From positions 1,801 through 65,800 of the forward strand of contig CASFWW010000023.1 in the NCBI GenBank assembly GCA_949298505.1: a stretch of 64,000 bases of DNA, written 5' to 3'. Below, piece by piece: positions 1 to 64,000 of the stretch. Position 1 is the first letter of the stretch. The number at the start of each line of letters is the position of its first letter. The translations under genes were made by a program, and so were the position numbers. This stretch comes from an uncultured Christensenella sp. GTDB lineage: Bacteria > Bacillota > Clostridia > Christensenellales > UBA3700. The notes under the pieces are model-generated. The model was given only the letters and a program-made list of their open reading frames with translations, ran no database searches and had not been told where the DNA came from.

Positions 1-693
1 AAGAAAAGCGGCTACGAAGAATACCTGATGCTCTGCGGCGACCAGAACAGGCTGGACAACGTGACGGAACTCAAAGCGGCGATCAAGGATTTCGTCGACG
101 ACGCCGGAGAACACGTCTCCCTTGCAGAATATCTGACCGCCGTGTCGCTGATCTCCAACGTGGATTCAAAAGACAAGGATCAGACTGTCAAGCTGATGAC
201 GGTGCACACCGCAAAAGGTCTCGAGTTTCCGTACGTGTTCGTCTGCTCTCTCAACGAAGGGCTATTTCCCTCCGTAAAGATAGAAAACAAACAGCAGATG
301 GAAGAAGAACGACGCGTCGCCTACGTCGCTTTCACCAGGGCGAAGGACGGGCTTTTTCTGTCCGACTGCGACGGCTTCGACATTCAGACAAGGGGAAGGC
401 TTCTCCCTTCAAGATTTATTTTCAACGTCGACGACTGCCTGCTGGAAAAAAGCGGAGAGATCACGGACGAATACATTCAGCTCGCGCAGGAGTACATACG
501 CGCAAGCGAATACGCCCTTTCTCATCCGTCGGTGCCGGATTTCCGCGTTTATCTGGGCGGAGACAGAGTGCGCCACCCGGTATTCGGAGACGGCACCGTG
601 ACCGGAAAACAGAACGGCTGTTATGTCGTTAAATTCGACAGCGGCAACATCAGAACGATCTCCGAAGGCTCCGGCGTGCTTCAGCCGATATAA
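1..693 (+). CDS. pcrA: PcrA/UvrD-family ATP-dependent DNA helicase, C-terminal part (5'-truncated by the window edge)
   Basis: Frame is open from base 1. SF1A motifs LMTVHTAKGLEFPYVF and EEERRVAYVAFTRA; C-terminal GDRVRHPVFGDGTV Tudor-like domain. Confidence 0.85.
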   Translation, partial: KKSGYEEYLMLCGDQNRLDNVTELKAAIKDFVDDAGEHVSLAEYLTAVSLISNVDSKDKDQTVKLMTVHTAKGLEFPYVFVCSLNEGLFPSVKIENKQQMEEERRVAYVAFTRAKDGLFLSDCDGFDIQTRGRLLPSRFIFNVDDCLLEKSGEITDEYIQLAQEYIRASEYALSHPSVPDFRVYLGGDRVRHPVFGDGTVTGKQNGCYVVKFDSGNIRTISEGSGVLQPI

Positions 694-739
694 TCTTTAA
701 CCTACACGGGCACGAAAAATTTTAATCTGATACGAATTT

Positions 740-766
740 AAAAAAGCGCGGATCTCCGCTCTTTTT
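740..766. terminator. Probable bidirectional intrinsic terminator between the helicase and dapL
   Basis: AAAAAAGCGCGG-ATCT-CCGCTCTTTTT, one mismatch in the stem, between convergent genes. Confidence 0.55.
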
Positions 767-858
767 ATATGTCTTGCCGCGTCGTATCCGCGCGGCATCA
801 ATCAAGCATATCAGCCGTGATTTGCCGGCATCGTATTCGCTTTCACGCCTTTTCAGCG

Positions 859-2046
859 TTACTCCGACAAAAGTCCGACGAGCCTTTCCGCCGCCGTCTT
901 CGTATCCTCAGGACTTCCGAAAGTGGAGAATCTGAAATAGCCCTCGCCGCAAGATCCGAAGCCCTCTCCCGGGGTGCCGACGATCTGTGCCTTTTCGAGA
1001 AGAAAGTCGAAAAATTCCCAGCTGCTCATTCCGCGCGGGCACTTCATCCAGATATACGGCGCGTTCTTGCCGCCGCAATACCATATTCCGAGTTTGTCGA
1101 GCGCGTCGGTCAGATATTTAGCGTTTTTCTTGTATACGGCAATGTTTTGTTTTATCTCTTTCTGCCCTTCTTCTGTAAACACTGCCGCCGCTCCCTTTTG
1201 CAGGATATACGAAACGCCGTTCGTCTTGGTGGTGCGGTTCCTGACCCACATCGCGTTCAGGTTCATCCCCTCTCTTTCAAGCTCTTTGGGGATCACTGTA
1301 TAGCCGCAGCGCGTGCCCGTAAAGCCCGCCGTCTTTGAAAGCGAGCATATCTCTATCGCACACGTTCTTGCGCCTTCTATCTCGAAAATGCTGTGCGGCA
1401 GGCTCTCGTCTTCGATAAACGCTTCGTACGCCGCGTCGAAGAGTATCACCGCGCCGGTTTTGTTGGCGTAGTCCACCCACTTTTTGAGTTTTTCTTTCGT
1501 GAATACCGCGCCGGTGGGATTATTGGGAGAACAGATATAGAGTATCTGCGCGTCTGTGCTCTCGTCCGGAAGGGGCAGAAAGCCGTTTTCCTCTCCCGAA
1601 GCGAGATGGACTATTTTCCTGCCCGCCATCACGTTTGCGTCCACGTAAGCGGGGTATGCCGGTTCGAGAACGAGCGCGGCGTCCGACTTGTCGAACAGAT
1701 CGAGTATGTCGCCGAGTTCGTCGCTTGCACCGCTTGAAACGAACGCCTCGTCCGCTTCTATCTTCACGCCGCGACGCGCATAGTAGTCAGCGACCGCCGT
1801 CCTGAAGAAATGCGCTCCGCATTCAGGCATATATCCGTGGAAGGTCTCCTTTTTCGCCTGATCGTCAACCGCTTCGTGAAGCGCTTTTATTACCTCATTG
1901 CAAAGCGGAAGCGACACGTCTCCGATGCCGAGACGGTAAAGATACGCCCCGTCGTGGCTTTCCACGTAAGCGCGCGTCTTTTGCGCTATTCTGTAAAAAA
2001 GATAAGAATCTTTCAGATTTTCGTAATAATGATTGGGTTTCAGCAT
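859..2046 (-). CDS. dapL: LL-diaminopimelate aminotransferase
   Basis: SYLF...LGIGDV N-terminus, CSPNNPTG, PLP lysine motif SLSKTAGFTGTRCG, TPGEGFG; adjacent to dapF. Confidence 0.93.
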   Translation of the reverse strand: MLKPNHYYENLKDSYLFYRIAQKTRAYVESHDGAYLYRLGIGDVSLPLCNEVIKALHEAVDDQAKKETFHGYMPECGAHFFRTAVADYYARRGVKIEADEAFVSSGASDELGDILDLFDKSDAALVLEPAYPAYVDANVMAGRKIVHLASGEENGFLPLPDESTDAQILYICSPNNPTGAVFTKEKLKKWVDYANKTGAVILFDAAYEAFIEDESLPHSIFEIEGARTCAIEICSLSKTAGFTGTRCGYTVIPKELEREGMNLNAMWVRNRTTKTNGVSYILQKGAAAVFTEEGQKEIKQNIAVYKKNAKYLTDALDKLGIWYCGGKNAPYIWMKCPRGMSSWEFFDFLLEKAQIVGTPGEGFGSCGEGYFRFSTFGSPEDTKTAAERLVGLLSE

Positions 2047-2819
2047 TGAATTTCTCCTTCAAAAACCGTGCGTGCCGGTCCCGTCATAATGACCTTGCCG
2101 TCCTCGCACCTGATGTTGAGCGCTCCTCCGTCCAGAGTCACGTCCACGCTTTTGCCGTCGCAAAGCCCGCTTCTGACCGCCGCCGCAACGCTGGCGCAGG
2201 TGCCCGTTCCGCAAGCCATCGTGATGCCGCTGCCTCTTTCCCAGACGCGCATGCGCAGTTTGTCCTTGCCTGTCACGCTGACGAACTCGACGTTCACGCC
2301 TCCCGGGAAGCGCGGATGCTTTTCAACGAGAGGTCCCACGGTATCCACGGGCGCGCTGTCGGCGTCGTCGACGAAAATCACGGCATGAGGATTGCCGACG
2401 TCAACCGGCACAAATGCTATCCCTCCTGCGACGTCAAGCTTTTCCGGCTCTCCGACGGTGACTTTGCCCATATCCACGGCAACGCTGTCCACCTTGCCGT
2501 CGACGACAAAAAGTTTGAGATACTTTATGCCTGAAAGGGTCTCTACCGCCAGTTCCGTCTTTTTGGTATAGCCTTTGTCATAAACGTATTTGCCCACGCA
2601 ACGTATGCCGTTGCCGCACATTTTAGCTTCGCTGCCGTCCGCGTTGAATATACGCATTTTAAAATCTGCTACGTCTGAAAGGCTTATCAGCACCAAGCCG
2701 TCGCCGCCTATGCCGAAATGACGGTCGGACAGCTTAACGCTGAGCGCTTCGGGATCCTTGGGCGCGCCGTATACGTAGATATAGTCGTTGCCCAGTCCCT
2801 CCATTTTAGTGAATTTCAT
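2040..2819 (-). CDS. dapF: Diaminopimelate epimerase
   Basis: MKFTKMEGLGNDY, NADGSEAKMCGNG, GNPHAV, ERGSGITMACGTG. Confidence 0.96.
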   Translation of the reverse strand: MKFTKMEGLGNDYIYVYGAPKDPEALSVKLSDRHFGIGGDGLVLISLSDVADFKMRIFNADGSEAKMCGNGIRCVGKYVYDKGYTKKTELAVETLSGIKYLKLFVVDGKVDSVAVDMGKVTVGEPEKLDVAGGIAFVPVDVGNPHAVIFVDDADSAPVDTVGPLVEKHPRFPGGVNVEFVSVTGKDKLRMRVWERGSGITMACGTGTCASVAAAVRSGLCDGKSVDVTLDGGALNIRCEDGKVIMTGPARTVFEGEIQC

Positions 2820-2828
2820 AAATTCTCC

Positions 2829-5800
2829 TTATTTGCCGTCAATAGTGGATACGCTTAAGGTTATCTCTTCGAGGACGTCGAGAAGAGCCCTTACCGTATC
2901 GAGCGCGGTGAGCACTGTAACGTTGTTCTCTATCGCGCATTGTCTTATCGCAGAACCGTCGGATATCTTGTTCTCGTTGCTGACGTCGCGGGTATTTATT
3001 ACGTAAGTCACGTAACCCTGACGAATGGAATCGAGGATATCGGTAGACCCCTCGCTTATTTTCTTCATTATACGCGTCTTTATACCGTGGCTCTTAAGGA
3101 ACTTGGCGGTACCTTCCGTAGCCTCTATGTTGAAACCGAGGTTGTAGAACCTGCGTATAAGCGGAAGCGCCTCTTCCTTGTCGCCGTCCGCTATAGTCGC
3201 GAGGACGGTGCCGTAATTCTGAACCTTTACGCCCGAAGCCTGGAGCGCCTTGTACAGCGCGCGGGTCAGGCTCTTGTCGTAGCCTATCGCTTCGCCCGTA
3301 GATTTCATTTCGGGAGACAGGTAGGAATCCATGCCGCGCAGTTTGGAGAAGGAGAACGCGGGAGCTTTAGCGTAGCAACGTTTCTTTTCCTCAGGGTAGA
3401 TAACGTTTATGCCCTGCTCTTTGAGGCTCTTGCCGAGAATGACCAGCGTCGCTATGTCCGCAAGGTCGTAGCCCGTCGCCTTCGAAAGGAACGGCACGGT
3501 ACGCGACGAACGCGGATTGACCTCTATGATGAACACGTTTTCTTCCTTGTCGACTATGAACTGGATATTGAAAAGACCGATTATGCCTATTCCGAGTCCG
3601 AGTTTCTGCGTATAGTCGAGGATAACGTTCTTGACTTTCTGCGATATGGAGAAGGACGGATATACGCTTATCGAGTCGCCCGAGTGAACGCCCGTGCGCT
3701 CTACCAGTTCCATTATGCCGGGAACGAAAACGTCCTTGCCGTCGCAGACCGCGTCGACTTCTACCTCTTTGCCCATGATGTATTTATCGACCAGTACGGG
3801 TTTGTCCTCGTCTATCTCGACCGCCGTCTTAAGGTAATGACGGAGCTGTTCTTCGCCAGCGACTATCCTCATCGCTCTGCCGCCTAAGACGAAGCTGGGA
3901 CGCACGAGAACGGGATAACCTATCTCCTTCGCCGCCGCGATGCCGTCCTCTATCTTAGTGACCGCTCTGCCCTTGGGCTGAGGTATGTTGAGCTCTACGA
4001 GAAGCTTTTCGAACGCGTCGCGGTTTTCAGCCTTTTCTATCGCGTCGCGGTCGGTGCCGATTATTTTTACTCCGCGCGCGCTCAGCGGCTCGGCGAGGTT
4101 TATAGCCGTCTGTCCGCCGAGAGAAGCTATGACGCCTATCGGCTTTTCGAGATCTATCACGTTCATTACGTCTTCGACGCAGAGCGGCTCGAAATACAGC
4201 TTGTCCGAAGTCGTATAGTCGGTGGACACCGTTTCAGGGTTATTGTTGATTATTATCGCCTCGAAGCCCGCTTTCTTTATCGTCTTTACCGCGTGCACTG
4301 TCGAATAGTCGAACTCTACGCCCTGACCTATACGGATAGGCCCGCTGCCGAGAACAACGACTTTCTTTTTATCCGATACGATTGATTCGTTTTCCTGTTC
4401 GTAAGTAGAATAGAAATAAGGGATATAGCTTTCGAACTCTGAAGCGCAGCTGTCTATCATTTTGTAAACGGGCTTTATCCCGCATTTTTCGCGCACGCTT
4501 CTGACCTTTTCTTCTGTAGTTCCCGCGTATTTCGCGACCGACTTATCCGAAAAGCCGAAACGCTTTGCTTCTAAGACCGCTTCGGGGGTCGCGCCCGTCT
4601 TTTCAAGCGAATTTTCTATCTCTACGATATGCTTTATCTTGTGCAGGAAGAAATCGTCTATCGCGGTAGCCGCGTTTATCTCCTCTTCAGTCGCGCCGAG
4701 GCGGAAGAGCTGAGCTATCGCGTATATCCTGTCGTCCGTGCCTATCTTTATATAGTCGGTAAGCGCCTTTTTGTCCATGCCGTCGAACTTAGCCATATAC
4801 ACGTGGTTTACGCCCGTTTCGAGAGAACGCACCGCCTTGAGCAGGCTTTCTTCAAACGTTCTGCCCACGCTCATGACCTCGCCGGTCGCCTTCATCTGCG
4901 TGCCGAGTTTATTGTTCGCGTCCGCGAATTTGTCGAACGGGAAACGCGGCATTTTGGTTACCACGTAGTCGAGTGACGGTTCGAAAGAAGCGGGCGTATT
5001 TGCCAGCATTATTTCATCGAGGTTCATTCCCACGCCTATCTTAGCCGAAACGCGCGCAATCGGATAGCCGCTCGCCTTTGAAGCGAGAGCCGATGAACGC
5101 GAAACGCGGGGGTTTACCTCTATGAGATAGTATTGGAACGACTTGGGATCGAGAGCGAACTGGACGTTGCAGCCGCCCTTTATCTCCAGAGCGCGTATTA
5201 TCTTGAGCGCGCTGTCTCTCAGCATATGGTATTCTCTGTTGGTAAGGGTCTGAGAAGGACATACGACTATACTGTCGCCCGTGTGTATGCCTACGGGGTC
5301 GAGGTTTTCCATGTTACAGATCGTTATCGCGGTGTCGTTGGCGTCGCGCATGACCTCGTACTCTATTTCCTTAAAGCCTTTTATGCTCTTTTCGACCAGC
5401 ACCTGATGGACGGGGGAAAGCGCGAGGGCGTTTTTGATTATCTCCAGAAACTCCTCTTCGTTGTCCGCAAAACCGCCGCCAGTGCCGCCCAGCGTAAACG
5501 CGGGTCTGAGCACTACGGGGTAACCTATGCGTTCCACCGCCTTAAGACCTTCTTCGACGGTATTGGCTATCTCTGAAGGAAGAACGGGCTCTCCGAGAGA
5601 CTGACAGAGTTCTTTGAAAAGCTCTCTGTCTTCAGCTCTCTCTATACTCTTGCTGTTTGTGCCGAGAAGCTCTACGCGGCATTCTCTCAATACGCCTTTC
5701 TTTTCAAGCTGCATAGCAAGGTTGAGACCCGTCTGTCCGCCGATACCCGGGATTATCGCGTCGGGACGCTCGTAGCGGATTATCTTTGCGATATATTCGA

Positions 5801-6003
5801 GGGTCAAAGGCTCCATATACACCTTGTCCGCGATCGACGTATCCGTCATTATCGTAGCGGGGTTGGAGTTGCAAAGCACGACTTCGTAGCCCTCTTCTTT
5901 GAGCGCGAGGCACGCCTGAGTGCCCGCATAGTCGAATTCGGCAGCCTGTCCTATGACGATAGGTCCCGAACCTATAACGAGTATCTTCTTTATGTCGGTA
6001 CGC

Positions 6004-6011
<8 letters not shown>
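2829..6011 (-). CDS. carB: Carbamoyl-phosphate synthase large subunit
   Basis: [30 protein letters not shown], duplicated ATP-grasp halves, C-terminal MGS domain; 1060 aa. Confidence 0.98.
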
Positions 6012-8723
<2,712 letters not shown>

Positions 8724-8733
8724 TTACCGCGAA

Positions 8734-10263
8734 TCACTCCCATTCAACCGTCGCGGGCGGCTTCGAGGTGATGTCGTAGACGACTCTGCCGACAGTCCTC
8801 ACTTCGTTGGTTATTCTGCTGCTCGCCCTTTCGAGTACCTCGTAAGGCAGGCGCGTCCAGTCCGCGGTCATGAAGTCGTCCGTAGTGACCGCTCTGAGCG
8901 CCACCGTATATCCGTAAGTCCTCGCGTCGCCCATAACGCCCACGCTTCTGGTGTCGGTGAGCACCGCAAAGTACTGATTCGTGACACGCTCGAGTCCCGC
9001 GTTCACGACCTCTTCTCTGAAGATCGCGTCCGCCTCTCTCAGCGTATCGAGTTTTTCTTTGGTTATCTCCCCGATAACTCTTATCGCGAGACCGGGACCC
9101 GGGAATGGCTGACGCCATACCAGGTCCGCGGGGATACCCAGCTCAGTGCCCACCGCGCGCACTTCGTCCTTGAACAGCTCGCGCAGCGGTTCTATTATCT
9201 CGTCGAAATCTATAACGCTGGGCAGTCCGCCGACGTTGTGATGGCTCTTTATCGTCGAAGCGTCGCCCGCGCCGCTCTCTATCACGTCGGGGTAAATGGT
9301 ACCCTGTACGAGATAGTTCACCTTGCCGATCTTCTTAGCCTCGCGCTCGAAAACGCGTATGAATTCTTCGCCTATTATCTTGCGCTTCTTTTCGGGTTCG
9401 GTTACCCCTTTGAGCTTTTCGAGGAACAGATCCTCTACGTTCACTCTTATTATGTTCATGTCGAAACGCTTTTTGAAAGTGCGCTCCACCATGTCTCCTT
9501 CGTCCTTTCTCAGCAGACCGTGATCGACGAAAACGCAGGTAAGGTCGGATCCTATCGCCTTGTGAAGAAGCACAGCCGCGACCGACGAATCAACGCCGCC
9601 CGAAAGCGCGCACAGCACTTTTTTGCCCTTGAGCTGCTTTGCATACTTTTCGACCGCCTCTTTAGCAAAGTCCGACATCTTCCAGTCGCCCGAACACTTG
9701 CATATCGCGAAAAGGAAGTTGTGAAGCATTCTCTTGCCGTATACCGTATGTGTGACCTCGGGGTGGAACTGCACCGCATATATGCTCTTTCCGTCGCTCA
9801 TCGCCGCGCACGGGCAATGCTGAGTAGTCGCGGTGACGGTAAAGCCGTCGGGCACGCACTTTATATAGTCGGTATGGCTCATCCAGCATATGCTCTTTTC
9901 GGGTACTCCCTCGAACAACGGGTCGTCTTTGACTGAAAGCTCTATCTTGCCGTATTCGCCCAAAGCGCCCGCGCTGCATATTTCGCCGCCCGTAAGCCAC
10001 GCGGTCAGCTGCGCGCCGTAACATATCCCCAGTACGGGAATGCCCAGTTCAAGCACTTTTTTGTCGCAATGCGGCGACTTTTCGTCGTAAACGCTGTTGG
10101 GTCCGCCGGTAAATATAATGCCCTTGTAACCCTCTGCGGCTATCTCTTCCGCGGTGATCTTGTTGTACGGTTTTATCTCGGCGTACACGTTCTGTTCGCG
10201 CACTCTGCGCGCAATCAGCTGGTTGTACTGTCCGCCGAAATCGAGTACCAGAATTTTTTCCAT
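8734..10263 (-). CDS. guaA: GMP synthase (glutamine-hydrolysing)
   Basis: [46 protein letters not shown] at 10263 chosen from the GAGG RBS. Confidence 0.97.
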
Positions 10264-10295
10264 ATATATGCCTCTCAAATATATTTTTTACTTCT

Positions 10296-11873
10296 TTATT
10301 TTCCGCTGTCGCCGTAGTTGGAAAGCACTCTCGCGGACGGGTCGGATACGTCGCAGCCCTTCCAGCTCTTGTTGGGCATCCAGAAGTCCTTTATCATCTC
10401 TCCCTGCCCCGGATAGTACTTTTCGAATATCTCTCTGTATAACAACGATTCTTTGGTGAACGGGCGCGCGTGCGCATACCGCGCGCGCTTTTCTTCGTAT
10501 TCTTTATCCGAATAATACCCGTCTGCGTACTCTTTCAGATAGTCGACCATCGAGTGCCCGACCGCGTCCGAAAAAGCCGCCTTTTCTCTCATCAGTATGT
10601 CGTAAGGGAGCCAGTCTCCTTCAAACGCCTTTCTCAGAAGATACTTGCCCTTTCCGTACACGTTCATCTTTATCGCGGGATCCAGACTCATTACGTATTT
10701 CACGAAATCCAGATCTCCGAAAGGCACCCTCGCTTCAAGCGAGTTGACCGATATGCACCTGTCCGCGCGCAGCACGTCGTACATATAAAGTTCTCTCACT
10801 CGCTTTTGAGCTTCCTTCTGAAACTCTTCCGCGCTCGGCGCGAAATCGGTGTACTTGTAGCCGAAAAGTTCGTCTGAGATCTCTCCGGTCAGGAGCACTC
10901 TTATGTCCGTCGTCTCGTGTATCGCCTTGCAGACCAGATACATGCCTATGCTGGCGCGCACGGTCGTTATATCGAAAGTGCCCAGTATTTTAATTACCGT
11001 ATCGAGCGCCGCCAGAACTTTTTCCTTGTCGATTATGACCTCTGTATGCTCGCTGCCGATATAGTCAGCAACTTCGCGGGCATACCTCAAGTCTATCGCG
11101 TCGCCGCTCATGCCTATCGAAAAGGTCTTTATCGGCTTTGCGCTTTTTTTTGCCGCGACTGCGCATACCAGAGAAGAATCAAGTCCTCCGCTCAGAAGAA
11201 AGCCAACTTTCGCGTCGGCTATAAGGCGTTTTTCTATTCCGGCAACCAGTTTTTCGCGTATCTTCGCGCAGGCTTCCTCTACGCCGTCTTTACTGACTTC
11301 TTCAACAGCGGCGATATCGCAATATCTTACAAACTTTTCGCCGTCGTAGTAACAGCCGGGAGGAAAAGGCATGATCCTGTCCGTCAGCCCGACAAGGTTG
11401 ATCGCCTCGCTCGCGAACATGATCGCGCCAGTTTCGTCGTAACCGTAGAAAAGCGGTCTTATCCCGATCGGATCCCTCGCGGCAACGAATCTACCGCGCT
11501 TTGCGTCGTATATCACAAGGGCATATTCCGCATCCAGCATAGCGAACGTGTCCGTTCCGTACTCCTTATAGAGAGGCAGGAGCACCTCGCAGTCCGAATC
11601 GCTTCTGAACGCATACTTGCCTTCAAGCGCCTTTCTGAATTTGTCGAAGCCGTATATCTCGCCGTTGCATACGATGTAGTCTCCGTCAAGACAAAACGGT
11701 TGCATTCCCTCGGGCGTAAGCCCCATGATCGCGAGCCTGTGGAAGCCCAAAAGCCCGGCGCCGGTATCAACGATCCTGCTGTCGTCAGGACCCCTCGACA
11801 CGGTGCGCGAAAAACCTTCTTCGAATTTCTCGCGCGGCGCGTCGCTCCGGCAATATGCCATTATCGAACACAT
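10296..11873 (-). CDS. asnB: Asparagine synthase (glutamine-hydrolysing)
   Basis: N-terminal MC (Ntn nucleophile), RGPD, NGEIY, LSGGLDSS, LEARVPF. Confidence 0.95.
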   Translation of the reverse strand: MCSIMAYCRSDAPREKFEEGFSRTVSRGPDDSRIVDTGAGLLGFHRLAIMGLTPEGMQPFCLDGDYIVCNGEIYGFDKFRKALEGKYAFRSDSDCEVLLPLYKEYGTDTFAMLDAEYALVIYDAKRGRFVAARDPIGIRPLFYGYDETGAIMFASEAINLVGLTDRIMPFPPGCYYDGEKFVRYCDIAAVEEVSKDGVEEACAKIREKLVAGIEKRLIADAKVGFLLSGGLDSSLVCAVAAKKSAKPIKTFSIGMSGDAIDLRYAREVADYIGSEHTEVIIDKEKVLAALDTVIKILGTFDITTVRASIGMYLVCKAIHETTDIRVLLTGEISDELFGYKYTDFAPSAEEFQKEAQKRVRELYMYDVLRADRCISVNSLEARVPFGDLDFVKYVMSLDPAIKMNVYGKGKYLLRKAFEGDWLPYDILMREKAAFSDAVGHSMVDYLKEYADGYYSDKEYEEKRARYAHARPFTKESLLYREIFEKYYPGQGEMIKDFWMPNKSWKGCDVSDPSARVLSNYGDSGK

Positions 11874-11883
11874 AAGCCCTCCG

Positions 11884-13977
11884 TTATCTTACGCCGAACA
11901 GCAGTTCTCCGTAAGTGGGCACCGGCCAGTATTCGGACGCGGTTTGAGTTTCCGCCTCGTCCACTACCGCCCTGAGAGCGCTCATTCTGGGAAGGATCGC
12001 GTCCCTGATATAGTCCGCTTCGGATATTATATCACAAAAATCCCTGACGTGAACGACAGCTTCTTTAAGTTCTGCCGTACAAGCCGCTGCGCGGTCTACC
12101 GATCCTGACAGCTTTTTTGCCAGCCCGTGTTCGTAATCACAACTTATATCAGGCATGAAATTTTTCTTGGAAATTGCCGTTTCGCAAATTTTCGAAACGT
12201 ATTTTTCTATCGCCGGAACAAGCTGTCTCTCCGCCATGTCAACCATCGTCTCAGCTTCTATAAGCACCGCTTTGCAATAGTTGTCCAGCATTATGTCGCA
12301 CCTAGATCTAAGCTCCGTCTCAGTGTAAACGCCCTGAGATGTCAGCATGTCCACGTTCTTCTTGTCGAGAAGGTGCGGCATACAGTCGGGTGTGGTGCGG
12401 TAGTTGGAAAGACCTCTCCTCTCAGCTTCTTTTATCCATGCTTCGTCGTAACCGTTGCCGTTGAAGATGATGCGTTTGTGATCCTTGATCGTCTTCTTTA
12501 TCATAAGGTGCAGAGCCGTGTTGAAATCCTCCACTCCTTCAAGCCTGTCGGCATACTGTTTCAGACTCTCCGCGACCGCGGCGTTCAGCATGATGTTCGC
12601 GCACGCAATGCTGTTGGACGAACCGAGCATTCTGAATTCGAACTTGTTGCCGGTGAACGCAAACGGCGACGTTCTGTTTCTGTCCGTCGTATCCTTCTGG
12701 AAAAGAGGGAGAACGTCCACGCCCAGTTTGAGCTGAGTCTTTTTCTTTCCGCTGTACGGCTTGTCGTTTTCTATCGCTTCGAGCACTGCCGTGAGTTCGT
12801 CGCCGAGGAATACCGAAAGCACTGCGGGCGGAGCTTCGTTCGCGCCCAGTCTGTGGTCGTTGCCTGCGGTTGCGACCGCGATCCTGAGCAGATCCTGATA
12901 GTCGTCCACGGCTTTGAGAACCGCGCAAAGGAAAAGCAGGAACTGCGCGTTCTCATACGGCGTTTCGCCCGGAGTGAGCAGGTTTACTCCCTTGTCCGTC
13001 GCCATGGACCAGTTGTTGTGTTTGCCGCTGCCGTTTACGCCCGCAAACGGTTTTTCATGCAACAGGCATACAAGTCCGTGACGGGAAGCGACCTTCTGCA
13101 TTATCTCCATGGTCAGCTGGTTGTGATCGGTCGCGATGTTCGTCGTGCTGTATATGGGCGCAAGCTCGTGCTGAGCGGGAGCGACTTCGTTGTGCTCGGT
13201 TTTCGCAAGTATGCCCAGTTTCCACAGTTCCTCGTTCAGGTCTGCCATGAAAGCTTCCACTCTGGGCTTGATCACGCCGAAGTAATGGTCGTCAAGTTCC
13301 TGCCCCTTGGGAGGCTTGGCTCCGAACAGGGTGCGGCCGGTATATATCAGGTCCTTTCTCTTGTCGTACATTTCCTTGTCTATAAGGAAATATTCCTGCT
13401 CGGGTCCCACCGAAGTGCGCACGCATTTGACGTTCGTGTTGCCGAACAGCTTCAATATTCTCATAGCCTGCCTGTTCAGCGCTTCCATAGAACGCAGGAG
13501 CGGGGTCTTTTTATCCAGCGCTTCGCCGCCGTACGAACAGAACGCCGTCGGTATGCAGAGCGTCTTTCCTTTTATGAACGCGTAAGACGTCGGGTCCCAC
13601 GCCGTGTAACCTCTCGCTTCGAACGTCGCCCTGAGTCCTCCCGACGGGAAGCTGGACGCGTCAGGTTCGCCTTTTATCAGCTCCTTGCCCGAAAACTCCA
13701 TAATCACCCTGCCGTCGGGCGCGGGAGTTATGAAGCTGTCGTGCTTTTCGGCGGTTATACCGGTAAGAGGCTGAAACCAGTGCGTGTAGTGCGTCGCGCC
13801 GTGAGCGATCGCCCAGTCTTTCATGGCATTCGCGACCGCGTTGGCTACCGAGATGTCGAGTTGCGACCCTCTGTCGATGGTTCTTTTGAGAGATCTGTAC
13901 ACGTCCGCAGACAACGTTGCTCTCATTACTCTGTCGTCAAAGACCATGCTGCCGAAATAGTCCGATACCGTTTGCAT
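11884..13977 (-). CDS. glnN: Glutamine synthetase type III
   Basis: [72 protein letters not shown] at 13977 follows an AGGAG RBS. Confidence 0.95.
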
Positions 13978-13998
13978 AATTTTATTCTCCTTTTCAAT

Positions 13999-14052
13999 AA
14001 AAAAGGGCAATGGCGCCTATGCTTTTCAACATAGACGCCATTGCCCGTTTGA
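13999..14052 (-). terminator. Leader attenuator terminator of the glnN operon with an overlapping ANTAR-type hairpin
   Basis: Minus strand: GGGCAATGGCGTCTATGTT-GAAA-AGCATAGGCGCCATTGCCC followed by TTTTTT. It lies between the promoter and the glnN RBS; the 5' arm contains GGC-AATGGC-GTC (AxxG hexaloop). Confidence 0.8.
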
Positions 14053-14064
14053 TTTATGTTTCGG

Positions 14065-14093
14065 ATTATACACAACGCGAAATGGTTTGTCAA
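14065..14093 (-). promoter_or_regulatory. sigmaA promoter of the glnN operon
   Basis: TTGACA-17 nt-TATAAT, perfect consensus on the minus strand. Confidence 0.85.
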
Positions 14094-14161
14094 CGAATTT
14101 CAACAAATTCACATAAAAAAATTTTTTGTCCCTTTTCTCCTCTTTTTTTGATTGTTTTATG

Positions 14162-14191
14162 TTGACTATCTTTTTCCCCCCGTGCTATAAT
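14162..14191 (+). promoter_or_regulatory. sigmaA promoter of the glutamate synthase/ANTAR operon
   Basis: TTGACT-18 nt-TATAAT with an extended -10 TG. Confidence 0.75.
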
Positions 14192-14194
14192 CTG

Positions 14195-14259
14195 TCAAAC
14201 GGGCAAAGGCGTTCGTTTTTGAGGATAACTGTCCTTAAAAACGCGCCTTTGCCTTTTTT
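14195..14259 (+). terminator. Leader attenuator terminator of the glutamate synthase operon with an overlapping ANTAR-type hairpin
   Basis: GGCAAAGGCG...CGCCTTTGCC long hairpin followed by TTTTTT; alternative hairpin AAACGGGC-AAAGGC-GTTCGTTT. Confidence 0.8.
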
Positions 14260-14283
14260 ATTGCAAAAAAGAGAGGATTTTAT

Positions 14284-15378
14284 ATGTTATTGAAAGAAGG
14301 TCAGATAAGGATCCCGTCGGGTTGTGCGGTTTCCGCGGTCATATCCCGAAGCGGCGAACTGATGAGCGGCGAAAAAATCGTCGCCAGCATGGTCCCGATG
14401 CACGAACGCTCAAACGGACTGGGCGGCGGCTTCGCAGGTTACGGGATATACCCGGATATGGCGGAGTTTTACGCCTTTCATATGTTTTTCGAAAACAGAG
14501 AAAGCCAGAAACAGTGCGAAGCTTATCTTAAAGAAGGCTTCGAGATAGTAAAAGCGGAGCCCATGCCGGTGCGCAAGACCCCGGCGATAACGGACGAACC
14601 GATAATATTCAGATATTTCCTGTCTCCTCTCCGCTCACGTATAGCCGACGCGCAGGTGGACGAACGCGAATTCGTCGCGCGCGCGTCAATCCATATAAAC
14701 GTATGCATAAAAGGCGCTTACGTGGTTTCGGGCGGAAAGAACATGGGCGTGTTCAAGGCGGTGGGCTTCCCGGAAGACGTCGGAGAGTTTTACCGCCTGG
14801 ACGAATATTCCGCTTACTGCTGGACGGCGCACGGCAGGTACCCGACCAACACACCCGGCTGGTGGGGCGGCGCACACCCGTTCGGGCTTCTCGATTACAC
14901 GGTCGTCCACAACGGCGAGATATCTTCTTACGACGCAAACCGCAGATATATCGAAGGATACGGATATAAATGCACCTTGCAGACAGATACCGAAGTTTTC
15001 ACTTATATCGCCGATTACCTTATCCGCAGAAAGGGGCTTACTCCTGAAGAGACGGCTAGCGTCATCGCCGCGCCGTTCTGGTCGACGATAGAAAACAAAC
15101 CGCCCGTGGAAAGAAAAAAACTGACCTATCTCAGAAACGTATTTTCCGGACTGCTCGTCACAGGTCCGTTCTCGATAATACTCGGATTCACGGGCGGACT
15201 TATGGCGCTCAACGACAGACTCAAACTCCGTTCCATGGTCGTTGCGGATAAGGACGACAGAGTTTTCATCGCAAGCGAAGAAGCGGCGATCAGGGTCATG
15301 GAGCCCGACGCTGCGAACGTGCGCGCACCCGAGGGCGGCGAACCCGTCGTAGTAAGAGTTGAGGAGGGCAGATACTGA
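14284..15378 (+). CDS. Class II glutamine amidotransferase, amidotransferase subunit of a split glutamate synthase (GltB1-like)
   Basis: SGCAV, ERSNGLGGGF, AHGRYPTN, GAHPF, VHNGEISSY, TDTEV, DRLKLR. Confidence 0.88.
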   Translation: MLLKEGQIRIPSGCAVSAVISRSGELMSGEKIVASMVPMHERSNGLGGGFAGYGIYPDMAEFYAFHMFFENRESQKQCEAYLKEGFEIVKAEPMPVRKTPAITDEPIIFRYFLSPLRSRIADAQVDEREFVARASIHINVCIKGAYVVSGGKNMGVFKAVGFPEDVGEFYRLDEYSAYCWTAHGRYPTNTPGWWGGAHPFGLLDYTVVHNGEISSYDANRRYIEGYGYKCTLQTDTEVFTYIADYLIRRKGLTPEETASVIAAPFWSTIENKPPVERKKLTYLRNVFSGLLVTGPFSIILGFTGGLMALNDRLKLRSMVVADKDDRVFIASEEAAIRVMEPDAANVRAPEGGEPVVVRVEEGRY

Positions 15379-16883
15379 TGCAGACAGATTATATATATCC
15401 GACTTACGAAGTCGTAAGAAACGACCGCAGATGCAACTGCTGCGGACTGTGCGTACGCGAATGTTCGTACGGCGTGCACTACCGCTCGGAAGACGGCAGA
15501 TTCGTCTTGTCCGACGACTCAAAATGCGTGAACTGTCAGCGTTGCGTAGCGACCTGCCCGTCTCACGCGTTGAAGATAGTAAAAAGCAACTGCGATTTCA
15601 GAGAAAACGCGAACTGGTCGGGAGACTCGATCAAGGAGATAATGAAGCAAGCCGGAAGCGGCGGCGTGCTGCTCTCTTCTATGGGCAATCCTCAGCCGTA
15701 CCCGGTTTACTGGGATAAACTTCTGATCAACGCGTCGCAGGTCACCAACCCGCCGATAGATCCTCTGAGAGAGCCCATGGAGACGCGCGTTTTCCTGGGA
15801 AAGAAACCTTCTGAAATAGCGAGAGACGAACACGGGCAGCTGATTTCTGATCTTCCGCCACGTCTTACGCTGGAACTTCCGATACTCTTTTCTGCAATGA
15901 GTTACGGCTCTATCAGCTACAACGCTCACGCGGCGCTCGCCGGCGCGGCGACAGAGCTGGGCACCTGCTACAATACGGGCGAAGGAGGTCTGCACGAGAA
16001 CTTTTACCGCTACGGCGCGAACACGATCGTACAGGTTGCTTCCGGCAGATTCGGCGTGCACAAAGACTACCTCGAAGCGGGCGCGGCTATTGAGATAAAA
16101 ATGGGTCAGGGCGCAAAGCCCGGCATCGGCGGTCACCTGCCCGGTTCAAAGATAGTCGGCGACGTGTCGCGCACCAGAATGATACCCGAAGGCTCGGACG
16201 CGATATCCCCCGCTCCTCACCACGACATATATTCGATAGAAGACCTCCGTCAGCTCGTGTTCTCGCTGAAAGAAGCGACCGGATACAAAAAACCCGTCAT
16301 CGTCAAGATAGCCGCAGTGCATAACGTTGCCGCGATAGCCAGCGGCATAGCGAGAAGCGGCGCGGACGTCATCGCGATCGACGGTTTCAGAGGCGGCACC
16401 GGCGCGGCTCCTACGCGTATCAGAGACAACGTGGGCATACCCGTAGAACTCGCTCTCGCCGCAGTCGACACGAGGCTCAGAGACGAAGGCATAAGAAACG
16501 ACGTCTCGCTTATAGTCGGCGGAAGCATACGAAATTCGACAGACGTAGTCAAAGCCGTCGCTCTCGGTGCGGACGCCTGCTATATCGCGACCGCCGCCCT
16601 TATCGCGATGGGCTGCCATATGTGCAGAAACTGCCAGAGCGGCAAATGCAACTGGGGTATAGCGACCCAGAATCCCGAACTCGTAAAACGTCTCGACCCC
16701 GAAGAAGGTCGCCGCCGCTTAGTCAATCTGCTGACGGCATGGAAACACGAGATAACCGAAATAATGGGCGGCATGGGCATCAACTCGATAGAAGCGCTAC
16801 GAGGCAACAGGCTCATGCTTCGCGGTATAGGGCTTACCGAAAAGGAACTTTCCGTACTCGGCGTAGCTCACGCGGGAGAATAA
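15378..16883 (+). CDS. Glutamate synthase FMN-binding subunit with N-terminal 2x[4Fe-4S] domain (GltB2-like)
   Basis: Two CxxCxxCxxxC motifs, AMSYGS, NTGEGG, QVASGRFG, EIKMGQGAKPGIGGHLPG, SPAPHHDIYSIEDL, CHMCRNCQSGKCNWGIAT. Confidence 0.92.
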   Translation: MQTDYIYPTYEVVRNDRRCNCCGLCVRECSYGVHYRSEDGRFVLSDDSKCVNCQRCVATCPSHALKIVKSNCDFRENANWSGDSIKEIMKQAGSGGVLLSSMGNPQPYPVYWDKLLINASQVTNPPIDPLREPMETRVFLGKKPSEIARDEHGQLISDLPPRLTLELPILFSAMSYGSISYNAHAALAGAATELGTCYNTGEGGLHENFYRYGANTIVQVASGRFGVHKDYLEAGAAIEIKMGQGAKPGIGGHLPGSKIVGDVSRTRMIPEGSDAISPAPHHDIYSIEDLRQLVFSLKEATGYKKPVIVKIAAVHNVAAIASGIARSGADVIAIDGFRGGTGAAPTRIRDNVGIPVELALAAVDTRLRDEGIRNDVSLIVGGSIRNSTDVVKAVALGADACYIATAALIAMGCHMCRNCQSGKCNWGIATQNPELVKRLDPEEGRRRLVNLLTAWKHEITEIMGGMGINSIEALRGNRLMLRGIGLTEKELSVLGVAHAGE

Positions 16884-16923
16884 TCCGTTATTCCGTAGTC
16901 AAATCCAAAGGAGGTATGTTATA

Positions 16924-17646
16924 ATGATCGTATTAAACGCGCGTGCGACCGACAACGCCGCACTTAACGAAATGATAAGAAGCTCGAAAGAAGATTGCGA
17001 AATAGTCGGATGCCTGGGCGAGAGATTTATCGGCGCCGGACTTGCGGACAGGACCCTGACGCTAAAAGGCATCCCCGGCAACGCGCTGGGCGCCTACCTC
17101 GACGGCGCGAAAATATACGTTGAGGGAAACGCGCAGGATGCCGTCGGCGACACTATGAACGGCGGCGAGATCGTGATAAACGGAAGCGCAGGCGACGCGC
17201 CGGGATACGCTATGCGCGGAGGCAAGATCTATATTAAAGGCAACGCGGGCTACCGCGCCGGCATCCATATGAAAGAATACGACGGCAAATTCCCCGTCAT
17301 GATAATCGGCGGCAGATGCGGCAGCTTTATGGGAGAATACCAGGCTGGCGGGCTTATAATCGTGCTGGGGCTCAACGACGACGGCAAACGCATAGTCGGA
17401 AACTTCCCCTGCGCGGGCATGCACGGCGGCAAGGTGCTTCTGAGAGGAAACGCGGAGGGCGTGAATTTTCCGGGCAAAGTCACTGCAAAAACCGCCACCT
17501 GCGAAGATATGCTCGCAGCCGAAGGTTATATAAAAGAGTTCTGCGCCGCGTTCGGCATGGACGAAAACGAGGTGCTCTCTTCTCCGTTCACGGTCGTGAC
17601 CCCGGACAGCGCGAACCCGTACAAACGCATGTATGTAGAAAACTAA
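16924..17646 (+). CDS. Glutamate synthase C-terminal GXGXG beta-helix subunit (GltB3-like)
   Basis: Repeated G..M.GG.I.I.G motifs (MNGGEIVING, MRGGKIYIKG, GEYQAGG, MHGG). Confidence 0.88.
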   Translation: MIVLNARATDNAALNEMIRSSKEDCEIVGCLGERFIGAGLADRTLTLKGIPGNALGAYLDGAKIYVEGNAQDAVGDTMNGGEIVINGSAGDAPGYAMRGGKIYIKGNAGYRAGIHMKEYDGKFPVMIIGGRCGSFMGEYQAGGLIIVLGLNDDGKRIVGNFPCAGMHGGKVLLRGNAEGVNFPGKVTAKTATCEDMLAAEGYIKEFCAAFGMDENEVLSSPFTVVTPDSANPYKRMYVEN

Positions 17647-17661
17647 CACAAAGGTGATATC

Positions 17662-18873
17662 ATGAAATATACGTCAAGCGAAGTTCTTCAATACGTCAGA
17701 GAGGAGGACGTAAAGTTCATCCGTCTCGCGTTTACCGACGTCTTCGGAAATCAGAAAAACATCTCGGTGATGCCCGCCGAACTCGACCGCGCATTCAGGT
17801 TCGGCATAGCCATCGACGCGTCAGCCATCGCCGGTTTCGGCGACGTGGCTCACAGCGATCTTTTCCTGCACCCCGACCCGTCCACTCTTACGGTACTGCC
17901 GTGGAGACCGGAACACGGCAAGGTTGTCAGGATGTTCTGTTCCGTGCTCTGCCCTGACGGCTCCCCGTTCGTAGCGGATACGCGCGGCATACTTATCAAA
18001 GCGGTCGAAGCGGCTAAGAAAAAAGGCTATTCCTTCAACTTCGGCACAGAAATGGAATTTTATCTGTTCAGGCTTGACGAACACGGCTATCCCACGAAAA
18101 TACCTTATGACAACGCAGGCTATATGGACGTCGCTCCTTTAGACAGAGGCGAAAACGTACGGAGGGAGATCTGCCTTACCTTAGAGCAGATGGGCATCAT
18201 GCCCGAAGGCTCTCACCACGAGGAAGGTCCCGGGCAGAACGAGATAGACTTCCGCTACTCCGACGCTCTGACAGCCGCAGACAATGCGGTGACTTTTCGC
18301 TCCGTAGTGCAGACGATCGCGGCAAGGAACGGGCTTTTCGCCGACTTTTCAGCCAAGCCGCTCGCGGACGAACCGGGCAACGGTCTGCATATAAACGTGT
18401 CCGTAGACGGCGCGAAGCACGAGGAGACGATCCCTTTCGTGATTGCGGGCATACTCGATAAGATACGCGATATCACCGTATTCCTCAATCCGACAAAAGA
18501 CTCTTATGCGCGCCTTGGCAACAACAAGGCTCCCCGCTATATCTCATGGTCGGGCGAAAACCGCTCTCAGCTGATAAGGATCCCCGCAGCCGTCGGCGAA
18601 TACAGACGTGCGGAACTTCGCTCCCCCGACTCTCAGGCAAATCCTTACCTCGCGTTCGCCCTTATGATATACGCGGGACTGTACGGCATTGAAAACAAAC
18701 TGCCGCTACCCGCGCCCGCGGACATAAATCTGTATACCGCAGATAAAAAAACGCTTGAAAAATTCGCGACCATCCCCTCGGGACTCAACGAGGCGGTCGA
18801 GGCGGCAAAGACGAGCGACTTCGTTTCTCTCTGCCTGCCATCAGAAGTGATCGCGGCGTACTGCAAAAGCTGA
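17662..18873 (+). CDS. Glutamine synthetase type I-like protein, shortened, with active-site changes
   Basis: VKFIRLAFTD, GTEMEFYLF, HHEEGPGQNE, LHIN, NRSQLIRIP, RAELRSPD. 403 aa; the usual GYEAP flap reads GNNKAP. Confidence 0.85.
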   Translation: MKYTSSEVLQYVREEDVKFIRLAFTDVFGNQKNISVMPAELDRAFRFGIAIDASAIAGFGDVAHSDLFLHPDPSTLTVLPWRPEHGKVVRMFCSVLCPDGSPFVADTRGILIKAVEAAKKKGYSFNFGTEMEFYLFRLDEHGYPTKIPYDNAGYMDVAPLDRGENVRREICLTLEQMGIMPEGSHHEEGPGQNEIDFRYSDALTAADNAVTFRSVVQTIAARNGLFADFSAKPLADEPGNGLHINVSVDGAKHEETIPFVIAGILDKIRDITVFLNPTKDSYARLGNNKAPRYISWSGENRSQLIRIPAAVGEYRRAELRSPDSQANPYLAFALMIYAGLYGIENKLPLPAPADINLYTADKKTLEKFATIPSGLNEAVEAAKTSDFVSLCLPSEVIAAYCKS

Positions 18874-18908
18874 CGGCAAATCGCATCCGACATATCCGGA
18901 GGGAGACA

Positions 18909-19493
18909 ATGGACTTTAAAGAACGTGTTTACAGCGTACTTACTGTTTCTGACGGAGAGAAGTTTTCCGCTTCTCTTTCTCCTTTGCTCCCCGAAAGAAC
19001 CTTTTCACCGGTGATAAGGGTGTCCGACTCCGCGACCGCAAAGCGCGCGATGCTTGAAAGAGAGTACGATATCGTGCTTATCAACGGCACCCGCGCCGAC
19101 GACCGCGCCGCAAAACTCGCGATAGACGTCTGCACGGACAAAGGCTGCGTCGCCATACTCTTCGTCAGGCGCGAGCTGTATGCGGAAATATACGCAAAAG
19201 TGTCCGACTTCGGCGTGCTGACTCTTCCCCTCCCGTCCTCCCCCCAGATGGTTGTCCAGGCGCTTGACTGGGCGCGCGCGACCAGAGAACGTATGCGCCG
19301 CTACCAGAAATCCGCACAGACCGTCGAACAGAAAATGGAGGAGATCCGCATCGTCAACAGGGCGAAGTGGCTGTTGATCGACGTCCTCAAAATGACCGAA
19401 GCCGACGCTCACCGCTACATAGAAAAACAGGCGATGGACAGATGCGTTTCAAAACTCGAAGTCGCAAAAGGCATCCTGAACACTTACAAATGA
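18909..19493 (+). CDS. ANTAR-domain antiterminator with a pseudo-receiver domain (AmiR/NitR-like)
   Basis: C-terminal IVNRAKWLLI...MTEADAHRYIEKQAMD ANTAR signature; N-terminal REC-like fold with YDIVLIN. Confidence 0.9.
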   Translation: MDFKERVYSVLTVSDGEKFSASLSPLLPERTFSPVIRVSDSATAKRAMLEREYDIVLINGTRADDRAAKLAIDVCTDKGCVAILFVRRELYAEIYAKVSDFGVLTLPLPSSPQMVVQALDWARATRERMRRYQKSAQTVEQKMEEIRIVNRAKWLLIDVLKMTEADAHRYIEKQAMDRCVSKLEVAKGILNTYK

Positions 19494-19775
19494 CCACAAA
19501 ACGCTGCGCCGCGTTTCATCGTATATCAGCTTTCCTTTTCCGGTATCCCGTTTCAGAGGATCGTCTTTTACAACTTTTCAAAAATATCACGCAGATCGGG
19601 CTTGAGCCGGAAGGCGGAAATATATCTGTCCTTACCGTCCGGCAAATCAATTTTTCAATCTCGAATAAACAGCCTTTTATTTAAAGTATTTTTATAAAGT
19701 CACGCCTTTCGTTTGCACACAGGCGCGCGCCGTGCTATCATATTGTTTGCCGCAAATTGCGGAAAATGAGGGAGT

Positions 19776-20600
19776 ATGCGTTTCAAATACGGTTGCAGGG
19801 ACGGAATTCCGATCATGCTGGGATATCTCACCGTTTCGTTCACCTTCGGAGTCGGTTGCGTTGCGAAAGGCTTCGCCTGGTGGATGCCCCTTTTATGCTC
19901 TTTCACCAATTTTACCGGCACGGGTCAGTTCGCCGGCATGGATCTCATCGCCGCAGGCGGAAGCGTCGCGGAACTCGTCGCCGCTATGCTGGTGATAAAT
20001 GCGCGCTATGCGCTTATGGGCATTTCCCTTTCTCAGAAACTGGAACCCGGAACGGGACTCGGACAAAGGCTTCTGATCGCATTCGGGCTTACCGACGAAA
20101 ATTACGCCGTTTCCATGCGACAGCCGCGCGACGTCTCCTTTTCTTATTTCATGGGAGTGTCTCTCACCGCTTTCGTCGGCTGGGTGAGCGGGACCCTGCT
20201 AGGAGCGCTTGCCGGCAACATACTGCCCGAAAGTCTTTTAAGCGCGTTCGGCATCGCCCTCTACGCGATGTTCATAGCCATCGTCGTTCCCCCTTGCCGC
20301 ACGTCCAAGGCAGTCATGACCGTAGTTCTGACTGCGATAGCGCTGAGCTGTCTTTTCTACTATGTTCCCGGGCTCAATAAGCTTTCTTCAGGCTGGTCGA
20401 TAATAATATGCGGCATTGCGTCCGCTTTTGTCGGCGCGGTATTCTTTCCCGTCAGACAGGACGGAGAAAACGGCGGAAAGCCTGCCGACGGCGTTGTGTT
20501 CGGCGGCGACGCAAAAAGCGAAAACGTTGAAAAAGCGGATACGTATCGGCAAAATCAGGGTGAAGCGACAAAAAACTGCGCCTCGGGAGACTGCAAATGA
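19776..20600 (+). CDS. azlC: AzlC-family branched-chain amino acid export permease
   Basis: G.PI.LGY...SFTFG, FTGTGQF, NARY, LTDE, hydrophobic helices. Confidence 0.88.
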   Translation: MRFKYGCRDGIPIMLGYLTVSFTFGVGCVAKGFAWWMPLLCSFTNFTGTGQFAGMDLIAAGGSVAELVAAMLVINARYALMGISLSQKLEPGTGLGQRLLIAFGLTDENYAVSMRQPRDVSFSYFMGVSLTAFVGWVSGTLLGALAGNILPESLLSAFGIALYAMFIAIVVPPCRTSKAVMTVVLTAIALSCLFYYVPGLNKLSSGWSIIICGIASAFVGAVFFPVRQDGENGGKPADGVVFGGDAKSENVEKADTYRQNQGEATKNCASGDCK

Positions 20601-20914
20601 ACGTGTTTGAAGTCGTATGGAAAATCGCTCTTATGGCAGGGCTGACATACCTTTGCCGCGTCGTCACTCTCGTTCTCGTCCGCAAGAAGATAACCAACGT
20701 GCGCGTGCTTTCCTTCTTCGAATATCTGCCGTACGGCGTGCTCAGCGCAATGGTCTTTCCCGCCGTCTTCTACTCTTCGGCAAGTCTGATATCCGCTCTT
20801 ATAGGCACAGCGGTGGCAGTCGTGCTTTCCTTCTTCAGACGCGGACTTCTGACCGTCGCGCTTTCTGCAACAGCCGCAGTCTTACTGACCGAACTCATCG
20901 TCTCTCTTATCTGA
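20597..20914 (+). CDS. azlD: AzlD-family small membrane protein
   Basis: TYLCR and YLPYGVLSAM motifs; ATGA overlap with azlC. Confidence 0.85.
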   Translation: MNVFEVVWKIALMAGLTYLCRVVTLVLVRKKITNVRVLSFFEYLPYGVLSAMVFPAVFYSSASLISALIGTAVAVVLSFFRRGLLTVALSATAAVLLTELIVSLI

Positions 20915-21073
20915 TGAGAAACGGGCAAGCCTGAGCCTCCTGAAATTTCACTCATCGCTACATCTCATCTTTTCGCCCGATCCAAAGACCGGGTTTTTCA
21001 GACCGTGATCTGTCAATCAGGCTGCGCTTTCAAGGCTATCTCTCTGTTGTTTGCTGACGCACAGTCCGGATAT

Positions 21074-21099
21074 AAAAAAACGGACGGCAAAGCCGTCCG
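21074..21099 (-). terminator. Intrinsic terminator of the DUF1508 gene
   Basis: CGGACGGC-AAA-GCCGTCCG with an A7 run on the plus strand (U-tract on minus). Confidence 0.75.
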
Positions 21100-21118
21100 C
21101 GTATCAACAGTGATTTAA

Positions 21119-21526
21119 TTACTTATAGTCCTCTTCCGATACCATGTCCGCGCCGGGCGCCCATTTAGCAACGCTGGCTATACCCGCCTTGCAGCTCGCT
21201 TTGGTCGCATAACCGCCTTCCGAAATGCACAGCAGATTGCCGTTGTTGGCTTTCAGACGGTAACGGAACTTGCCCTGTTTGTCAACGTATATCTCGTACT
21301 TGGGGTTGGTGAGCGTCTCGTAACCGCGCGCGAGAGTCTGATCCTCGATCTTCTCTGTCGCGCAGAATTTGCGGACTGAATCAATGCCCGCCTTGCAACT
21401 TTTCAGATCTGAATATGCACCTTCGCATACCGCTATGGTCTCTTTGTTGGGAGCCTTGAGTCTGAAATTGAAATTGCCCTTTGCCGTCTTTGAATAGACG
21501 AAAGTACCTTTGAGTTCGTATGCCAT
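21119..21526 (-). CDS. YegP/DUF1508 tandem-domain protein
   Basis: Two repeats of F.FRLKA.N.E.I..SE..Y....SCKAGI.SV. Confidence 0.85.
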   Translation of the reverse strand: MAYELKGTFVYSKTAKGNFNFRLKAPNKETIAVCEGAYSDLKSCKAGIDSVRKFCATEKIEDQTLARGYETLTNPKYEIYVDKQGKFRYRLKANNGNLLCISEGGYATKASCKAGIASVAKWAPGADMVSEEDYK

Positions 21527-21607
21527 AAAATTCTTCTCCTTTATCTCTCCGACCTTAATCGGAACGCTTACTCTGAGTTTATCTCAAACCCGTCCCACAA
21601 CAATTAA

Positions 21608-21636
21608 ATTATAATCGCAATTGATCCGCGTGTCAA
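21608..21636 (-). promoter_or_regulatory. sigmaA promoter of the DUF1508 gene
   Basis: TTGACA-17 nt-TATAAT. Confidence 0.75.
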
Positions 21637-21900
21637 CACCCGCCTTGGATAAACGCATCCCGGACAAGGTTATTTTGCTTAAATTTTACAATATCGGCAG
21701 ATCTGCCTCCTGCAAAGAAAACAACCGGAAAGATTCCCGTTTATGAACGGAAAAAATAAACAAAGCGGCTTAAAAGCCGCCTTGCTTATGAGAAAGAAAG
21801 TTTTACGCCCATATTATAAGGGATAGTAGTGTTTGGTTGTCTTTCATGCCTTCGCGTCGCCGGGAGCGTGAACAGGTCACGCCCCGTCGGTTTGACGCGC

Positions 21901-22827
21901 TTACCCGATGTCGGTTGAGCTTGCATGCACGGTTACTAACGCATTTGCGTCTGCAAGGAGTACGTTGTTGTAATTCTTTGCGAATACTTTGTATCCGATA
22001 CTCACGGAAGACGCCGCCTCTATCTTGTCGACTATCTCTGCGTCGGTCACGATGAGGCACAACTGCTTGCCGGAATACTTGCCCTCTTCGCTGAAGCTGA
22101 AAGAACCGAATCCGTAAGTTCCCTTTTCAGCGTCGAAAGAAGCGAACTTGTACTCGCCCGAAGCGAGGGTTATCTCCTCATTGTCTACGGTAAGCTTTAT
22201 CTCGTGATTGAAGGTGACGCCCTTGACAACTTTGTCCGCGGGGCATATCGGGCTGATGTTGAACACGTATCCGGCGTAACTGCTCTGCGTGCTCCTGACC
22301 GCGGTGTCACCTATTGTCAGAGAATAAGCCGTCGTCTTGTCCGTCAATTCGCTTTCGCAGATCAGCTGACCGTTATAGTCGGGAGCAACGAAGCTTATCT
22401 TTCCGACCACGTTGAGCGTACTTGCCGCGACGTACTCGGGATTGGTTATCTTGACGTAAAACTCGTAGTTCACCGGCATGAAGTAGTCGAAGAACAGATT
22501 GTCAAGCTTTACTTCTTCGCCGTTCACGAGCGTATACAGATAATAATCGTCCGCAGTCAGCGTCGCGACCACGCCTTCCTTATCGGCAAGTTCCACGACT
22601 ATTTCTGCGTTGATACCGCTGCCGTACTGGTCCGCGCGGCTTATCACGACTTTGAAGTTGTCCGCTTCTTCCGCGGTAATGTCGGCTTTATATCCGGGTA
22701 CGACCGCGTTTTCGCTGACGTTGAACAAGTACTTCACGGAAACGTTTGCCTTGTAAAGTACCGTTACCTCGTAAGTGCCGGATTCAGCGAAGGACACGTT
22801 GATGCCGTTGAACAAATTCTTCGGCAC
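21901..22827 (-). CDS. Hypothetical beta-rich protein, possibly a 5'-truncated remnant of a surface protein
   Basis: 308-aa ORF with protein-like composition; GTG start with no clear RBS and no signal peptide; begins with an Ig-like GTYEVTV segment. Confidence 0.55.
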   Translation of the reverse strand: MPKNLFNGINVSFAESGTYEVTVLYKANVSVKYLFNVSENAVVPGYKADITAEEADNFKVVISRADQYGSGINAEIVVELADKEGVVATLTADDYYLYTLVNGEEVKLDNLFFDYFMPVNYEFYVKITNPEYVAASTLNVVGKISFVAPDYNGQLICESELTDKTTAYSLTIGDTAVRSTQSSYAGYVFNISPICPADKVVKGVTFNHEIKLTVDNEEITLASGEYKFASFDAEKGTYGFGSFSFSEEGKYSGKQLCLIVTDAEIVDKIEAASSVSIGYKVFAKNYNNVLLADANALVTVHASSTDIG

Positions 22828-22950
22828 GTCAGAGGTCTCTCTTCTGCCTTTCTTTCAGTTGTCTGGGCAGATCTTTCCGATCAAGCACAAAAAGTTGCTT
22901 GCTCCAAAAAAATCCATAAAATTTTTAACAGGAAATTTGTGTCAAACTTT

Positions 22951-23931
22951 TCAGACCGTGTCGCCTTTTACGTATTCGCACGAAAGCTCCACGTCTCTCA
23001 GACAACCGTTCTCAACCGCGTCCACAATAAGACGCGCGGTTTCAACGCCAATCTCTCTGATCGGTCTGTTGATTACGGTCGGTTTCACGGCAAAGACGTC
23101 TGCGTCGTCTTCAAGATCAAGTCCGACGAACGAAACACTCTCTTTCCAATTTTCTCTGAACCTGTTCAGCGCGGTAAGCGCGCCAATGCTCATTTCGTAA
23201 TTGCAGACGAGAAAACCGTCGATCTCGGGATGCATTTCAAGCGCGTTCTTCATCGCTTCGAAACCGCCTTTTACGGTATGTTCTGCTTTAAAAATATATT
23301 TTTCTTCGTAAATACCCGCTTCTTCAAGAACTTCGCGATACACTTCTATCCTTTCTCTGAGCACAGTCACACGCGATCTCGCGTATATCAGCGCGATGTG
23401 CCGCCTTCCCTTCGCGACCATGTCTCCTATCGCCTTCCTGTAAGCGTCTTTGTTTTTTATGACGATGTGCGCAACGTCCTTTCTTTCTTTCATGGTGTTT
23501 ACCACGACGACGGGCTTTCCCTTCTCTCTCAACACATCGACGGCAGATGGAGCTCCCGATACCGGCAGCACGATGAACCCGTCCACCATTTTCGACAACA
23601 TGAATCTGAACGTCTGCTGTTCAAGTTCTTCGTCCGACCTGCTGTCGCATATGATCGTTCCGTAACCGTAATTCCTCAGTTCGTTCTGGACCTCGGCAAG
23701 AATATACATGGTGATCCTGGTGTACATATCCGGCATGACTACGCCGATCGTCTTTGACGACCTGACCTTGAGAGAGCGCGCGTAATCGTTGCGGATATAA
23801 CCGAGTCTCGCGATCGCGCTTTCTATCTTTTCCCTGTTGTATTCTCTTACTCTCTCTCCGTTGATATACGCGCTTATAGTCGCGACGGACAGACCGGTTT
23901 CCCTGGCAAGATCTTTAATGGTTGCGGACAT
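22951..23931 (-). CDS. LacI-family transcriptional regulator
   Basis: MSATIKDLARETGLSVATISAYIN HTH, hinge ARSL, sugar-binding domain; start set at the HTH Met. Confidence 0.92.
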   Translation of the reverse strand: MSATIKDLARETGLSVATISAYINGERVREYNREKIESAIARLGYIRNDYARSLKVRSSKTIGVVMPDMYTRITMYILAEVQNELRNYGYGTIICDSRSDEELEQQTFRFMLSKMVDGFIVLPVSGAPSAVDVLREKGKPVVVVNTMKERKDVAHIVIKNKDAYRKAIGDMVAKGRRHIALIYARSRVTVLRERIEVYREVLEEAGIYEEKYIFKAEHTVKGGFEAMKNALEMHPEIDGFLVCNYEMSIGALTALNRFRENWKESVSFVGLDLEDDADVFAVKPTVINRPIREIGVETARLIVDAVENGCLRDVELSCEYVKGDTV

Positions 23932-23974
23932 TTTTCTTTCCGATCCGGACGTATTCGGATAAATTGTTTTTAAT

Positions 23975-24003
23975 ATTATAACATGACGTTTGTCAAATTG
24001 CAA
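23975..24003 (-). promoter_or_regulatory. sigmaA promoter of the LacI gene
   Basis: TTGCAA-17 nt-TATAAT with an extended TG. Confidence 0.6.
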
Positions 24004-24035
24004 TATCAATACGCGCGCCGCGCATTATGATGCGC

Positions 24036-24068
24036 AAAAAAAAGGACGGGACAATTCCCGTCTTTTTT
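24036..24068. terminator. Intrinsic terminator after the glycosidase gene
   Basis: AAAAAAAAGGACGGGA-CAAT-TCCCGTCTTTTTT. Confidence 0.75.
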
Positions 24069-24083
24069 GCGTTTTTACCATGC

Positions 24084-25943
24084 TCAATCAAGATTGTCTG
24101 AAAATCTGATCTCCTGACATTCAAGGTTTCCTTCGACGTGTCCGACGACGGGCAGATCGAAAGAATACCGACGGGCTTTGCTTCCCGGATTTCTCAGCAT
24201 AAGAACGTACTTGCCGCCGTTTGCCGCGATATAGCCGTACACCTCTCCTTTTTCAGGTCTCCCGCCGAAAAAGCGTGAACGCGACAGAACGGAGAAATTC
24301 TTTTCTGCAAATTCAAGCTCGCGCGCCGCCGCTTTCCATTTTTCTTCAGTCATCATCTCAGGTGAAAAATAGAGTTCCGCAAGTCCGCTGCCTCTCATCA
24401 GACAACACTTCATATAAAGTGAAAATTCCTCGTCCGTGTAGGTTATCGGCTTATCCGCCTCTCTGTCTTTCATTGAAGCGTAGTTCCTTCTGGCATAGGT
24501 CGGCTCATGATTGTAAAGGTGAGCGGCAGGGAATCTGTACTGCCTTTTCACGAAAAGATCGCGGTATCTGCCGTCGCGGTAATTGAGACATCTCTGCATG
24601 TCGCTCCCTTTGCCTACGAAGTCCATGTCGGACGCATTGTTCATCCAGATGAAATCAGCCCACAGCAGAAACCACGGCGAGCAATGCGCGTAAGACGTCA
24701 CGTTCAGGCACACGTCGGGTCTGACTGCCCTGATCGATTCAAACCCTTTCAGCCATTCTTCCCACAGGTAAGTGTAAAACGCTATGCCGTCCCCTTTAGC
24801 CGGCGGATGATTGTGCCCGCTCTCTCTGCACGGAGCGTATGCGAAGCCGTCGATCTTGAAATATCCCACGTTGTACGATTTGCAGAACTCTGCCATTCTC
24901 GAGCACATCGCGGCGACGTATTCCGAGTCTGCTGTGCAGATGTCTCTCGATCTCTTGTTGACGTGGTAACCTGCCTGTTCCAGCAGTTTCGCATACTTGT
25001 AAGTCTGCGCGGTATATCCCCCTCGTGGTCCGAACCAGACCCCGAACTCTGCCCCCAGTTCCCGCGTCAGTTCCGCTTCTTTTGCAAATCCGCCGCGAAA
25101 CTTGGAATTGAATTCCCAGAACAGAGGTTTTTCGTATTCCGTCCACCCGTCGTCAACGACATAGCAGTCAAGCGCTCTGAACCCCGCGCGGGCAAAGCCC
25201 TCGGCGATAGCCGTAAACGACTTCTTTATCCTTTCCGACGTAATGTCCAGTTTGTTGTCATACCAGCTGTTGTACTGCACTCTGAAAACGGCTTTCCTCT
25301 TCACCCCGTCAAGATATGAAAAAAACGCGTCCGACACGTGCTGCTCGCCTTCTGCCCTTGCCGCTCCTGCGACAAACGGTCTCATCCGGTACTCCCCGTT
25401 TTCAGACAATTCACTCATAAGTCTTCCCGTGTGGTATCTGAAAGAAGCCTTACCGCTCCTTATCCCGTTGTCTCCCACGGGCGTCTCCTGCCCGAAAAAC
25501 ATATCTTTCAGAAAGACGGGTTGCCCCAGGCGCGCAACTTTTGCGGGGATAAACGTCTTTCCTGCGAGCGGAGCGGACCACCTGTACGCGTCTTTTTCAA
25601 CGGTAAGTTCCTCAACTCTGACTTCTTCGACGAATATTTCGCCGGGCGCGCGCAGGAACAGTTCTTTTATCAGCTCACCGCCGGGACGCGCCGTGTATTT
25701 TTCGGTTATCCTGAAGTCTCCGCTGACGAACGCAAGCCCGTCGTCCAGCCGCGAAACCTCGCATTGCGAAGAATAAAGGGCACGCCTTCTGCCTTTCCTT
25801 TCTCTCCAGAACAACACAAACTCCTCTTTCACATTCGTCCTGCCCGTCGTAAATGAGTTTTCATAAAAAGCTCCGACAAAAGCGCCCTGATCGAGATATA
25901 TCTCTTTTTTTACGTTATCCGAACAAAAACACACCTTTTCCAT
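24084..25943 (-). CDS. Clan GH-D (GH36-like) glycoside hydrolase, alpha-galactosidase or alpha-N-acetylgalactosaminidase-like
   Basis: YNSWYD, VVDDGW, GVWFGPRGGY, YFKIDG nucleophile motif. ATG at 25943 follows GGAGGT. Confidence 0.75.
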   Translation of the reverse strand: MEKVCFCSDNVKKEIYLDQGAFVGAFYENSFTTGRTNVKEEFVLFWRERKGRRRALYSSQCEVSRLDDGLAFVSGDFRITEKYTARPGGELIKELFLRAPGEIFVEEVRVEELTVEKDAYRWSAPLAGKTFIPAKVARLGQPVFLKDMFFGQETPVGDNGIRSGKASFRYHTGRLMSELSENGEYRMRPFVAGAARAEGEQHVSDAFFSYLDGVKRKAVFRVQYNSWYDNKLDITSERIKKSFTAIAEGFARAGFRALDCYVVDDGWTEYEKPLFWEFNSKFRGGFAKEAELTRELGAEFGVWFGPRGGYTAQTYKYAKLLEQAGYHVNKRSRDICTADSEYVAAMCSRMAEFCKSYNVGYFKIDGFAYAPCRESGHNHPPAKGDGIAFYTYLWEEWLKGFESIRAVRPDVCLNVTSYAHCSPWFLLWADFIWMNNASDMDFVGKGSDMQRCLNYRDGRYRDLFVKRQYRFPAAHLYNHEPTYARRNYASMKDREADKPITYTDEEFSLYMKCCLMRGSGLAELYFSPEMMTEEKWKAAARELEFAEKNFSVLSRSRFFGGRPEKGEVYGYIAANGGKYVLMLRNPGSKARRYSFDLPVVGHVEGNLECQEIRFSDNLD

Positions 25944-26361
25944 ACGACCTCCCGCGGCACGAAAGTCATGCGCCGCGACCTTTCTTACTCTATTGTAATA
26001 CTTACGGAGCGCGATTTCCATAGACGATATGAAATTGTTTGTATAAATTATATTACAAACCGCGTGAAGCCTGAAAATGCCGGCAAAAATCACAATTTAA
26101 TCCGTTTTTCCAACCTGCCCGACCGCGGGTCCGTCAATAATCAACACTGCGTACGCGGACGCGCCGCCGTCATAAATTTCCCGTTTTTACAATACGGGAT
26201 ATTTCTGTCTCCGTATATGCAACGATAACCGTTTTTAATCGTATGCGGATTCGGAAATTAATGGGGCGGACTGATTAAATATATCTGATTTATATAAACC
26301 GTTTTGTTTTTGCAGACGCTTTCTTGTCAGGTATGGATTTCTTCAAAACAAAAATACGCTA

Positions 26362-26390
26362 TTGACCGTTACGAGGCAATATTTTATAAT
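26362..26390 (+). promoter_or_regulatory. sigmaA promoter of the flavin oxidoreductase gene
   Basis: TTGACC-17 nt-TATAAT, followed by an AAGGAGGT RBS. Confidence 0.65.
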
Positions 26391-26418
26391 ATATACGGAT
26401 ACGCAAGGAGGTATTGAT

Positions 26419-28470
26419 ATGCAGGACAAATACAAAGCGTTGTTCACGCCGTGGAAAATATGCGACGTCGAGATCAAAAACAGGATCGTTCTATGCCCTA
26501 TGGGCGGCACGTCTCTGTTCGGCTGGATGGAGCCCAACCATTTCGACAAAGTCGCCGCCGATTTCTTTATGGAGCGCGCGATCCACGACGTGGGTCTGAT
26601 CATCCCCGGCATCGCGCCGCTCAAGGACCTGATCGGCGGAAGATGGCTCTACAAGAACAAAAAGATGTTCCGTCAGCTCAAAGACTATATGGTCGGATTT
26701 CACAAGACGGGCGCGAAGATGTTCATTCAGCTGACAGCCGGATTCGGCAGATCGTTTGCGATAACCGACATGATGGTGCCTCTGATGAAAAGCAAACTTC
26801 TCGGAGCGCTTGCAAAACCGTTCGTCGACGCTCAGTACATCTGCGCTTCGCCAAGCGAGCTTCCTTCACGCTGGGCAGAAGACGTAACCTGCCGCGCACT
26901 GACTAAAAAGGAAATACAGGACATGATTTACGCTTTTGCCGAGACCGCGCGTCTTTGCAAAGAAGCAGGCGTGGACGGCGTTGAAGTTCACGCGGTGCAC
27001 GAAGGGTATCTGCTCGATCAGTTCACCCTGCCCTACACCAACAAACGCACGGACGAGTACGGCGGCAGCTTTGAAAACCGATACCGTTTCGCCGTAGAAG
27101 TGGTCAAGGCTATCAAGGCGGCATGCGGAGAGAATTATCCCGTTTCTCTGCGCTATTCCGTGCTCAGCAAGACCAAGGATTTCTGCGTGGGCGCAATGCC
27201 GGGCGAGGTCTACGACGAGATAGGCAGAGACATGGAAGAAAGCGAAAAAGCGGCTAAATATCTGCAGGACGCCGGCTATGATATGCTGAACGCGGACAAC
27301 GGCACGTACGACGCCTGGTACTGGGCGCATCCGCCGGCATATATGCCCAAAAACTGCAATCTCGAAGACGTCGCGCACATAAAGAAATTCGTCGACATCC
27401 CCGTCGTATGCGCAGGGAGAATGGAACCGGACACAGCCGCGCAGGCAATCAAAGACGGCAAGATAGACGCTATGGGCGTCGCGCGGCAATTCCTGGCGGA
27501 CGGCGCCTGGGTCACAAAACTCAAAAACGATATGCCGGGCGATATCCGCCCGTGCATCTGCTGTCACAACGCGTGTTTCGCGATGGCACACTATAAAGGC
27601 GTTGCCAACGACGAAGCGTTCGAGGACGCGGCGCATATGGCGAGATGCGCGCTCAATCCGCAGACGATGCAGGGGCACAAGTACGATATAATCCCGGCTA
27701 AAAAACAAAAGACGGTCGCTGTCGTCGGAGGCGGCATAGGAGGTATGGAGACCGCGAGGATCGCGACTCTCCGCGGGCATAAAGTCACGATTTATGAAAA
27801 GACGGATAAGCTGGGAGGTGTGTTCATAGCCGCGGCGGCTCCCGATTTCAAGGAAAAGGACAAAGCGCTGATAAAGTGGTACATAAAGCAGATAAACGAC
27901 CTGAAAATACCAGTCAGATTCAACTGCGAGATAAAGGATATTTCAACTCTTAAAGAAGACGAGATAGTCGTCGCTACGGGCGCGGTCGCAAAAAAGATGA
28001 ATGTCAAAGGCATAGAGCGCGCGAAAGAAGCGGTCGAGTATCTGTCGGGAGCGGAAACAGGCGAAAACGTTGTCGTTATCGGCGGCGGTCTTACGGGCTG
28101 TGAAATAGCTTACGATCTCTTCCTCAAAGGAAAGAAACCCGTTATCGTAGAGATGAAAAACGACCTTATCGCGGTGCGCGGCGTATGTCTTGCCAACTCC
28201 TCTTATCTGAGAGATTTCTTCTTATATAACAAAGTTCCCGTTTACCTTGAAAGCAAGGTTTCCGAGATAGGAGAAAACAGCGTGACCGTCACCGATAAGG
28301 ACGGCAAAAAGACGGTACTCAAGGCGGACGACGTGATAATATCTGTCGGATACACTCCCGCGCCGTTAGCGGGCAAGGACAAGAGGGTATCTCTGGTCGG
28401 CGACGCGAACGGAGTGGGCAATCTGCGCACTGTCATATGGCGCGCGTGGGACGTCGCGTTAAAGCTGTGA
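26419..28470 (+). CDS. NADH:flavin oxidoreductase (OYE barrel + 4Fe-4S + FAD domains; 2-enoate reductase-like)
   Basis: KNRIVLCPM, EVHAVHEGYLLDQF, NKRTDEYGGSFENR, CICCHNAC, two GxGxxG motifs. ATG at 26419 follows the RBS. Confidence 0.9.
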   Translation: MQDKYKALFTPWKICDVEIKNRIVLCPMGGTSLFGWMEPNHFDKVAADFFMERAIHDVGLIIPGIAPLKDLIGGRWLYKNKKMFRQLKDYMVGFHKTGAKMFIQLTAGFGRSFAITDMMVPLMKSKLLGALAKPFVDAQYICASPSELPSRWAEDVTCRALTKKEIQDMIYAFAETARLCKEAGVDGVEVHAVHEGYLLDQFTLPYTNKRTDEYGGSFENRYRFAVEVVKAIKAACGENYPVSLRYSVLSKTKDFCVGAMPGEVYDEIGRDMEESEKAAKYLQDAGYDMLNADNGTYDAWYWAHPPAYMPKNCNLEDVAHIKKFVDIPVVCAGRMEPDTAAQAIKDGKIDAMGVARQFLADGAWVTKLKNDMPGDIRPCICCHNACFAMAHYKGVANDEAFEDAAHMARCALNPQTMQGHKYDIIPAKKQKTVAVVGGGIGGMETARIATLRGHKVTIYEKTDKLGGVFIAAAAPDFKEKDKALIKWYIKQINDLKIPVRFNCEIKDISTLKEDEIVVATGAVAKKMNVKGIERAKEAVEYLSGAETGENVVVIGGGLTGCEIAYDLFLKGKKPVIVEMKNDLIAVRGVCLANSSYLRDFFLYNKVPVYLESKVSEIGENSVTVTDKDGKKTVLKADDVIISVGYTPAPLAGKDKRVSLVGDANGVGNLRTVIWRAWDVALKL

Positions 28471-28502
28471 CCCCTGAAAAACTTCAAAGCAATACGCAAA
28501 TC

Positions 28503-28533
28503 AAAAGACCGGCTCAAAATCGCCGGTCCTTTT
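28503..28533 (+). terminator. Intrinsic terminator after the oxidoreductase
   Basis: GACCGGC-loop-GCCGGTC-CTTTT. Confidence 0.65.
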
Positions 28534-28578
28534 ATTTGAGATATTTTCGCCGTACGGAACCTTTACGGTTCGGCGCAT

Positions 28579-28600
28579 AAAAAAGAGCCTTGCGGCTCTT
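28579..28600 (-). terminator. Intrinsic terminator after acpP
   Basis: AAAAAAGAGCC-TTGC-GGCTCTT. Confidence 0.7.
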
Positions 28601-28606
28601 GAATTA

Positions 28607-28837
28607 TCACTTCTGATGTTTTTCGATATAATCGACTACGTCTCCGACGGTTACCATGCTGAGCACGGCGTCTTCTTCGATTTCAACACCGAATTTTTCT
28701 TCAGCCGCCATGACGAGTTCAACGGTGTCGAGAGAATCAGCCTGAAGATCTTCCTTGAGTCTGGTCTCCGCGCTGATATCGTCTGCCGAAACGCCCATCT
28801 GATCTGCGATTATTTGTTTAACCTGTTCGAGTATCAT
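28607..28837 (-). CDS. acpP: Acyl carrier protein
   Basis: DLQADSLDTVELVMAAEEKFGVEI; GGAGG RBS; own promoter TTGCAT-17 nt-TATACT at 28897..28925. Confidence 0.95.
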   Translation of the reverse strand: MILEQVKQIIADQMGVSADDISAETRLKEDLQADSLDTVELVMAAEEKFGVEIEEDAVLSMVTVGDVVDYIEKHQK

Positions 28838-28953
28838 AAATTTTAACCTCCGTACAACGGCGCCTGTATACCGCACGCCCTGTTTCTTACATGTTTAGTA
28901 TACCGCTTTATTACGCAATATGCAACAGATTTCTGACCTGACGATATTTTACA

Positions 28954-29418
28954 CTACGAAAACGGCGAAAATGTACTGATTGCCTGCTCTGCGTCAACGA
29001 CAGCGATCTGCCCGTCGTCACCGCCCGCAACGGCGACCGTGTACCCTTTTATGACGTAAGGATAGCGCGTTCCAGGCGTAAAATCGCCGCCTTTCCTGAC
29101 CTCGGAGAGCTTTATCCCCTCTCCGGTCAGCTTGCATTTCGCTTCGTACGCCGTCCAGTTGCGGACGTCCTTCATTCCGGCGGGGACCTTCCGTCCGTCC
29201 TTCTCGACGTCAATCCCGACGGGCATATCCGAGCATGCCATAACGACAAGTCCCGTGGTATGAGAAAATGAAATGCGGTAATTATCGCTGACGGGAGCGC
29301 CATTTTTTGTTCTGGTTATCTTCCCGACGGGCGCCATTCCTCTCTTTCCGAGCGCAACATCCGCCATTTCAGCCAGTTCGTCCGTCGTGACGCCTGATAC
29401 GGTATAGAATATCAGCAT
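28954..29418 (-). CDS. 4'-phosphopantetheinyl transferase (compact Sfp-like)
   Basis: G.P, ISFSHT, VGIDVE and WTAYEAKCKLTGEG motifs; adjacent to acpP. Confidence 0.8.
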   Translation of the reverse strand: MLIFYTVSGVTTDELAEMADVALGKRGMAPVGKITRTKNGAPVSDNYRISFSHTTGLVVMACSDMPVGIDVEKDGRKVPAGMKDVRNWTAYEAKCKLTGEGIKLSEVRKGGDFTPGTRYPYVIKGYTVAVAGGDDGQIAVVDAEQAISTFSPFS

Positions 29419-30920
29419 ATTTCGTTGTTTCTGCCGTACAGACAGTTGACGTAATGGAAATAGCCTTTATCAACGCTGTTCATCGCGTCACGCGTAGCCC
29501 TGAACGTCCAGTTGCCGTCCGCAACGCCGGGAGTATTCATTCTGCAATCCCCGCCGTAACCGCACAGATCCTGGAAAGGCACTACGGCAAGCCTGCAGCA
29601 ACTTGAAATAAGACGTCTTATGAATATCTTGGTCGCCTTGCAATCGTAACCGCCGCCCCCGAAGTCCTTGCGGTCGCACTCGATATATCTCAGCATATAG
29701 TCGAGAATGTTTTCCTTGAGTCCGTACATCCAGCCCAGAGTCGTGTTGTTGTCGTGAGTCGCCGTATATCCGACGCAGTTGCGGCTGAAATTGTGCGGCA
29801 GATGTATGCTGTCGCCGTCCTCGAAACCGAACTGCAAGACCCTCATGCAAGGAAGACCCAGTTTCGCAAGCAGGTCGTTGACCTTTTCGTCTATTATCCC
29901 GAGGTCTTCGGCAATAAAACAATCCTTGTCGTGTTTTTTGAATACCTTGGCGAACAGTTCTTCGCCGACGCCTTCGCACCACTCGCCGTTCTTTGCGGTG
30001 GTCTCGCCGTAATCGACCGCCCAATATTCGGAAAACGCTCTGAAATGGTCGATCCTGAGCACGTCGTACAGCTCCGCCATGCGGTCGAAACGCTTCATCC
30101 ACCACGAGAAACCGTCCTTTCTCATGTGATCGTAATCGTAGAGAGGATTGCCCCAGAGTTGTCCCTCTTCGCTGAAATAATCGGGCGGAACTCCGGCGAC
30201 CTTTTTCGGCTCCAGCCTTTCGTTGAGAAGGAACGCTTCCGGTTCTCCCCAGACGTCCGCGCTGTCCATGCTGACGTACATCGGCATGTCTCCGATAAAC
30301 TTCATTCCCTTTGCGTTGACGCGCTTCTTCGCGTCCTTCCACTGCTCGTCGAACAGATACTGCTCGAACACGAAATAGTAATATGCATCCGCGTTCTCTG
30401 AGATATAGCCGCGCTTTGCGCCTTCGTTCATACGCTTGTGGCAATCCTGCCAGTTCCACCAGGGAGCGCCGTTATAACTCTGTTTAAGAGTCATAAACAA
30501 TGCGTATTCCCTGACCCACGGCGCGCTTTTTTCAAACGCGGCGAGCTCGCATTTCAGCCTGTCTTTCACGTTGTCGTAAGCCTTCTTCAGCATCGTGCGC
30601 TTCGCGTTTATCACCTTGCCGTAATCGACGGCGTACGGATTGCTCTCCTCACACGCGCGTCTGTCATCTTCGGATATATATCCCTGCCCTGCAAGCGTTT
30701 CGGGGTCGATATACAGATAATTTCCGGCAAACGCGCTGACCCCGGAATAGGGAGAGTTGCCCAGACCTATCGTCGTGACCGGCAGGATCTGCCAGTAGTG
30801 AAAACCGCAACTCAGTGCAAATTCGCAGAAATCGTCGACCTCTTTGCCCAGACCGCCTATGCCGTAAGGCGACGGCAAAGAAGAAACGTTGAGTAAAATA
30901 CCGCTTGATCTTTTTAGCAT
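29412..30920 (-). CDS. malQ: 4-alpha-glucanotransferase (amylomaltase, GH77)
   Basis: RSSGILL, WQILP, SPYS, GVPPDYFS..GQLWGNP, RIDHFR, AEDLG, THDNNT. Confidence 0.95.
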   Translation of the reverse strand: MLKRSSGILLNVSSLPSPYGIGGLGKEVDDFCEFALSCGFHYWQILPVTTIGLGNSPYSGVSAFAGNYLYIDPETLAGQGYISEDDRRACEESNPYAVDYGKVINAKRTMLKKAYDNVKDRLKCELAAFEKSAPWVREYALFMTLKQSYNGAPWWNWQDCHKRMNEGAKRGYISENADAYYYFVFEQYLFDEQWKDAKKRVNAKGMKFIGDMPMYVSMDSADVWGEPEAFLLNERLEPKKVAGVPPDYFSEEGQLWGNPLYDYDHMRKDGFSWWMKRFDRMAELYDVLRIDHFRAFSEYWAVDYGETTAKNGEWCEGVGEELFAKVFKKHDKDCFIAEDLGIIDEKVNDLLAKLGLPCMRVLQFGFEDGDSIHLPHNFSRNCVGYTATHDNNTTLGWMYGLKENILDYMLRYIECDRKDFGGGGYDCKATKIFIRRLISSCCRLAVVPFQDLCGYGGDCRMNTPGVADGNWTFRATRDAMNSVDKGYFHYVNCLYGRNNEIC

Positions 30921-31064
30921 TTTTTGAAATTCCTTTAAAAATTTGGCGACAAGTATTGACTTATACGCCTGTAACAACTGTTTTAATTATAACACATCAG
31001 TGCTTTCCTATCAATAGCGATTTAAAAAAATCTCCCCCTTTATTCCAAAGAGGGAGAGAAAGCG

Positions 31065-32171
31065 TCAGGCATTGCGTTCTGCAAGACATTTTTCGAAAAA
31101 CGCGTTGATCTGATCCATAAAAGCGTCGTCTATCGCAAAAACCGTTTCCTTGTCGCTGTATTCGTATCTTATATCCACGTTGTACTGGAAAGTGTTGTAC
31201 TGCGAAGTCTTGACGATGTTGCTCTTCTTTCCGACAACGCTTGCCGCGATCTTCTTTTCGTCTTCGATCGGGCGGCTCATCGTGTGCCCTCTGTCCTCGA
31301 AAAGCAAAAATTCGGCTTTGGGATTGGTGATCTCGTCGCGGTGCGCCATGATCGAGCAGGAATACGGCACGGTCGGGTCGTCCTTGCTGTGAGAAACCAG
31401 GACTCTGCCTTTATATTTGTTTATGCCCGAAACGCCGGTGCCTCCCGCATATTTGCCGAACTTGACCTTTTCCACCAGCGTATTCCACGGCTTGTAGAGG
31501 ATCGCCAGCTTGCCGACGTATCTCTGCGCATGGAAATACATCGTATCCCACGTGTTGTTGAAGCCGCTCAGCGTAGCGACTCCGACAAGTTCGTCGTGCC
31601 CGTAGTTGAGCACGTTCGCGCTGGCGTAGCCAGACCAGCTATGTCCGTAGATAAGCACGGGCATGCCATTGAAACGTGACTGCGATTTTATAAACTCGAG
31701 CGCGTTGTGCAGATCGATCTTGGACTGATTGAGCCCGTAAATGCTCTTTCCTTCGCTTGTACACGTACCCGTCATGTCGAACGTGAAAACGTCGTACCCC
31801 TTGCGCACGAAATACTGAGTGCGGTTGAGGTAGCCGTCCATATTGCAGCCTATCCCGTGGCATACAAGCACGAGCGCTTTGCCTTTTTTGCCGTCCTTTG
31901 CGGTATAAAGATAGGCTCCCAGCTTGTTTTTCCCGGAATAAAAATCCATTTTCTCGCGTTTCATCACGTCCTTGTAATCGTCATAAGTGACCGTATTGCA
32001 CATAGGCGTAACCCGGGTCCCGAAAACGGCATCGTAAATTATCAGCGCAGCTACGTAAGGAATGACGACGGTCCATCCCAGCAAAAAGAAGACCGTAAAA
32101 AAGCCGATCTTCATAAGCATGGGAACTGTCCCCTTTTTCCTTCTCTTTTTAACCAGTTTTTTATCGTTCAT
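31065..32171 (-). CDS. Membrane-anchored alpha/beta hydrolase
   Basis: N-terminal TM helix, LVCHG, GHSWS nucleophile elbow, D (KDDPTV) and H (RGH). Confidence 0.8.
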   Translation of the reverse strand: MNDKKLVKKRRKKGTVPMLMKIGFFTVFFLLGWTVVIPYVAALIIYDAVFGTRVTPMCNTVTYDDYKDVMKREKMDFYSGKNKLGAYLYTAKDGKKGKALVLVCHGIGCNMDGYLNRTQYFVRKGYDVFTFDMTGTCTSEGKSIYGLNQSKIDLHNALEFIKSQSRFNGMPVLIYGHSWSGYASANVLNYGHDELVGVATLSGFNNTWDTMYFHAQRYVGKLAILYKPWNTLVEKVKFGKYAGGTGVSGINKYKGRVLVSHSKDDPTVPYSCSIMAHRDEITNPKAEFLLFEDRGHTMSRPIEDEKKIAASVVGKKSNIVKTSQYNTFQYNVDIRYEYSDKETVFAIDDAFMDQINAFFEKCLAERNA

Positions 32172-32332
32172 CTTTACCTCACATATAAATTATACCACGT
32201 TTGTATCTTTATTGCAATACTCGTATTCAGACAAAAAGCACATTTGACGGCTGGCTCCGATGATTTTCAGCCGCATTTCATATTATGTCCTATAAGCCAT
32301 GAACGACAACTGTTTCCCGTAGAAATTTTAGT

Positions 32333-32370
32333 AAAAAAATACGCCGTACGTTTCCGTACGGCGCAATTTT
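32333..32370 (-). terminator. Terminator of the ribosomal alpha operon
   Basis: CGCCGTACG-TTTC-CGTACGGCG hairpin with a flanking A-run just after rplQ. Confidence 0.75.
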
Positions 32371-32382
32371 GCTTTGTTTGAA

Positions 32383-32907
32383 TTACTTCTTCACGGGGGT
32401 CTCTTTTACGAGTTCGACGATCGCTACTTCAGCGCCGTCGCCGCGTCTCTGACCGAGTTTCACAACTCTGGTGTAACCGCCCTTCTGACCGCAATCGTTA
32501 GCACGCTTTGCATAGAAAGGTGCGTACTCTCTGAACAGCTTCTCTATGAGAGGATGCTTTACGGCTGCGAGGCGCTTGTTGTAATCGCCTTTGCTTTCCT
32601 TTTCGTCTTTGACGGGTTTCATCTCTCTGAGTTTAGCCATCATGGTACGTCTTGCAGCGAGCTTTCTGACGCCGTCAACGGTCTCCTCGACGGTGACGGT
32701 CTCGCCCTTTGCGTTGACCTTTTCTTTCTTCACTACCGCGACGTCCTCATAGGTGTTGATCGCGAGCGTGATCATTTTTTCTGCGTATTTCTGAACCTCT
32801 TTAGCTCTGCCGACAGTCGTCTCGAGGCGCCCGTACCAAAGCAGTTCCGAAGCCTGACTGCGGATCATAGCCATTCTTTGTTCACTGGTTCTACCCAATT
32901 TTCTCAT
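32383..32907 (-). CDS. rplQ: 50S ribosomal protein L17
   Basis: RKLGRTS..R, GRLETT..RAKE, GGYTRVVKLGQRRGDGAE. Confidence 0.96.
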   Translation of the reverse strand: MRKLGRTSEQRMAMIRSQASELLWYGRLETTVGRAKEVQKYAEKMITLAINTYEDVAVVKKEKVNAKGETVTVEETVDGVRKLAARRTMMAKLREMKPVKDEKESKGDYNKRLAAVKHPLIEKLFREYAPFYAKRANDCGQKGGYTRVVKLGQRRGDGAEVAIVELVKETPVKK

Positions 32908-32921
32908 TGCTTCTGTTCTCC

Positions 32922-33875
32922 TTATTCGTCCTTACTGCGCAGGTCAAATCCCAGTTCTCTGATCTTCTTGATGACCTCGTCGAGAGACTTCTTGCCGAGG
33001 TTTCTGACCTTGAGCATTTCCTCTTCGGTCTTCTTGGTAAGATCCTGAACGGTGTGGATACCCGCTCTCTTCAAGCAATTGTAGGAACGTACGGACAAGT
33101 CCAGATCCTCGATGCTTGTTTCAAGTTTTCTGTGAGTCTTCTCGTCGTCCTGAGAGATCAGAATTTCTCTGCCCTTCATCGTGTCGACGAGGTTTACGAA
33201 CAAGTTGACGTGATCTTCCATGATCTTCGCGGAAAGGCTGATGACCTCGCGCGGAGAGAAAGTGCCGTTCGTGGTGACGTTTATCGTCAGCTTGTCGTAG
33301 TTTATGTTCTGTCCAAGACGCGTGCTCTCGACTGCGTAACTCGCGCTCTCCACCGGGGTGAAGATGGAGTCGACGGGGATATATCCGAGGGGCTGGGTTT
33401 CGTCCTTGTTCTCGTTTGCGGAAACGTAACCTCTGCCTACGCCGATCGTGATCTCCATTTTAAGATCTGCGCCTTCGTCGAGCGAGCAGATATACATATC
33501 GGGGTTGAGAATTTCGATCTCGGAACCGTGCTGTATATCGCCTGCGGTGACGATGCCTGCCGTATTCTTTTCAATGGTGACGACCTGTCTGAAATCCTTG
33601 TCTTCGGTATGAGCCTTTACAGCGAGACCCTTGATGTTGAGGATGATCTCGGTGACGTCCTCTTTAACTCCGGGAATAGAGCTGAATTCGTGCCTTACGC
33701 CCTCGATCTTGATACCGACGGGAGCCGCGCCCGGAAGCGCGCTGAGAAGGATCCTTCTCAGGCAGTTTCCCAGAGTGGTACCGAATCCGCGTTCGAGCGG
33801 CTCGACGATAAACTGCATTTCTCTGCCTTCGTTTGTCTCTACGCACTCGATTCTCGGTTTCTGAATTTCTATCAT
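32922..33875 (-). CDS. rpoA: RNA polymerase alpha subunit
   Basis: EPLERGFGTTLGN.LRR, LSVRSYNCLKRAGI, RNLGKKS. Confidence 0.98.
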   Translation of the reverse strand: MIEIQKPRIECVETNEGREMQFIVEPLERGFGTTLGNCLRRILLSALPGAAPVGIKIEGVRHEFSSIPGVKEDVTEIILNIKGLAVKAHTEDKDFRQVVTIEKNTAGIVTAGDIQHGSEIEILNPDMYICSLDEGADLKMEITIGVGRGYVSANENKDETQPLGYIPVDSIFTPVESASYAVESTRLGQNINYDKLTINVTTNGTFSPREVISLSAKIMEDHVNLFVNLVDTMKGREILISQDDEKTHRKLETSIEDLDLSVRSYNCLKRAGIHTVQDLTKKTEEEMLKVRNLGKKSLDEVIKKIRELGFDLRSKDE

Positions 33876-33901
33876 ATATACCTCCTGCTAAACGCCGTCG
33901 A

Positions 33902-34525
33902 TTATTTGGAATACAACTCGACGATGAGATGCTCTTCGATCTTCTGCTCCACGTCGCTTCTTTCGGGCAGCTCGACAACTTTGCCGGTGAGGGTCGCGTT
34001 GTCAAACTCAAGCCACTTGGGAAGACCGATGGAATTTGCCGCCTTGAGCTCTTCGAAAATCTTCTTGTCTTTCTTGTTTTCCTTCACTGCGATAACGTCG
34101 CCCTTCTTTACGAGATAAGAAGGAATGTTCACGTTTTCGCCGTTGACGGTGATGAGACCGTGGTTGACGATCTGTCTTGCCTGAGCTCTGCTTGAAGCGA
34201 GGCTGAGGCGGAATACTACGTTGTCGAGTCTTCTTTCGAGAAGAATGAGCATGTTGTCACCGGTGATGCCTCTCATGGTCTCAGCCTTGTCGAAGTAACC
34301 CTTGAACTGCTTCTCGCAAAGTCCGTAAATTCTCTTGGTCTTCTGCTTCTCTCTGAGCTGTATGGAATAGCCGGAAGCCTTCTTTCTTGCGGTGCCGTGC
34401 TGACCGGGAGCGGTGGGACGCTTTGCAAGCGGACACTTCTCCGAAACGCACTTAGCGCCCTTGAGGAACAACTTTACACCCTCGCGTCTGCACTGACGAC
34501 AATCGGGTCCTGTATATTTAGCCAT
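33902..34525 (-). CDS. rpsD: 30S ribosomal protein S4
   Basis: [24 protein letters not shown]. Confidence 0.98.
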
Positions 34526-34543
34526 GTGATTTGTACCTCCTGA

Positions 34544-34942
34544 TTACAGCCTTCTGCGCTTGGGCGGACGGCATCCGTTGTGAGGAATGGGAGAAACGTC
34601 TTTGATCATCGTAACTTCCAGACCTGCTACCTGCAACGCTCTGATTGCGGACTCTCTGCCCGTACCCGGACCTTTTACGTAGACTTCTACGCTTCTGAGA
34701 CCGCTCTCGTAAGCGACTTTTGCGGCATCCTCGCTGACCATCTGCGCTGCGAAAGCGGTGGACTTCTTGGAGCCTCTCAGATTGAGCTTGCCACTGCTGG
34801 ACCAGGAAATAGCGTTTCCCTGCAGATCAGTGATCGTAACAATCGTGTTGTTGAAGGAAGCGTGAATATGTGCTGCGCCCTTTTCTACACGACGCTTGTT
34901 GACGGCGCGCTTCTTAGTAGCGGCCTTTTTAGCAACTGCCAT
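34544..34942 (-). CDS. rpsK: 30S ribosomal protein S11
   Basis: [21 protein letters not shown]. Confidence 0.98.
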
Positions 34943-34956
34943 TTTTCTTTACCTCC

Positions 34957-35328
34957 TTACTTCTTCTTGCTGCGGCTGACCGTCTTCTTCGGTCCTTTGC
35001 GGGTACGTGCGTTCTGCTTGGTGTTCTGACCTCTTACGGGCAGACCCTTGCGGTGACGGATACCTCTGTAGCAACCGATTTCAGTAAGTCTTTTGATGTT
35101 GAGTTTAACTTCACGCTTCAGCTCGCCCTCAACGGTAAGGTTGTGGTCGATGTATTCACGTATTTTGCTAACTTCGTCCTCGGTCAGATCCTTGACTCTG
35201 GTGTCGGGATTGATACCCGTAGCTTGGAGAACCAGGTTGGATGTAACTCTGCCTATACCGTAGATATAGGTAAGACCGATTTCCACTCTTTTTTCGCGCG
35301 GTAAGTCCACGCCGGCAATACGAGCCAT
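34957..35328 (-). CDS. rpsM: 30S ribosomal protein S13
   Basis: [26 protein letters not shown]. Confidence 0.98.
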
Positions 35329-35368
35329 TAAACTACCTCCAAAGTGTGTGTTTGTATATTAGACGATT

Positions 35369-35476
35369 TGAGGAAGACAGGTTTTGAAGTGTGACGTGCC
35401 TGTCCAGCCGCTCCCCTCACGAATAATCACATAATTTTGCTATGGTATTATAGCATACCAAATATTAAAATAGCAA
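35369..35476 (-). promoter_or_regulatory. Internal promoter and structured leader upstream of rpsM (candidate r-protein leader)
   Basis: TTGCTA-18 nt-TATAAT (35447..35476), then a TGAGG...GGACAGG/CCTGTCT...CCTCA stem. Confidence 0.5.
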
Positions 35477-35565
35477 ACAAAATTTACTACTTTTTAAGAC
35501 AAAGACGCGCGCAGAAAGAAATTTCCTTCCTACGCAGCTTCTTTTCCTCATTTTATTAAGGGTGA

Positions 35566-35682
35566 TTAGCCCTGTCTCTGCTTGTGCTTCTTGTATTTGG
35601 AGCAGATGATCATGACTTTTCCGTCTCTCTTGATTACTCTGCATTTGTCGCACATGGGCTTTACAGAAGGTCTGACTTTCAT
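35566..35682 (-). CDS. rpmJ: 50S ribosomal protein L36 (not in the ORF track)
   Basis: Manual translation [38 protein letters not shown]; GGAGG RBS. Confidence 0.97.
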
Positions 35683-35701
35683 TTTTTTATCCTCCGATCT
35701 C

Positions 35702-35923
35702 TTAGTTCTTATTGCGCCAGACGATGCGACCCTTGGTCAGATCGTACGGGCTTAGTTCGACTTTCACGGTATCTCCTTCAAGAATCTTGATGTAATTCTT
35801 TCTGAGCTTGCCTGACAGGTATGCGACGATTTCGTGATTGTTCGTCAACCTGACTCTGAAATTCGTGTTGGGCAGTACTTCTATTACTACGCCTTCGGCT
35901 TCGATGCAATCTTCTTTCGACAT
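35702..35923 (-). CDS. infA: Translation initiation factor IF-1
   Basis: [30 protein letters not shown]. Confidence 0.98.
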
Positions 35924-35925
35924 TT

Positions 35926-36201
35926 TTACCTCCCCGGTTGTTGATATTTTTTCAGCTCTGCGGAAACCGCTTTGTCTGTAATTTTGCCTTCTTCGAGCGA
36001 CTTTTTCAGGTCTTCGCGCTCATCCGTCCTGACGAGATGCTTGAATCTCTTCATCTTGGGATTGTCCAGTTTTCTCAGCCTGCCGTCGGTTACCAGACAA
36101 AAGTCTTCGCCGACGATCTTGACCACGAGATAAACTCTGCCCGCGTCGTGACCCGCTCTCGATATTGCGACGTCGCCCGTCTTCAAGTTGTAATCTTTCA
36201 T
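35926..36201 (-). CDS. KOW-domain RNA-binding protein (L14e-like)
   Basis: [24 protein letters not shown]; usual position between map and infA. Confidence 0.88.
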
Positions 36202-36202
36202 A

Positions 36203-36949
36203 TCACAGCGACAGGATCTCCACTCCGTCTTCGGTTATCGCCAGGGTGTTTTCGTAGTGCGCCGACGGTTTCCCGTCCGCAGTCACCACCGTCCAGCCGT
36301 CGTCCAGCATACGGACGTCGTACGTCCCCGCGTTGACCATAGGCTCGACGGCGATCGTCATATTCTTTCTGAGCCTGAGGCCGTGTCCCGCCTTCCCGTA
36401 ATTGGGAACTTCGGGGTCTTCGTGCATATCGGTGCCGATGCCGTGTCCGACGAGCGCTCTTACGACCGAAAAGCCGTTTGCTTCTACGTAAGACTGGATC
36501 GCGTGTCCCAGGTCTCCGAGCCTCACTCCGTCTTTCAGGATCTTCACTCCTTCAAAGAAGCTTCTTTCCGTGACGTCGATCAGCTTCTGCTTTTCTTCAG
36601 ACACCTTGCCGACCGCGAACGTTCTCGCCGCGTCGCCGTTGTATCCTTTATAGACAGACCCGATGTCCACGCTGACGATCTGCCCTTCTTCTATATATCT
36701 CTTTTCGGACGGGATGCCGTGAACGACTTCCTCGTCAATGGATATACATGCCGAAGCGGGATATCCGTCGTACCCTAAAAACGAGGGCACCGCGTTGCAT
36801 GAGACGATGTAATCGTGCGCGATCTTGTCGAGCTGCTTGGTCGTCATACCCGGTCTGATCTTGTCTCTGAGCAGATCCAGGGTATCTCTGACGATCTGAT
36901 TTGCTTTGCGCATCAGCTCTATCTCATGCGCGCTCTTAACAGTTACCAT
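36203..36949 (-). CDS. map: Methionine aminopeptidase type I
   Basis: VVHGIP, D..G.Y.GD.ART, GHGIG..MHEDP, EPM, SAHYE. Confidence 0.97.
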   Translation of the reverse strand: MVTVKSAHEIELMRKANQIVRDTLDLLRDKIRPGMTTKQLDKIAHDYIVSCNAVPSFLGYDGYPASACISIDEEVVHGIPSEKRYIEEGQIVSVDIGSVYKGYNGDAARTFAVGKVSEEKQKLIDVTERSFFEGVKILKDGVRLGDLGHAIQSYVEANGFSVVRALVGHGIGTDMHEDPEVPNYGKAGHGLRLRKNMTIAVEPMVNAGTYDVRMLDDGWTVVTADGKPSAHYENTLAITEDGVEILSL

Positions 36950-37562
36950 CTATTACCTTTATGATCCCGGAGGTCACTTCCGCAACGTCCTTCATGCCGT
37001 CAACGTCTCTGAGCACTCCCTTTGCGGAATAGTACTCGATGAGCGGCGCGGTCTGTCTTTCGTAAACTTCAAGTCTGGATTTGACGGTCTCTTCCTTGTC
37101 GTCGTCTCTCTGGTACAGCCTGGCGCCGCACTTGTCGCAGACGTCCGAAGGATGAGTGGATACGTGATAGCTCTCACCGCAAACGCACATGCGTCTGCCG
37201 GCGATACGGGCGACGACCGCCTCGTTGTCCACCACGATGTTGACCGCAAGCGTGACTTCCGTGATCTTGTCAAGCGCTTTGGCTTGTTCGATGGTCCTGG
37301 GAAAACCGTCGAGGAGATAGCCATTTTTGCAATCCGCCTCCGCGAGTCTCGCCTGCATGACCTTTATGATCACCTCGTCGGGAACGAGGGCGCCTTTGTC
37401 GATATAACTCTTCGCCAGCTTGCCCAGCTCCGTTCCCTCTTTGATGTTGGCTCTGAGTATGTCTCCCGTAGAGATGTGCGGGATGCCGTACTTTTCGCTT
37501 ATTCTCTTTGCCTGCGTGCCCTTGCCTGCGCCGGGCGCGCCCAGAAATACGAGGTTTTTCAT
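36936..37562 (-). CDS. adk: Adenylate kinase
   Basis: GAPGAGKGTQA, HISTGD, LDGFPR, Cys-containing LID. Confidence 0.97.
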   Translation of the reverse strand: MKNLVFLGAPGAGKGTQAKRISEKYGIPHISTGDILRANIKEGTELGKLAKSYIDKGALVPDEVIIKVMQARLAEADCKNGYLLDGFPRTIEQAKALDKITEVTLAVNIVVDNEAVVARIAGRRMCVCGESYHVSTHPSDVCDKCGARLYQRDDDKEETVKSRLEVYERQTAPLIEYYSAKGVLRDVDGMKDVAEVTSGIIKVIDGNC

Positions 37563-37563
37563 A

Positions 37564-38856
37564 TTACTTCAAAAATCCTTTGTAGTGTTTCATCATGATC
37601 TGCGATTCGAGCTGCTTGTCGAGTTCGAGCGCCACGCTTACGATAATCAGCATACCTGTCGCGCTGAATGCGTTGGTCATACCGATCGTCTGTCCGAGCG
37701 CGTTGAAACCGAAAGTCGGAACTATCGCTATGAACGCGAGGAACAATGCTCCGAACAGGGTTATACGGCTGTTTATCTTCGCAAGATATTCGCTGGTCGG
37801 CTTGCCGGGTCTTACGCCCTGGATCGTGCCGCCGTACTGCTGAAGGTTTCTCGCAACGTCTATCGGGTTGAACTGTATCTGCGCGTAGAAGTATGCGAAG
37901 AATATGATGAAGATAAACGTGAAGATGTAGTAGACAGCAGTTCCTGCGCCGAGGTACCTCGCGTAGAACACCACTACCGCGTTGTCCTGCGGGAAGAACG
38001 AAAGGATCATCTGCGGGAACATCAGGAACGCCGAAGCGAAGATGATGGGCATGACGCCGCTCGCATTGACCTTCATCGGGATGTAGGTGGACTGACCGCC
38101 GTACATCTTGTTGCCTTTTACCTGTTTTGCGTAGTTTACCTTGATTCTGCGTTCGCTGCCGTCGATGAAGACGATGAGCAGGAACATGACGAGTACGAGC
38201 AGCAGATAACCGAGAATGTACCAGATGTTATCGGGCTGATCTCCCAGAGTGCTGAACGCGCTGAACAGCGACGTCGCAAACGAGGAAACGATACCGATGA
38301 AGATGATCATCGAAGAACCGTTGCCGATTCCGTATTCGGTAATTCTCTCGCTCAGCCACATGACGAGCGTGGAACCTGCCGTGAGCAGAATTATGATGAT
38401 GGCTCCGCTGACGGCTTCGCTTTCAAACGTGGGTTCAATCGCGCCCGAGTTGTGGAAGGTGACCACAATGCCTATGCCCTGGACGATCGCAAGCGCTATC
38501 GCTACGTATCTGGTGATCTGAGTCACTTTGGCGCGGCCTTCGTCTCCTTCTTTGCTCATTCTCTCGAGAGGAGGGATAATCAGTGTCAACAGCTGCATGA
38601 TGATGAAACTGTTGATAAACGGCAGAATGCCCAGCGCGAACAACGTGCCTTGGGCAAGCGATCCGCCGGACACGACGTTCATGATCTGAAGCAACGTGTT
38701 GTTATTGCCCGTAACGGCTTCCTGAACTACATTGAAATCAAGTCCCGGGACGGGAATATAACAGCCTATTCTGTACACCAGGAGAAGTCCCAGCGTTATG
38801 AATATCTTGATTCTTAAACTTCTGTCTTTGAAAGCGTTAACCAGCGTCTGCCACAT
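37564..38856 (-). CDS. secY: Preprotein translocase SecY
   Basis: ALGILPFI, ITEYGIGNG.S, SGVMPIIFA, GVRPG. Confidence 0.97.
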   Translation of the reverse strand: MWQTLVNAFKDRSLRIKIFITLGLLLVYRIGCYIPVPGLDFNVVQEAVTGNNNTLLQIMNVVSGGSLAQGTLFALGILPFINSFIIMQLLTLIIPPLERMSKEGDEGRAKVTQITRYVAIALAIVQGIGIVVTFHNSGAIEPTFESEAVSGAIIIILLTAGSTLVMWLSERITEYGIGNGSSMIIFIGIVSSFATSLFSAFSTLGDQPDNIWYILGYLLLVLVMFLLIVFIDGSERRIKVNYAKQVKGNKMYGGQSTYIPMKVNASGVMPIIFASAFLMFPQMILSFFPQDNAVVVFYARYLGAGTAVYYIFTFIFIIFFAYFYAQIQFNPIDVARNLQQYGGTIQGVRPGKPTSEYLAKINSRITLFGALFLAFIAIVPTFGFNALGQTIGMTNAFSATGMLIIVSVALELDKQLESQIMMKHYKGFLK

Positions 38857-39299
38857 TATAGTACCTCTACTTTGCCACCTGCTTTTTCAATTGCCTCCGC
38901 AGCCGACTTTGTGAATTTGTTTGCGCGGACGGTGATCTTCTTGGTCAGCTCGCCTTTGCCGAGGACCTTTATGCCGTAAGGCAGGACCTTGCTCAGAACG
39001 CCGCTGGAGAGAAGAACTTCCGCGTCGATAACGTCGCCGTCGTTGAATCTTTCGAGATCGCAGACGTTGACGATCGAGTATTCTTTCTTGAAGTAGTTGT
39101 TGAAGCCTCTTTTGGGGATTCTTCTGATGAGGGGCATCTGACCGCCTTCAAAACCGGGTCTTACGCCGCCGCCGCTTCTCGCCCACTGTCCTTTATGACC
39201 CTTGCCGGAGGTCTTTCCGAGACCGGAACCGATACCTCTGCCGAGTCTTCTGGGCTCTTTCTTTGCTCCCTGTGCGGGCGCCATGTCATGTAATTTCAT
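38856..39299 (-). CDS. rplO: 50S ribosomal protein L15
   Basis: [32 protein letters not shown]. Confidence 0.98.
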
Positions 39300-39310
39300 A
39301 GCCTGTCTCC

Positions 39311-39490
39311 TTATGCCTCTTCGACTTTGACGAGGTGGCTGACCACTTTGATCATGCCCTTCGTGCAGCCGTTGTCAGGAACTACGTTGGAGGAGCCGAC
39401 TTTCTTGAGTCCGAGCGCCTCAACGGTTGCCTTCTGCTTTTCAGTGCAGCTTATTGTGCTCTTTACGAGAGTTACTTTGATATTAGCCAT
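39311..39490 (-). CDS. rpmD: 50S ribosomal protein L30 (not in the ORF track)
   Basis: Manual translation [59 protein letters not shown]; lies between rpsE and rplO. Confidence 0.95.
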
Positions 39491-39503
39491 CCTTTTACCC
39501 TCC

Positions 39504-40019
39504 TCAGCCCATTATTTCTTCAACGGTCTTGCCGCGGAGCGCCGCGACCTGTTCAACCGTCTTGAGTTTCTTCAGAGCGTCCATCGTAGCTTTTACGCAG
39601 TTGATGGGGTTGTTGCTTCCGAGAGACTTGGTGCGGATATCCTTGATGCCGGATACCTCGAGGATCGCACGAACGGGACCGCCCGCGATAACTCCGGTAC
39701 CTTCGCTTGCCGGCATTATGATGACCTTTGAGCTGCCGAACTCACCGATCGCTTCGTGAGGAATAGTCGTTCCCACAAGCGATACCTGGACCATATTGCG
39801 CTTCGCGTCAGCGGTAGCCTTGCGGATAGCTTCGGGAATTTCAGCCGCCTTACCGGTGCCGATACCCAGCATACCCTTGCCGTCGCCAACTACCATAAGC
39901 GCCGCAAGCCTCATCGTTCTGCCGCCTTTGACGACCTTGGTAACGCGTCTGACAGCGATCAGCTTGTTGAGCATCTCGTCTCTTTCGCTGTTCTGGAATT
40001 TATTCTCTTTCTTAGCCAT
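39504..40019 (-). CDS. rpsE: 30S ribosomal protein S5
   Basis: [27 protein letters not shown]. Confidence 0.98.
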
Positions 40020-40033
40020 TTTCGTTCCTCCGA

Positions 40034-40402
40034 TTAGAATTTGAGACCGGCTTCTCTTGCGCCGTCCGCGACCATCTTCACGCGTCCCGTGTAGAGGTAA
40101 CCGCCTCTGTCGAATACGACCTCGGTGATGCCCGCAGCAAGCGCCTTTTCAGCGACCTTACCGCCGACGTACTTTGCCGCTTCGCACTTTGTCATCTCGG
40201 CAACTTCTTTGACTACGTCCTTATCCAGAGTGGAGCAGGAAACGAGGGTGTTGCCCTTAACGTCGTCAATGATCTGTACGGTGATATTGTTCGTGCTTCT
40301 GTACACGTTGAAACGCGGTCTTTCCGCTGTGCCGCTTATCTTGGCGCGGATTCTCATGTGTCTTTTCTGTCTGATAGCGTTTTTATCAATATTCTTTATC
40401 AT
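40034..40402 (-). CDS. rplR: 50S ribosomal protein L18
   Basis: [20 protein letters not shown]. Confidence 0.98.
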
Positions 40403-40415
40403 ATCCTACTCCTTA

Positions 40416-40958
40416 TTACTTCGTACCCTTCTTGCCTTCCTTGCGTGCGATCACTTCGTCGCTGTAACGGATACCGTACGCATGATAGGGATCGGGTTTG
40501 CGAAGCGATCTGATCTCTGCGGCAAACTGACCGACTTTTTCATTGTCGATGCCTTTGACGATAATATCTTTTTCAGACGGAACTTCGAGGGTGATGCCTT
40601 CGATCTCCGCCACTTCGATATTGTGAGAGTAACCGATGCTCAGAACGACTTTGTTGCCCTGTTTCACAACTCTGTAACCGACGCCGTTGACGACGAGACC
40701 TTTCTGGAAGCCCTTCGTTACGCCTTCAACCATGTTGAAGATCAGCTTGCGGTACAGACCGTGCATGGATTTGATTTCTTTTTCTTCGCTGTTTCTTGAG
40801 CAGACGACGTGACCGTTTTCAACCTTTACGGTGATCGCCTTGTTTACCTGCCTTGAAAGCGTTCCCTTGGGTCCTTTGACCGTGACGAGGTTCTCGGGAG
40901 AAACCGTGACCTCTACGCCCTGAGGAATAACAACGGGAAGTCTACCAATTCTCGACAT
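40416..40958 (-). CDS. rplF: 50S ribosomal protein L6
   Basis: MSRIGRLP, VKGPKG, GVGYR. Confidence 0.98.
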   Translation of the reverse strand: MSRIGRLPVVIPQGVEVTVSPENLVTVKGPKGTLSRQVNKAITVKVENGHVVCSRNSEEKEIKSMHGLYRKLIFNMVEGVTKGFQKGLVVNGVGYRVVKQGNKVVLSIGYSHNIEVAEIEGITLEVPSEKDIIVKGIDNEKVGQFAAEIRSLRKPDPYHAYGIRYSDEVIARKEGKKGTK

Positions 40959-40971
40959 ATCTTATTCCTCC

Positions 40972-41370
40972 TTACCAGACGTACGCCAGCACTTCGCCGC
41001 CGACGTGTTGTGCTCTCGCTTCCTTGTCGGTCATAACGCCCTTGGAAGTGGAAACGATCGCAATGCCCAAGCCGCCCAGAACTTTGGGAAGCTTGTCGGA
41101 AGAAGCGTATACGCGCAAACCGGGCTTGGATATTCTCTTTATACCGGTGATTACGCGCTCCTTCTTCGCGCCGTATTTAAGATTTACTTTCATAACACTT
41201 TGAACACCGCTTTCGACAAGCTCTACGCTCTCGATGTAACCCTCTTTGACCAGAATGTCAGCGATAGACTTCTTGATCTTGGAATAGGGAACCTCGACGC
41301 TTTCGTGTCTCGCAACGAGTCCGTTGCGGATACGGGTGAGCATATCAGCGATAGGATCAGTTATCATCAT
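40972..41370 (-). CDS. rpsH: 30S ribosomal protein S8
   Basis: [22 protein letters not shown]; start corrected to the MMITD Met. Confidence 0.98.
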
Positions 41371-41387
41371 AGTCTGTATTCCTCCGA

Positions 41388-41573
41388 TTACCAGCTGGAT
41401 TTCTTGACTCCCGGAATTTCGCCCTTGTAAGCGAGTTCGCGGAAGCAAATTCTGCAAATGCCGTACTTTCTCAACACAGCGTGGGGTCTGCCGCAGATCT
41501 TGCATCTGGTGTAAGCCCTGGTCGAGAACTTGGGAGCCTTCTGCTGTTTGTTTATCATAGCTTTCTTTGCCAT
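41388..41573 (-). CDS. rpsN: 30S ribosomal protein S14, Zn-binding type Z
   Basis: 61 aa; RCKICGR...CRICFRE. Confidence 0.97.
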
Positions 41574-41586
41574 TATCTTAACCTCC

Positions 41587-42144
41587 TTACTTTACAAAGG
41601 GTACGCCGAGAAGCGTAAGAAGTTCTTTAGCTTCAGCGTCCGTCTTTGCGGTCGTTACGAAACATACGTCGAAGCCCCTGATCTTTTCGATCTTGTCGTA
41701 CTGGATCTCAGGGAAGATAAGCTGTTCCTTAACGCCCATAGCGTAGTTGCCGCGTCCGTCGAACGAATCTGCGGGAACGCCCTTGAAGTCTCTGACTCTG
41801 GGGAGCGCGATGGAGATGAGCTTATCCATAAAGTCATACATCTTCGCGCCTCTCAAAGTAACTTTGGCTCCGATAACCATGCCTTCTCTGACCTTGAAGT
41901 TTGCAACGCTCTTCTTAGCCTTGGTCAGAACGGGTGCCTGACCTGCGATAGCCTTGAGCTCTTCTACAGCCAGCTGGAGGCTCTTGCTGTTGTCCTTTAC
42001 GTCTCCGAGTCCCATGTTGAGGACGATCTTGTCGAGGCGGGGAACTTCGTTGATATTCTTATATGCGAATTTCTTTTCAAGAGCGGGTACTACCTCTTTC
42101 TTGTAAAGCTCCGCAATTCTGTAAACTCTTTTCTCTTCTGCCAC
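41587..42144 (-). CDS. rplE: 50S ribosomal protein L5
   Basis: [25 protein letters not shown]. Confidence 0.98.
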
Positions 42145-42158
42145 AGTGGGATCCTCCG

Positions 42159-42596
42159 TTAGTTGTTCTCGGTTGCGTCAGTCTTTTCAGCCTTCTTGGT
42201 CGCTTTCTTTGCAGTCTTAGCGCCCTTCTTAGCCGTTGACTTAGCCTTAGACTTGCTTACGTTGTCGAGACTTGCGCCGCACTTCTTGCAGATGCGCTCT
42301 TTGACGGTCTTGCCGTTTGCGTCTTTATCAACTTTGTGAGCAACCTTGGTGGTCTTGCCGCACACGGGGCAGATGATCATCACGTTGGATGCGTCGATAG
42401 CTCTTTCTCTCTCGACGATGCCGCCCTTTTCCTGCGCGTTGCGCGGTTTGACGAAATGTTTCTCGGTCTTGAGTCCGTCGCCTTTGACGACTACTCTGCC
42501 GGATTTGGTATCGACGTTGTCGATCTGTCCGGTCTTGCCCTTATCGCAACCCGCGATGATCTTGACCGCGTCGCCTTTCTTTACGTTCATACTCAT
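42159..42596 (-). CDS. rplX: 50S ribosomal protein L24 with two CxxC motifs and a Lys/Ala-rich tail
   Basis: VKKGD.V.IIAG.DKGKTG KOW motif, I.ASNV. Confidence 0.95.
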
Positions 42597-42609
42597 TTCG
42601 CTGTCCTCC

Positions 42610-42978
42610 TTAAATAACCTCGGGTGCGAGGGAGATGATCTTCATGTAGTTCTTATCACGCAGTTCTCTCGCGATTGGTCCGAAGATACGGGTACCTCTG
42701 GGTTGCTTCTGATTGTCTATGATTACCGCCGCGTTGTCGTCGAATCTGATATAAGAACCGTCCTTTCTTCTGACGCCCTTGCTCGTTCTGACGATAACCG
42801 CCTTTACCACTTCACCCTTCTTAACGGCGCCTCCGGGAATAGCGCTCTGTATTGCCGCGACGATGACGTCGCCGATGTTTCCGCTTCTGCGGAAAGAACC
42901 GCCCAGTACTCTGATGCACTTGATTTCCTTAGCTCCGGAGTTGTCCGCTACGTTTAATCTGCTTTCCGGTTGTATCAT
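42610..42978 (-). CDS. rplN: 50S ribosomal protein L14
   Basis: [25 protein letters not shown]. Confidence 0.98.
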
Positions 42979-42992
42979 TGTGGTGCCTCCTA

Positions 42993-43247
42993 TTACTTCG
43001 CCTTTTCGATGATTTCGACGACTCTCCAGCACTTATCCTTGCTGATCGGTCTGGTCTCCGCTACGAGAACGGTATCGCCGATGCCGCAGGAGTTGCTTTC
43101 GTCGTGAGCCTTCAGCTTCTTCGTCCTGTTGACGATTTTGCCGTAAAGAGGATGCTTAACACGCTCTTTTATAGCTACGACGACCGTCTTGTCCATCTTG
43201 TCGCTTACTACTATGCCGACTCTGCTTTTTCTCAAATTTCTTTCCAT
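42993..43247 (-). CDS. rpsQ: 30S ribosomal protein S17
   Basis: [27 protein letters not shown]. Confidence 0.98.
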
Positions 43248-43261
43248 GTCGTTTGTCCTCC

Positions 43262-43501
43262 TCACTTAGCCGCCTTCTTGGACTTACCGGTCTTGGTCGG
43301 CTCTGCGGATATGCCCAGTTCTCTCTGACGAATGATCGTCATGCACTTAGCGATGTCCTTTCTGCAGGTCCTGATCTGGCTGTTGTTTTCAAGGTTACCG
43401 CTCTTGTGCTTGAAACGAAGGTTGAGCAGATCCTGTTTGAGGCTGACGAGCTTAACCTGAAGCTCTTCGTTGGTCATTTCCATAAAATTAGTTGCTTTCA
43501 T
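43262..43501 (-). CDS. rpmC: 50S ribosomal protein L29
   Basis: EEL...L..LK..L.NLRF, IR..RKDIA; lies between rplP and rpsQ. Confidence 0.93.
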
Positions 43502-43934
43502 CTTCGTTCACCTCTTCACCGCTTTCTTCGCCTTTCTTGACGAACTTGCACTTTATCGGGAGCTTGTGCGACGCAAGGCGGAGCGCCTCTCTCGCAATTT
43601 CTTCCGATACGCCAGCCATCTCGAACATGACTCTGCCCGGTTTGACGACTGCCACCCAGTACTCTACGCTACCTTTACCGCTACCCATTCTGGTCTCAGC
43701 GGGCTTCTTGGTGACAGGCTTGTGGGGGAATATGTCTATCCACACCTGACCGCCTCTCTTGATGTATCTCGTCATAGCGATACGAGCCGCTTCGATCTGA
43801 TTGGAGGTAATCCAGCTCGGCTCGAGGGCTACCAGTCCGTATTCGCCGTAAGCGATCTTGTTACCCTTGTTAGCCTTGCCGCTGAGTCTGCCGCGATGCA
43901 CGCGACGTCTCTTTACTCTTTTAGGCATTAACAT
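43488..43934 (-). CDS. rplP: 50S ribosomal protein L16
   Basis: [25 protein letters not shown]. Confidence 0.98.
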
Positions 43935-44614
43935 TACGCGTTACCTCCTTCGTTATTTGCTGCGCCGGTCTTTCCGATGACCTCGCCTTTGTAGACCCAC
44001 ACTTTGATGCCGATGATACCGAACGTGGTATGAGCTTCCGCAAAACCGTAATCGATATCCGCTCTGAGCGTCTGAAGAGGAATGGATCCTTCGTGATACT
44101 GCTCGCTCTTTGCGATTTCAACGCCGTCGAGTCTGCCGCTCGCCATAGCCTTTACGCCCTTGGCGCCCGCTTTGATTGCGCGGGTGATAGCCTGCTTCAT
44201 CACGCGCTTGTAAGACATACGCTTTTCAAGCTGAGCCGCAATACTCTCCGCGACGAGCTGTGCGTCGGTATCGGGTCTCTTGACCTCGTATACGTTGACG
44301 TTGATCTCTTTGCCTTTTACGACGTTGTTCAGTTCTTTTACGATCTGCTCGACGCCCGTGCCCTGCTTTCCGATGAGCACGCCCGGCTTGCCGGTGTAAA
44401 TGTTGACGGTGATGATCTCGGTCTTGGAAGAACGTACTCTCGAGATCGTGACCTTGGAGATCGCACAGGTGTAATACTGTTTCTTGATGAAGTTTCTTAT
44501 CTTGTTGTCCTCGATAAGATAATCAGCAAAATTCTTTTTGTCTGCGTACCACTGAGCTTCCCAGTCTTTGATTACGCCTACTCTCATTCCGTTGGGACTG
44601 ACTTTCTGACCCAT
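43934..44614 (-). CDS. rpsC: 30S ribosomal protein S3
   Basis: [20 protein letters not shown]. Confidence 0.98.
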
Positions 44615-44631
44615 GTTGTTGACCTCCTTTC

Positions 44632-45021
44632 TTACTTGCTCATCACGTCGAGAATGACGGTGATGTGGCTGGTGCGTTTGTTGATTCTTGCCGCGCTGCC
44701 CTTAGCTCTCGGTCTGATCCTCTTGAGGATGGGACCCGCGTTGGCGTAGCATTCTGCGACGTAAAGATCGCTCTTGCTGAGGCTGAGGTTGTTTTCTGCG
44801 TTCGCAGCCGCGGAATTGAGCACCTTGAGCAGAGGCTCGCAAGCCGCCTTTTGCGTATTTTTGAGGATAGCGACCGCGTCAGTGTATTTAGCGCCGCGGA
44901 TGATGTCCAGAACTATTCTGACCTTGTCGGGAGAAATTCTGACATATTTCGCAATCGCTCTGGGGCGCTTGTCCGCACTTTCCTGACGGATAGCAGCTTT
45001 TTCTCTTATTCTTTTAGCCAT
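44632..45021 (-). CDS. rplV: 50S ribosomal protein L22
   Basis: [23 protein letters not shown]...I.KRTSHIT. Confidence 0.98.
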
Positions 45022-45037
45022 TTGTGTCTGCCTCCTC

Positions 45038-45316
45038 TTACTTCTTTCCGGTGGTCTTCTCGCCGGCGTGACCCTTGAACGTACGGGTCGGAGCGAACTC
45101 GCCGAGCTTGCAACCTACCATGTCTTCCGTAACGTATACGGGAACGTGTTTTCTGCCGTCGTGAACCGCAATCGTATGTCCAACCATATCGGGGAAGATT
45201 GTGGAGGAACGCGACCAGGTCTTGATGACTTTCTTCTCGTTCTTCTCGTTCATAGCGACGATTCTCTTGATAAGCCTTTCTTCTACGAAAGGTCCTTTCT
45301 TTACCGATCTACTCAT
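45038..45316 (-). CDS. rpsS: 30S ribosomal protein S19
   Basis: [26 protein letters not shown]. Confidence 0.98.
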
Positions 45317-45330
45317 CTTTCAATCCTCCG

Positions 45331-46152
45331 TTAGTTGATGCGCTTAATGATGAACTTGTTGCTCTTGTTCTTCTTTCTGGTCTTGTAACCCAGAGTGGGA
45401 ACGCCCCACGGGGTAACAGGACTGGGCATACCGATAGGCGACTTGCCTTCACCACCGCCGTGCGGGTGATCGCAGGGGTTCATGACCACACCTCTTACGG
45501 TCGGCTTGACGCCCATGTGACGCTTGCGTCCCGCTTTACCGATGCTGACGATCTCGTGATCGAGGTTGCCCACCTGACCTATGGTCGCTTTGCACTTGAT
45601 GGGGATATATCTCATCTCGCCGCTGGGCATTCTCAGGATCGCGTACTTGCCTTCCTTAGCCATCAGCTGAGCCGCGTTGCCGGCTGCTCTTGCGATCTGA
45701 CCTCCCTTGCCGGGATGCATCTCGATGTTGTGGATCATCGTACCTACGGGGATCTTTTCAAGGGGCAGGCAGTTGCCGGTCTTGATGTCAGCGTTTTCGC
45801 CGCTGACCACGACGTCGCCCTTGTTCAGACCTACGGGAGCGAGGATGTATCTCTTTTCGCCGTCCGCGTAGTGCAGGAGCGCTATGTTCGCGCTGCGGTT
45901 AGGATCGTATTCGATGGAAGCGACTTTAGCGGGAACGTTGTCCTTGTTGCGCTTGAAATCGATGATGCGGTATTTGTTGCGGTTTCCGCCGCCGATATGT
46001 CTTACCGTGATTCTGCCGCTTGCGTTTCTGCCGCCCGTCTTGTTCTTGCTCTCGAGCAAGCTTCTTTCGGGGGTCGTCGTCGTGATCTCGCTGAACGCGG
46101 AGGTCGTCATGAAACGACGTGCGGGAGAAGTAGGTTTATATCTCTTTATCAT
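45331..46152 (-). CDS. rplB: 50S ribosomal protein L2
   Basis: [29 protein letters not shown]. Confidence 0.98.
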
Positions 46153-46168
46153 ATCCTTAGTCCTCCTA

Positions 46169-46459
46169 TCAGGTCAAACTCTCGAAGAACTCGATGGGTT
46201 TGCTGTCTGCCTTGAGCTGAACGATCGCTTTCTTGTAAGCTGCGGTCTTGCCTTCGTTCCTGCCCATTCTCTTGGTCTTGCCGTCGTAGTTGGAGGTGTT
46301 GACCTTTTCAACCTTGACGCCGAAGATATCCTCGATTGCCACCTTTATCTGCGTTTTCGTCGCCCTTTTGTCGACTTTGAAAGTGTACTTCTTGGACTGA
46401 ATTCCGTCGAAGCTCTTTTCACTCATCAACGGGCTGATGATAATGTCGTACTTGTTCAT
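46169..46459 (-). CDS. rplW: 50S ribosomal protein L23
   Basis: P..SEKS, YTFKV...ATK.QIK, KKAIV. Confidence 0.97.
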
Positions 46460-47097
46460 TACTCAGCTACCTCCTCGCTGTTGTAAGCCTTCTCGAGCTT
46501 TTCGACCGCCGCCTTCGTAACGAGACATTTAGCGTTTGCCGCCAGGTCGTATACGTTGACGAGATCTGCGTTGATCACAGTAAGATTTTCAATGTTTGCG
46601 CTCGCTCTGAGGATCTTTTCGTCGTTTTCGGAAACGATCAGGAGAACCTTGCAATCAAAACCGAAGCTCTTGAGGACCGCCGCCATCAGCTTCGTCTTCG
46701 CGTCAGCCAGCTTGAGTTCGTCGAGAACTACGAAATCGCCGTCCTGAACTTTTGCGCTGAGCGCGCTGACAGTAGCCGCATACTTCATCTTCTTGTTGAT
46801 CTTCTGAGAGAAGTCTCTCTGCTTGGGAGCGAAAACAACGCCGCCGCCCGTCCACTGAGGACTTCTGATGGAACCCTGTCTCGCACGACCGGTGCCCTTC
46901 TGTCTCCAGGGCTTGATGCCTCCGCCTCTGACTTCGCTGCGGGTAAGCGTGCTCTTGTTGCCCTGTCTCTTGTTTGCCATCTGAGCGACGACGACCTGGT
47001 GTACGAGCGGCTCGTTGTATTCCTGAGCAAATACCGCGTCGGAGAGATCCATCGTGCCCACTTTCTGTGCACTTATATTAAAAACGTCTACTTTCAT
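46459..47097 (-). CDS. rplD: 50S ribosomal protein L4
   Basis: [27 protein letters not shown]. Confidence 0.98.
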
Positions 47098-47108
47098 TTC
47101 GCTTCTCC

Positions 47109-47741
47109 TTATTGTGCCTTGTAGCTGGACTTCACGGTCACGACGCCGCCCTTGTTGCCGGGGATCGCGCCCTTGATGAGCAGCAGGTTGCGCTCTTTGT
47201 CCACTCTGACTACCGTCAGGTTCTGAACGGTAACTCTTTCGTTACCCCAGTGACCGGACATCTTCTTGTTCTTGAAAACTCTTGAAGGAGTGGAGTTTGC
47301 GCTCAAGGAACCTACGCCTCTGTGATAACCGGAACCGTGCGCCATCGGGCCACAATGCTGATTCCATCTCTTGATCGCGCCGGTAAAGCCCTTACCTTTC
47401 GAGACACCGACTACGTCAACTTTGTCGCCGACTGCGAACACGTCGCAGGTGATCACGCTGCCAACTTCCATGCTTTCCGCATTGTCGAGTCTGAGTTCTC
47501 TCAGATGTCTCTTGGGCGCTACGCCTGCCTTTTCAAAGTGTCCTTTGACGGGCTTGGTCACGTTCTTCGCCTTGATCTCGCCGAACGCCACCTGAATTGC
47601 GCTGTAACCGTCTTTTTCCTGAGTCTTCTTCTGCACTACGGGGCACGGACCCGCTTCAACTACCGTTACCGGTATTACGGTGCCGTCCTCGGTGAAGATC
47701 TGGCTCATTCCCAATTTCTTTCCAATGATTGCTTTATTCAT
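47109..47741 (-). CDS. rplC: 50S ribosomal protein L3
   Basis: [24 protein letters not shown]. Confidence 0.98.
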
Positions 47742-47819
47742 AGATAAAGTTCACCTCCGTATTTATTCCGTCCGCGCTTTTTGGGTCAACGCGGAACCGT
47801 ATTGTTGTCTTGTCTGTTA

Positions 47820-48128
47820 TCAGAGTTTGATGTTGATATCGACGCCTGCCGGCAAAGTCAGCTTCATCAAAGCTTCCATAGCCTTTGCGGTGGGATTGTA
47901 GATATCTATCAGTCTCTTGTGCGTTCTGAGCTCGAACTGCTCGCGGCTGTCCTTATATTTGTGAACCGCGCGAAGTATCGTTACGACTTCTTTCTCGGTG
48001 GGAAGGGGGATGGGTCCGCTGACCTTAACGCCGCTTCTCGTGACCGTGTCGACGATCTTGCTTGCCGCCTCGTCAATGAGGTTGTGATCATAAGCTCTGA
48101 GTCTTATTCTGATGATTTGTCCTGCCAT
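47820..48128 (-). CDS. rpsJ: 30S ribosomal protein S10
   Basis: [32 protein letters not shown]. Confidence 0.98.
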
Positions 48129-48339
48129 TTTCTTTTACTCCTTTTTCCTAACTTACATATTCACGTGCCCGTGTGTTTCACACCGCGACTTTAATAAAAG
48201 GCGTGCAGTTCGCCTCCGTTAGTCGCCCGATTGCCGGACCCTTGTCCGCGGAAATTCTCTGCTTTTGCAGTAACCTCCCGCTTCATCCCGTTTTTCGCGG
48301 TGCACTGAGAATTATATAGATTTAAATATTTTAAGTCAA
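48129..48339 (-). promoter_or_regulatory. S10 operon promoter and long structured 5' leader
   Basis: TTGACT-17 nt-TATAAT (48311..48339); ~175-nt leader containing GATGAAGCGGGAGGTT...AATTTCCGCGGA, resembling Firmicute rpsJ leaders from memory. Confidence 0.65.
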
Positions 48340-48508
48340 ATCTTTGAACAAAAAAGATTTAAAAAGAAATGTAAAATTTATGTAAAATCAATATTTTTGG
48401 CTTCAAAAAGGTTTGATTATAAGTTTTGTTTATTGTAACGCGTCCGTTTCATTACCCCGCTTTCCAACAGCCTTTTGCGTCTGATCTGACTGATCACGTT
48501 TCTAAGGT

Positions 48509-48835
48509 CTATCCCAGTTTTTCCAGCTCTTCTATCATTCTGAGCAACACGCCGTAGTATTTGCCGTCCAGATTTTTTACCTTGTTTATCAATTTGTTCT
48601 GTTCTTCGCTCTGATCGTCGTCCGTCAATCCCAGCAGATAGTCCGACGTAACTCCAAGGTTGAGACTGATCTTATACAACGTCTGAATCGACACTCCGAC
48701 TTTCCCGGCTTCAACATCTGCAAGAAATCTCGGGCTGACGTTAATGCTTTCGGCAAGTTTTTCACGCGTAACGTTTGCCAGCTTACGGGCGATTTTTATT
48801 TTGTTTCCCAACTCGACGTTTATTTCTTTCATCAT
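48509..48835 (-). CDS. XRE-family HTH transcriptional regulator
   Basis: LGNKIK.AR...VTREKLAE...VS..FL..VE.G, LGVTSDYLLG. Confidence 0.9.
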   Translation of the reverse strand: MMKEINVELGNKIKIARKLANVTREKLAESINVSPRFLADVEAGKVGVSIQTLYKISLNLGVTSDYLLGLTDDDQSEEQNKLINKVKNLDGKYYGVLLRMIEELEKLG

Positions 48836-48974
48836 GATTACCTTTTTGTACTTTTAACATTATATATGAACTTACAGATCATAACAATGATGTTGTATTT
48901 CACTTGACATATGAGTGTTTAATTCATATAATATAATTATCAATAATATACAAATGAAGTTATACGGAGGTATT

Positions 48975-49571
48975 ATGCACGCAGCAACGAAATTTAAAAT
49001 ATCGTCTTTTTTTAAGCAACTGATCCTTTACCCGATCTTCATGTTTTTGTCTCTTTCTTCATGGGCAGTGATAGGAATGATCCTGTCTCTCTTTGGAGTA
49101 AGCAACCCTCTGGGAGACGAATTCAAAGCTTCGATATTCGACGCTCCAAATTACGGCATGGCGATCGGGCTTATTCTTGTTTTCGCCCTCGGGATATTCT
49201 TTGCGAGGCTGTGTTTCAGAAGAAAAGGTAAATCGACTTCTTATCAACAGTACCACCCCGAATACGAAAAACCCGAAATAACCGTCGACGCCGATATTTA
49301 CGACAGCGACAATTACAGGATAGGCACGGCGAGATATCATCAGGACGGCGACAGCGGAGTCAGAAAGCACCTTACGGGATGGGGACTTCTCTCTTATCTG
49401 TCTTTGCCGATGATGGTGATCACAAAATCTGTTTCTCTCGTTTTGTCTTTTCTGGCTATTTTTATAATCAGACTTGTGGTGTCCGTTTCGGATTATATGT
49501 ATGACATAAGAAAACACGGCTTTTTCTTCGACATGTTGTTCTACCTGTTCGACATTTCAGTGTTGGAATGA
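48975..49571 (+). CDS. Hypothetical multi-pass membrane protein
   Basis: GGAGG RBS before the ATG at 48975; several hydrophobic segments around a polar loop. Confidence 0.7.
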   Translation: MHAATKFKISSFFKQLILYPIFMFLSLSSWAVIGMILSLFGVSNPLGDEFKASIFDAPNYGMAIGLILVFALGIFFARLCFRRKGKSTSYQQYHPEYEKPEITVDADIYDSDNYRIGTARYHQDGDSGVRKHLTGWGLLSYLSLPMMVITKSVSLVLSFLAIFIIRLVVSVSDYMYDIRKHGFFFDMLFYLFDISVLE

Positions 49572-49610
49572 GAATTTATTCAATCGACAACCGTTTTTCA
49601 TCAACGATCA

Positions 49611-49644
49611 AAAAGGCGCGCCGGAAATATTACGGCGCGCCTTT
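49611..49644 (+). terminator. Hairpin terminator after the membrane protein gene
   Basis: AAAGGCGCGCCG-loop-CGGCGCGCCTTT. Confidence 0.65.
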
Positions 49645-49772
49645 AACGTAAACCTGACCGTCATGCTCCAAAGCAAGATATGACGGTTTGCACCCGACAA
49701 AATTAATACGGTGGCTATGCCGTCAGTTGTGAATTTCACTCCCCGACGGCGTCTGAATTACCGAAAAAAGAG

Positions 49773-49800
49773 TTCCGACATCCGACGGAACTCTTTTTTC
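49773..49800. terminator. Bidirectional terminator after the DUF1858 gene
   Basis: GAAAAAAGAGTTCCG-loop-CGGAACTCTTTTTTC; the hairpin begins about 10 nt to the left of the stated start. Confidence 0.7.
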
Positions 49801-49842
49801 GTTTACTTTTTCTTGTCAAAATGAATCTTGTAAAGCTTCTTG

Positions 49843-50043
49843 TCAGCTTCTTGCCGCTTCGTTGAGCTTCTCCACAAGTTCGTCTACATCGACGCCGTGA
49901 GCATTAGCCGCGTCCTCAACGGTCTCGTTGTGCGCAAGAGCGCATCCCAGGCAATGCATGCCCACGCTGAAAAGTACGTTTGCTATCGCGTCAACGTTGC
50001 CCTGCTTCAGAGCGTCTGCTATAAGCATATCCTTCGTTATCAT
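49843..50043 (-). CDS. DUF1858-domain small protein
   Basis: ITKDMLI...GMHCLGC....ETVEDAA..HGVD. Confidence 0.88.
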   Translation of the reverse strand: MITKDMLIADALKQGNVDAIANVLFSVGMHCLGCALAHNETVEDAANAHGVDVDELVEKLNEAARS

Positions 50044-50188
50044 ATTTACCTCCGTCAGAGCTTTCGCCCTTATATATTATTATTTATTTTATCAATATTA
50101 TATACGGCGTGTCCGCCGCTTTCGTCAACACTATTTTATATAATCCCGGTCAGGAATGCAAGCGTTTTAGCATAATCGCGCCGCTTCG

Positions 50189-51289
50189 TCAGGAGAAAAA
50201 CAACAGATATATCATCCAGATCAGCAAAGCCGCCACTCCCGTGCAGAACAAAGCGAAGAAGAACGTCTTGATCGGAGACAAAGGAGCGCTGCCCACAGTC
50301 TGTCCGTTCCTGCCGTTTACGACAAAGCCGTAGTCCTTGCCCTTGTATCTGTACGAACTCGTCCAGATCGGCGCGAGCACGTACTTGTACTTCGTCTCGC
50401 TGTATACGGGATATACGTTTATGTAGTCAACGTGATCAGCGTCCGGGTACATATTTCTTATCTGAGACCTTACGCTGTCGACCATGATCTTCTGCGCGAC
50501 CTCCCAGCTCGCGTCCAGCCCCTGAGCGTACCTCTCGGCAGAATAGCCGGAAAGGTATTCTTCTTCATACTGAACGGAATTCACCGTATCGAAACCGCCG
50601 ATCTTGTTCAGTTGTTTCTGAGTCAGCCTCGTACTCGCGCCGACAAGAACGTCGTCGAAATACGAATTGACCGCTCCGCTGACGTTATACCACCTGATCC
50701 TCGTTTCGGTGCGTCTGTTCTTGCCGCTGCCGACGGTCACGGTATAGGTCTTGCCGAGGCGGGCGTCGTATTTCGCATGCACGTTGGAATCAAAAGTCCA
50801 TGACGGTATGTAAACGCCGTTCATTCGCGAAGTCTTTGCCGTCTTTTTCAGATTGGAAGGCGCGAGAAATTTCTTGCCCATCCATTTTTTCAGGCTTTCG
50901 TGCGCTTTCGGCTCGGAGATCAGAAAAGGCAGAACCGCGTTGGGTTTCAGCCCGGGAACTTCGTCCGTCTCCACCAGATTTGGCGCGCCGCAGAAAGGAC
51001 AGACCGTGCAGGTCTGATATTTTTCAAGCACGGTCTTTGCGCCGCAGACGGGGCACTGTATACACTTGACCTCTCCCCAGCCGGTAAATCCCTGCTCGGA
51101 GAGCGCGGTGTAATACAGCTCCATAGGCGGTCCGGGAGCGGGAACGTCGCGTTCCGTTCCGCAATAAGAACATCTGAGCTTTCCCGAATCCGGATCGTAT
51201 CTGAGAAAATTTCCGCATCCAGGACACTTGAAAGTATCGCTTTCAAGTTCCTCGGCAGTCGTTTCGTCCCTGACTTCCTGTTCAGCCAT
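50189..51289 (-). CDS. Zinc-ribbon protein with a C-terminal TM helix (YdjG-like)
   Basis: Four CxxCG motifs (CPGCG, CSYCG, CPVCG, CPFCG), P..VLPF, Y.P.W.F, VNG..G...G..P, C-terminal hydrophobic helix. Confidence 0.75.
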   Translation of the reverse strand: MAEQEVRDETTAEELESDTFKCPGCGNFLRYDPDSGKLRCSYCGTERDVPAPGPPMELYYTALSEQGFTGWGEVKCIQCPVCGAKTVLEKYQTCTVCPFCGAPNLVETDEVPGLKPNAVLPFLISEPKAHESLKKWMGKKFLAPSNLKKTAKTSRMNGVYIPSWTFDSNVHAKYDARLGKTYTVTVGSGKNRRTETRIRWYNVSGAVNSYFDDVLVGASTRLTQKQLNKIGGFDTVNSVQYEEEYLSGYSAERYAQGLDASWEVAQKIMVDSVRSQIRNMYPDADHVDYINVYPVYSETKYKYVLAPIWTSSYRYKGKDYGFVVNGRNGQTVGSAPLSPIKTFFFALFCTGVAALLIWMIYLLFFS

Positions 51290-51306
51290 ACTTATCTCCG
51301 CCCGTA

Positions 51307-52443
51307 TTATTTGACTTTCTTGCCGCATTCAGGGCAGAACTTGGTGCCGGCAGGAATCTTACTTCCGCATTCCGGGCACGTCTTGTCTTCAAGCTTTTCT
51401 CCGCATTCAGGGCAGAATTTCGCCGTTTTTCTCACCTTTGCGCCGCACTTGGGGCACACTTTCTTTTCGTCGGAAGCCATCTCTTTCCCACATTCAGGGC
51501 AGAACTTTGCGCCCTTCTTCACCTGAGCGCCGCAATTGGGGCACGCGACCTTGGGCTCAGCCGTAGCCGCGCCCGCCATGTTCTCAGCGAACATTCTGCC
51601 TATTCCGAGCCCCGCGCCCAGTCCTATGCCGGCGTTTGCCATATTTCCGCTGGCTCCGGGATTTTTCGCCGCGTCGCGCATCGCGCCCAGAGTCTCCATC
51701 TGAGCATATCCGGGCATCGCGTCTCCCATGACTCCCACGGACGTGCGCTTGTCGATCATCTTCTCGACCTCTTCGGGCACGGAAAGGTTTTCAATGTAAA
51801 GTCCCTTTATCTCTATGCCCATCCTGCCGAAGTCTTCTTTCATCTTTTCGAGCGCGATCGCGGAAATGTCGTCGTAATGCGCCGCCAGTTCAAGCGCGCT
51901 GACTCCGCTTTCGGCAATAGAATTGGTAAGAACGCTGACAATGATCTTTTTGAAATAGTTGTCGACGTCGGACACCGTGAGTCCGCCCGTGGAACCGAAC
52001 AACTCATTCATCGCGTAAGTCGGCACGCCGATCGCAAACGAATAGACGCCGTAGCCGCGCACGCGCACCATTCCGAAATCCTTATCCTTCATCATAACCG
52101 GGTTCGAAGTGCCCCATTTGTTGTCGATGAACTGCTTTGTCGAAACGAAATAAAGATCTGCGGTATGAGGCGTCTCCCACGCAGTCTTCCAATTGTACAA
52201 CGCGGTCAGGATGGGGATGTTTTTCAGTTCGTCCAGCTCGTATGTGCCCGGACCGAAAACGTCGCAAAGCTTACCTTCGTTTATGAAGATCGCCTTCTGC
52301 CCTTCGCGTACGACGAGCGTGGATTTTCTCATTATCTCTTCCTTGCGTTCAAGCGGAAATTTCCACACGATCGCGTTTTTGTCGTCAGTCTCCCACTGAA
52401 TCACTTTGCGGAACTGTCTTTTCAAAAAACTTCCGAGTCCCAT
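51307..52443 (-). CDS. SPFH/band-7 domain protein with tandem zinc ribbons (YdjI-like)
   Basis: LVVREGQ.AIF...G...D.FGPG.Y, KWGT..P, Gly/Ala/Met-rich linker, three CPxCG...KFCPECG units. Confidence 0.85.
   Translation of the reverse strand: MGLGSFLKRQFRKVIQWETDDKNAIVWKFPLERKEEIMRKSTLVVREGQKAIFINEGKLCDVFGPGTYELDELKNIPILTALYNWKTAWETPHTADLYFVSTKQFIDNKWGTSNPVMMKDKDFGMVRVRGYGVYSFAIGVPTYAMNELFGSTGGLTVSDVDNYFKKIIVSVLTNSIAESGVSALELAAHYDDISAIALEKMKEDFGRMGIEIKGLYIENLSVPEEVEKMIDKRTSVGVMGDAMPGYAQMETLGAMRDAAKNPGASGNMANAGIGLGAGLGIGRMFAENMAGAATAEPKVACPNCGAQVKKGAKFCPECGKEMASDEKKVCPKCGAKVRKTAKFCPECGEKLEDKTCPECGSKIPAGTKFCPECGKKVK
51325..51545 (-). repeat. Three intragenic repeats encoding double-zinc-ribbon units
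   Basis: CATTCAGGGCAGAA occurs three times (near 51326, 51404 and 51491). Confidence 0.75.
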
Positions 52444-52488
52444 ATATTCCTCCGTCAGGGCTTCTGCCCTTTATTTGTCGTTTATTAT

Positions 52489-52517
52489 ATTATAAGTTTA
52501 CGCGCGCGCATTGTCAA
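52489..52517 (-). promoter_or_regulatory. sigmaA promoter of the SPFH/zinc-ribbon operon
   Basis: TTGACA-17 nt-TATAAT. Confidence 0.75.
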
Positions 52518-52595
52518 GGTGCAATTTCGGCGCAGTCGGTCTTTATCTCACTTTTTCAGCGTCATATCCGGCTCCCGTCATAAATATTAAATAGT

Positions 52596-54032
52596 ATGAA
52601 ACGTATAGCCGCGGCATTACCGCTTCTCTTCCTGGTTCTTTCTCCTCTCCTGACGTTCGTCTCCTGTGAAACCCGGGCAGACGCTCCCGCCTCATGCGTT
52701 TACGAGATGACGGTCTCCGTCGACGAAGCGGAAAACGTAGTCTCGGTAGATCAGAAAGTCACCGTCGTGAATTCGTTCGGAAAGGATATAGACGAACTGA
52801 TCTTTGCATTTTACCCGGACGCTTTCACCCTGAAAACTCCTCCGCCGGTGGACATGACGTCGCCTGAGACAGCCTACCCGTACGGGCTAAACGCCGGAGG
52901 ATACGTATTCCTCGAAGCGGGCGGAACAGAGGTGGAAAGCGTCTCTCTCTGCGAAACGCCGTGCAAGATAACCGTAAAACTTTCTTCTCCACTGTCTCCG
53001 GGAGATAAAACCGAGCTGCGTTTTTCTTTCAACCTCACACTTCCGCTGTGCAACGCGCGTTACGGCTACAACGATTTTTCAGTCAATCTCTCTTATTTCT
53101 ACCCTCAGCTCTGCCGCTATGACGAAAACGCGGAAGCCTTTGTATTCAACAACTACGTCGCGACAGGCGACCCGTTTGTCTTCGACGTCGCAGACTACTA
53201 CGTCACCCTTGACTGCCCCGAAGACTGGCAGATCGCGTGTTCCGCGCCTGCATCCGGAGAAAACGGCAGCAAACGCTGCGCACAGGGGCTCAGAGACATG
53301 ACCCTGATCCTTGCGCCGGAAGCCGAAGTCACTTCTTTCTCCTCGGGCGGCTACACCGCATACGCGATACACGACGGCTCGTACAGCTATGCCGCGGAAT
53401 ACGCCGCGAACGCTCTGAACGTGTTTTCTCAGGCATTCTGCGATCTGCCGGTCAGAGAATATTACCTCGTCTTTACCCCTTTCATAGCCGCGGGAGCGGA
53501 ATTCTCCAACGTCGCCCTGCTCTCTTCCTCGCTGACGTTTGCCGAAACGGAAAAGACCGTAGCGCACGAAGTCTCGCACCAGTGGTGGTATTCGCTGGTG
53601 GGAAGCGACCAGGTAAACTTCCCGTGGCAGGACGAAGCGCTCGCGCAGTGGTCGACTTTGTACTACTTTAAAAAACGCGGGATGAAAGATCACGCAGTTA
53701 CCATTCTGAAAGGATACGCGGAATTTTACTATGACTACATGACGACCCAACACGCTCTCGGAGAAAGCGCTCTCTGCGACGTGCACAGAGCGATCACGGA
53801 TTACAGGGATCAGACAGATTATTTCGCGACAGTGTACTGCAAGGCGCTCCTCGCGGCGGAAATAACCGCGCAAAGCGTGACCGATGACGGTTTCTGCAAC
53901 GCGCTTGCAATTTATGCAAAAGACAACCGCCTGTCTTTTGCGTGCCCTGACGACCTGTACTCCGCATTTGATTCTTACCTCAAAGGCGCGGGAAATCTTT
54001 TCAGAAATTCGCTTAACGTTTCGCCTTATTGA
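52596..54032 (+). CDS. M1-family (gluzincin) metallopeptidase with a signal peptide, possibly a lipoprotein
   Basis: AHEVSHQWW...W.DEAL (HExxH-18-E), AGAEF in place of GAMEN, Y.K motif; N-terminal hydrophobic segment ending in FVSC. Confidence 0.85.
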   Translation: MKRIAAALPLLFLVLSPLLTFVSCETRADAPASCVYEMTVSVDEAENVVSVDQKVTVVNSFGKDIDELIFAFYPDAFTLKTPPPVDMTSPETAYPYGLNAGGYVFLEAGGTEVESVSLCETPCKITVKLSSPLSPGDKTELRFSFNLTLPLCNARYGYNDFSVNLSYFYPQLCRYDENAEAFVFNNYVATGDPFVFDVADYYVTLDCPEDWQIACSAPASGENGSKRCAQGLRDMTLILAPEAEVTSFSSGGYTAYAIHDGSYSYAAEYAANALNVFSQAFCDLPVREYYLVFTPFIAAGAEFSNVALLSSSLTFAETEKTVAHEVSHQWWYSLVGSDQVNFPWQDEALAQWSTLYYFKKRGMKDHAVTILKGYAEFYYDYMTTQHALGESALCDVHRAITDYRDQTDYFATVYCKALLAAEITAQSVTDDGFCNALAIYAKDNRLSFACPDDLYSAFDSYLKGAGNLFRNSLNVSPY

Positions 54033-54252
54033 CGAAACCTTTTTACAACCTCACAAATGCGGACAAAACAGCGGCTATCCCGATCACGGCTTTGCCGGAC
54101 ACTCGCCCTCGCGGACGGAAAATGCTTAACCGGCAATCGACCTACTTGCCGCATACGCGGCATTTCCAAGGTAAAAATTTACAGCGTTAAACTGGATAAA
54201 ACGCATAGAGCGTTACACAATATAATCAGCCTGAAAAAAGGAGGTTAAAGTG

Positions 54253-54369
54253 ATGAAGAAAGCTAATCAGACCAAGCAGAAAGCCGGTCGCGCTCATGAG
54301 ACAAAGAACTGTGGTAAGATGTGCGGCGGCAAATGCTGCAATGAAAGCGGACACAATCAGAAAGACTGA
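54253..54369 (+). CDS. Small basic Cys-rich peptide, 38 aa (not in the ORF track)
   Basis: AAGGAGGT RBS 7 nt before the ATG; MKKANQTKQKAGRAHETKNCGKMCGGKCCNESGHNQKD. Confidence 0.65.
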   Translation: MKKANQTKQKAGRAHETKNCGKMCGGKCCNESGHNQKD

Positions 54370-54529
54370 CGTGTTTTAAGGCTTGGGCGACTTTGCCGCG
54401 TATCGCGGACAGATCGCTCAAAACGGCGAAACAACGCGGATTACAGCGTTTTCAGATGAATTGAGTCTGTAAAAATTTTTATGGACGAAACGGCTGTATA
54501 AAATTATCGTTATTCATCTTTTGCCGTAG

Positions 54530-54616
54530 AAAAGAAAGAGAGCTATCCGGATCCTCGGATAGCTCCCTTCCTTTGTTATATGATAAGGGGGAAAATTATG
54601 AGCTCTTTTATTTACA
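54530..54616 (-). ncRNA. Candidate small regulatory RNA
   Basis: TTGACA-17 nt-TAGAAT promoter with an extended TG (54623..54651), no ORF, GAGCTATCCG/CGGATAGCTC terminator followed by UUUCUUUU. Confidence 0.55.
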
Positions 54617-54801
54617 GTTTGCATTCTATCACCGACTTGAAATTTTGTCAATAGTTTTTTGCAACTTTTTTAAAAAATTTTTTGTCAGTGCCTTTTGCCC
54701 TCTTTTTTGCATATTTTTATTAAAGGAAGATTAAAAATATGCACTTTTTATCACGATAAACCGTCAAAAAACGCCAAATCGTGTATTATTACAAATCGTT
54801 T

Positions 54802-55989
54802 TTAAAGCACGCCTCTCTTTTTCAGGAAATTTTCTATCCTGTCCATCGCCCTTTTCAAGTCCTCAAGAGAGTATGCGTAGCTTATCCTTATAAAGTCCTT
54901 GCCGGAATCTCCGAAAGCGCCTCCCGGAACAACTGCGACTTTCTGATCCTGAAGCAGTTCTTCCGCGAACTGTTCTCCGTCGAGACCCGTAACGGAAACG
55001 CAAGGGAACACGTAGAACGCGCCCTTGGGTTCAAAGCAGGTCAGTTTCATATCGTTGAGTCTTTTCACAAGAAATCTTCTTCTGACGTCGTACTGACTTC
55101 TCATCTCCTCGACAGCCGCGAAATTGTCTTCAAAAGCGGTGTTCAGCGCATTCAGCGCCGCGTACTGAGCGGCAGTCGGCGCACACATTATTATATATTG
55201 ATGTATCTTCAGCATCTGTTTGCTGAGTTCTCTGGGCGCGCAGTAATATCCCAGTCTCCAGCCCGTCATCGCGAAAGCCTTGCTGAAACCGTTGATGAGT
55301 ATAGTGCGCTCTCTCATTCCGTCAAGCGAAGCGACCGAAACGTGGCGTGCGTCGCCGTAAGTAAGCTCCGCGTAGATCTCGTCCGATATCGCTATTATGT
55401 CGTGCTTTTTGATTACTTCTGCAATCGCTTCAATCTGTGGCTTCGTCATTATCGCGCCGGTCGGGTTGTTGGGAAAAGGCAGTATCACCGCTTTCGTGCG
55501 CGGAGTGATCGCCGCCTCCAGCGCCTCTGCGGTGAGGATGAAATTGTCCTCCACTCTGCACGGCGCGCTTACCGGCACCGCGTCGCAAAGCGCAACGCCG
55601 GGAGCGTAAGAAACGTATGACGGCTCCGGGATTATCACCTCGTCTCCGGCGTTTGCAAGCGTCCTGACCGCAAGGTATATCGCCTCGCTCGCGCCCACGG
55701 TCATAATAACTTCGTCCTTGGGGTCGTACTTTACGCCGAAACGCAGGTCAACGTATTTCGCGACCGCTTCTCTCAGTTGCAGAAGACCGCTGTTGGACGT
55801 ATATTGCGTAATGCCCTTCCTTATGCTCTGGACAGCCGCTTCTCTCGCTTCCCACGGCGTGACGAAATCGGGTTCGCCGACGCCTAAAGATATGACGTCC
55901 TTATACATAGCCGCAACGTCGAAAAATTTTCTTATGCCCGAAGGCTTGATGTTTTTTACGACGTCGCTCACGTGTTTGTCGTAATTCAT
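54802..55989 (-). CDS. Class I/II PLP-dependent aminotransferase
   Basis: PSGIRKFFD, SLGVGEPDF, PNNPTG, SDEIY, GFSKAFAMTGWRLG. Confidence 0.93.
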   Translation of the reverse strand: MNYDKHVSDVVKNIKPSGIRKFFDVAAMYKDVISLGVGEPDFVTPWEAREAAVQSIRKGITQYTSNSGLLQLREAVAKYVDLRFGVKYDPKDEVIMTVGASEAIYLAVRTLANAGDEVIIPEPSYVSYAPGVALCDAVPVSAPCRVEDNFILTAEALEAAITPRTKAVILPFPNNPTGAIMTKPQIEAIAEVIKKHDIIAISDEIYAELTYGDARHVSVASLDGMRERTILINGFSKAFAMTGWRLGYYCAPRELSKQMLKIHQYIIMCAPTAAQYAALNALNTAFEDNFAAVEEMRSQYDVRRRFLVKRLNDMKLTCFEPKGAFYVFPCVSVTGLDGEQFAEELLQDQKVAVVPGGAFGDSGKDFIRISYAYSLEDLKRAMDRIENFLKKRGVL

Positions 55990-56474
55990 ACTATCTCTTC
56001 TCTCTTTATCCCGTCGCGTTTTTCAAGGACCACGCCTTCCGCCTTGTACTTCTTAAGAATAAAGTGGGTCGCAGTGGACGTGACGTCTTTGAGCACGGAA
56101 AGTCTTTCAGTTACAAAACGAGAGACTTCGCGCAGATTCTTGCCCTCTACGATGACCGTGAGGTCGTAACTTCCGCTCATAAGGTATACGTCTTTTACTT
56201 CATCGAACTTGTAGATGTCGCGCGCGATCGCGTCGAAGCCGTCGCGCATCTGCGGAGTGACTTTGACTTCGATAAGCGCGGTCACCGCGTCCGAATCCAG
56301 TTTTTCGGTATTGCACAGCACTGTGTATTTCGCGATCACGCCGTCCTCTTCCATTGCGGCTATCCTCGCCTTTACGTCATCTTCGCCAAGTCCGCTCATC
56401 GCGGCGATCTGCGCAGTCGTGAAACGGCTGTCCTCGCGCAGGATCGCGATTAACTGTTTGTCTTTCTTGTCCAT
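55986..56474 (-). CDS. Lrp/AsnC-family transcriptional regulator
   Basis: L.EDSR HTH, YLMSGSYDL, TATHFILK; ATGA overlap with the aminotransferase. Confidence 0.9.
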   Translation of the reverse strand: MDKKDKQLIAILREDSRFTTAQIAAMSGLGEDDVKARIAAMEEDGVIAKYTVLCNTEKLDSDAVTALIEVKVTPQMRDGFDAIARDIYKFDEVKDVYLMSGSYDLTVIVEGKNLREVSRFVTERLSVLKDVTSTATHFILKKYKAEGVVLEKRDGIKREEIV

Positions 56475-56487
56475 GATCTTCACCTCA

Positions 56488-58059
56488 TCAGATAGTTTCG
56501 AGATATTCTTCGTAGGTAGTCAGCTTGTCGAACGTCTTCGTACCGTTGATTTCTATTATCCTGTTTGCGACCGTCTGCATAAGCTCCTGGTCGTGAGTTG
56601 CGAAAAGACAGCAACCCTTAAAGTTTATCATACCCTTGTTGAGCGCGGTTATCGCCTCCAGATCGAGATGGTTGGTCGGCTCGTCGAGAATGAGCACGTT
56701 GCCCGCGATCAGCATTGCGCGCGCAAGCATGCAACGCACCTTTTCGCCGCCGCTCAGCACTTTCGCGCTCTTTTTCACCTCGTCGCCCGAGAAAAGCATC
56801 CTTCCCAGCCAGCTTCTCAGATAGCTCTCGGTATGGTCTTTAGAGAAGCGGTTTATCCACTCGACGAGGTTCATATTGCAACCGTCGAAAAATTCGTCGA
56901 AATTCTGCGGCACGTAACTCAGCCTTACCGTCTTGCCCCACTCGAACTTGCCCGCGTCCGGCTCCTCGATGCCGTTGAGGATGTCGAACAGCATGGATAC
57001 CGATGTGGATTTGTCTGACAAAAACGCGATCTTCTCGCCCTTCTGCACGGTAAAAGTGACGTTCTCGAAAAATCCTTTCTTGGTCAGTCCCTCGACTTTG
57101 AGTATTTCCTTGCCAAGGTCCTGTTCCATCTCGAAATTGATATAAGGATATTTTCTCATAGACGGCTTTATGTCTTCGAGAGTGAGTTTTTCCAGTTCCT
57201 TCTTTCTGGACGTCGCCTGTCTCGATTTGGACGCGTTGGCGGAGAAACGCGCGATAAATTCCTGAAGTTCCTTCGCTCTTGCTTCCGCCTTCTTGTTCGC
57301 TTCCTTCGCCTGCCTTTGCAGGAGCTGGTTGGTCTCGTACCAGAAATCGTAGTTGCCCACGTACATGTTTATCTGACCGTAGTCCACGTCGCAGATATGC
57401 GTGCAGACCTTGTTCAGGAAGTGACGGTTGTGCGAGACGATGATCAGCGTGTTCTTGAAGTCCATCAAAAACTTTTCCAGCCACATAATGCTCTTCGCGT
57501 CCAGGTTGTTGGTCGGCTCGTCAAGTATGAGTATGTCGGGATTGCCGAAAAGCGCCTGCGCGAGAAGTATCTTGACCTTTTGCTTGCCGTCCAGTTCGCT
57601 CATCAGCTTTTCGTGATACTCTTCTCCGAATTTCAGCTCGTTGAGCAGAGACGCCGCTTCGCTTTCCGCTTCCCAGCCGCCCAGCTCCGCGAACTCGTTT
57701 TCAAGCTCCGAAGCCCTGATGCCGTCCTCTTCCGAAAAGTCCTCTTTCATGTAAAGCGCGTCCTTTTCGTCCATTATGTCGACAAGGCGTTTATGCCCTA
57801 AAAGCACCGTACGCATGACGGTGCAGTCGTCAAAGTCGTTCTGGTTCTGGTGCAGAACGCTTATGCGCTGTCCTTTTCCTATCGAAACCGTTCCTCTGGT
57901 CGGTTCGAGTTCCCCGGAAAGGATTTTAAGAAAGGTGGATTTTCCGGCACCGTTCGCGCCGATAACGCCGTAGCAGTTGCCGTCTGTAAACTTCAGGTTC
58001 ACATCCTCGAAAAGTTTTCTTCCACCGAACTGCAAATACAAATCTGTTACCTGTATCAT
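56488..58059 (-). CDS. ABC-F family ATPase (YbiT/YkpA-like)
   Basis: GANGAGKS, LDEPTN twice, LSGGE, RFSANASKSRQATSRKK linker, no TM segments. Confidence 0.92.
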   Translation of the reverse strand: MIQVTDLYLQFGGRKLFEDVNLKFTDGNCYGVIGANGAGKSTFLKILSGELEPTRGTVSIGKGQRISVLHQNQNDFDDCTVMRTVLLGHKRLVDIMDEKDALYMKEDFSEEDGIRASELENEFAELGGWEAESEAASLLNELKFGEEYHEKLMSELDGKQKVKILLAQALFGNPDILILDEPTNNLDAKSIMWLEKFLMDFKNTLIIVSHNRHFLNKVCTHICDVDYGQINMYVGNYDFWYETNQLLQRQAKEANKKAEARAKELQEFIARFSANASKSRQATSRKKELEKLTLEDIKPSMRKYPYINFEMEQDLGKEILKVEGLTKKGFFENVTFTVQKGEKIAFLSDKSTSVSMLFDILNGIEEPDAGKFEWGKTVRLSYVPQNFDEFFDGCNMNLVEWINRFSKDHTESYLRSWLGRMLFSGDEVKKSAKVLSGGEKVRCMLARAMLIAGNVLILDEPTNHLDLEAITALNKGMINFKGCCLFATHDQELMQTVANRIIEINGTKTFDKLTTYEEYLETI

Positions 58060-58068
58060 TTCTTCTCC

Positions 58069-58575
58069 TTAAGAAAGGTTGTTATCGTTTTCTATCATAC
58101 TGCCCAGCCTGATCACCGCTCTTTTGTAGGTGAGAAAGCTGACAGCCATACTGCGCTCCGTCATGAACGCGAGTTTTATCTCCTTGGTTTCGCCTGCGCC
58201 GATCTCCGTCTTTCCGGTCGTGATCGTGCTGTCGCCGGAAATTCCCGTGTCCGTCGGACTTATGCCGTCCAGCTCAAAATCGTAAGGATCGAGAGTGAAA
58301 TCCTTTTCAGCCGCGACTTCTACCGTGATCACCGCGTACACGTTCCTGGTATCCGCGATCCCTTGCACCGACACGTCAGTGACGGTAACGGTCGCTTTCC
58401 CGGCGTCGTACGGCTGACCTATGTCCAGATTGACGGTCTCCTCACAGCTTCTGACCGCAAGCGCCGTGATTATCACCGCAGCGATGACCAGCACCGTGAG
58501 TATCACAAGTCCCGCAAAGCGCAGTCTTTTCTTTTTCTTTTCCGCCTGCAAAGCGGCTTGTTTATCTGAGTTCAT
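58069..58575 (-). CDS. Hypothetical membrane-anchored protein with a predicted Ig-like (DUF4352-like) domain
   Basis: Basic cluster plus one TM helix, then a beta-rich domain (VTVTDV, IGAGETKEIKLAF). Confidence 0.65.
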   Translation of the reverse strand: MNSDKQAALQAEKKKKRLRFAGLVILTVLVIAAVIITALAVRSCEETVNLDIGQPYDAGKATVTVTDVSVQGIADTRNVYAVITVEVAAEKDFTLDPYDFELDGISPTDTGISGDSTITTGKTEIGAGETKEIKLAFMTERSMAVSFLTYKRAVIRLGSMIENDNNLS

Positions 58576-59839
58576 TTTTTATCCTGTCCGCCGCGGCGTT
58601 GCACTTTTCAACGAGCGCGTCGTAGTCTTCGCCGTACGTAAGCTGCCCGTTTTCGTAAACGATTTTTCCGCCCGCGACGGTCATCTTCACGTTTTGTCTG
58701 CCGCCTGCGTAGACGAGATTCGCGGCGATATCGGTATGAGGCTGCATGTTGGGCGCGCTCAGATCTGTCACCGTCATATCCGCAAGTGCTCCGATATAAA
58801 GCCCGTCTGCGTTTTCAAGCCCGAAAGCCCTGCCGCTCACCGCCGCGCGGTAAACGTCTTTCGCGCTGACCGCTGCCGCGTCGTTCAGCAGGTATTTCTG
58901 CAACACTGTCGCAAGATAGGTCTCTCTGAACATATCGAGAGCGTTGTTGCTCGCCGCGCCGTCTGTACCCACGCCGACGGTCACGCCCGCGTCGATAAGT
59001 TTTTTGAGCGGAGCTATGCCGCTCGCAAGCTTGAGGTTACTGCACGGACAAGTGACTGCCGAGACCCCGAGCTTCTTCATTATCTCAATGTCTTCGTCAT
59101 CGACGTGCACGCAGTGGTATCCGGTGCCTCCGAGATCGAATATACCCTTTTCCGCAAGCAGTTTTACGGGAGATATGCCGTATTTTTCTTTGCACGAAGC
59201 GACTTCAGCCGCCGTCTCAGAAAGATGAGTATGCACGGGAAGCGAAAACTTCTTCGAAAGGTCGGACACCGCCCTCAACGTTTCGTCCCCGCAGGTATAC
59301 TGCGCGTGCATCGCGAGCGAATACTTTATCCTCGGCAGCCTGTCGAGCTTGCCTTTCAGTTCCTCAGCCCTCTTCACGATATCGTCGTAGCCGCCGTCGA
59401 AATCAAAAATGCCGCTGCCGATATACGCGCCGAAACCGGTATCCGCGAACGCCTGTGCGACTGCCTCGGTATGTCCGTACATTTCCGAGCAATACGTAAT
59501 GCCGCCTGCGTAATATTCCGCTACCGCGAGCCTGGTGAAATAATAACAGTCCTCGTCGGTGAGTTTTCCTTCGGCAGGGAACACCTGCTTGTACAGCCAG
59601 TCGTTGAGCGGCATGTCCTCCGCGCGCGAGCGCAGGAAGGTCATCGGGGAATGAGTATGCGCGTCCTTGAAAGACGGCGCGAGAAGATCGCCTTTCAGAT
59701 CGATCTCCCTGTCCCAGTCCTGCCAGTCAAGCGTGGATACCGGAGACAGATAAACAATCCTGTCCCCGTCAGTGCGAAGTTCGCCGTCTATAACGCCGTC
59801 CGGCGTAAGTATCTTGCCGTTAAAAAACCTCAGTTTCAT
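58562..59839 (-). CDS. Metal-dependent amidohydrolase, MTA/SAH deaminase-like
   Basis: DAHTH, HAQYTC, HTHLSET, HCVH, SNLKLASG, GTDGAASNN. Confidence 0.85.
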   Translation of the reverse strand: MKLRFFNGKILTPDGVIDGELRTDGDRIVYLSPVSTLDWQDWDREIDLKGDLLAPSFKDAHTHSPMTFLRSRAEDMPLNDWLYKQVFPAEGKLTDEDCYYFTRLAVAEYYAGGITYCSEMYGHTEAVAQAFADTGFGAYIGSGIFDFDGGYDDIVKRAEELKGKLDRLPRIKYSLAMHAQYTCGDETLRAVSDLSKKFSLPVHTHLSETAAEVASCKEKYGISPVKLLAEKGIFDLGGTGYHCVHVDDEDIEIMKKLGVSAVTCPCSNLKLASGIAPLKKLIDAGVTVGVGTDGAASNNALDMFRETYLATVLQKYLLNDAAAVSAKDVYRAAVSGRAFGLENADGLYIGALADMTVTDLSAPNMQPHTDIAANLVYAGGRQNVKMTVAGGKIVYENGQLTYGEDYDALVEKCNAAADRIKNELR

Positions 59840-59922
59840 ACCTTACCGTTGCCGCCCGAAGGCGGATTTTGCGGAGCGGGAAATCTCATGAACGTGATTT
59901 TCCCTGCCCGTGTGCGTAAAAC

Positions 59923-60741
59923 TTATTTATTGGACGCCAGCTGGACCACTTCTTTTATTATCGCGCCGAGTTTGCCGACAACCTTTACACTCTCTGCCTG
60001 CACGTCCAGATGGCTGAGCTTTTCACCGCTCAGTCCCGCCGCCTTGTTGCTTATGAACGAAAGCCCGAGCACTTTTATGCCCATATGCACCGCCGCTATC
60101 GTCTCGATAGCGGTGCTCATGCCCACAGCGTCCGCGCCCATAGCGCGCGCCATGCGTATTTCGGCGGGAGTCTCGAAGTTGGGACCGGTGAACTGGATGT
60201 AGACGCCCTCTTTCAGATCTACGCCGGCTTTCTTTGCCGCCTGCCGCGCGATCTCCCTCAGAGACGGGTCGTAAGCTTCAGTCATATCGGGAAACCTGTC
60301 GCCGTAAGAAGGATCGTTCCTGCCGATAAGCGGAGACGGAACAAGCGAAATATGATCTGTTATCATCATGATGTCGCCTGTGTTCAGATCCTCTCTTATG
60401 CCGCCGGACGCATTGGTAAGGATAAGCGCTTTTACGCCCATCCTGATCATCAGACGTATCGGAAGCACCGCCTCCTGAGGCGTGTATCCTTCGTAATAAT
60501 GCACTCTGCCCTGCATCACGACCACCGGAACGCGGTTGATATAGCCGAAAACGAATCTTCCGCTGTGTCCCTCGACCGTGGAAGTTGGCATCCCCTGTAT
60601 GCTGTCGAAAGGAACGCTGTAAACGCTTTCGATATTCTCGGCGATCGCTCCCAGTCTGCTGCCGAGCACAAGCCCTATCTGCGGCTTGAAATCCACTCTG
60701 TTGCGCAGGCTGGAATACGCTTTCTCTACTCTCTTCCACAT
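59923..60741 (-). CDS. punA: Purine nucleoside phosphorylase (trimeric type)
   Basis: STVEGHSG, GRVHYYEG, TNASGG, GPNFETPAE, VGMST, SNKAAG. Confidence 0.93.
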   Translation of the reverse strand: MWKRVEKAYSSLRNRVDFKPQIGLVLGSRLGAIAENIESVYSVPFDSIQGMPTSTVEGHSGRFVFGYINRVPVVVMQGRVHYYEGYTPQEAVLPIRLMIRMGVKALILTNASGGIREDLNTGDIMMITDHISLVPSPLIGRNDPSYGDRFPDMTEAYDPSLREIARQAAKKAGVDLKEGVYIQFTGPNFETPAEIRMARAMGADAVGMSTAIETIAAVHMGIKVLGLSFISNKAAGLSGEKLSHLDVQAESVKVVGKLGAIIKEVVQLASNK

Positions 60742-60748
60742 AGGCGAC

Positions 60749-61339
60749 TCACTTGGTGAAGACTCTGGAACCGGGTTTGACCAGTTCTATCTTGCCTTCT
60801 TTGCAAAGGGGACATTCGTCCGGCTCATACGACGTGATGTCCATGCTGATCAGGTTGACGAATTTTACGCCGAAATCCACCATGCCGTTGCTTCTGTCAA
60901 CGAGAGAGGCGACCGCCGTGACCTCGCCGCCCGCTTCTTTGACGAGCGCGATGACTTCCTTGACCGAGCCTCCCGTGGTAACGACGTCTTCGCAGACGAC
61001 GAACTTCGTGCCCTTCTCGATCGTGAAGCCGCGGCGCAGAGTCATGACTCCGTTTTCTCTTTCGGCGAATATGTTGGATTTGCCGAGCTGTCTCGCGACC
61101 TCGTATCCCATCAGTATGCCTCCTATCGCCGGAGAGATCACCACGTCGACTTCAACGCCGGCGTCGGTCAGTTTTTCGGCGAGCGCCTTGCAGAGGGTCT
61201 CGCTTGCCTTGGGGTCAACGAAAACCTTCGCGCTCTGCATATAGGTGTCAGAGTGCCTTCCGGACGTAAGCTTAAAATGTCCTTTGAGTATAGCGCCTGT
61301 GCTGCGGTATACTTCGAGTGCTTGTTCTGTCGTCATCAT
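60749..61339 (-). CDS. pyrE: Orotate phosphoribosyltransferase
   Basis: [26 protein letters not shown] motif. Confidence 0.95.
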
Positions 61340-61391
61340 ATCTGTTTCCTCCGATTTTATTTAAATTTTTCCTGCCTGTGTCTGTAAAACG

Positions 61392-62300
61392 TCAATTCAG
61401 GATCAACGTGCCGACCAGGTCGTTAATGTCCATGCCGTTTTCCTCAACGTATTTGCCAAGGTCTTTGACTATGTCGTACGCCGCGGTGGGATCAGTAAAG
61501 TTCGCCGTGCCGACCTGCACCGCGCGCGCTCCGCATATCATGAATTCGAGCACGTCCGTATAGCAGGTTATGCCGCCGAGACCTATTATCGGGATCTTTA
61601 CCGCATTGTAACATTCCCATACCATTTTCAGCGCGACCGGCTTCACGCAGGGACCGGACATACCGCCGTTGTTGTTGGCGAGTATCGGGCGCCTTGTCCT
61701 GTAGTTCACCGCCATGCCGGAAATGGTGTTTATCAGCGATACCGCGTCCGCGCCGCCCGCTTCAGCCGCTCTCGCGTTGTCCGCGATGCAGCTCACGTTG
61801 GGAGACAGCTTGGTTATCACCGGTTTTTTGCATACGTTTTTGACTGCGCGCGTGACTTCCTCAACGTTTTTGGGAAGCACGCCGAAAGCCATGCCGCCCT
61901 GCTTGACGTTGGGGCAGGATATGTTGAGTTCCACCATATCCGCGTGGCTGTCGTTTATCCTCTCGCCTATCGCTATGTAGTCCTCGAGAGTGGATCCCGC
62001 GATATTTGCGATCACGACGACGTCCTCTTCCGCCAGTCTCTTGTCGTCCTCGGCGAGATAATGCTCTATGCCGGGGTTCTGAAGTCCTACGCTGTTCAGC
62101 ATACCGCCGTAAGTTTCCGCGACTCTCGGAGGCGGATTGCCTTCTCTCTTTTTAAGGGTCAGACCTTTCGTGCATATGCCGCCAAGCGCGGAAAGCGGAT
62201 AAAATTCACCGTACTCCTTGCCGAAACCGAACGTGCCGCTCGCGGTGATTATCGGGTTTTTGAATTCGACGCCCGCGACGTTTACTTTCAGATTGCTCAT
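61392..62300 (-). CDS. pyrD: Dihydroorotate dehydrogenase B catalytic subunit
   Basis: ASGTFG, GNPPPR, NSVGLQNPG, NISCPN, KLSPN, LINT. Confidence 0.96.
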   Translation of the reverse strand: MSNLKVNVAGVEFKNPIITASGTFGFGKEYGEFYPLSALGGICTKGLTLKKREGNPPPRVAETYGGMLNSVGLQNPGIEHYLAEDDKRLAEEDVVVIANIAGSTLEDYIAIGERINDSHADMVELNISCPNVKQGGMAFGVLPKNVEEVTRAVKNVCKKPVITKLSPNVSCIADNARAAEAGGADAVSLINTISGMAVNYRTRRPILANNNGGMSGPCVKPVALKMVWECYNAVKIPIIGLGGITCYTDVLEFMICGARAVQVGTANFTDPTAAYDIVKDLGKYVEENGMDINDLVGTLILN

Positions 62301-63061
62301 AACACCACCTCGTCAAGACGGAATACCGGTCCGTCCTTGCACACCCTGACGTAGCCCTCTCCGTCCGCGCGTCTCACCTTGCAGTTGCAGACGAGGCAGG
62401 CGCCTATGCCGCAACCCATGCGCTGTTCGAGAGAAACGTAAACGGGAACGTCCACGCCCTCAAAGCATTTCGCGACCGCCCTGTACATGACCTCCGGACC
62501 GCAGACGAAGATCTCGTCCGGCTTTATGAAGTCCGCCGCCTCTCTCGCGACCGTCGTAACGAAGCCTTTCTTGCCGTAGCTGCCGTCGTCCGTCGCCACC
62601 GTCACCGAAGCGCATTTTGCCGCCAGTTCTTTTTCAAGCGCTACTTTGCCCGCGTTTGCAAACCCGATATAAGCGTGGAATTCCTTGTCCGGATTCGCGG
62701 TCACGACTGCGGGAAGGACCGCCGTGCCCATACCGCCGCCGATCAGCATTATTTTTCTGCCCTTGGGCACGTAGCCGTTGCCGAGAGGCAGAAGTACGTT
62801 CAGTCTGTCGCCCTCTTTCACCCGGGTAAGCTCCTTTGTGCCGCCGCCGACGACTGCGTAACATACGTCCGCAGTCTTCTTTTCCGCGTCGAAATCGCAG
62901 ATGCAGAACGGACGTCTCAATATCTTGCTTTTATCGGGCAGTTTTATATCGAGAAACTGCGCGCCCTTTATCTCTTCGAGATCTTCGAAGCGCAGGGTCA
63001 TATACCATATCCCGTCCGCTACGGGCGCATTGGAGACCACGGTCGCTGTTCTGTCTTTCAT
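62297..63061 (-). CDS. pyrK: Dihydroorotate dehydrogenase electron transfer subunit
   Basis: LRRPF, GGGMG, CGP, MGCGIGACLVC, CKDGPVF; start at MKDRT, with an ATGA overlap with pyrF. Confidence 0.93.
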   Translation of the reverse strand: MKDRTATVVSNAPVADGIWYMTLRFEDLEEIKGAQFLDIKLPDKSKILRRPFCICDFDAEKKTADVCYAVVGGGTKELTRVKEGDRLNVLLPLGNGYVPKGRKIMLIGGGMGTAVLPAVVTANPDKEFHAYIGFANAGKVALEKELAAKCASVTVATDDGSYGKKGFVTTVAREAADFIKPDEIFVCGPEVMYRAVAKCFEGVDVPVYVSLEQRMGCGIGACLVCNCKVRRADGEGYVRVCKDGPVFRLDEVVL

Positions 63062-63963
63062 TTGATGCACCTTGCCAGATCTTTCTGCATATCCAGCGCC
63101 GCTTTGAGCGCCGCGTCCTTGTAGTTCAGCCCAGCGTACTGCTCTTTCTTGTAAGCGCACAGTATGCCGCGCGACGAGTTGACTATGCCGCCAACGCCGT
63201 CCCTGAAACACACGGCGAGGTCTTCCGCCTTGCCGCCCTGAGCGCCGTAGCCGGGGATCAGGAAGAAAAGATGCGGATGCGCCGCCCTTATTCTTGCCGC
63301 CTGCTCCTTGTGAGTCGCGCCGACGACCGCGCCGACGGACGAATAGCCGTATTTGCCGATCAGGTTCCTGCCCCAGTCGTCGACGAGATCCGCCATTGCG
63401 TCGTAAAGCGTCTCTTTGTCTCCGAGCGGCTTGTCCTGAAGTTCTCCGCTCGCCGGGTTGGACGTCTTGACCAACACGAAAATACCCTTGTCGTTTTTCT
63501 CGCAGTCGGCTACGAAAGGCTTTACGCCGTCGCTTCCGAGGTAGCCGTTCACCGTCACGAAATCGCTCTCGAACGGAGTGAATTTTACGCCGCCCGCAAG
63601 CTCGGTCGCGCCGATATACGCCCTGCTGTAAGCCGCCGCGGTGCTTCCGATGTCGTTTCTCTTGATATCCGCGATGGCTATCAAGCCGTTTGCGCGCGCG
63701 TATGCAAGCGTGTCTTTGAAAGCGCGTATGCCCGCCACGCCGTACATCTCGTAGTACGCCACCTGCACTTTTACCGCGGGCACGACGTCCTTGAGCGCGT
63801 CCACAAGGTCGAAATTGAACTTGGTGATGTAATTCGCGGCGTCATCCGGAGTCAGGCACTTTTCCTTCATCTCGTCGGGGAGATAGTCCACGCAGGTGTC
63901 CAGACCTATCACGGACGGGTTGTCAGTCCTCTTTATTGCGTCAATAAGTTTGTCTATTATCAT
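63058..63963 (-). CDS. pyrF: Orotidine-5'-phosphate decarboxylase (type 2)
   Basis: GLD, AVKVQVAYYE, DIKRNDIGST, VKTSN, GAVVGAT, PGYGAQG, NSSRG. Confidence 0.95.
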   Translation of the reverse strand: MIIDKLIDAIKRTDNPSVIGLDTCVDYLPDEMKEKCLTPDDAANYITKFNFDLVDALKDVVPAVKVQVAYYEMYGVAGIRAFKDTLAYARANGLIAIADIKRNDIGSTAAAYSRAYIGATELAGGVKFTPFESDFVTVNGYLGSDGVKPFVADCEKNDKGIFVLVKTSNPASGELQDKPLGDKETLYDAMADLVDDWGRNLIGKYGYSSVGAVVGATHKEQAARIRAAHPHLFFLIPGYGAQGGKAEDLAVCFRDGVGGIVNSSRGILCAYKKEQYAGLNYKDAALKAALDMQKDLARCIK

Positions 63964-63966
63964 AGT

Positions 63967-64000
63967 TTACCTCTCGTATTTTATCTTTCCTTCCACCACG
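63967..64000 (-). CDS. 3' end of an upstream gene, possibly dihydroorotase (partial)
   Basis: Reads VVEGKIKYER-stop, typical of an amidohydrolase C-terminus, just upstream of pyrF; only 10 codons are visible. Confidence 0.4.
   Translation of the reverse strand, partial: VVEGKIKYER

Follow-up and report, generated by a model that had tools for sequence, protein, structure and literature searches.

A truncated glutamine synthetase paralogue as the probable metabolite sensor of an adjoining ANTAR antiterminator in an uncultured Christensenella sp.

Gene content of the locus

The window is a 64,000-nucleotide stretch of DNA from an uncultured Christensenella sp., and contains two divergent nitrogen-assimilation operons (Table 1). 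The leftward operon has the order glnN-asnB-guaA-pyrG-carAB-dapF-aminotransferase, and its genes overlap or lie at most 19 nt apart (ORF coordinates, 859..11873). Its first gene, glnN, encodes a type III glutamine synthetase (GSIII), and the source genome has two GSIII genes. A TTG at 14010 was rejected as the glnN start; the ATG at 13977, which has a ribosome-binding site, is the real one. The rightward operon comprises a split glutamate synthase (GOGAT), a glutamine synthetase (GS)-like gene and an ANTAR gene. The initial annotation described two divergent operons with leader terminators and a complete GSIII. The former is confirmed by the sigma-70 promoters, the strong leader terminators and the gene content, and the latter by the presence of all three GSIII Pfam domains in the glnN product.

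Table 1. Features of the two divergent operons and their leaders.
Feature	Position	Strand	Basis
class I/II aminotransferase gene	859..2046	-	NCBIfam/Pfam
dapF	2040..2819	-	NCBIfam/Pfam
carB	2829..6011	-	NCBIfam/Pfam
carA	6004..7098	-	NCBIfam/Pfam
pyrG	7095..8714	-	NCBIfam/Pfam
guaA	8734..10278	-	NCBIfam/Pfam
asnB	10296..11873	-	NCBIfam/Pfam
glnN, type III glutamine synthetase, 697 aa	11884..13977	-	GSIII_N 270.6 bits, Gln-synt_C, Gln-synt_C-ter (Pfam)
glnN leader terminator, 19-bp stem 14046..14005, then T6 14004..13999	13999..14046	-	terminator scan
glnN leader P1 antiterminator hairpin, GGGC / loop AATGGC (14042..14037) / GTCT	14033..14046	-	sequence, covariation
glnN operon promoter, TTGACA-17-TATAAT	14093..14065	-	12/12 consensus matches
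GOGAT/GS-like/ANTAR operon promoter, TTGACT-18-TATAAT, extended TG	14162..14191	+	11/12 consensus matches
glt leader P1 hairpin, AAACGGGC / loop AAAGGC (14205..14210) / GTTCGTTT	14197..14218	+	sequence, covariation
glt leader terminator, hairpin 14201..14254, then T6 14255..14260	14201..14260	+	MFE fold
split archaeal-type glutamate synthase, three genes	14284..17646	+	Pfam
GATase_2 subunit of glutamate synthase	14284..15378	+	Pfam
Fer4 + Glu_synthase subunit of glutamate synthase	15378..16883	+	Pfam
GXGXG subunit of glutamate synthase	16924..17646	+	Pfam
GS-like gene, 403 aa, GSI-alpha descent	17662..18873	+	profile and alignment comparisons
pseudo-receiver ANTAR gene, 194 aa	18909..19493	+	Pfam ANTAR 53.6 bits

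Leader RNAs

The glnN and glt leaders share the sequence TCAAAC-GGGCAAWGGCG...CGCCWTTGCC-TTTTTTATTG. Each has a P1 hairpin with a C-G closing pair and the hexaloop AAWGGC, which carries A1 and G4. P1 of the glt leader has 8 contiguous pairs, and is the best match of the source genome to the leader model R1 (30.7 bits). In both leaders the 5′ arm of the terminator doubles as part of P1, and the two folds are mutually exclusive. The glnN leader has a minimum free energy of -36.3 kcal/mol as terminator vs -10.5 with P1 forced, and the glt leader -35.6 vs -17.7 kcal/mol. The terminators thus exceed the P1 state in stability by 18-26 kcal/mol, which indicates that a protein is needed for P1 to form. 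The same hairpin-plus-terminator design, in two tandem copies, precedes amtB-glnK on another contig and brings the nitrogen transcription units with such leaders to three in the source genome. An AmtB-PII fusion is encoded under the same leader design.

Across 36 leaders, 81.9% of the cells of the P1 helix are paired, compared with 37-47% when it is slid, and 47 cells are changed on both sides. The observed pairing was attained in 0/500 shuffles. The count admitted only hairpins with at least three loop-adjacent pairs, and the pairing of the inner pairs is therefore inflated. An Rfam search of the leaders found no family at its gathering score. According to passages of the ANTAR literature, the targets were originally defined by a dual hairpin, and the minimal RNA site has since been redefined as one hexaloop. 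The ANTAR-type hairpin of the initial annotation thus holds for the conserved hexaloop in both leaders, but it is a single hairpin and not the classic dual one.

Model R1, which was trained on ANTAR-carrying genomes, has a best E of ≤0.005 in 20 of 40 such genomes and in none of 21 ANTAR-less ones. At E ≤0.1, matches occur in 8 of the 21 ANTAR-less genomes, with a best E of 0.0097. A leader upstream of GSIII was absent in all eight ANTAR-less genomes inspected. One genome, G037, has the same hairpin-plus-terminator leader upstream of a canonical 443-aa glnA, and gave no ANTAR match in searches with the ANTAR protein and PF03861. It is a counter-example to the pairing of ANTAR gene and leader. 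Its ANTAR gene may be unassembled, since the genome is only 93% complete.

The ANTAR protein

The ANTAR protein consists of a receiver fold, a long coiled-coil helix (112-160), and the ANTAR three-helix domain. Alignment to Rv1626 and AmiR places Asn59 at the acceptor Asp position of the receiver. The β4 Thr is absent, and Leu replaces the β5 Lys. Phospho-acceptor chemistry is lost, judging from these residues, as was claimed from the first. The protein is of the pseudo-receiver type, so that its signal must be something other than phosphorylation. The claimed absence of a histidine kinase also stands: HATPase_c has no match on contig C23, which carries the window, and six matches across the whole 1.84-Mb genome. 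The predicted model (pLDDT 91.5) matches the folds of EutV bound to RNA (TMq 0.76), of Rv1626, and of AmiR, for which TM is 0.59-0.63. Five of the six hexaloop-contacting residues of EutV are conserved in kind; R147, R151, K153, E164, and H168 correspond to EutV K143, K147, K149, E160, and Y164.

The GS-like protein

The GS-like protein scores 334.8 bits against TIGR00653, which is under the cut-off of 429.15. Its flap reads NNKAP instead of GYEAP; the flap Glu is replaced by Lys289. A deletion downstream of HINVS removes about 10 residues. The C-terminal helices are absent, and the chain stops about 27 residues before the end of Methanosarcina mazei GS, in which these helices are described as forming inter-ring contacts. 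The ligands of metal, ATP, and glutamate are all retained, and the flap Glu is the only catalytic residue replaced. The term "degenerate" in the initial annotation is too strong for a protein with all of these ligands intact.

A similar residue pattern is found in a set of 145 distinct Lys/Arg-flap sequences (61.8-100% identical). None of the 145 has the flap Glu, while each metal, ATP, and glutamate ligand is retained in 142-145 and the 2-oxoglutarate-type pocket residues in 135-145. The Lys-flap group forms a single branch (SH-aLRT 99; quick tree, 48 rows). The relatives L034 and L036 lack counterparts of H243, R301, R306, E318, and R320. Despite these catalytic losses, both retain the pocket and the adjoining ANTAR gene.

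The best solved-structure matches of the GS-like protein are the methanogen GSI-α enzymes M. mazei GlnA1 and M. thermolithotrophicus GS (E 1.6e-105). Published passages on M. mazei GlnA1 name F24, R26, R87, R172′, R173′, and S189′ as 2-oxoglutarate-binding residues. The GS-like protein has the pocket residues F19, R21, S35, R82, R167, R168, and S184. It shares six of the seven pocket residues of M. mazei, the exception being S38, which is Asn33 here. F19, S35, and R82 stand against Y, E, and T of Bacillus subtilis GS at the three discriminating positions, and at the clash position S35 is small, as in methanogen GS. Asp61 stands where B. subtilis GS has its glutamine-locking Arg. Glutamine or glutamate was initially proposed as the sensed ligand, but with this Arg and the flap Glu both replaced and the 2-oxoglutarate pocket conserved instead, the proposal is not supported. 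The residues make 2-oxoglutarate, not glutamine, the likely signal.

Co-inheritance and co-folding of the pair

In 30/30 loci from the same taxonomic order as the source genome, a GS gene precedes the ANTAR gene by 4-69 nt. Of 80 named Clostridia loci found with the ANTAR alignment, 78 have a GS-like gene upstream and two lack upstream sequence. The flap residue of these loci is Lys (76), Arg (1), or unreadable (1), and the acceptor position holds Asn (79) or Asp (1). Conversely, all 80 loci found with the GS-like alignment have an ANTAR gene downstream. Their flap residue is Lys (79) or Arg (1), and their acceptor position holds Asn (72), Gln (2), Ser (2), His (1), Asp (1), or an unreadable residue (2). 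The two sets overlap and include kin. The compared genomes are related, and the counts therefore overstate independent support. The GS-like/ANTAR pair is a fixed, tightly co-inherited module. In the co-occurrence check that had been suggested, the protein pair is thus near-invariant, and the leader also occurs in the ANTAR-less G037.

Co-folding of the two products gives an ipSAE of 0.38 (runs 0.38, 0.38, and 0.43), and the best of three controls gives 0.00. The partner is modelled with a pLDDT of ≥82, and ≥78% of contacts recur between runs. Of 80 solved complexes, 58 attain the co-folding mark, as do 2 of 110 mismatched pairs. With scores ≤0.60, the mark is attained by 7 of the 80 solved complexes and by both mismatched pairs, and a pass in this weak band, unless the pairing was already likely, is wrong more often than right. 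The predicted contact, which was also to be checked by co-folding, thus gains weak support. A non-catalytic role of the GS-like protein is favoured, because catalytically dead relatives still adjoin the ANTAR gene and the models give a weak co-folding signal. The original idea of a GSI-like sensor that binds the ANTAR protein is partly supported on these grounds and by co-inheritance, but its Gln/Glu ligand is not.

Comparison with known systems

In Clostridium saccharobutylicum NCP262, GS and GOGAT of the glnA-nitR-gltAB cluster are induced by antitermination under nitrogen limitation (Stutz et al. 2007, via passages of PMC6316151). The same passages call the sensing mechanism of NitR "not fully understood" and describe an antisense RNA for the cluster. 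As at the present locus, an ANTAR regulator gene comes after a GS gene, with linkage to glutamate synthase genes. Unlike in that cluster, the regulator-adjacent GS is here a truncated Lys-flap paralogue, glutamine comes from GSIII, and the GOGAT is of the split archaeal type. C. thermocellum has the same gene order as here, with ANTAR Clo1313_2030, type I-α glnA Clo1313_2031, and GOGAT Clo1313_2032-2036, plus additional GSIII genes (passages of PMC4676874, PMC9888227, and PMC10967112). These passages give no mechanism for its glnA-ANTAR pair. They report that deletion of glnA made the cells respond as if starved of nitrogen, even though their glutamine and 2-oxoglutarate were raised (Rydzak et al. 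2017, via PMC4676874/PMC9888227/PMC10967112). This resembles the behaviour of a lost negative regulator, and its transfer to the GS-like/ANTAR system is an assumption by analogy.

Passages of PMC3369931 describe AmiR of Pseudomonas aeruginosa as a pseudo-receiver ANTAR protein held by a ligand-binding partner from the same operon, AmiC. The arrangement is similar, but AmiC is a periplasmic-binding-protein-like amide sensor and not a GS homologue, and the regulon is the amidase operon. NasS/NasT of Paracoccus denitrificans is likewise a kinase-free two-protein complex in which the sensor ligand frees the ANTAR protein (PMC3795266). It differs in its nitrate/nitrite-binding sensor and in its target, nitrate assimilation. 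B. subtilis GS also doubles as a nitrogen sensor and contacts TnrA/GlnR directly (passages of PMC6316151). In contrast, it is an active housekeeping enzyme with glutamine feedback via R62 and the flap Glu, and its partners bind DNA; the partner predicted here binds RNA, and the lock residues are changed (D61 and K289). The 2-oxoglutarate-activated methanogen GS is active, has the flap Glu, and joins two hexamers through its C-terminal helices. No ANTAR-type partner is described in the literature passages on these enzymes.

Proposed mechanism and alternatives

The elements would form a kinase-free nitrogen switch. They comprise a strong, putatively constitutive promoter, an intrinsic terminator that is on by default, a competing single hexaloop hairpin (C-AAWGGC-G), and a protein pair encoded within one of the controlled operons. 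The GS-like protein would no longer make glutamine at a useful rate and would serve as a sensor instead. Under nitrogen sufficiency it would keep the ANTAR protein inactive, as AmiC does with AmiR. High 2-oxoglutarate, the presumed nitrogen-limitation signal, would bind its inter-subunit pocket, change its conformation or assembly, and release the ANTAR protein. An ANTAR dimer would then bind the nascent P1 hexaloop and hold the 5′ arm of the terminator, and polymerase would read into glnN-asnB-guaA-pyrG-carAB, GOGAT/GS-like/ANTAR, and amtB-glnK. The mechanism as a whole is judged slightly more probable than not.

The GS-like protein may also be a working enzyme, either a low-activity GS or a γ-glutamyl ligase for a non-ammonium amine, merely co-transcribed as in glnA-nitR. 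The ANTAR protein would then sense nitrogen otherwise, for instance through a small ligand of the pseudo-receiver or the PII domain of AmtB-GlnK. This reading is a good deal less probable. The near-perfect active site in 145 sequences is what is expected of a working enzyme, and is superfluous for a pure 2-oxoglutarate sensor. The AmtB-PII fusion, the reported direct binding of c-di-GMP by another ANTAR protein, NasT, and the weak co-fold signal fit it as well. Against it, the invariably missing flap Glu is described in published passages as shielding the active site and deprotonating the intermediate. The inter-ring helices are gone, relatives with destroyed catalytic sites keep their ANTAR neighbour, and the adjacency in the 80/80 and 78/80 loci exceeds the needs of metabolic co-transcription. 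Two GSIII genes already supply glutamine.

It is unlikely that the GS-like protein is a co-activator, with the complex as the RNA-binding species under nitrogen limitation. Co-inheritance and the weak co-fold fit this equally, and co-transcription of an activator pair would be simple positive feedback. However, the C. thermocellum glnA deletion reportedly turned nitrogen genes on, which counts only if the systems are equivalent, and passages on the EutV system describe truncated ANTAR proteins without sensor domains that bind RNA as dimers. Less likely still is that another factor, or none, reads the AAWGGC hairpins and the ANTAR protein has other targets: G037 and the single hairpin in place of the dual one that defined ANTAR targets suit this, but A1 and G4, which published passages give as ANTAR-contacted, are present in the loop, the hairpin overlaps the terminator, P1 is far too weak to outcompete it alone, the ANTAR gene itself lies behind one such leader, strong R1 matches are lacking in the 21 ANTAR-less genomes, no Rfam family claims the leaders, and G037 is incomplete.

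The altered GS copy is thus probably a metabolite sensor for the adjoining ANTAR antiterminator. Positive autoregulation, as first proposed, agrees with an antiterminator gene behind its own leader, but is only half of the circuit, because the antiterminator shares its transcript with the presumed inhibitor. Since both lie behind one leader, induction would raise sensor and antiterminator together, and the logic of the circuit would be positive feedback with a built-in brake.

Operon organization

The source genome is a metagenome-assembled genome of 1.84 Mb and is 86% complete. Bins of uncultured Christensenella and Christensenellaceae are its nearest relatives among named genomes. Two operons diverge from about position 14100. 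The leftward operon comprises glnN, which encodes a type III glutamine synthetase (GSIII), followed by asnB, guaA, pyrG, carA, carB, dapF, and an aminotransferase gene, with intergenic gaps of at most 19 nt. A single attenuator precedes this unit of about 13 kb. It combines glutamine synthesis with four glutamine-amidotransferase enzymes (asnB, guaA, pyrG, and carAB), dapF, and the aminotransferase, and amounts to an operon of a "glutamine producer plus consumers". Translation of glnN begins with the ATG at 13977, which sits behind a ribosome-binding site; the TTG at 14010, named as the start in the list of open reading frames, is rejected.

The rightward operon consists of a three-gene split glutamate synthase (GOGAT, glt), a gene for a protein resembling glutamine synthetase (GS-like), and an ANTAR gene. 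Only 35 nt separate the GS-like stop from the ANTAR start. Genes of an azlC/azlD-type branched-chain amino-acid exporter directly follow the ANTAR gene and have a promoter-like site of their own, and a two-repeat DUF1508 protein is encoded nearby on the opposite strand. Farther along the window, the G+C content drops to 0.427, with surroundings of about 0.51–0.53. A second GSIII paralogue is found on another contig of the same genome (C47). It has a promoter-like sequence of its own, and a hexaloop/terminator leader is absent before it.

Coordinates of the two operons, their leaders, and related loci (window positions unless a contig is named)
Feature	Location	Strand	Remark
Leftward (glnN) operon	859..13977	minus	glnN to aminotransferase gene
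glnN	11884..13977	minus	type III GS
glnN leader	13999..14046	minus	P1/terminator
glt leader	14197..14260	plus	P1/terminator
GS-like gene	17662..18873	plus	403 aa
ANTAR gene	18909..19493	plus	194 aa
azlC/azlD-type genes	19776..20914 and 21119..21526		exporter
Low G+C segment	48001..50000
Second GSIII gene	C47:6009-8138		same genome
AmtB-PII fusion gene (L153)	C68:17310-19226		same genome; 619-aa open frame
glnA of a relative (L256)	G037:C13:97330-99740		443 aa

Leaders and the P1 hairpin

Each operon has a sigma-70 promoter, which matches the consensus at 12/12 positions for the glnN operon and 11/12 for the GOGAT operon. A few bases past each promoter lies a long GC-based hairpin followed by T6. 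These terminators fold with −36.3 kcal/mol in the glnN leader and −35.6 kcal/mol in the glt leader, and the flanks TCAAAC-GGGCAAWGGCG ... CGCCWTTGCC-TTTTTTATTG are common to both. The first bases of each terminator can instead form a small hairpin, P1, with the hexaloop AAAGGC or AATGGC and a C-G closing pair. Forcing P1 carries a penalty of 18–26 kcal/mol against the terminator fold. By default, therefore, transcription terminates, and P1 needs a factor to hold it.

A genome-wide search finds the exact 11-mer in leader context in two places only, the glnN and glt leaders. Upstream of an AmtB-PII fusion gene of the same genome stand two hexaloop/terminator attenuators in tandem, separated by 67 nt; their design is that of the glnN and glt leaders, and their stems are different. 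A relative (G009, L244) likewise has an AmtB-PII leader with tandem attenuators. A heuristic hairpin-plus-terminator scan of the genome, which misses the glnN leader, returns 30 matches that are mostly intracoding; apart from the glt leader and the two amtB attenuators, none of them is convincing. In the whole window no match attains an Rfam gathering threshold, and the eight weak matches at 13950..14300 (E ≤ 1) are generic hairpins.

P1 as a putative ANTAR site

The classic ANTAR target is described as a pair of hairpins whose hexaloops bear A1 and G4, with the second hairpin overlapping the terminator (PMC3369931). The leaders studied here depart from the dual-hexaloop form of Ramesh et al. 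2012 in that each attenuator has a single conserved hexaloop. The hairpin adjoining P1 forms the terminator's upper part and has variable loops such as UAAC or GAAA, and a second conserved hexaloop corresponding to the classic P2 was sought in the leaders of the window and not found. In eut leaders it is P2 that overlaps the terminator, whereas here the sole hexaloop hairpin does so. The other hallmarks are present. C-AAHGGC-G is invariant at 7/8 positions across 36 leaders, which gives an A1/G4 hexaloop with a conserved closing pair. The P1 loop and 3′ strand form the 5′ arm of the terminator, and the two folds are mutually exclusive.

An EutV-RNA structure has been reported to redefine the minimal ANTAR site as a single hexaloop, with G4 stacking on Tyr164 (PMC8934654). 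The EutV hexaloop contacts R142, K143, K147, K149, E160, and Y164 align with I146, R147, R151, K153, E164, and H168 of the ANTAR protein, and five of the six are alike in kind (phmmer, with a weak E of 0.19 to EutV). P1 is read as a single-hexaloop variant of the ANTAR antiterminator. Five glnN leaders (L058, L059, L060, L066, and L067) have an extra AAAGGC immediately upstream of the hexaloop copy (AAAGGCAAAGGCG or AAAGGCAACAAAGGCG), which may be a second recognition element outside the hairpin loop.

Distribution of the RNA element

Leaders of 20/26 GOGAT-first loci have the C-AAHGGC-G hairpin with a T-run behind it. In three of the six exceptions GOGAT directly follows glnN without a separate leader (L066, L067, and L072); the others are a locus at a contig end (L049), an AAAGGT variant (L068), and an ambiguous case (L069). 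Among glnN loci the element occurs in 21/23, with one AAAGGT variant and one locus without it. Seven rows were dropped as opposite-strand images of the glnN terminator, and the covariation alignment holds 36 of 45 instances, nine near-identical rows being left out. In this 36-row alignment the P1 helix is paired in 81.9% of cells, against 37–47% for slid partners. Changes on both sides are seen in 5/7 pairs, and 0/500 shuffles attain the observed value. The filter for admitting hairpins requires at least three pairs beside the loop, which inflates the pairing of the inner pairs; the fourth pair, which lies outside this filter, is paired in 33/34 rows, and four pair types occur there.

A covariance model of P1 gives a best E ≤ 0.005 in 20/40 ANTAR-bearing genomes and in 0/21 others; at E ≤ 0.1 the counts are 37/40 and 8/21. 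The model was trained on ANTAR-bearing genomes, and therefore the negative side alone is informative. A pattern scan with an IUPAC "hexaloop ... terminator" expression over the 61 genomes was discarded, as controls with the reversed pattern gave similar counts. Fifteen matches of the covariance model outside the training loci were inspected: 13 are something other than attenuators, one lies in an AmtB-PII leader, which has two attenuators in tandem, and one is a counter-example to the linkage of ANTAR gene and leader. The last is found in G037, a 93% complete genome in which neither protein search nor the Pfam model finds an ANTAR gene. Here an AAAGGC hairpin/terminator leader of the same design precedes a canonical 443-aa glnA with flap Glu, Arg62, and a complete C-terminus, and an alpha/beta-hydrolase gene is located downstream in the regulator's place. 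Eight other ANTAR-less genomes have a GSIII gene without such a leader. Their GSIII is only about 50% identical and may be another paralogue, orthologous to the C47 copy.

ANTAR protein

The ANTAR protein scores 53.6 bits with PF03861 against a cut-off of 27.3, and is the sole PF03861 match in the genome. Its model (pLDDT 91.5) comprises a receiver with five beta-alpha units, a coiled coil (helix 112–160), and an ANTAR bundle. Foldseek matches are 1s8n, 6ww6_B (TMq 0.76), and 1qo0, and the structural likeness is to Rv1626, EutV in its RNA-bound form, and AmiR. The receiver has no phospho-acceptor: Asn59 replaces the Asp, the conserved Thr of beta4 is absent, and Leu108 stands for Lys before Pro109 in beta5. 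A cognate histidine kinase was sought, and 0/6 HATPase_c matches of the 86% complete genome lie on the contig of the window (C23).

GS-like protein

The GS-like protein is by its sequence of GSI-alpha descent. Among solved structures it is closest to M. mazei GlnA1 and Gram-positive GS, with E of about 1e-105 to 1e-100. It scores 334.8 bits with the TIGR00653 GlnA equivalog model, below the cut-off of 429.15. The catalytic flap Glu, E327 in Salmonella numbering, is replaced by Lys289; of 145 relatives, 143 have Lys and 2 have Arg at this position. In M. mazei GS the flap Glu is reported as Glu307. About 10 residues are missing after HINVS. The chain ends about 27 residues early, the alignment stopping at residue 419/446 with three query residues remaining. 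In M. mazei GS the C-terminal helices are reported to tie two hexamers together; the missing tail corresponds to part of these inter-hexamer helices of the dodecamer.

The metal, ATP, and glutamate ligands are all present (E130, E132, E187, E194, H243, R284, R301, R306, E318, and R320), and are kept in 142–145 of the 145 Lys/Arg-flap relatives. This complete conservation of the active site favours the main rival to a sensor role, namely that the GS-like protein has kept an enzymatic function, with the ANTAR protein sensing in some other way. This rival is considered rather improbable. Two relatives (L034 and L036) have lost the counterparts of H243, R301, R306, E318, and R320 and are predicted to be dead enzymes. 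The ANTAR gene still adjoins both.

Conservation of the GS-like/ANTAR pair

An ANTAR-protein homologue is found in 40/61 genomes of the order, and among the matches listed a GS gene lies 4–69 nt upstream of the ANTAR gene in 30/30 loci. Eighteen of these have the short Lys-flap type. The remaining 12, which include the two dead relatives, have varied forms of 406–440 aa with flap Glu in nine, Asn in one, and Ser or Thr in two. The acceptor position in the 30 loci is Asn in 27 and Asp in 3. The GS gene beside the ANTAR gene at L030 (G046:C249) has ambiguous bases and looks frameshifted near the 5′ end, and was excluded from the protein alignment and the tree.

Co-occurrence of a flap-changed GS-like protein and an Asp-less ANTAR protein, put forward as a check in the initial annotation, is confirmed for the protein pair in named public genomes. 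With the ANTAR query, the GS-like gene is upstream in 78/80 loci, and the other two are at contig ends. With the GS-like query, the ANTAR gene is downstream in 80/80, the two sets overlapping and including kin. The flap residue is Lys or Arg in all readable public loci. The acceptor is almost never Asp, being Asn in 79/80 loci found via the ANTAR protein and in 72 of the 78 readable loci found via the GS-like protein. The module occurs widely among Clostridia of gut and rumen, including Christensenellales, Oscillospiraceae, Lachnospiraceae, and others. Cultured carriers include Allobaculum stercoricanis DSM 13633, Mediterraneibacter agrestimuris DSM 111629, and Suipraeoptans intestinalis.

In most of 29 extended loci the wider synteny of glnN with GOGAT, GS-like, and ANTAR genes is preserved. 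A quick tree, with the careful search unfinished, places the Lys-flap proteins in a single branch (SH-aLRT 99), in which Christensenellaceae, Oscillospiraceae, and Lachnospiraceae are intermixed. One genus (g1) has the pair in both types, with a truncated Glu-flap protein of 408 aa in L032, L033, and L038, and the Lys-flap type in L009–L018. Genomes of either type within one genus, together with the mixed tree, suggest that the module has been exchanged between lineages.

Putative ligand and partner binding

Glutamine feedback of B. subtilis GS is reported to require Arg62 and the flap Glu (PMC10799026). The corresponding residues here are Asp61 and Lys289, and the glutamine/glutamate ligand at first assigned to the GS-like protein is not supported. 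A rule of charge swapping (Bs R62/E304 to D61/K289) is rejected, as position 61 is Asp in only 100/145 sequences and Gly in 32. The 2-oxoglutarate pocket of M. mazei GlnA1 is described as F24, R26, S38, R87, R172′, R173′, and S189′. Residue mapping predicts a pocket of F19, R21, N33, R82, R167, R168, and S184 in the GS-like protein, with the small S35 at the clash position. These residues are conserved, each in 135–145 of the 145 Lys-flap sequences, and the two dead enzymes (L034 and L036) retain them as well. Three pocket positions discriminate the M. mazei type, which the GS-like protein matches, from B. subtilis GS, where they are occupied by Tyr, Glu, and Thr. Judged from this mapping, the GS-like protein probably senses 2-oxoglutarate.

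Binding of the GS-like protein to the ANTAR protein, the other part of the original proposal and a direct contact of the AmiC/AmiR sequestration kind, is weakly supported by co-folding from 29-row alignments, with a score of 0.38 (runs 0.38, 0.38, and 0.43) against 0.00 for the best control. The partner has a pLDDT of 82 or more, and the runs share at least 78% of their contacts. In calibration, 58/80 solved complexes and 2/110 mismatches pass the mark, and scores of 0.60 or less include 7 of the 80 solved complexes and both passing mismatches. The predicted complex is a hint of binding.

C. thermocellum is reported to have the same gene order (PMC4676874, PMC9888227). A secondary account states that deleting its type I glnA evokes a response to nitrogen starvation together with a rise in glutamine and 2-oxoglutarate (PMC10967112). 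This genetic, second-hand account would be the strongest outside evidence for a link between the GS-like and ANTAR proteins.

Proposed mechanism and significance

An ANTAR dimer would hold the nascent hexaloop hairpin and so prevent the terminator. At low 2-oxoglutarate the GS-like protein would keep the ANTAR protein inactive, and at high 2-oxoglutarate it would release it. Both proteins would be made from one operon under their own control, which would couple positive feedback with a brake. The mechanism as a whole is regarded as moderately probable. A more specific and distinctly doubtful version treats the truncated Lys-flap paralogue as an assembly switch driven by 2-oxoglutarate. It assumes a likeness to M. 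mazei GlnA1, in which 2-oxoglutarate glues subunits into a ring. At low ligand, a low-oligomer form with an exposed inter-subunit surface would capture the ANTAR pseudo-receiver; at high ligand, the ring would form and the antiterminator would be expelled. In this version an ancient enzyme would have been recruited as a carbon/nitrogen sensor dedicated to a regulon that acts at the RNA level without a kinase; the regulon would be common to, and apparently exchanged among, many families of gut Clostridia.

ANTAR control of nitrogen genes, glnA-nitR linkage, pseudo-receiver ANTAR proteins with protein partners, regulatory GS, and 2-oxoglutarate-binding GS are already known. The open-access literature searched yielded no description of a GS-ANTAR complex. 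Also undescribed in that literature is the combination of these elements in one fixed module, in which a single-hexaloop site goes together with an RNA antiterminator whose partner derives from GS and probably senses 2-oxoglutarate. Nitrogen sensing by the NitR-type ANTAR regulators of Clostridia has been an open question since the 1990s, and a passage of a 2018 review calls the mechanism "not fully understood" (PMC6316151). If the proposal is true, the answer for these regulators would be an antiterminator-bound sensor that derives from GS. Such a sensor would also explain the nitrogen deregulation on deleting the C. thermocellum "type I GS" and would give the GS-TnrA/GlnR paradigm a counterpart at the level of RNA. 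In this genome the module would control glutamine synthesis together with the main glutamine consumers, which lead to asparagine, GMP, CTP, and carbamoyl phosphate. The module probably sets the nitrogen economy of abundant commensals.

Follow-up and report, generated by a model that had tools for sequence, protein, structure and literature searches.

Predicted single-hairpin ANTAR attenuators ahead of divergent nitrogen-assimilation operons in an uncultured Christensenella and related Clostridia

What controls two nitrogen-assimilation operons that are transcribed away from each other out of one short intergenic region? The question is raised by a 64,000-nucleotide stretch of DNA from an uncultured Christensenella sp. 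(the window), in which two near-consensus promoters diverge within the intergenic region 13978-14283; some 6-20 nt beyond each comes a hairpin with an AAWGGC hexaloop, embedded in the 5' arm of a terminator. Textbooks and motif searches alike treat ANTAR antitermination as a matter of two hairpins, and the earlier note had read these leaders as ANTAR targets with one hairpin only. That reading gains support from the analysis described here: the stem covaries, no second hexaloop is conserved, and the element travels with orthologues of an ANTAR protein. We put at roughly two in three the probability that both leaders are protein-dependent transcription attenuators, each read through a single hexaloop hairpin by a NitR-like ANTAR protein that is itself probably controlled by a partner, most plausibly a glutamine synthetase.

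The promoters are as good as had been claimed. On the minus strand, that of the glnN operon joins a -35 box TTGACA (14088..14093) to a -10 box TATAAT (14065..14070) across a 17-nt spacer, matching the consensus at 12 of 12 positions. Its plus-strand counterpart (14162..14191), with TTGACT at 14162-14167 and TATAAT at 14186-14191, matches at 11 of 12 and has an 18-nt spacer with a TG. Promoter-like sites numbered three, against 0.9 expected. Transcription is predicted to start near 14057-14059 (minus) and 14197-14199 (plus), positions placed by promoter consensus alone and the usual 6-8 nt spacing from the -10 box. Just beyond each promoter lies a copy of an 18-nt repeat, TCAAACGGGCAATGGCGT at 14052..14035 on the minus strand and TCAAACGGGCAAAGGCGT at 14195..14212 on the plus strand, and the identity of 17/18 first noticed between them is correct. 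Allowing two mismatches, the 15-nt core AAACGGGCAAWGGCG is found four times in the window, at both sites and at the mirrored 3' arms of their terminators; shuffled windows gave a mean of 0.55 matches, and 0 of 100 shuffles reached four. Exact matches in the whole 1.84-Mb assembly are confined to the two leader sites. Three genomic sites with one mismatch were dropped, as they lie within an mraY-like, an efp-like and another ORF.

The genes served by these promoters were assigned from ORFs and Pfam domains. The minus operon (859..13977) comprises glnN, asnB, guaA, pyrG, carA, carB, dapF and an aminotransferase gene, eight in all, with intergenic gaps of -8 to 19 nt. The first of them, glnN, encodes a type III glutamine synthetase; its ATG stands at 13977-13975 and its ribosome-binding site, AAAAGGAG, at 13994-13987. 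The plus operon begins with an archaeal-type, gltB-like glutamate synthase divided over three ORFs (14284..17646), a GATase_2-like one at 14284-15378, a Glu_synthase/FMN one at 15378-16883 and a GXGXG one at 16924-17646. Next come a short type I glutamine synthetase of 403 aa (17662..18873), which has Gln-synt_C and Gln-synt_N domains and scores 334.8 bits against TIGR00653, under that model's cut-off of 429, and the NitR-like ANTAR protein of 194 aa (18909..19493).

Each leader can fold in two ways. In the plus leader, the predicted antiterminator hairpin H(plus) (14197..14218) pairs AAACGGGC (14197-14204) with GUUCGUUU (14211-14218) over eight base pairs around the loop AAAGGC (14205-14210), at -6.5 kcal/mol (z -3.4), and 2 of 200 shuffles were as good. 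H(minus), within 14026..14052, closes the loop AAUGGC (14042-14037) with four pairs between GGGC (14046-14043) and GUCU (14036-14033), to which an outer helix UCAA/UUGA can be added; by itself it has an energy of -3.1 kcal/mol (z 0.18), not better than shuffles. A covariance model, R1, scores the plus and minus hairpins at 27.7 and 31.2 bits. Of the GGC-AAWGGC-GUY hairpin originally proposed, the A1/G4 loop stands on both strands, and the 3-bp stem has to give way to one of 8 bp on the plus strand.

The competing structures are intrinsic terminators. That of the plus leader (14201..14259) consists of a stem at 14201-14254 and a T6 tract at 14254-14259 (-35.1 kcal/mol, z -8.7), and that of the minus leader (13999..14046) of a 19-bp stem at 14046-14005 and a T6 tract at 14004-13999 (-36.1 kcal/mol, z -8.75). 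The 5' arm of the plus terminator, 14201-14226, takes in most of H(plus), and the minus arm includes the entire inner hairpin (14046-14033). Since each hairpin sits in its terminator's 5' arm, hairpin and terminator are mutually exclusive, as had been proposed, and given the energies of the two folds the default state is expected to be OFF. A scan of 13500-14800 against Rfam 15 at E <= 10 returned 17 matches, none at its gathering score; the best, Plastid-psbA-1 (37.8 bits against a gathering score of 54.3), is a generic long hairpin.

The arrangement recurs in relatives. The pattern GGCAANGGCGTY followed by a T-run matched 63 times in 80 loci and the window, with a single match inside an ORF, and a structural scan of loci around ANTAR homologues from other Clostridia yielded 81 units, 55 of them with both a promoter (at most two mismatches) and a terminator. 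The distance from the end of the -10 box to the start of the 7-nt stem is 5-12 nt throughout these 55 units: 5 nt (one unit), 6 (five), 7 (16), 8 (15), 9 (ten), 10 (six), 11 (one) and 12 nt (one). This bears out the earlier remark, made of the plus leader, that no room is left for an upstream hairpin. Median energies are -5.2 kcal/mol for the hairpin vs -23.2 for the terminator, and 8-28 nt (median 15) are transcribed between the end of the hairpin and the first competing base. The one-hairpin layout is common to many gut Clostridia, a family trait.

Pairing was assessed in 58 distinct segments gathered without a pairing requirement. There, 89.4% of stem cells are paired, compared with 81.9 +/- 1.0% after shuffling (0 of 500 shuffles as high), and slid registers give 40-62%. 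The three outer stem pairs, which the search pattern leaves free, show 7, 6 and 6 double changes. Stem variants include AAAGGC/GUCUUU, UGAAGGC/GUCUUCG, AUAAGGC/GUCUUAG, AAUGAGC/GUUCAUU, GAUGAGC/GUUCAUC, AACGGGC/GUUCGUU, AAAGAC/GUCUUU and AUAAAC/GUUUAU. Among the non-seed R1 matches, loop position 3 accepts any base, position 5 changes from G to A and position 6 from C to U, G or A, while position 1 changed once (GAUGGC) and positions 2 and 4 never did; as the collections are regex- or model-driven, the search itself accounts in part for the constancy of the inner stem and of loop positions 2 and 4. This pattern of variation fits the A1/G4 rule for ANTAR loops as set out in PMC3369931. Two lesser suggestions of the earlier note fell away on comparison. 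The (UC)AAACG flank, offered as a conserved helper, is in the plus leader the 5' strand of the 8-bp stem, and outside the window's genus it is not conserved, the consensus being AAAGGC or AAUGAGC; even the closest relatives (the minus leader of locus L010 and both leaders of L012) do not preserve the TTTTTTATTG that the two window leaders share.

Leaders of this kind need not be switches at all. They could be constitutive leader terminators, or 5' hairpins that stabilise the message, alike by descent or by gene conversion; the near identity of the two window copies and the weakness of the minus hairpin by itself would suit such an origin, as would the similar hairpin and terminator that precede an unrelated membrane-protein gene elsewhere in the same genome. 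We consider this very improbable, for a constitutive terminator of -35 kcal/mol, set between a consensus promoter and essential nitrogen-assimilation genes, would silence them, the loop keeps its sequence in different families of Clostridia even as the stems covary, and the element is confined to genomes that bear the regulator.

That regulator is encoded inside the plus operon, by the sole ANTAR gene detected in the assembly. The protein consists of a pseudo-receiver, a coiled coil and a C-terminal ANTAR domain (PF03861, 1.9e-14; 53.6 bits against a cut-off of 27.3). Its profile matches are Rv1626 (1s8n, 2.5e-18), AmiR, EutV (6wsh) and NasR, and AmiR (1qo0) is also a structural match, with E values of 1.2e-4 and 3.6e-7. 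The end of beta-3, the place of the phospho-acceptor Asp, is occupied by N59, which aligns with the Asp of Rv1626 'VIMD' and EutV 'VLMD'. All 34 of 34 members have this Asn, and the domain is therefore a pseudo-receiver, as in AmiR. The RNA-contact positions hold K153 and H168, likewise invariant in 34 of 34; in EutV they stand opposite the K of 'AKG' and the Y of 'EAYQ'. These correspond to the RNA contacts Lys149 and Tyr164 described for EutV in PMC8934654, a mapping made by residue count on the alignment; AmiR, too, has a His at the position equivalent to H168.

If this protein reads the hairpins, the two should occur together. Among 61 related genomes, with R1 matches taken at E <= 1.2e-4 and orthologues at 46% identity or more, R1 matched in 23 and the regulator had an orthologue in 18. 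Real units are present in 17 of the 18, and in 16 they lie on the regulator's contig, 1.3-7 kb from its gene, a favourable outcome for the covariance-model check that had been suggested at the outset. Matches in six orthologue-less genomes were judged false because they fall inside ORFs or lack the promoter-hairpin-terminator layout. Within the window's genus, ten of 15 genomes have both element and orthologue and five have neither, related genomes being non-independent observations in all such counts. Co-occurrence is weaker in a class-level sample of 150 genomes, where R1, scored on 45 candidates per genome, matched in only 7 of 15 orthologue-bearing genomes. Nine match-less orthologue loci were rechecked; a leader was recovered in four, and none was recovered within about 9 kb in the other five. 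Among the R1 matches in class-level genomes without an orthologue, four were judged false and one looks real.

The attenuators could be real and their reader something else: another RNA-binding protein, glutamine synthetase itself, or a small ligand, with the linkage to the ANTAR gene reflecting no more than a shared nitrogen regulon. In favour are the shortness of the hairpin, the lack of an ANTAR-target family in Rfam for comparison and the failure of any known riboswitch to match. Operon neighbours such as the short glutamine synthetase, whose gene directly precedes that of the ANTAR protein in 47 of 50 loci, co-occur with the element as tightly as the ANTAR gene does. Against this, a 22-nt hairpin has no ligand pocket, leaders of about 60 nt leave no space for a leader peptide ORF, the element tracks the NitR-like orthologue within one genus, and the hexaloop retains the ANTAR signature, with a core equal to a site bound by GnfR (PMC2995071). 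A different reader is thus unlikely, and the leader hairpins are most likely read by the ANTAR regulator encoded downstream, through binding that is predicted.

The likeness to GnfR, an ANTAR regulator of Geobacter sulfurreducens, is close (PMC2995071). The GGC-AANGGC-G core is the same as that of the GnfR site, CAGGCAANGGCGCC, which occurs in the nifH, glnK and amtB leaders, overlapping or adjoining terminators, and in gel shifts phosphorylated GnfR binds RNA with one CAGGCAANGGCGCC site. The GnfK/GnfR system also joins a leader-terminator site, nitrogen-assimilation genes and an ANTAR regulator. The Geobacter leaders differ in having RpoN promoters and GCC flanks, where the window family has GUC/GUU flanks, and GnfR, unlike the pseudo-receiver protein of the window, is a genuine response regulator activated by phosphorylation.

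Is a second hairpin hidden somewhere? The tandem P1 and P2 hairpins, each of at least 3 bp, with a short linker that define the targets of Ramesh et al. (2012) are absent here: from the -10 box to the T-tract, neither window leader has an ANNGNN hairpin besides H. Likewise, 45 of the 55 homologous leaders have no further ANNGNN hexaloop hairpin (at least 3 bp) between the -10 box and the T-run. Extra hairpins in the other ten compare with 5.4 expected, share neither place nor sequence, and were rejected as a second hexaloop, being near the chance level and unconserved. A canonical dual-hairpin target would have to draw its second hexaloop from an upstream start, from a cryptic fold in or after the terminator, or in trans. 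Something of the sort might be expected from EutV, in which deletion of P1 abolishes induction (reported in PMC3369931), and the U-tract, AUUG(C/A)A and A-rich RBS region that follow each terminator (14254-14271 on the plus strand, 14004-13987 on the minus strand) can be drawn as an A1/G4 hexaloop. That fold is lost in the minus leader of L010 and in both leaders of L012, among the closest relatives, and was rejected as chance; an upstream start sits badly with promoters of 11-12/12 consensus held at a fixed distance from the stem in 55 units.

The relatives offer one more source of a second hexaloop. In 15 of 27 glnN-type leaders a second hairpin-terminator unit lies 65-170 nt downstream, so that some family members, not the window, present two hexaloops. 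These tandem units, however, are at least 65 nt apart and have their own terminators, whereas EutV already fails to antiterminate once the P1-P2 linker is made 20 nt longer (PMC8934654), and gltB-type leaders have a single unit in 25 of 25 cases. A dual-hairpin target is distinctly improbable on these grounds. As EutV needs both P1 and a short linker, one hairpin by itself may be too little unless something unseen assists it; Walshe et al. (PMC8934654) describe an ANTAR dimer that touches a single hexaloop and binds isolated hairpins. The one-hairpin variant of ANTAR antitermination, with its predicted binding, is real and widespread.

From the computed features, namely sequences, exclusive folds, conservation, covariation, promoter spacing and co-occurrence, a mechanism may be proposed in which start sites, binding, read-through, signal and partner are predictions. 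By default the nascent RNA would fold into the very stable terminator, and transcription would stop about 60 nt after its start. The NitR-like protein (18909-19493), presumably active under nitrogen or glutamine limitation, would bind the one hairpin at the 5' end of the RNA, with the AANGGC hexaloop and the C-G and G.U pairs that close it as recognition features, and keep that hairpin closed. The closed hairpin would withhold 11-19 bp at the base of the terminator stem, and RNA polymerase would therefore read through. On the minus strand the read-through transcript would carry glnN and the glutamine-consuming genes, and on the plus strand the genes for glutamate synthase, for the short glutamine synthetase and for the regulator itself, which would make the circuit autoregulatory. 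Each terminator would be governed by one hexaloop hairpin; the leaders read by EutV, NasR and AmiR have an upstream recruitment hairpin, 'P1', that is missing here.

Comparison with EutV shows how far this departs from precedent (PMC3369931, PMC8934654). The eutP/G/S/A leaders of Enterococcus faecalis also carry an A1/G4 hexaloop hairpin overlapping the terminator 5' arm, terminate by default, and are served by an ANTAR protein whose N-terminus is receiver-like and which has a coiled coil. EutV targets, however, combine P1 and P2 across a short, constrained linker and cannot do without P1, whereas the window leaders have one hairpin that begins a few nucleotides from the predicted +1; and EutV is phosphorylated on Asp54, where the window protein family has an invariant Asn.

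Because its pseudo-receiver cannot be phosphorylated at the canonical position, the regulator is probably controlled by a protein partner. In AmiC-AmiR and NasS-NasT, an ANTAR protein without a phospho-acceptor is sequestered by a partner protein. The partners of AmiR and NasT are periplasmic-binding-protein-like ligand sensors; the window's conserved neighbour, by contrast, is a glutamine synthetase. The short glutamine synthetase is, from adjacency alone, a candidate sensor partner, and by analogy with AmiC-AmiR, NasS-NasT and GS-TnrA this co-transcribed enzyme is most plausibly the one. Targets of the AmiR/NasT type are given as dual hairpins in PMC12591593.

In gene context a close precedent is NitR of Clostridium saccharobutylicum, from the glnA-nitR-gltAB cluster of Stutz et al. 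(2007), as relayed in PMC6316151 and PMC4676874. There too a small ANTAR gene directly follows a glutamine synthetase gene near glutamate synthase genes, and according to the same two papers NitR has been put forward as an antiterminator of the GS/GOGAT genes when nitrogen is limiting. The NitR system also has an antisense RNA, and its likeness to the window protein is one of gene context. A literature search, outside of which lay subscription papers and bioRxiv supplements, found no description of a single-hairpin ANTAR attenuator or of the NitR leader, and PMC1913097 had nothing on nitrogen leaders.

The 2012 covariance model (PMC3369931, in its available parts) and a 2025 review table (PMC12591593) include dual hairpins only, and the 2022 structural work (PMC8934654, likewise) allows for single-hexaloop binding and describes antitermination by successive capture of P1, then P2. 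A conserved natural one-hairpin class provides a direct test of the mechanistic need for P1; if the proposal is true, this 'recruitment' hairpin, considered necessary for ANTAR antitermination, is dispensable in nature. Such a class would explain why dual-hairpin searches miss nitrogen regulons in abundant gut Clostridia (Christensenellales, Oscillospirales and Lachnospirales), would constitute a compact protein-controlled switch of about 60 nt, and points to how these anaerobes put a glutamine-producing enzyme and five glutamine-consuming amidotransferases under one signal. More tentatively, and with the odds somewhat against it, a large clade of gut and rumen Clostridia may run its core nitrogen regulon (glnN, gdhA, asnB and glutamate synthase) through 5'-end ANTAR attenuators of one hexaloop, with P1 dispensable and the non-phosphorylatable pseudo-receiver switched by a glutamine-sensing trigger enzyme, its co-transcribed short glutamine synthetase.

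Table S2 of Ramesh et al. (2012), so far as it is available, has dual-hairpin matches before GS/ANTAR/GOGAT clusters of other Firmicutes (Alkaliphilus, Desulforudis, Carboxydothermus and Caldicellulosiruptor), which share the gene context of the window; those matches, 45-60 nt long, came from a two-hairpin model, unlike the one-hairpin leaders of the window. For Clostridium thermocellum, which has an ANTAR gene and a GS-GOGAT cluster (PMC4676874) at Clo1313_2030-2036, the same table gives only an amtB match, as would be expected if leaders with one hairpin slip past a search for two.

The two back-to-back leaders that separate the divergent glnN and glutamate synthase operons (intergenic region, 13978-14283) are a real feature, and the earlier note's reading of them as mirror-image, single-hairpin ANTAR attenuators is essentially right. 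The paired 18-mers on which that reading was built lie at 14035-14052 (minus) and 14195-14212 (plus), as reported, and are identical at 17 of 18 positions. With up to two mismatches allowed, a 15-nt core matches the window four times against 0.55 expected, a count reached by none of 100 shuffles, and two of these matches are the mirrored 3' arms of terminators. Across the genome the only perfect core matches are the two leader sites; three one-mismatch sites elsewhere were set aside, all of them inside ORFs. The near-consensus promoters also held up, TTGACA-17-TATAAT on the minus strand (12/12) and TTGACT-18-TGnTATAAT on the plus strand (11/12), and the terminators fold at -35.1 (plus) and -36.1 kcal/mol (minus), with z about -8.7 and T6 after each.

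The plus-strand hairpin is AAACGGGC[AAAGGC]GUUCGUUU (loop in brackets; -6.5 kcal/mol), present as proposed except that its stem, at 8 bp, is longer than had been drawn. Because of this added length, the AAACG flank, suggested as a possible separate helper, is no more than the stem's own 5' strand. The minus-strand hairpin is GGGC[AAUGGC]GUCU, with outer UCAA/UUGA pairing possible, and by itself (-3.1 kcal/mol) is not better than shuffles. Each hairpin sits within the 5' arm of its terminator, so the two structures exclude each other on both leaders, as had been claimed; without a factor to hold the hairpin in place, the terminator is favoured by about 30 kcal/mol. The A/T-rich stretch between the divergent promoters (14094-14161) contains AAAAAAATTTTTT, has similar counterparts at two homologous loci (L010 and L012), and may provide shared UP elements or a protein-binding site. 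TTTTTTATTG is found in identical form 3' of both terminators (13999-14004 and 14254-14263).

On the minus strand, Pfam places a type III glutamine synthetase, glnN (GSIII_N, Gln-synt_C), with its ATG at 13977, and ORF and Pfam assignments follow it with asnB, guaA, pyrG, carA, carB, dapF and an aminotransferase gene, down to 859. Intergenic gaps run from -8 to 19 nt, and the attenuator heads one tightly packed 8-gene operon (859-13977). A glutamine producer is joined there to five glutamine-amidotransferase consumers (AsnB, GuaA, PyrG and CarA/CarB), with DapF and the aminotransferase also included, an unusual "make and spend glutamine" unit behind a single leader. The plus operon opens with a three-ORF glutamate synthase (GATase_2-like, Glu_synthase and GXGXG by Pfam; ATG at 14284), continues with a 403-aa type I glutamine synthetase (17662-18873; TIGR00653, 334.8 bits, below the cut-off of 429), and ends with the regulator, a 194-aa NitR-like protein with a C-terminal ANTAR domain (18909-19493; PF03861, 1.9e-14). 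No other ANTAR gene was found in the 1.84-Mb assembly, which is 86% complete.

The N-terminal half of the regulator aligns to receiver domains (Rv1626, 1s8n; EutV, 6wsh), and because its phospho-acceptor position is occupied by Asn59 in place of Asp, a replacement shared by all 34 family members compared, it is a pseudo-receiver of the AmiR-like kind. EutV is reported to contact G4, the G at position 4 of the hexaloop, through Lys149 and Tyr164 (PMC8934654); by our own count of residues these align to K153 and H168 of the regulator, both invariant. In 47 of 50 loci the ANTAR gene is immediately preceded by one for a type I glutamine synthetase of 402-405 aa, its catalytic motifs apparently intact; together with the Asn replacement, this suggests an enzyme-sensor/antiterminator pair. 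From the adjacency, and by analogy with AmiC-AmiR, NasS-NasT and GS-TnrA, we infer that the short synthetase would report glutamine status to the regulator.

Homologues of the ANTAR protein are numerous in uncultured Christensenellaceae, Oscillospiraceae, Lachnospiraceae and other Clostridia (584 of 600 candidate stretches confirmed, with the best 80 loci kept). These 80 loci and the window together hold 63 copies of GGCAANGGCGTY with a T-run after it, one of them within an ORF. A structural scan of the loci gave 81 units falling into two stem classes with one common loop: class I, AAAGGC[AANGGC]GUCUUU, upstream of glnN, of an asnB-like gene and of a 444-aa gene that we take from its N-terminal sequence to be gdhA, and class II, AAUGAGC[AAAGGC]GUUCAUU, upstream of a gltB-like gene. 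The window's genus carries a local variant, AACGGGC, of both. More than 30 loci repeat the window's back-to-back pairing of the two classes, and the mirror-image layout is therefore no local duplication but ancestral to this lineage.

Among 58 distinct aligned 36-nt segments, gathered by sequence only with no pairing requirement, pairing along a 7-bp helix reaches 89.4% of cells; shuffles give 81.9 +/- 1.0, with none of 500 as high, and sliding the 3' strand brings the figure down to 40-62%. The outer three pairs, free of the collecting pattern, show 7, 6 and 6 double (compensatory) changes in a sample of related sequences whose inner three pairs and loop positions that pattern fixes. More divergent leaders have AUAAAC/GUUUAU, AAAGAC/GUCUUU and GGC/GCC stems around the same kind of loop. 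Among non-seed matches to R1, a covariance model of the one-hairpin leader, loop positions 3, 5 and 6 vary, position 1 does so once, and positions 2 and 4 stay constant, in agreement with the A1 and G4 reported as the ANTAR signature (PMC3369931).

ANTAR targets were defined as dual hairpins, P1 and P2, by Ramesh et al. 2012 (PMC3369931), who report that deletion of P1 abolishes eutP induction and whose Table S2 places dual-hairpin matches upstream of GS/ANTAR/GOGAT clusters in other Firmicutes. The window leaders lack the two tandem hairpins of that definition, and so are best regarded as a variant of ANTAR antitermination, the process they are predicted to follow, with binding, start sites and signal likewise predicted. 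Promoters with at most two mismatches and terminators below -10 kcal/mol are present in 55 of the 81 units. In these the 7-nt stem begins 5-12 nt (mode 7-8 nt) past the end of the -10 hexamer, which puts the start of the hairpin only a few nucleotides from any plausible +1 and leaves no room for one upstream, as the earlier note had argued for the plus-strand leader. By the published criterion (at least 3 bp, hexaloop ANNGNN), no further hairpin occurs between the -10 box and the T-run in 45 of the 55, nor in either window leader, where a single hairpin had been proposed; 10 have one, against 5.4 expected from shuffles, in differing places and with differing loops. Both window leaders can also fold the U-tract with the A-rich RBS around AUUG(C/A)A, an A1/G4 hexaloop, and since this fold is lost in the nearest relatives it is probably due to chance.

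Each side of the window has a single hairpin-plus-terminator unit. Among relatives, a second complete unit is found in 15 of 27 class I leaders (L027, L030, L031, L035, L040, L043, L045, L048, L054, L061, L064, L070, L073, L082 and L089) and 0 of 25 in class II. Second units of these tandem glnN-type leaders often have variant loops (AAUGAC, AAUGGG, AAUGGA).

Walshe et al. 2022 (PMC8934654) describe one hexaloop contacted by the ANTAR dimer and redefine the minimal binding motif accordingly; in their account antitermination still proceeds by P1 and then P2, with single-hexaloop sites expected where polymerase timing is unimportant. In the homologous leaders 8-28 nt separate the hairpin from the first competing terminator base, and we speculate that long terminators may buy the protein the time for which other systems use P1. 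In Geobacter, the site CAGGCAANGGCGCC, bound by GnfR, overlaps nitrogen-gene leader terminators (Ueki and Lovley 2010, PMC2995071), and the window leaders are identical to it over the core GGC-AANGGC-G. Two papers (PMC6316151, PMC4676874) cite NitR of Clostridium saccharobutylicum as an antiterminator of the ANTAR kind that acts on GS/GOGAT genes. The literature searched yielded no account of ANTAR attenuators that form a one-hairpin class.

R1 matched 23 of 61 related genomes (E <= 1.2e-4). Regulator orthologues (at least 46% identity) are present in 18 of the 61, and 17 of these have an R1 match, in 16 cases on the same contig and 1.3-7 kb from the gene. The other six R1-positive genomes have a distant ANTAR paralogue only, or none, and none of their matches has the promoter-hairpin-terminator layout. 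Five fall within apparent coding sequence or lack a terminator, and one belongs to an ordinary terminator behind a gene. Within the window's genus, orthologue and leader occur together in 10 of 15 genomes; the remaining five (G001, G002, G003, G008 and G010) have neither, only a 32-35%-identical ANTAR paralogue and no strong R1 match. In three of those five the paralogue lies in longer open frames of 370-458 aa.

Co-occurrence is less clean class-wide. Among 150 genomes, with 45 candidates scored per genome, 15 have an orthologue (at least 43% identity), 12 an R1 match and 7 both; of the five matched genomes without an orthologue, four have false matches and one has a match that looks real. 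A targeted look at nine orthologue loci without a genome-scan match (eight from this sample, plus the related genome G034) recovered a one-hairpin leader in four and none in five. The window's own genome (G000) holds a third candidate, at locus L093 on contig C47 (1441-1530, plus), where GGGGC[AACGGA]GUCC stands 15 nt past TTGACA-17-TATAAT and within a T6-tailed terminator of -33.1 kcal/mol; R1 caught only the mirror strand here (20.5 bits). The genes downstream encode a 192-aa membrane protein and a GH30 glycosidase, and neither has an obvious tie to nitrogen.
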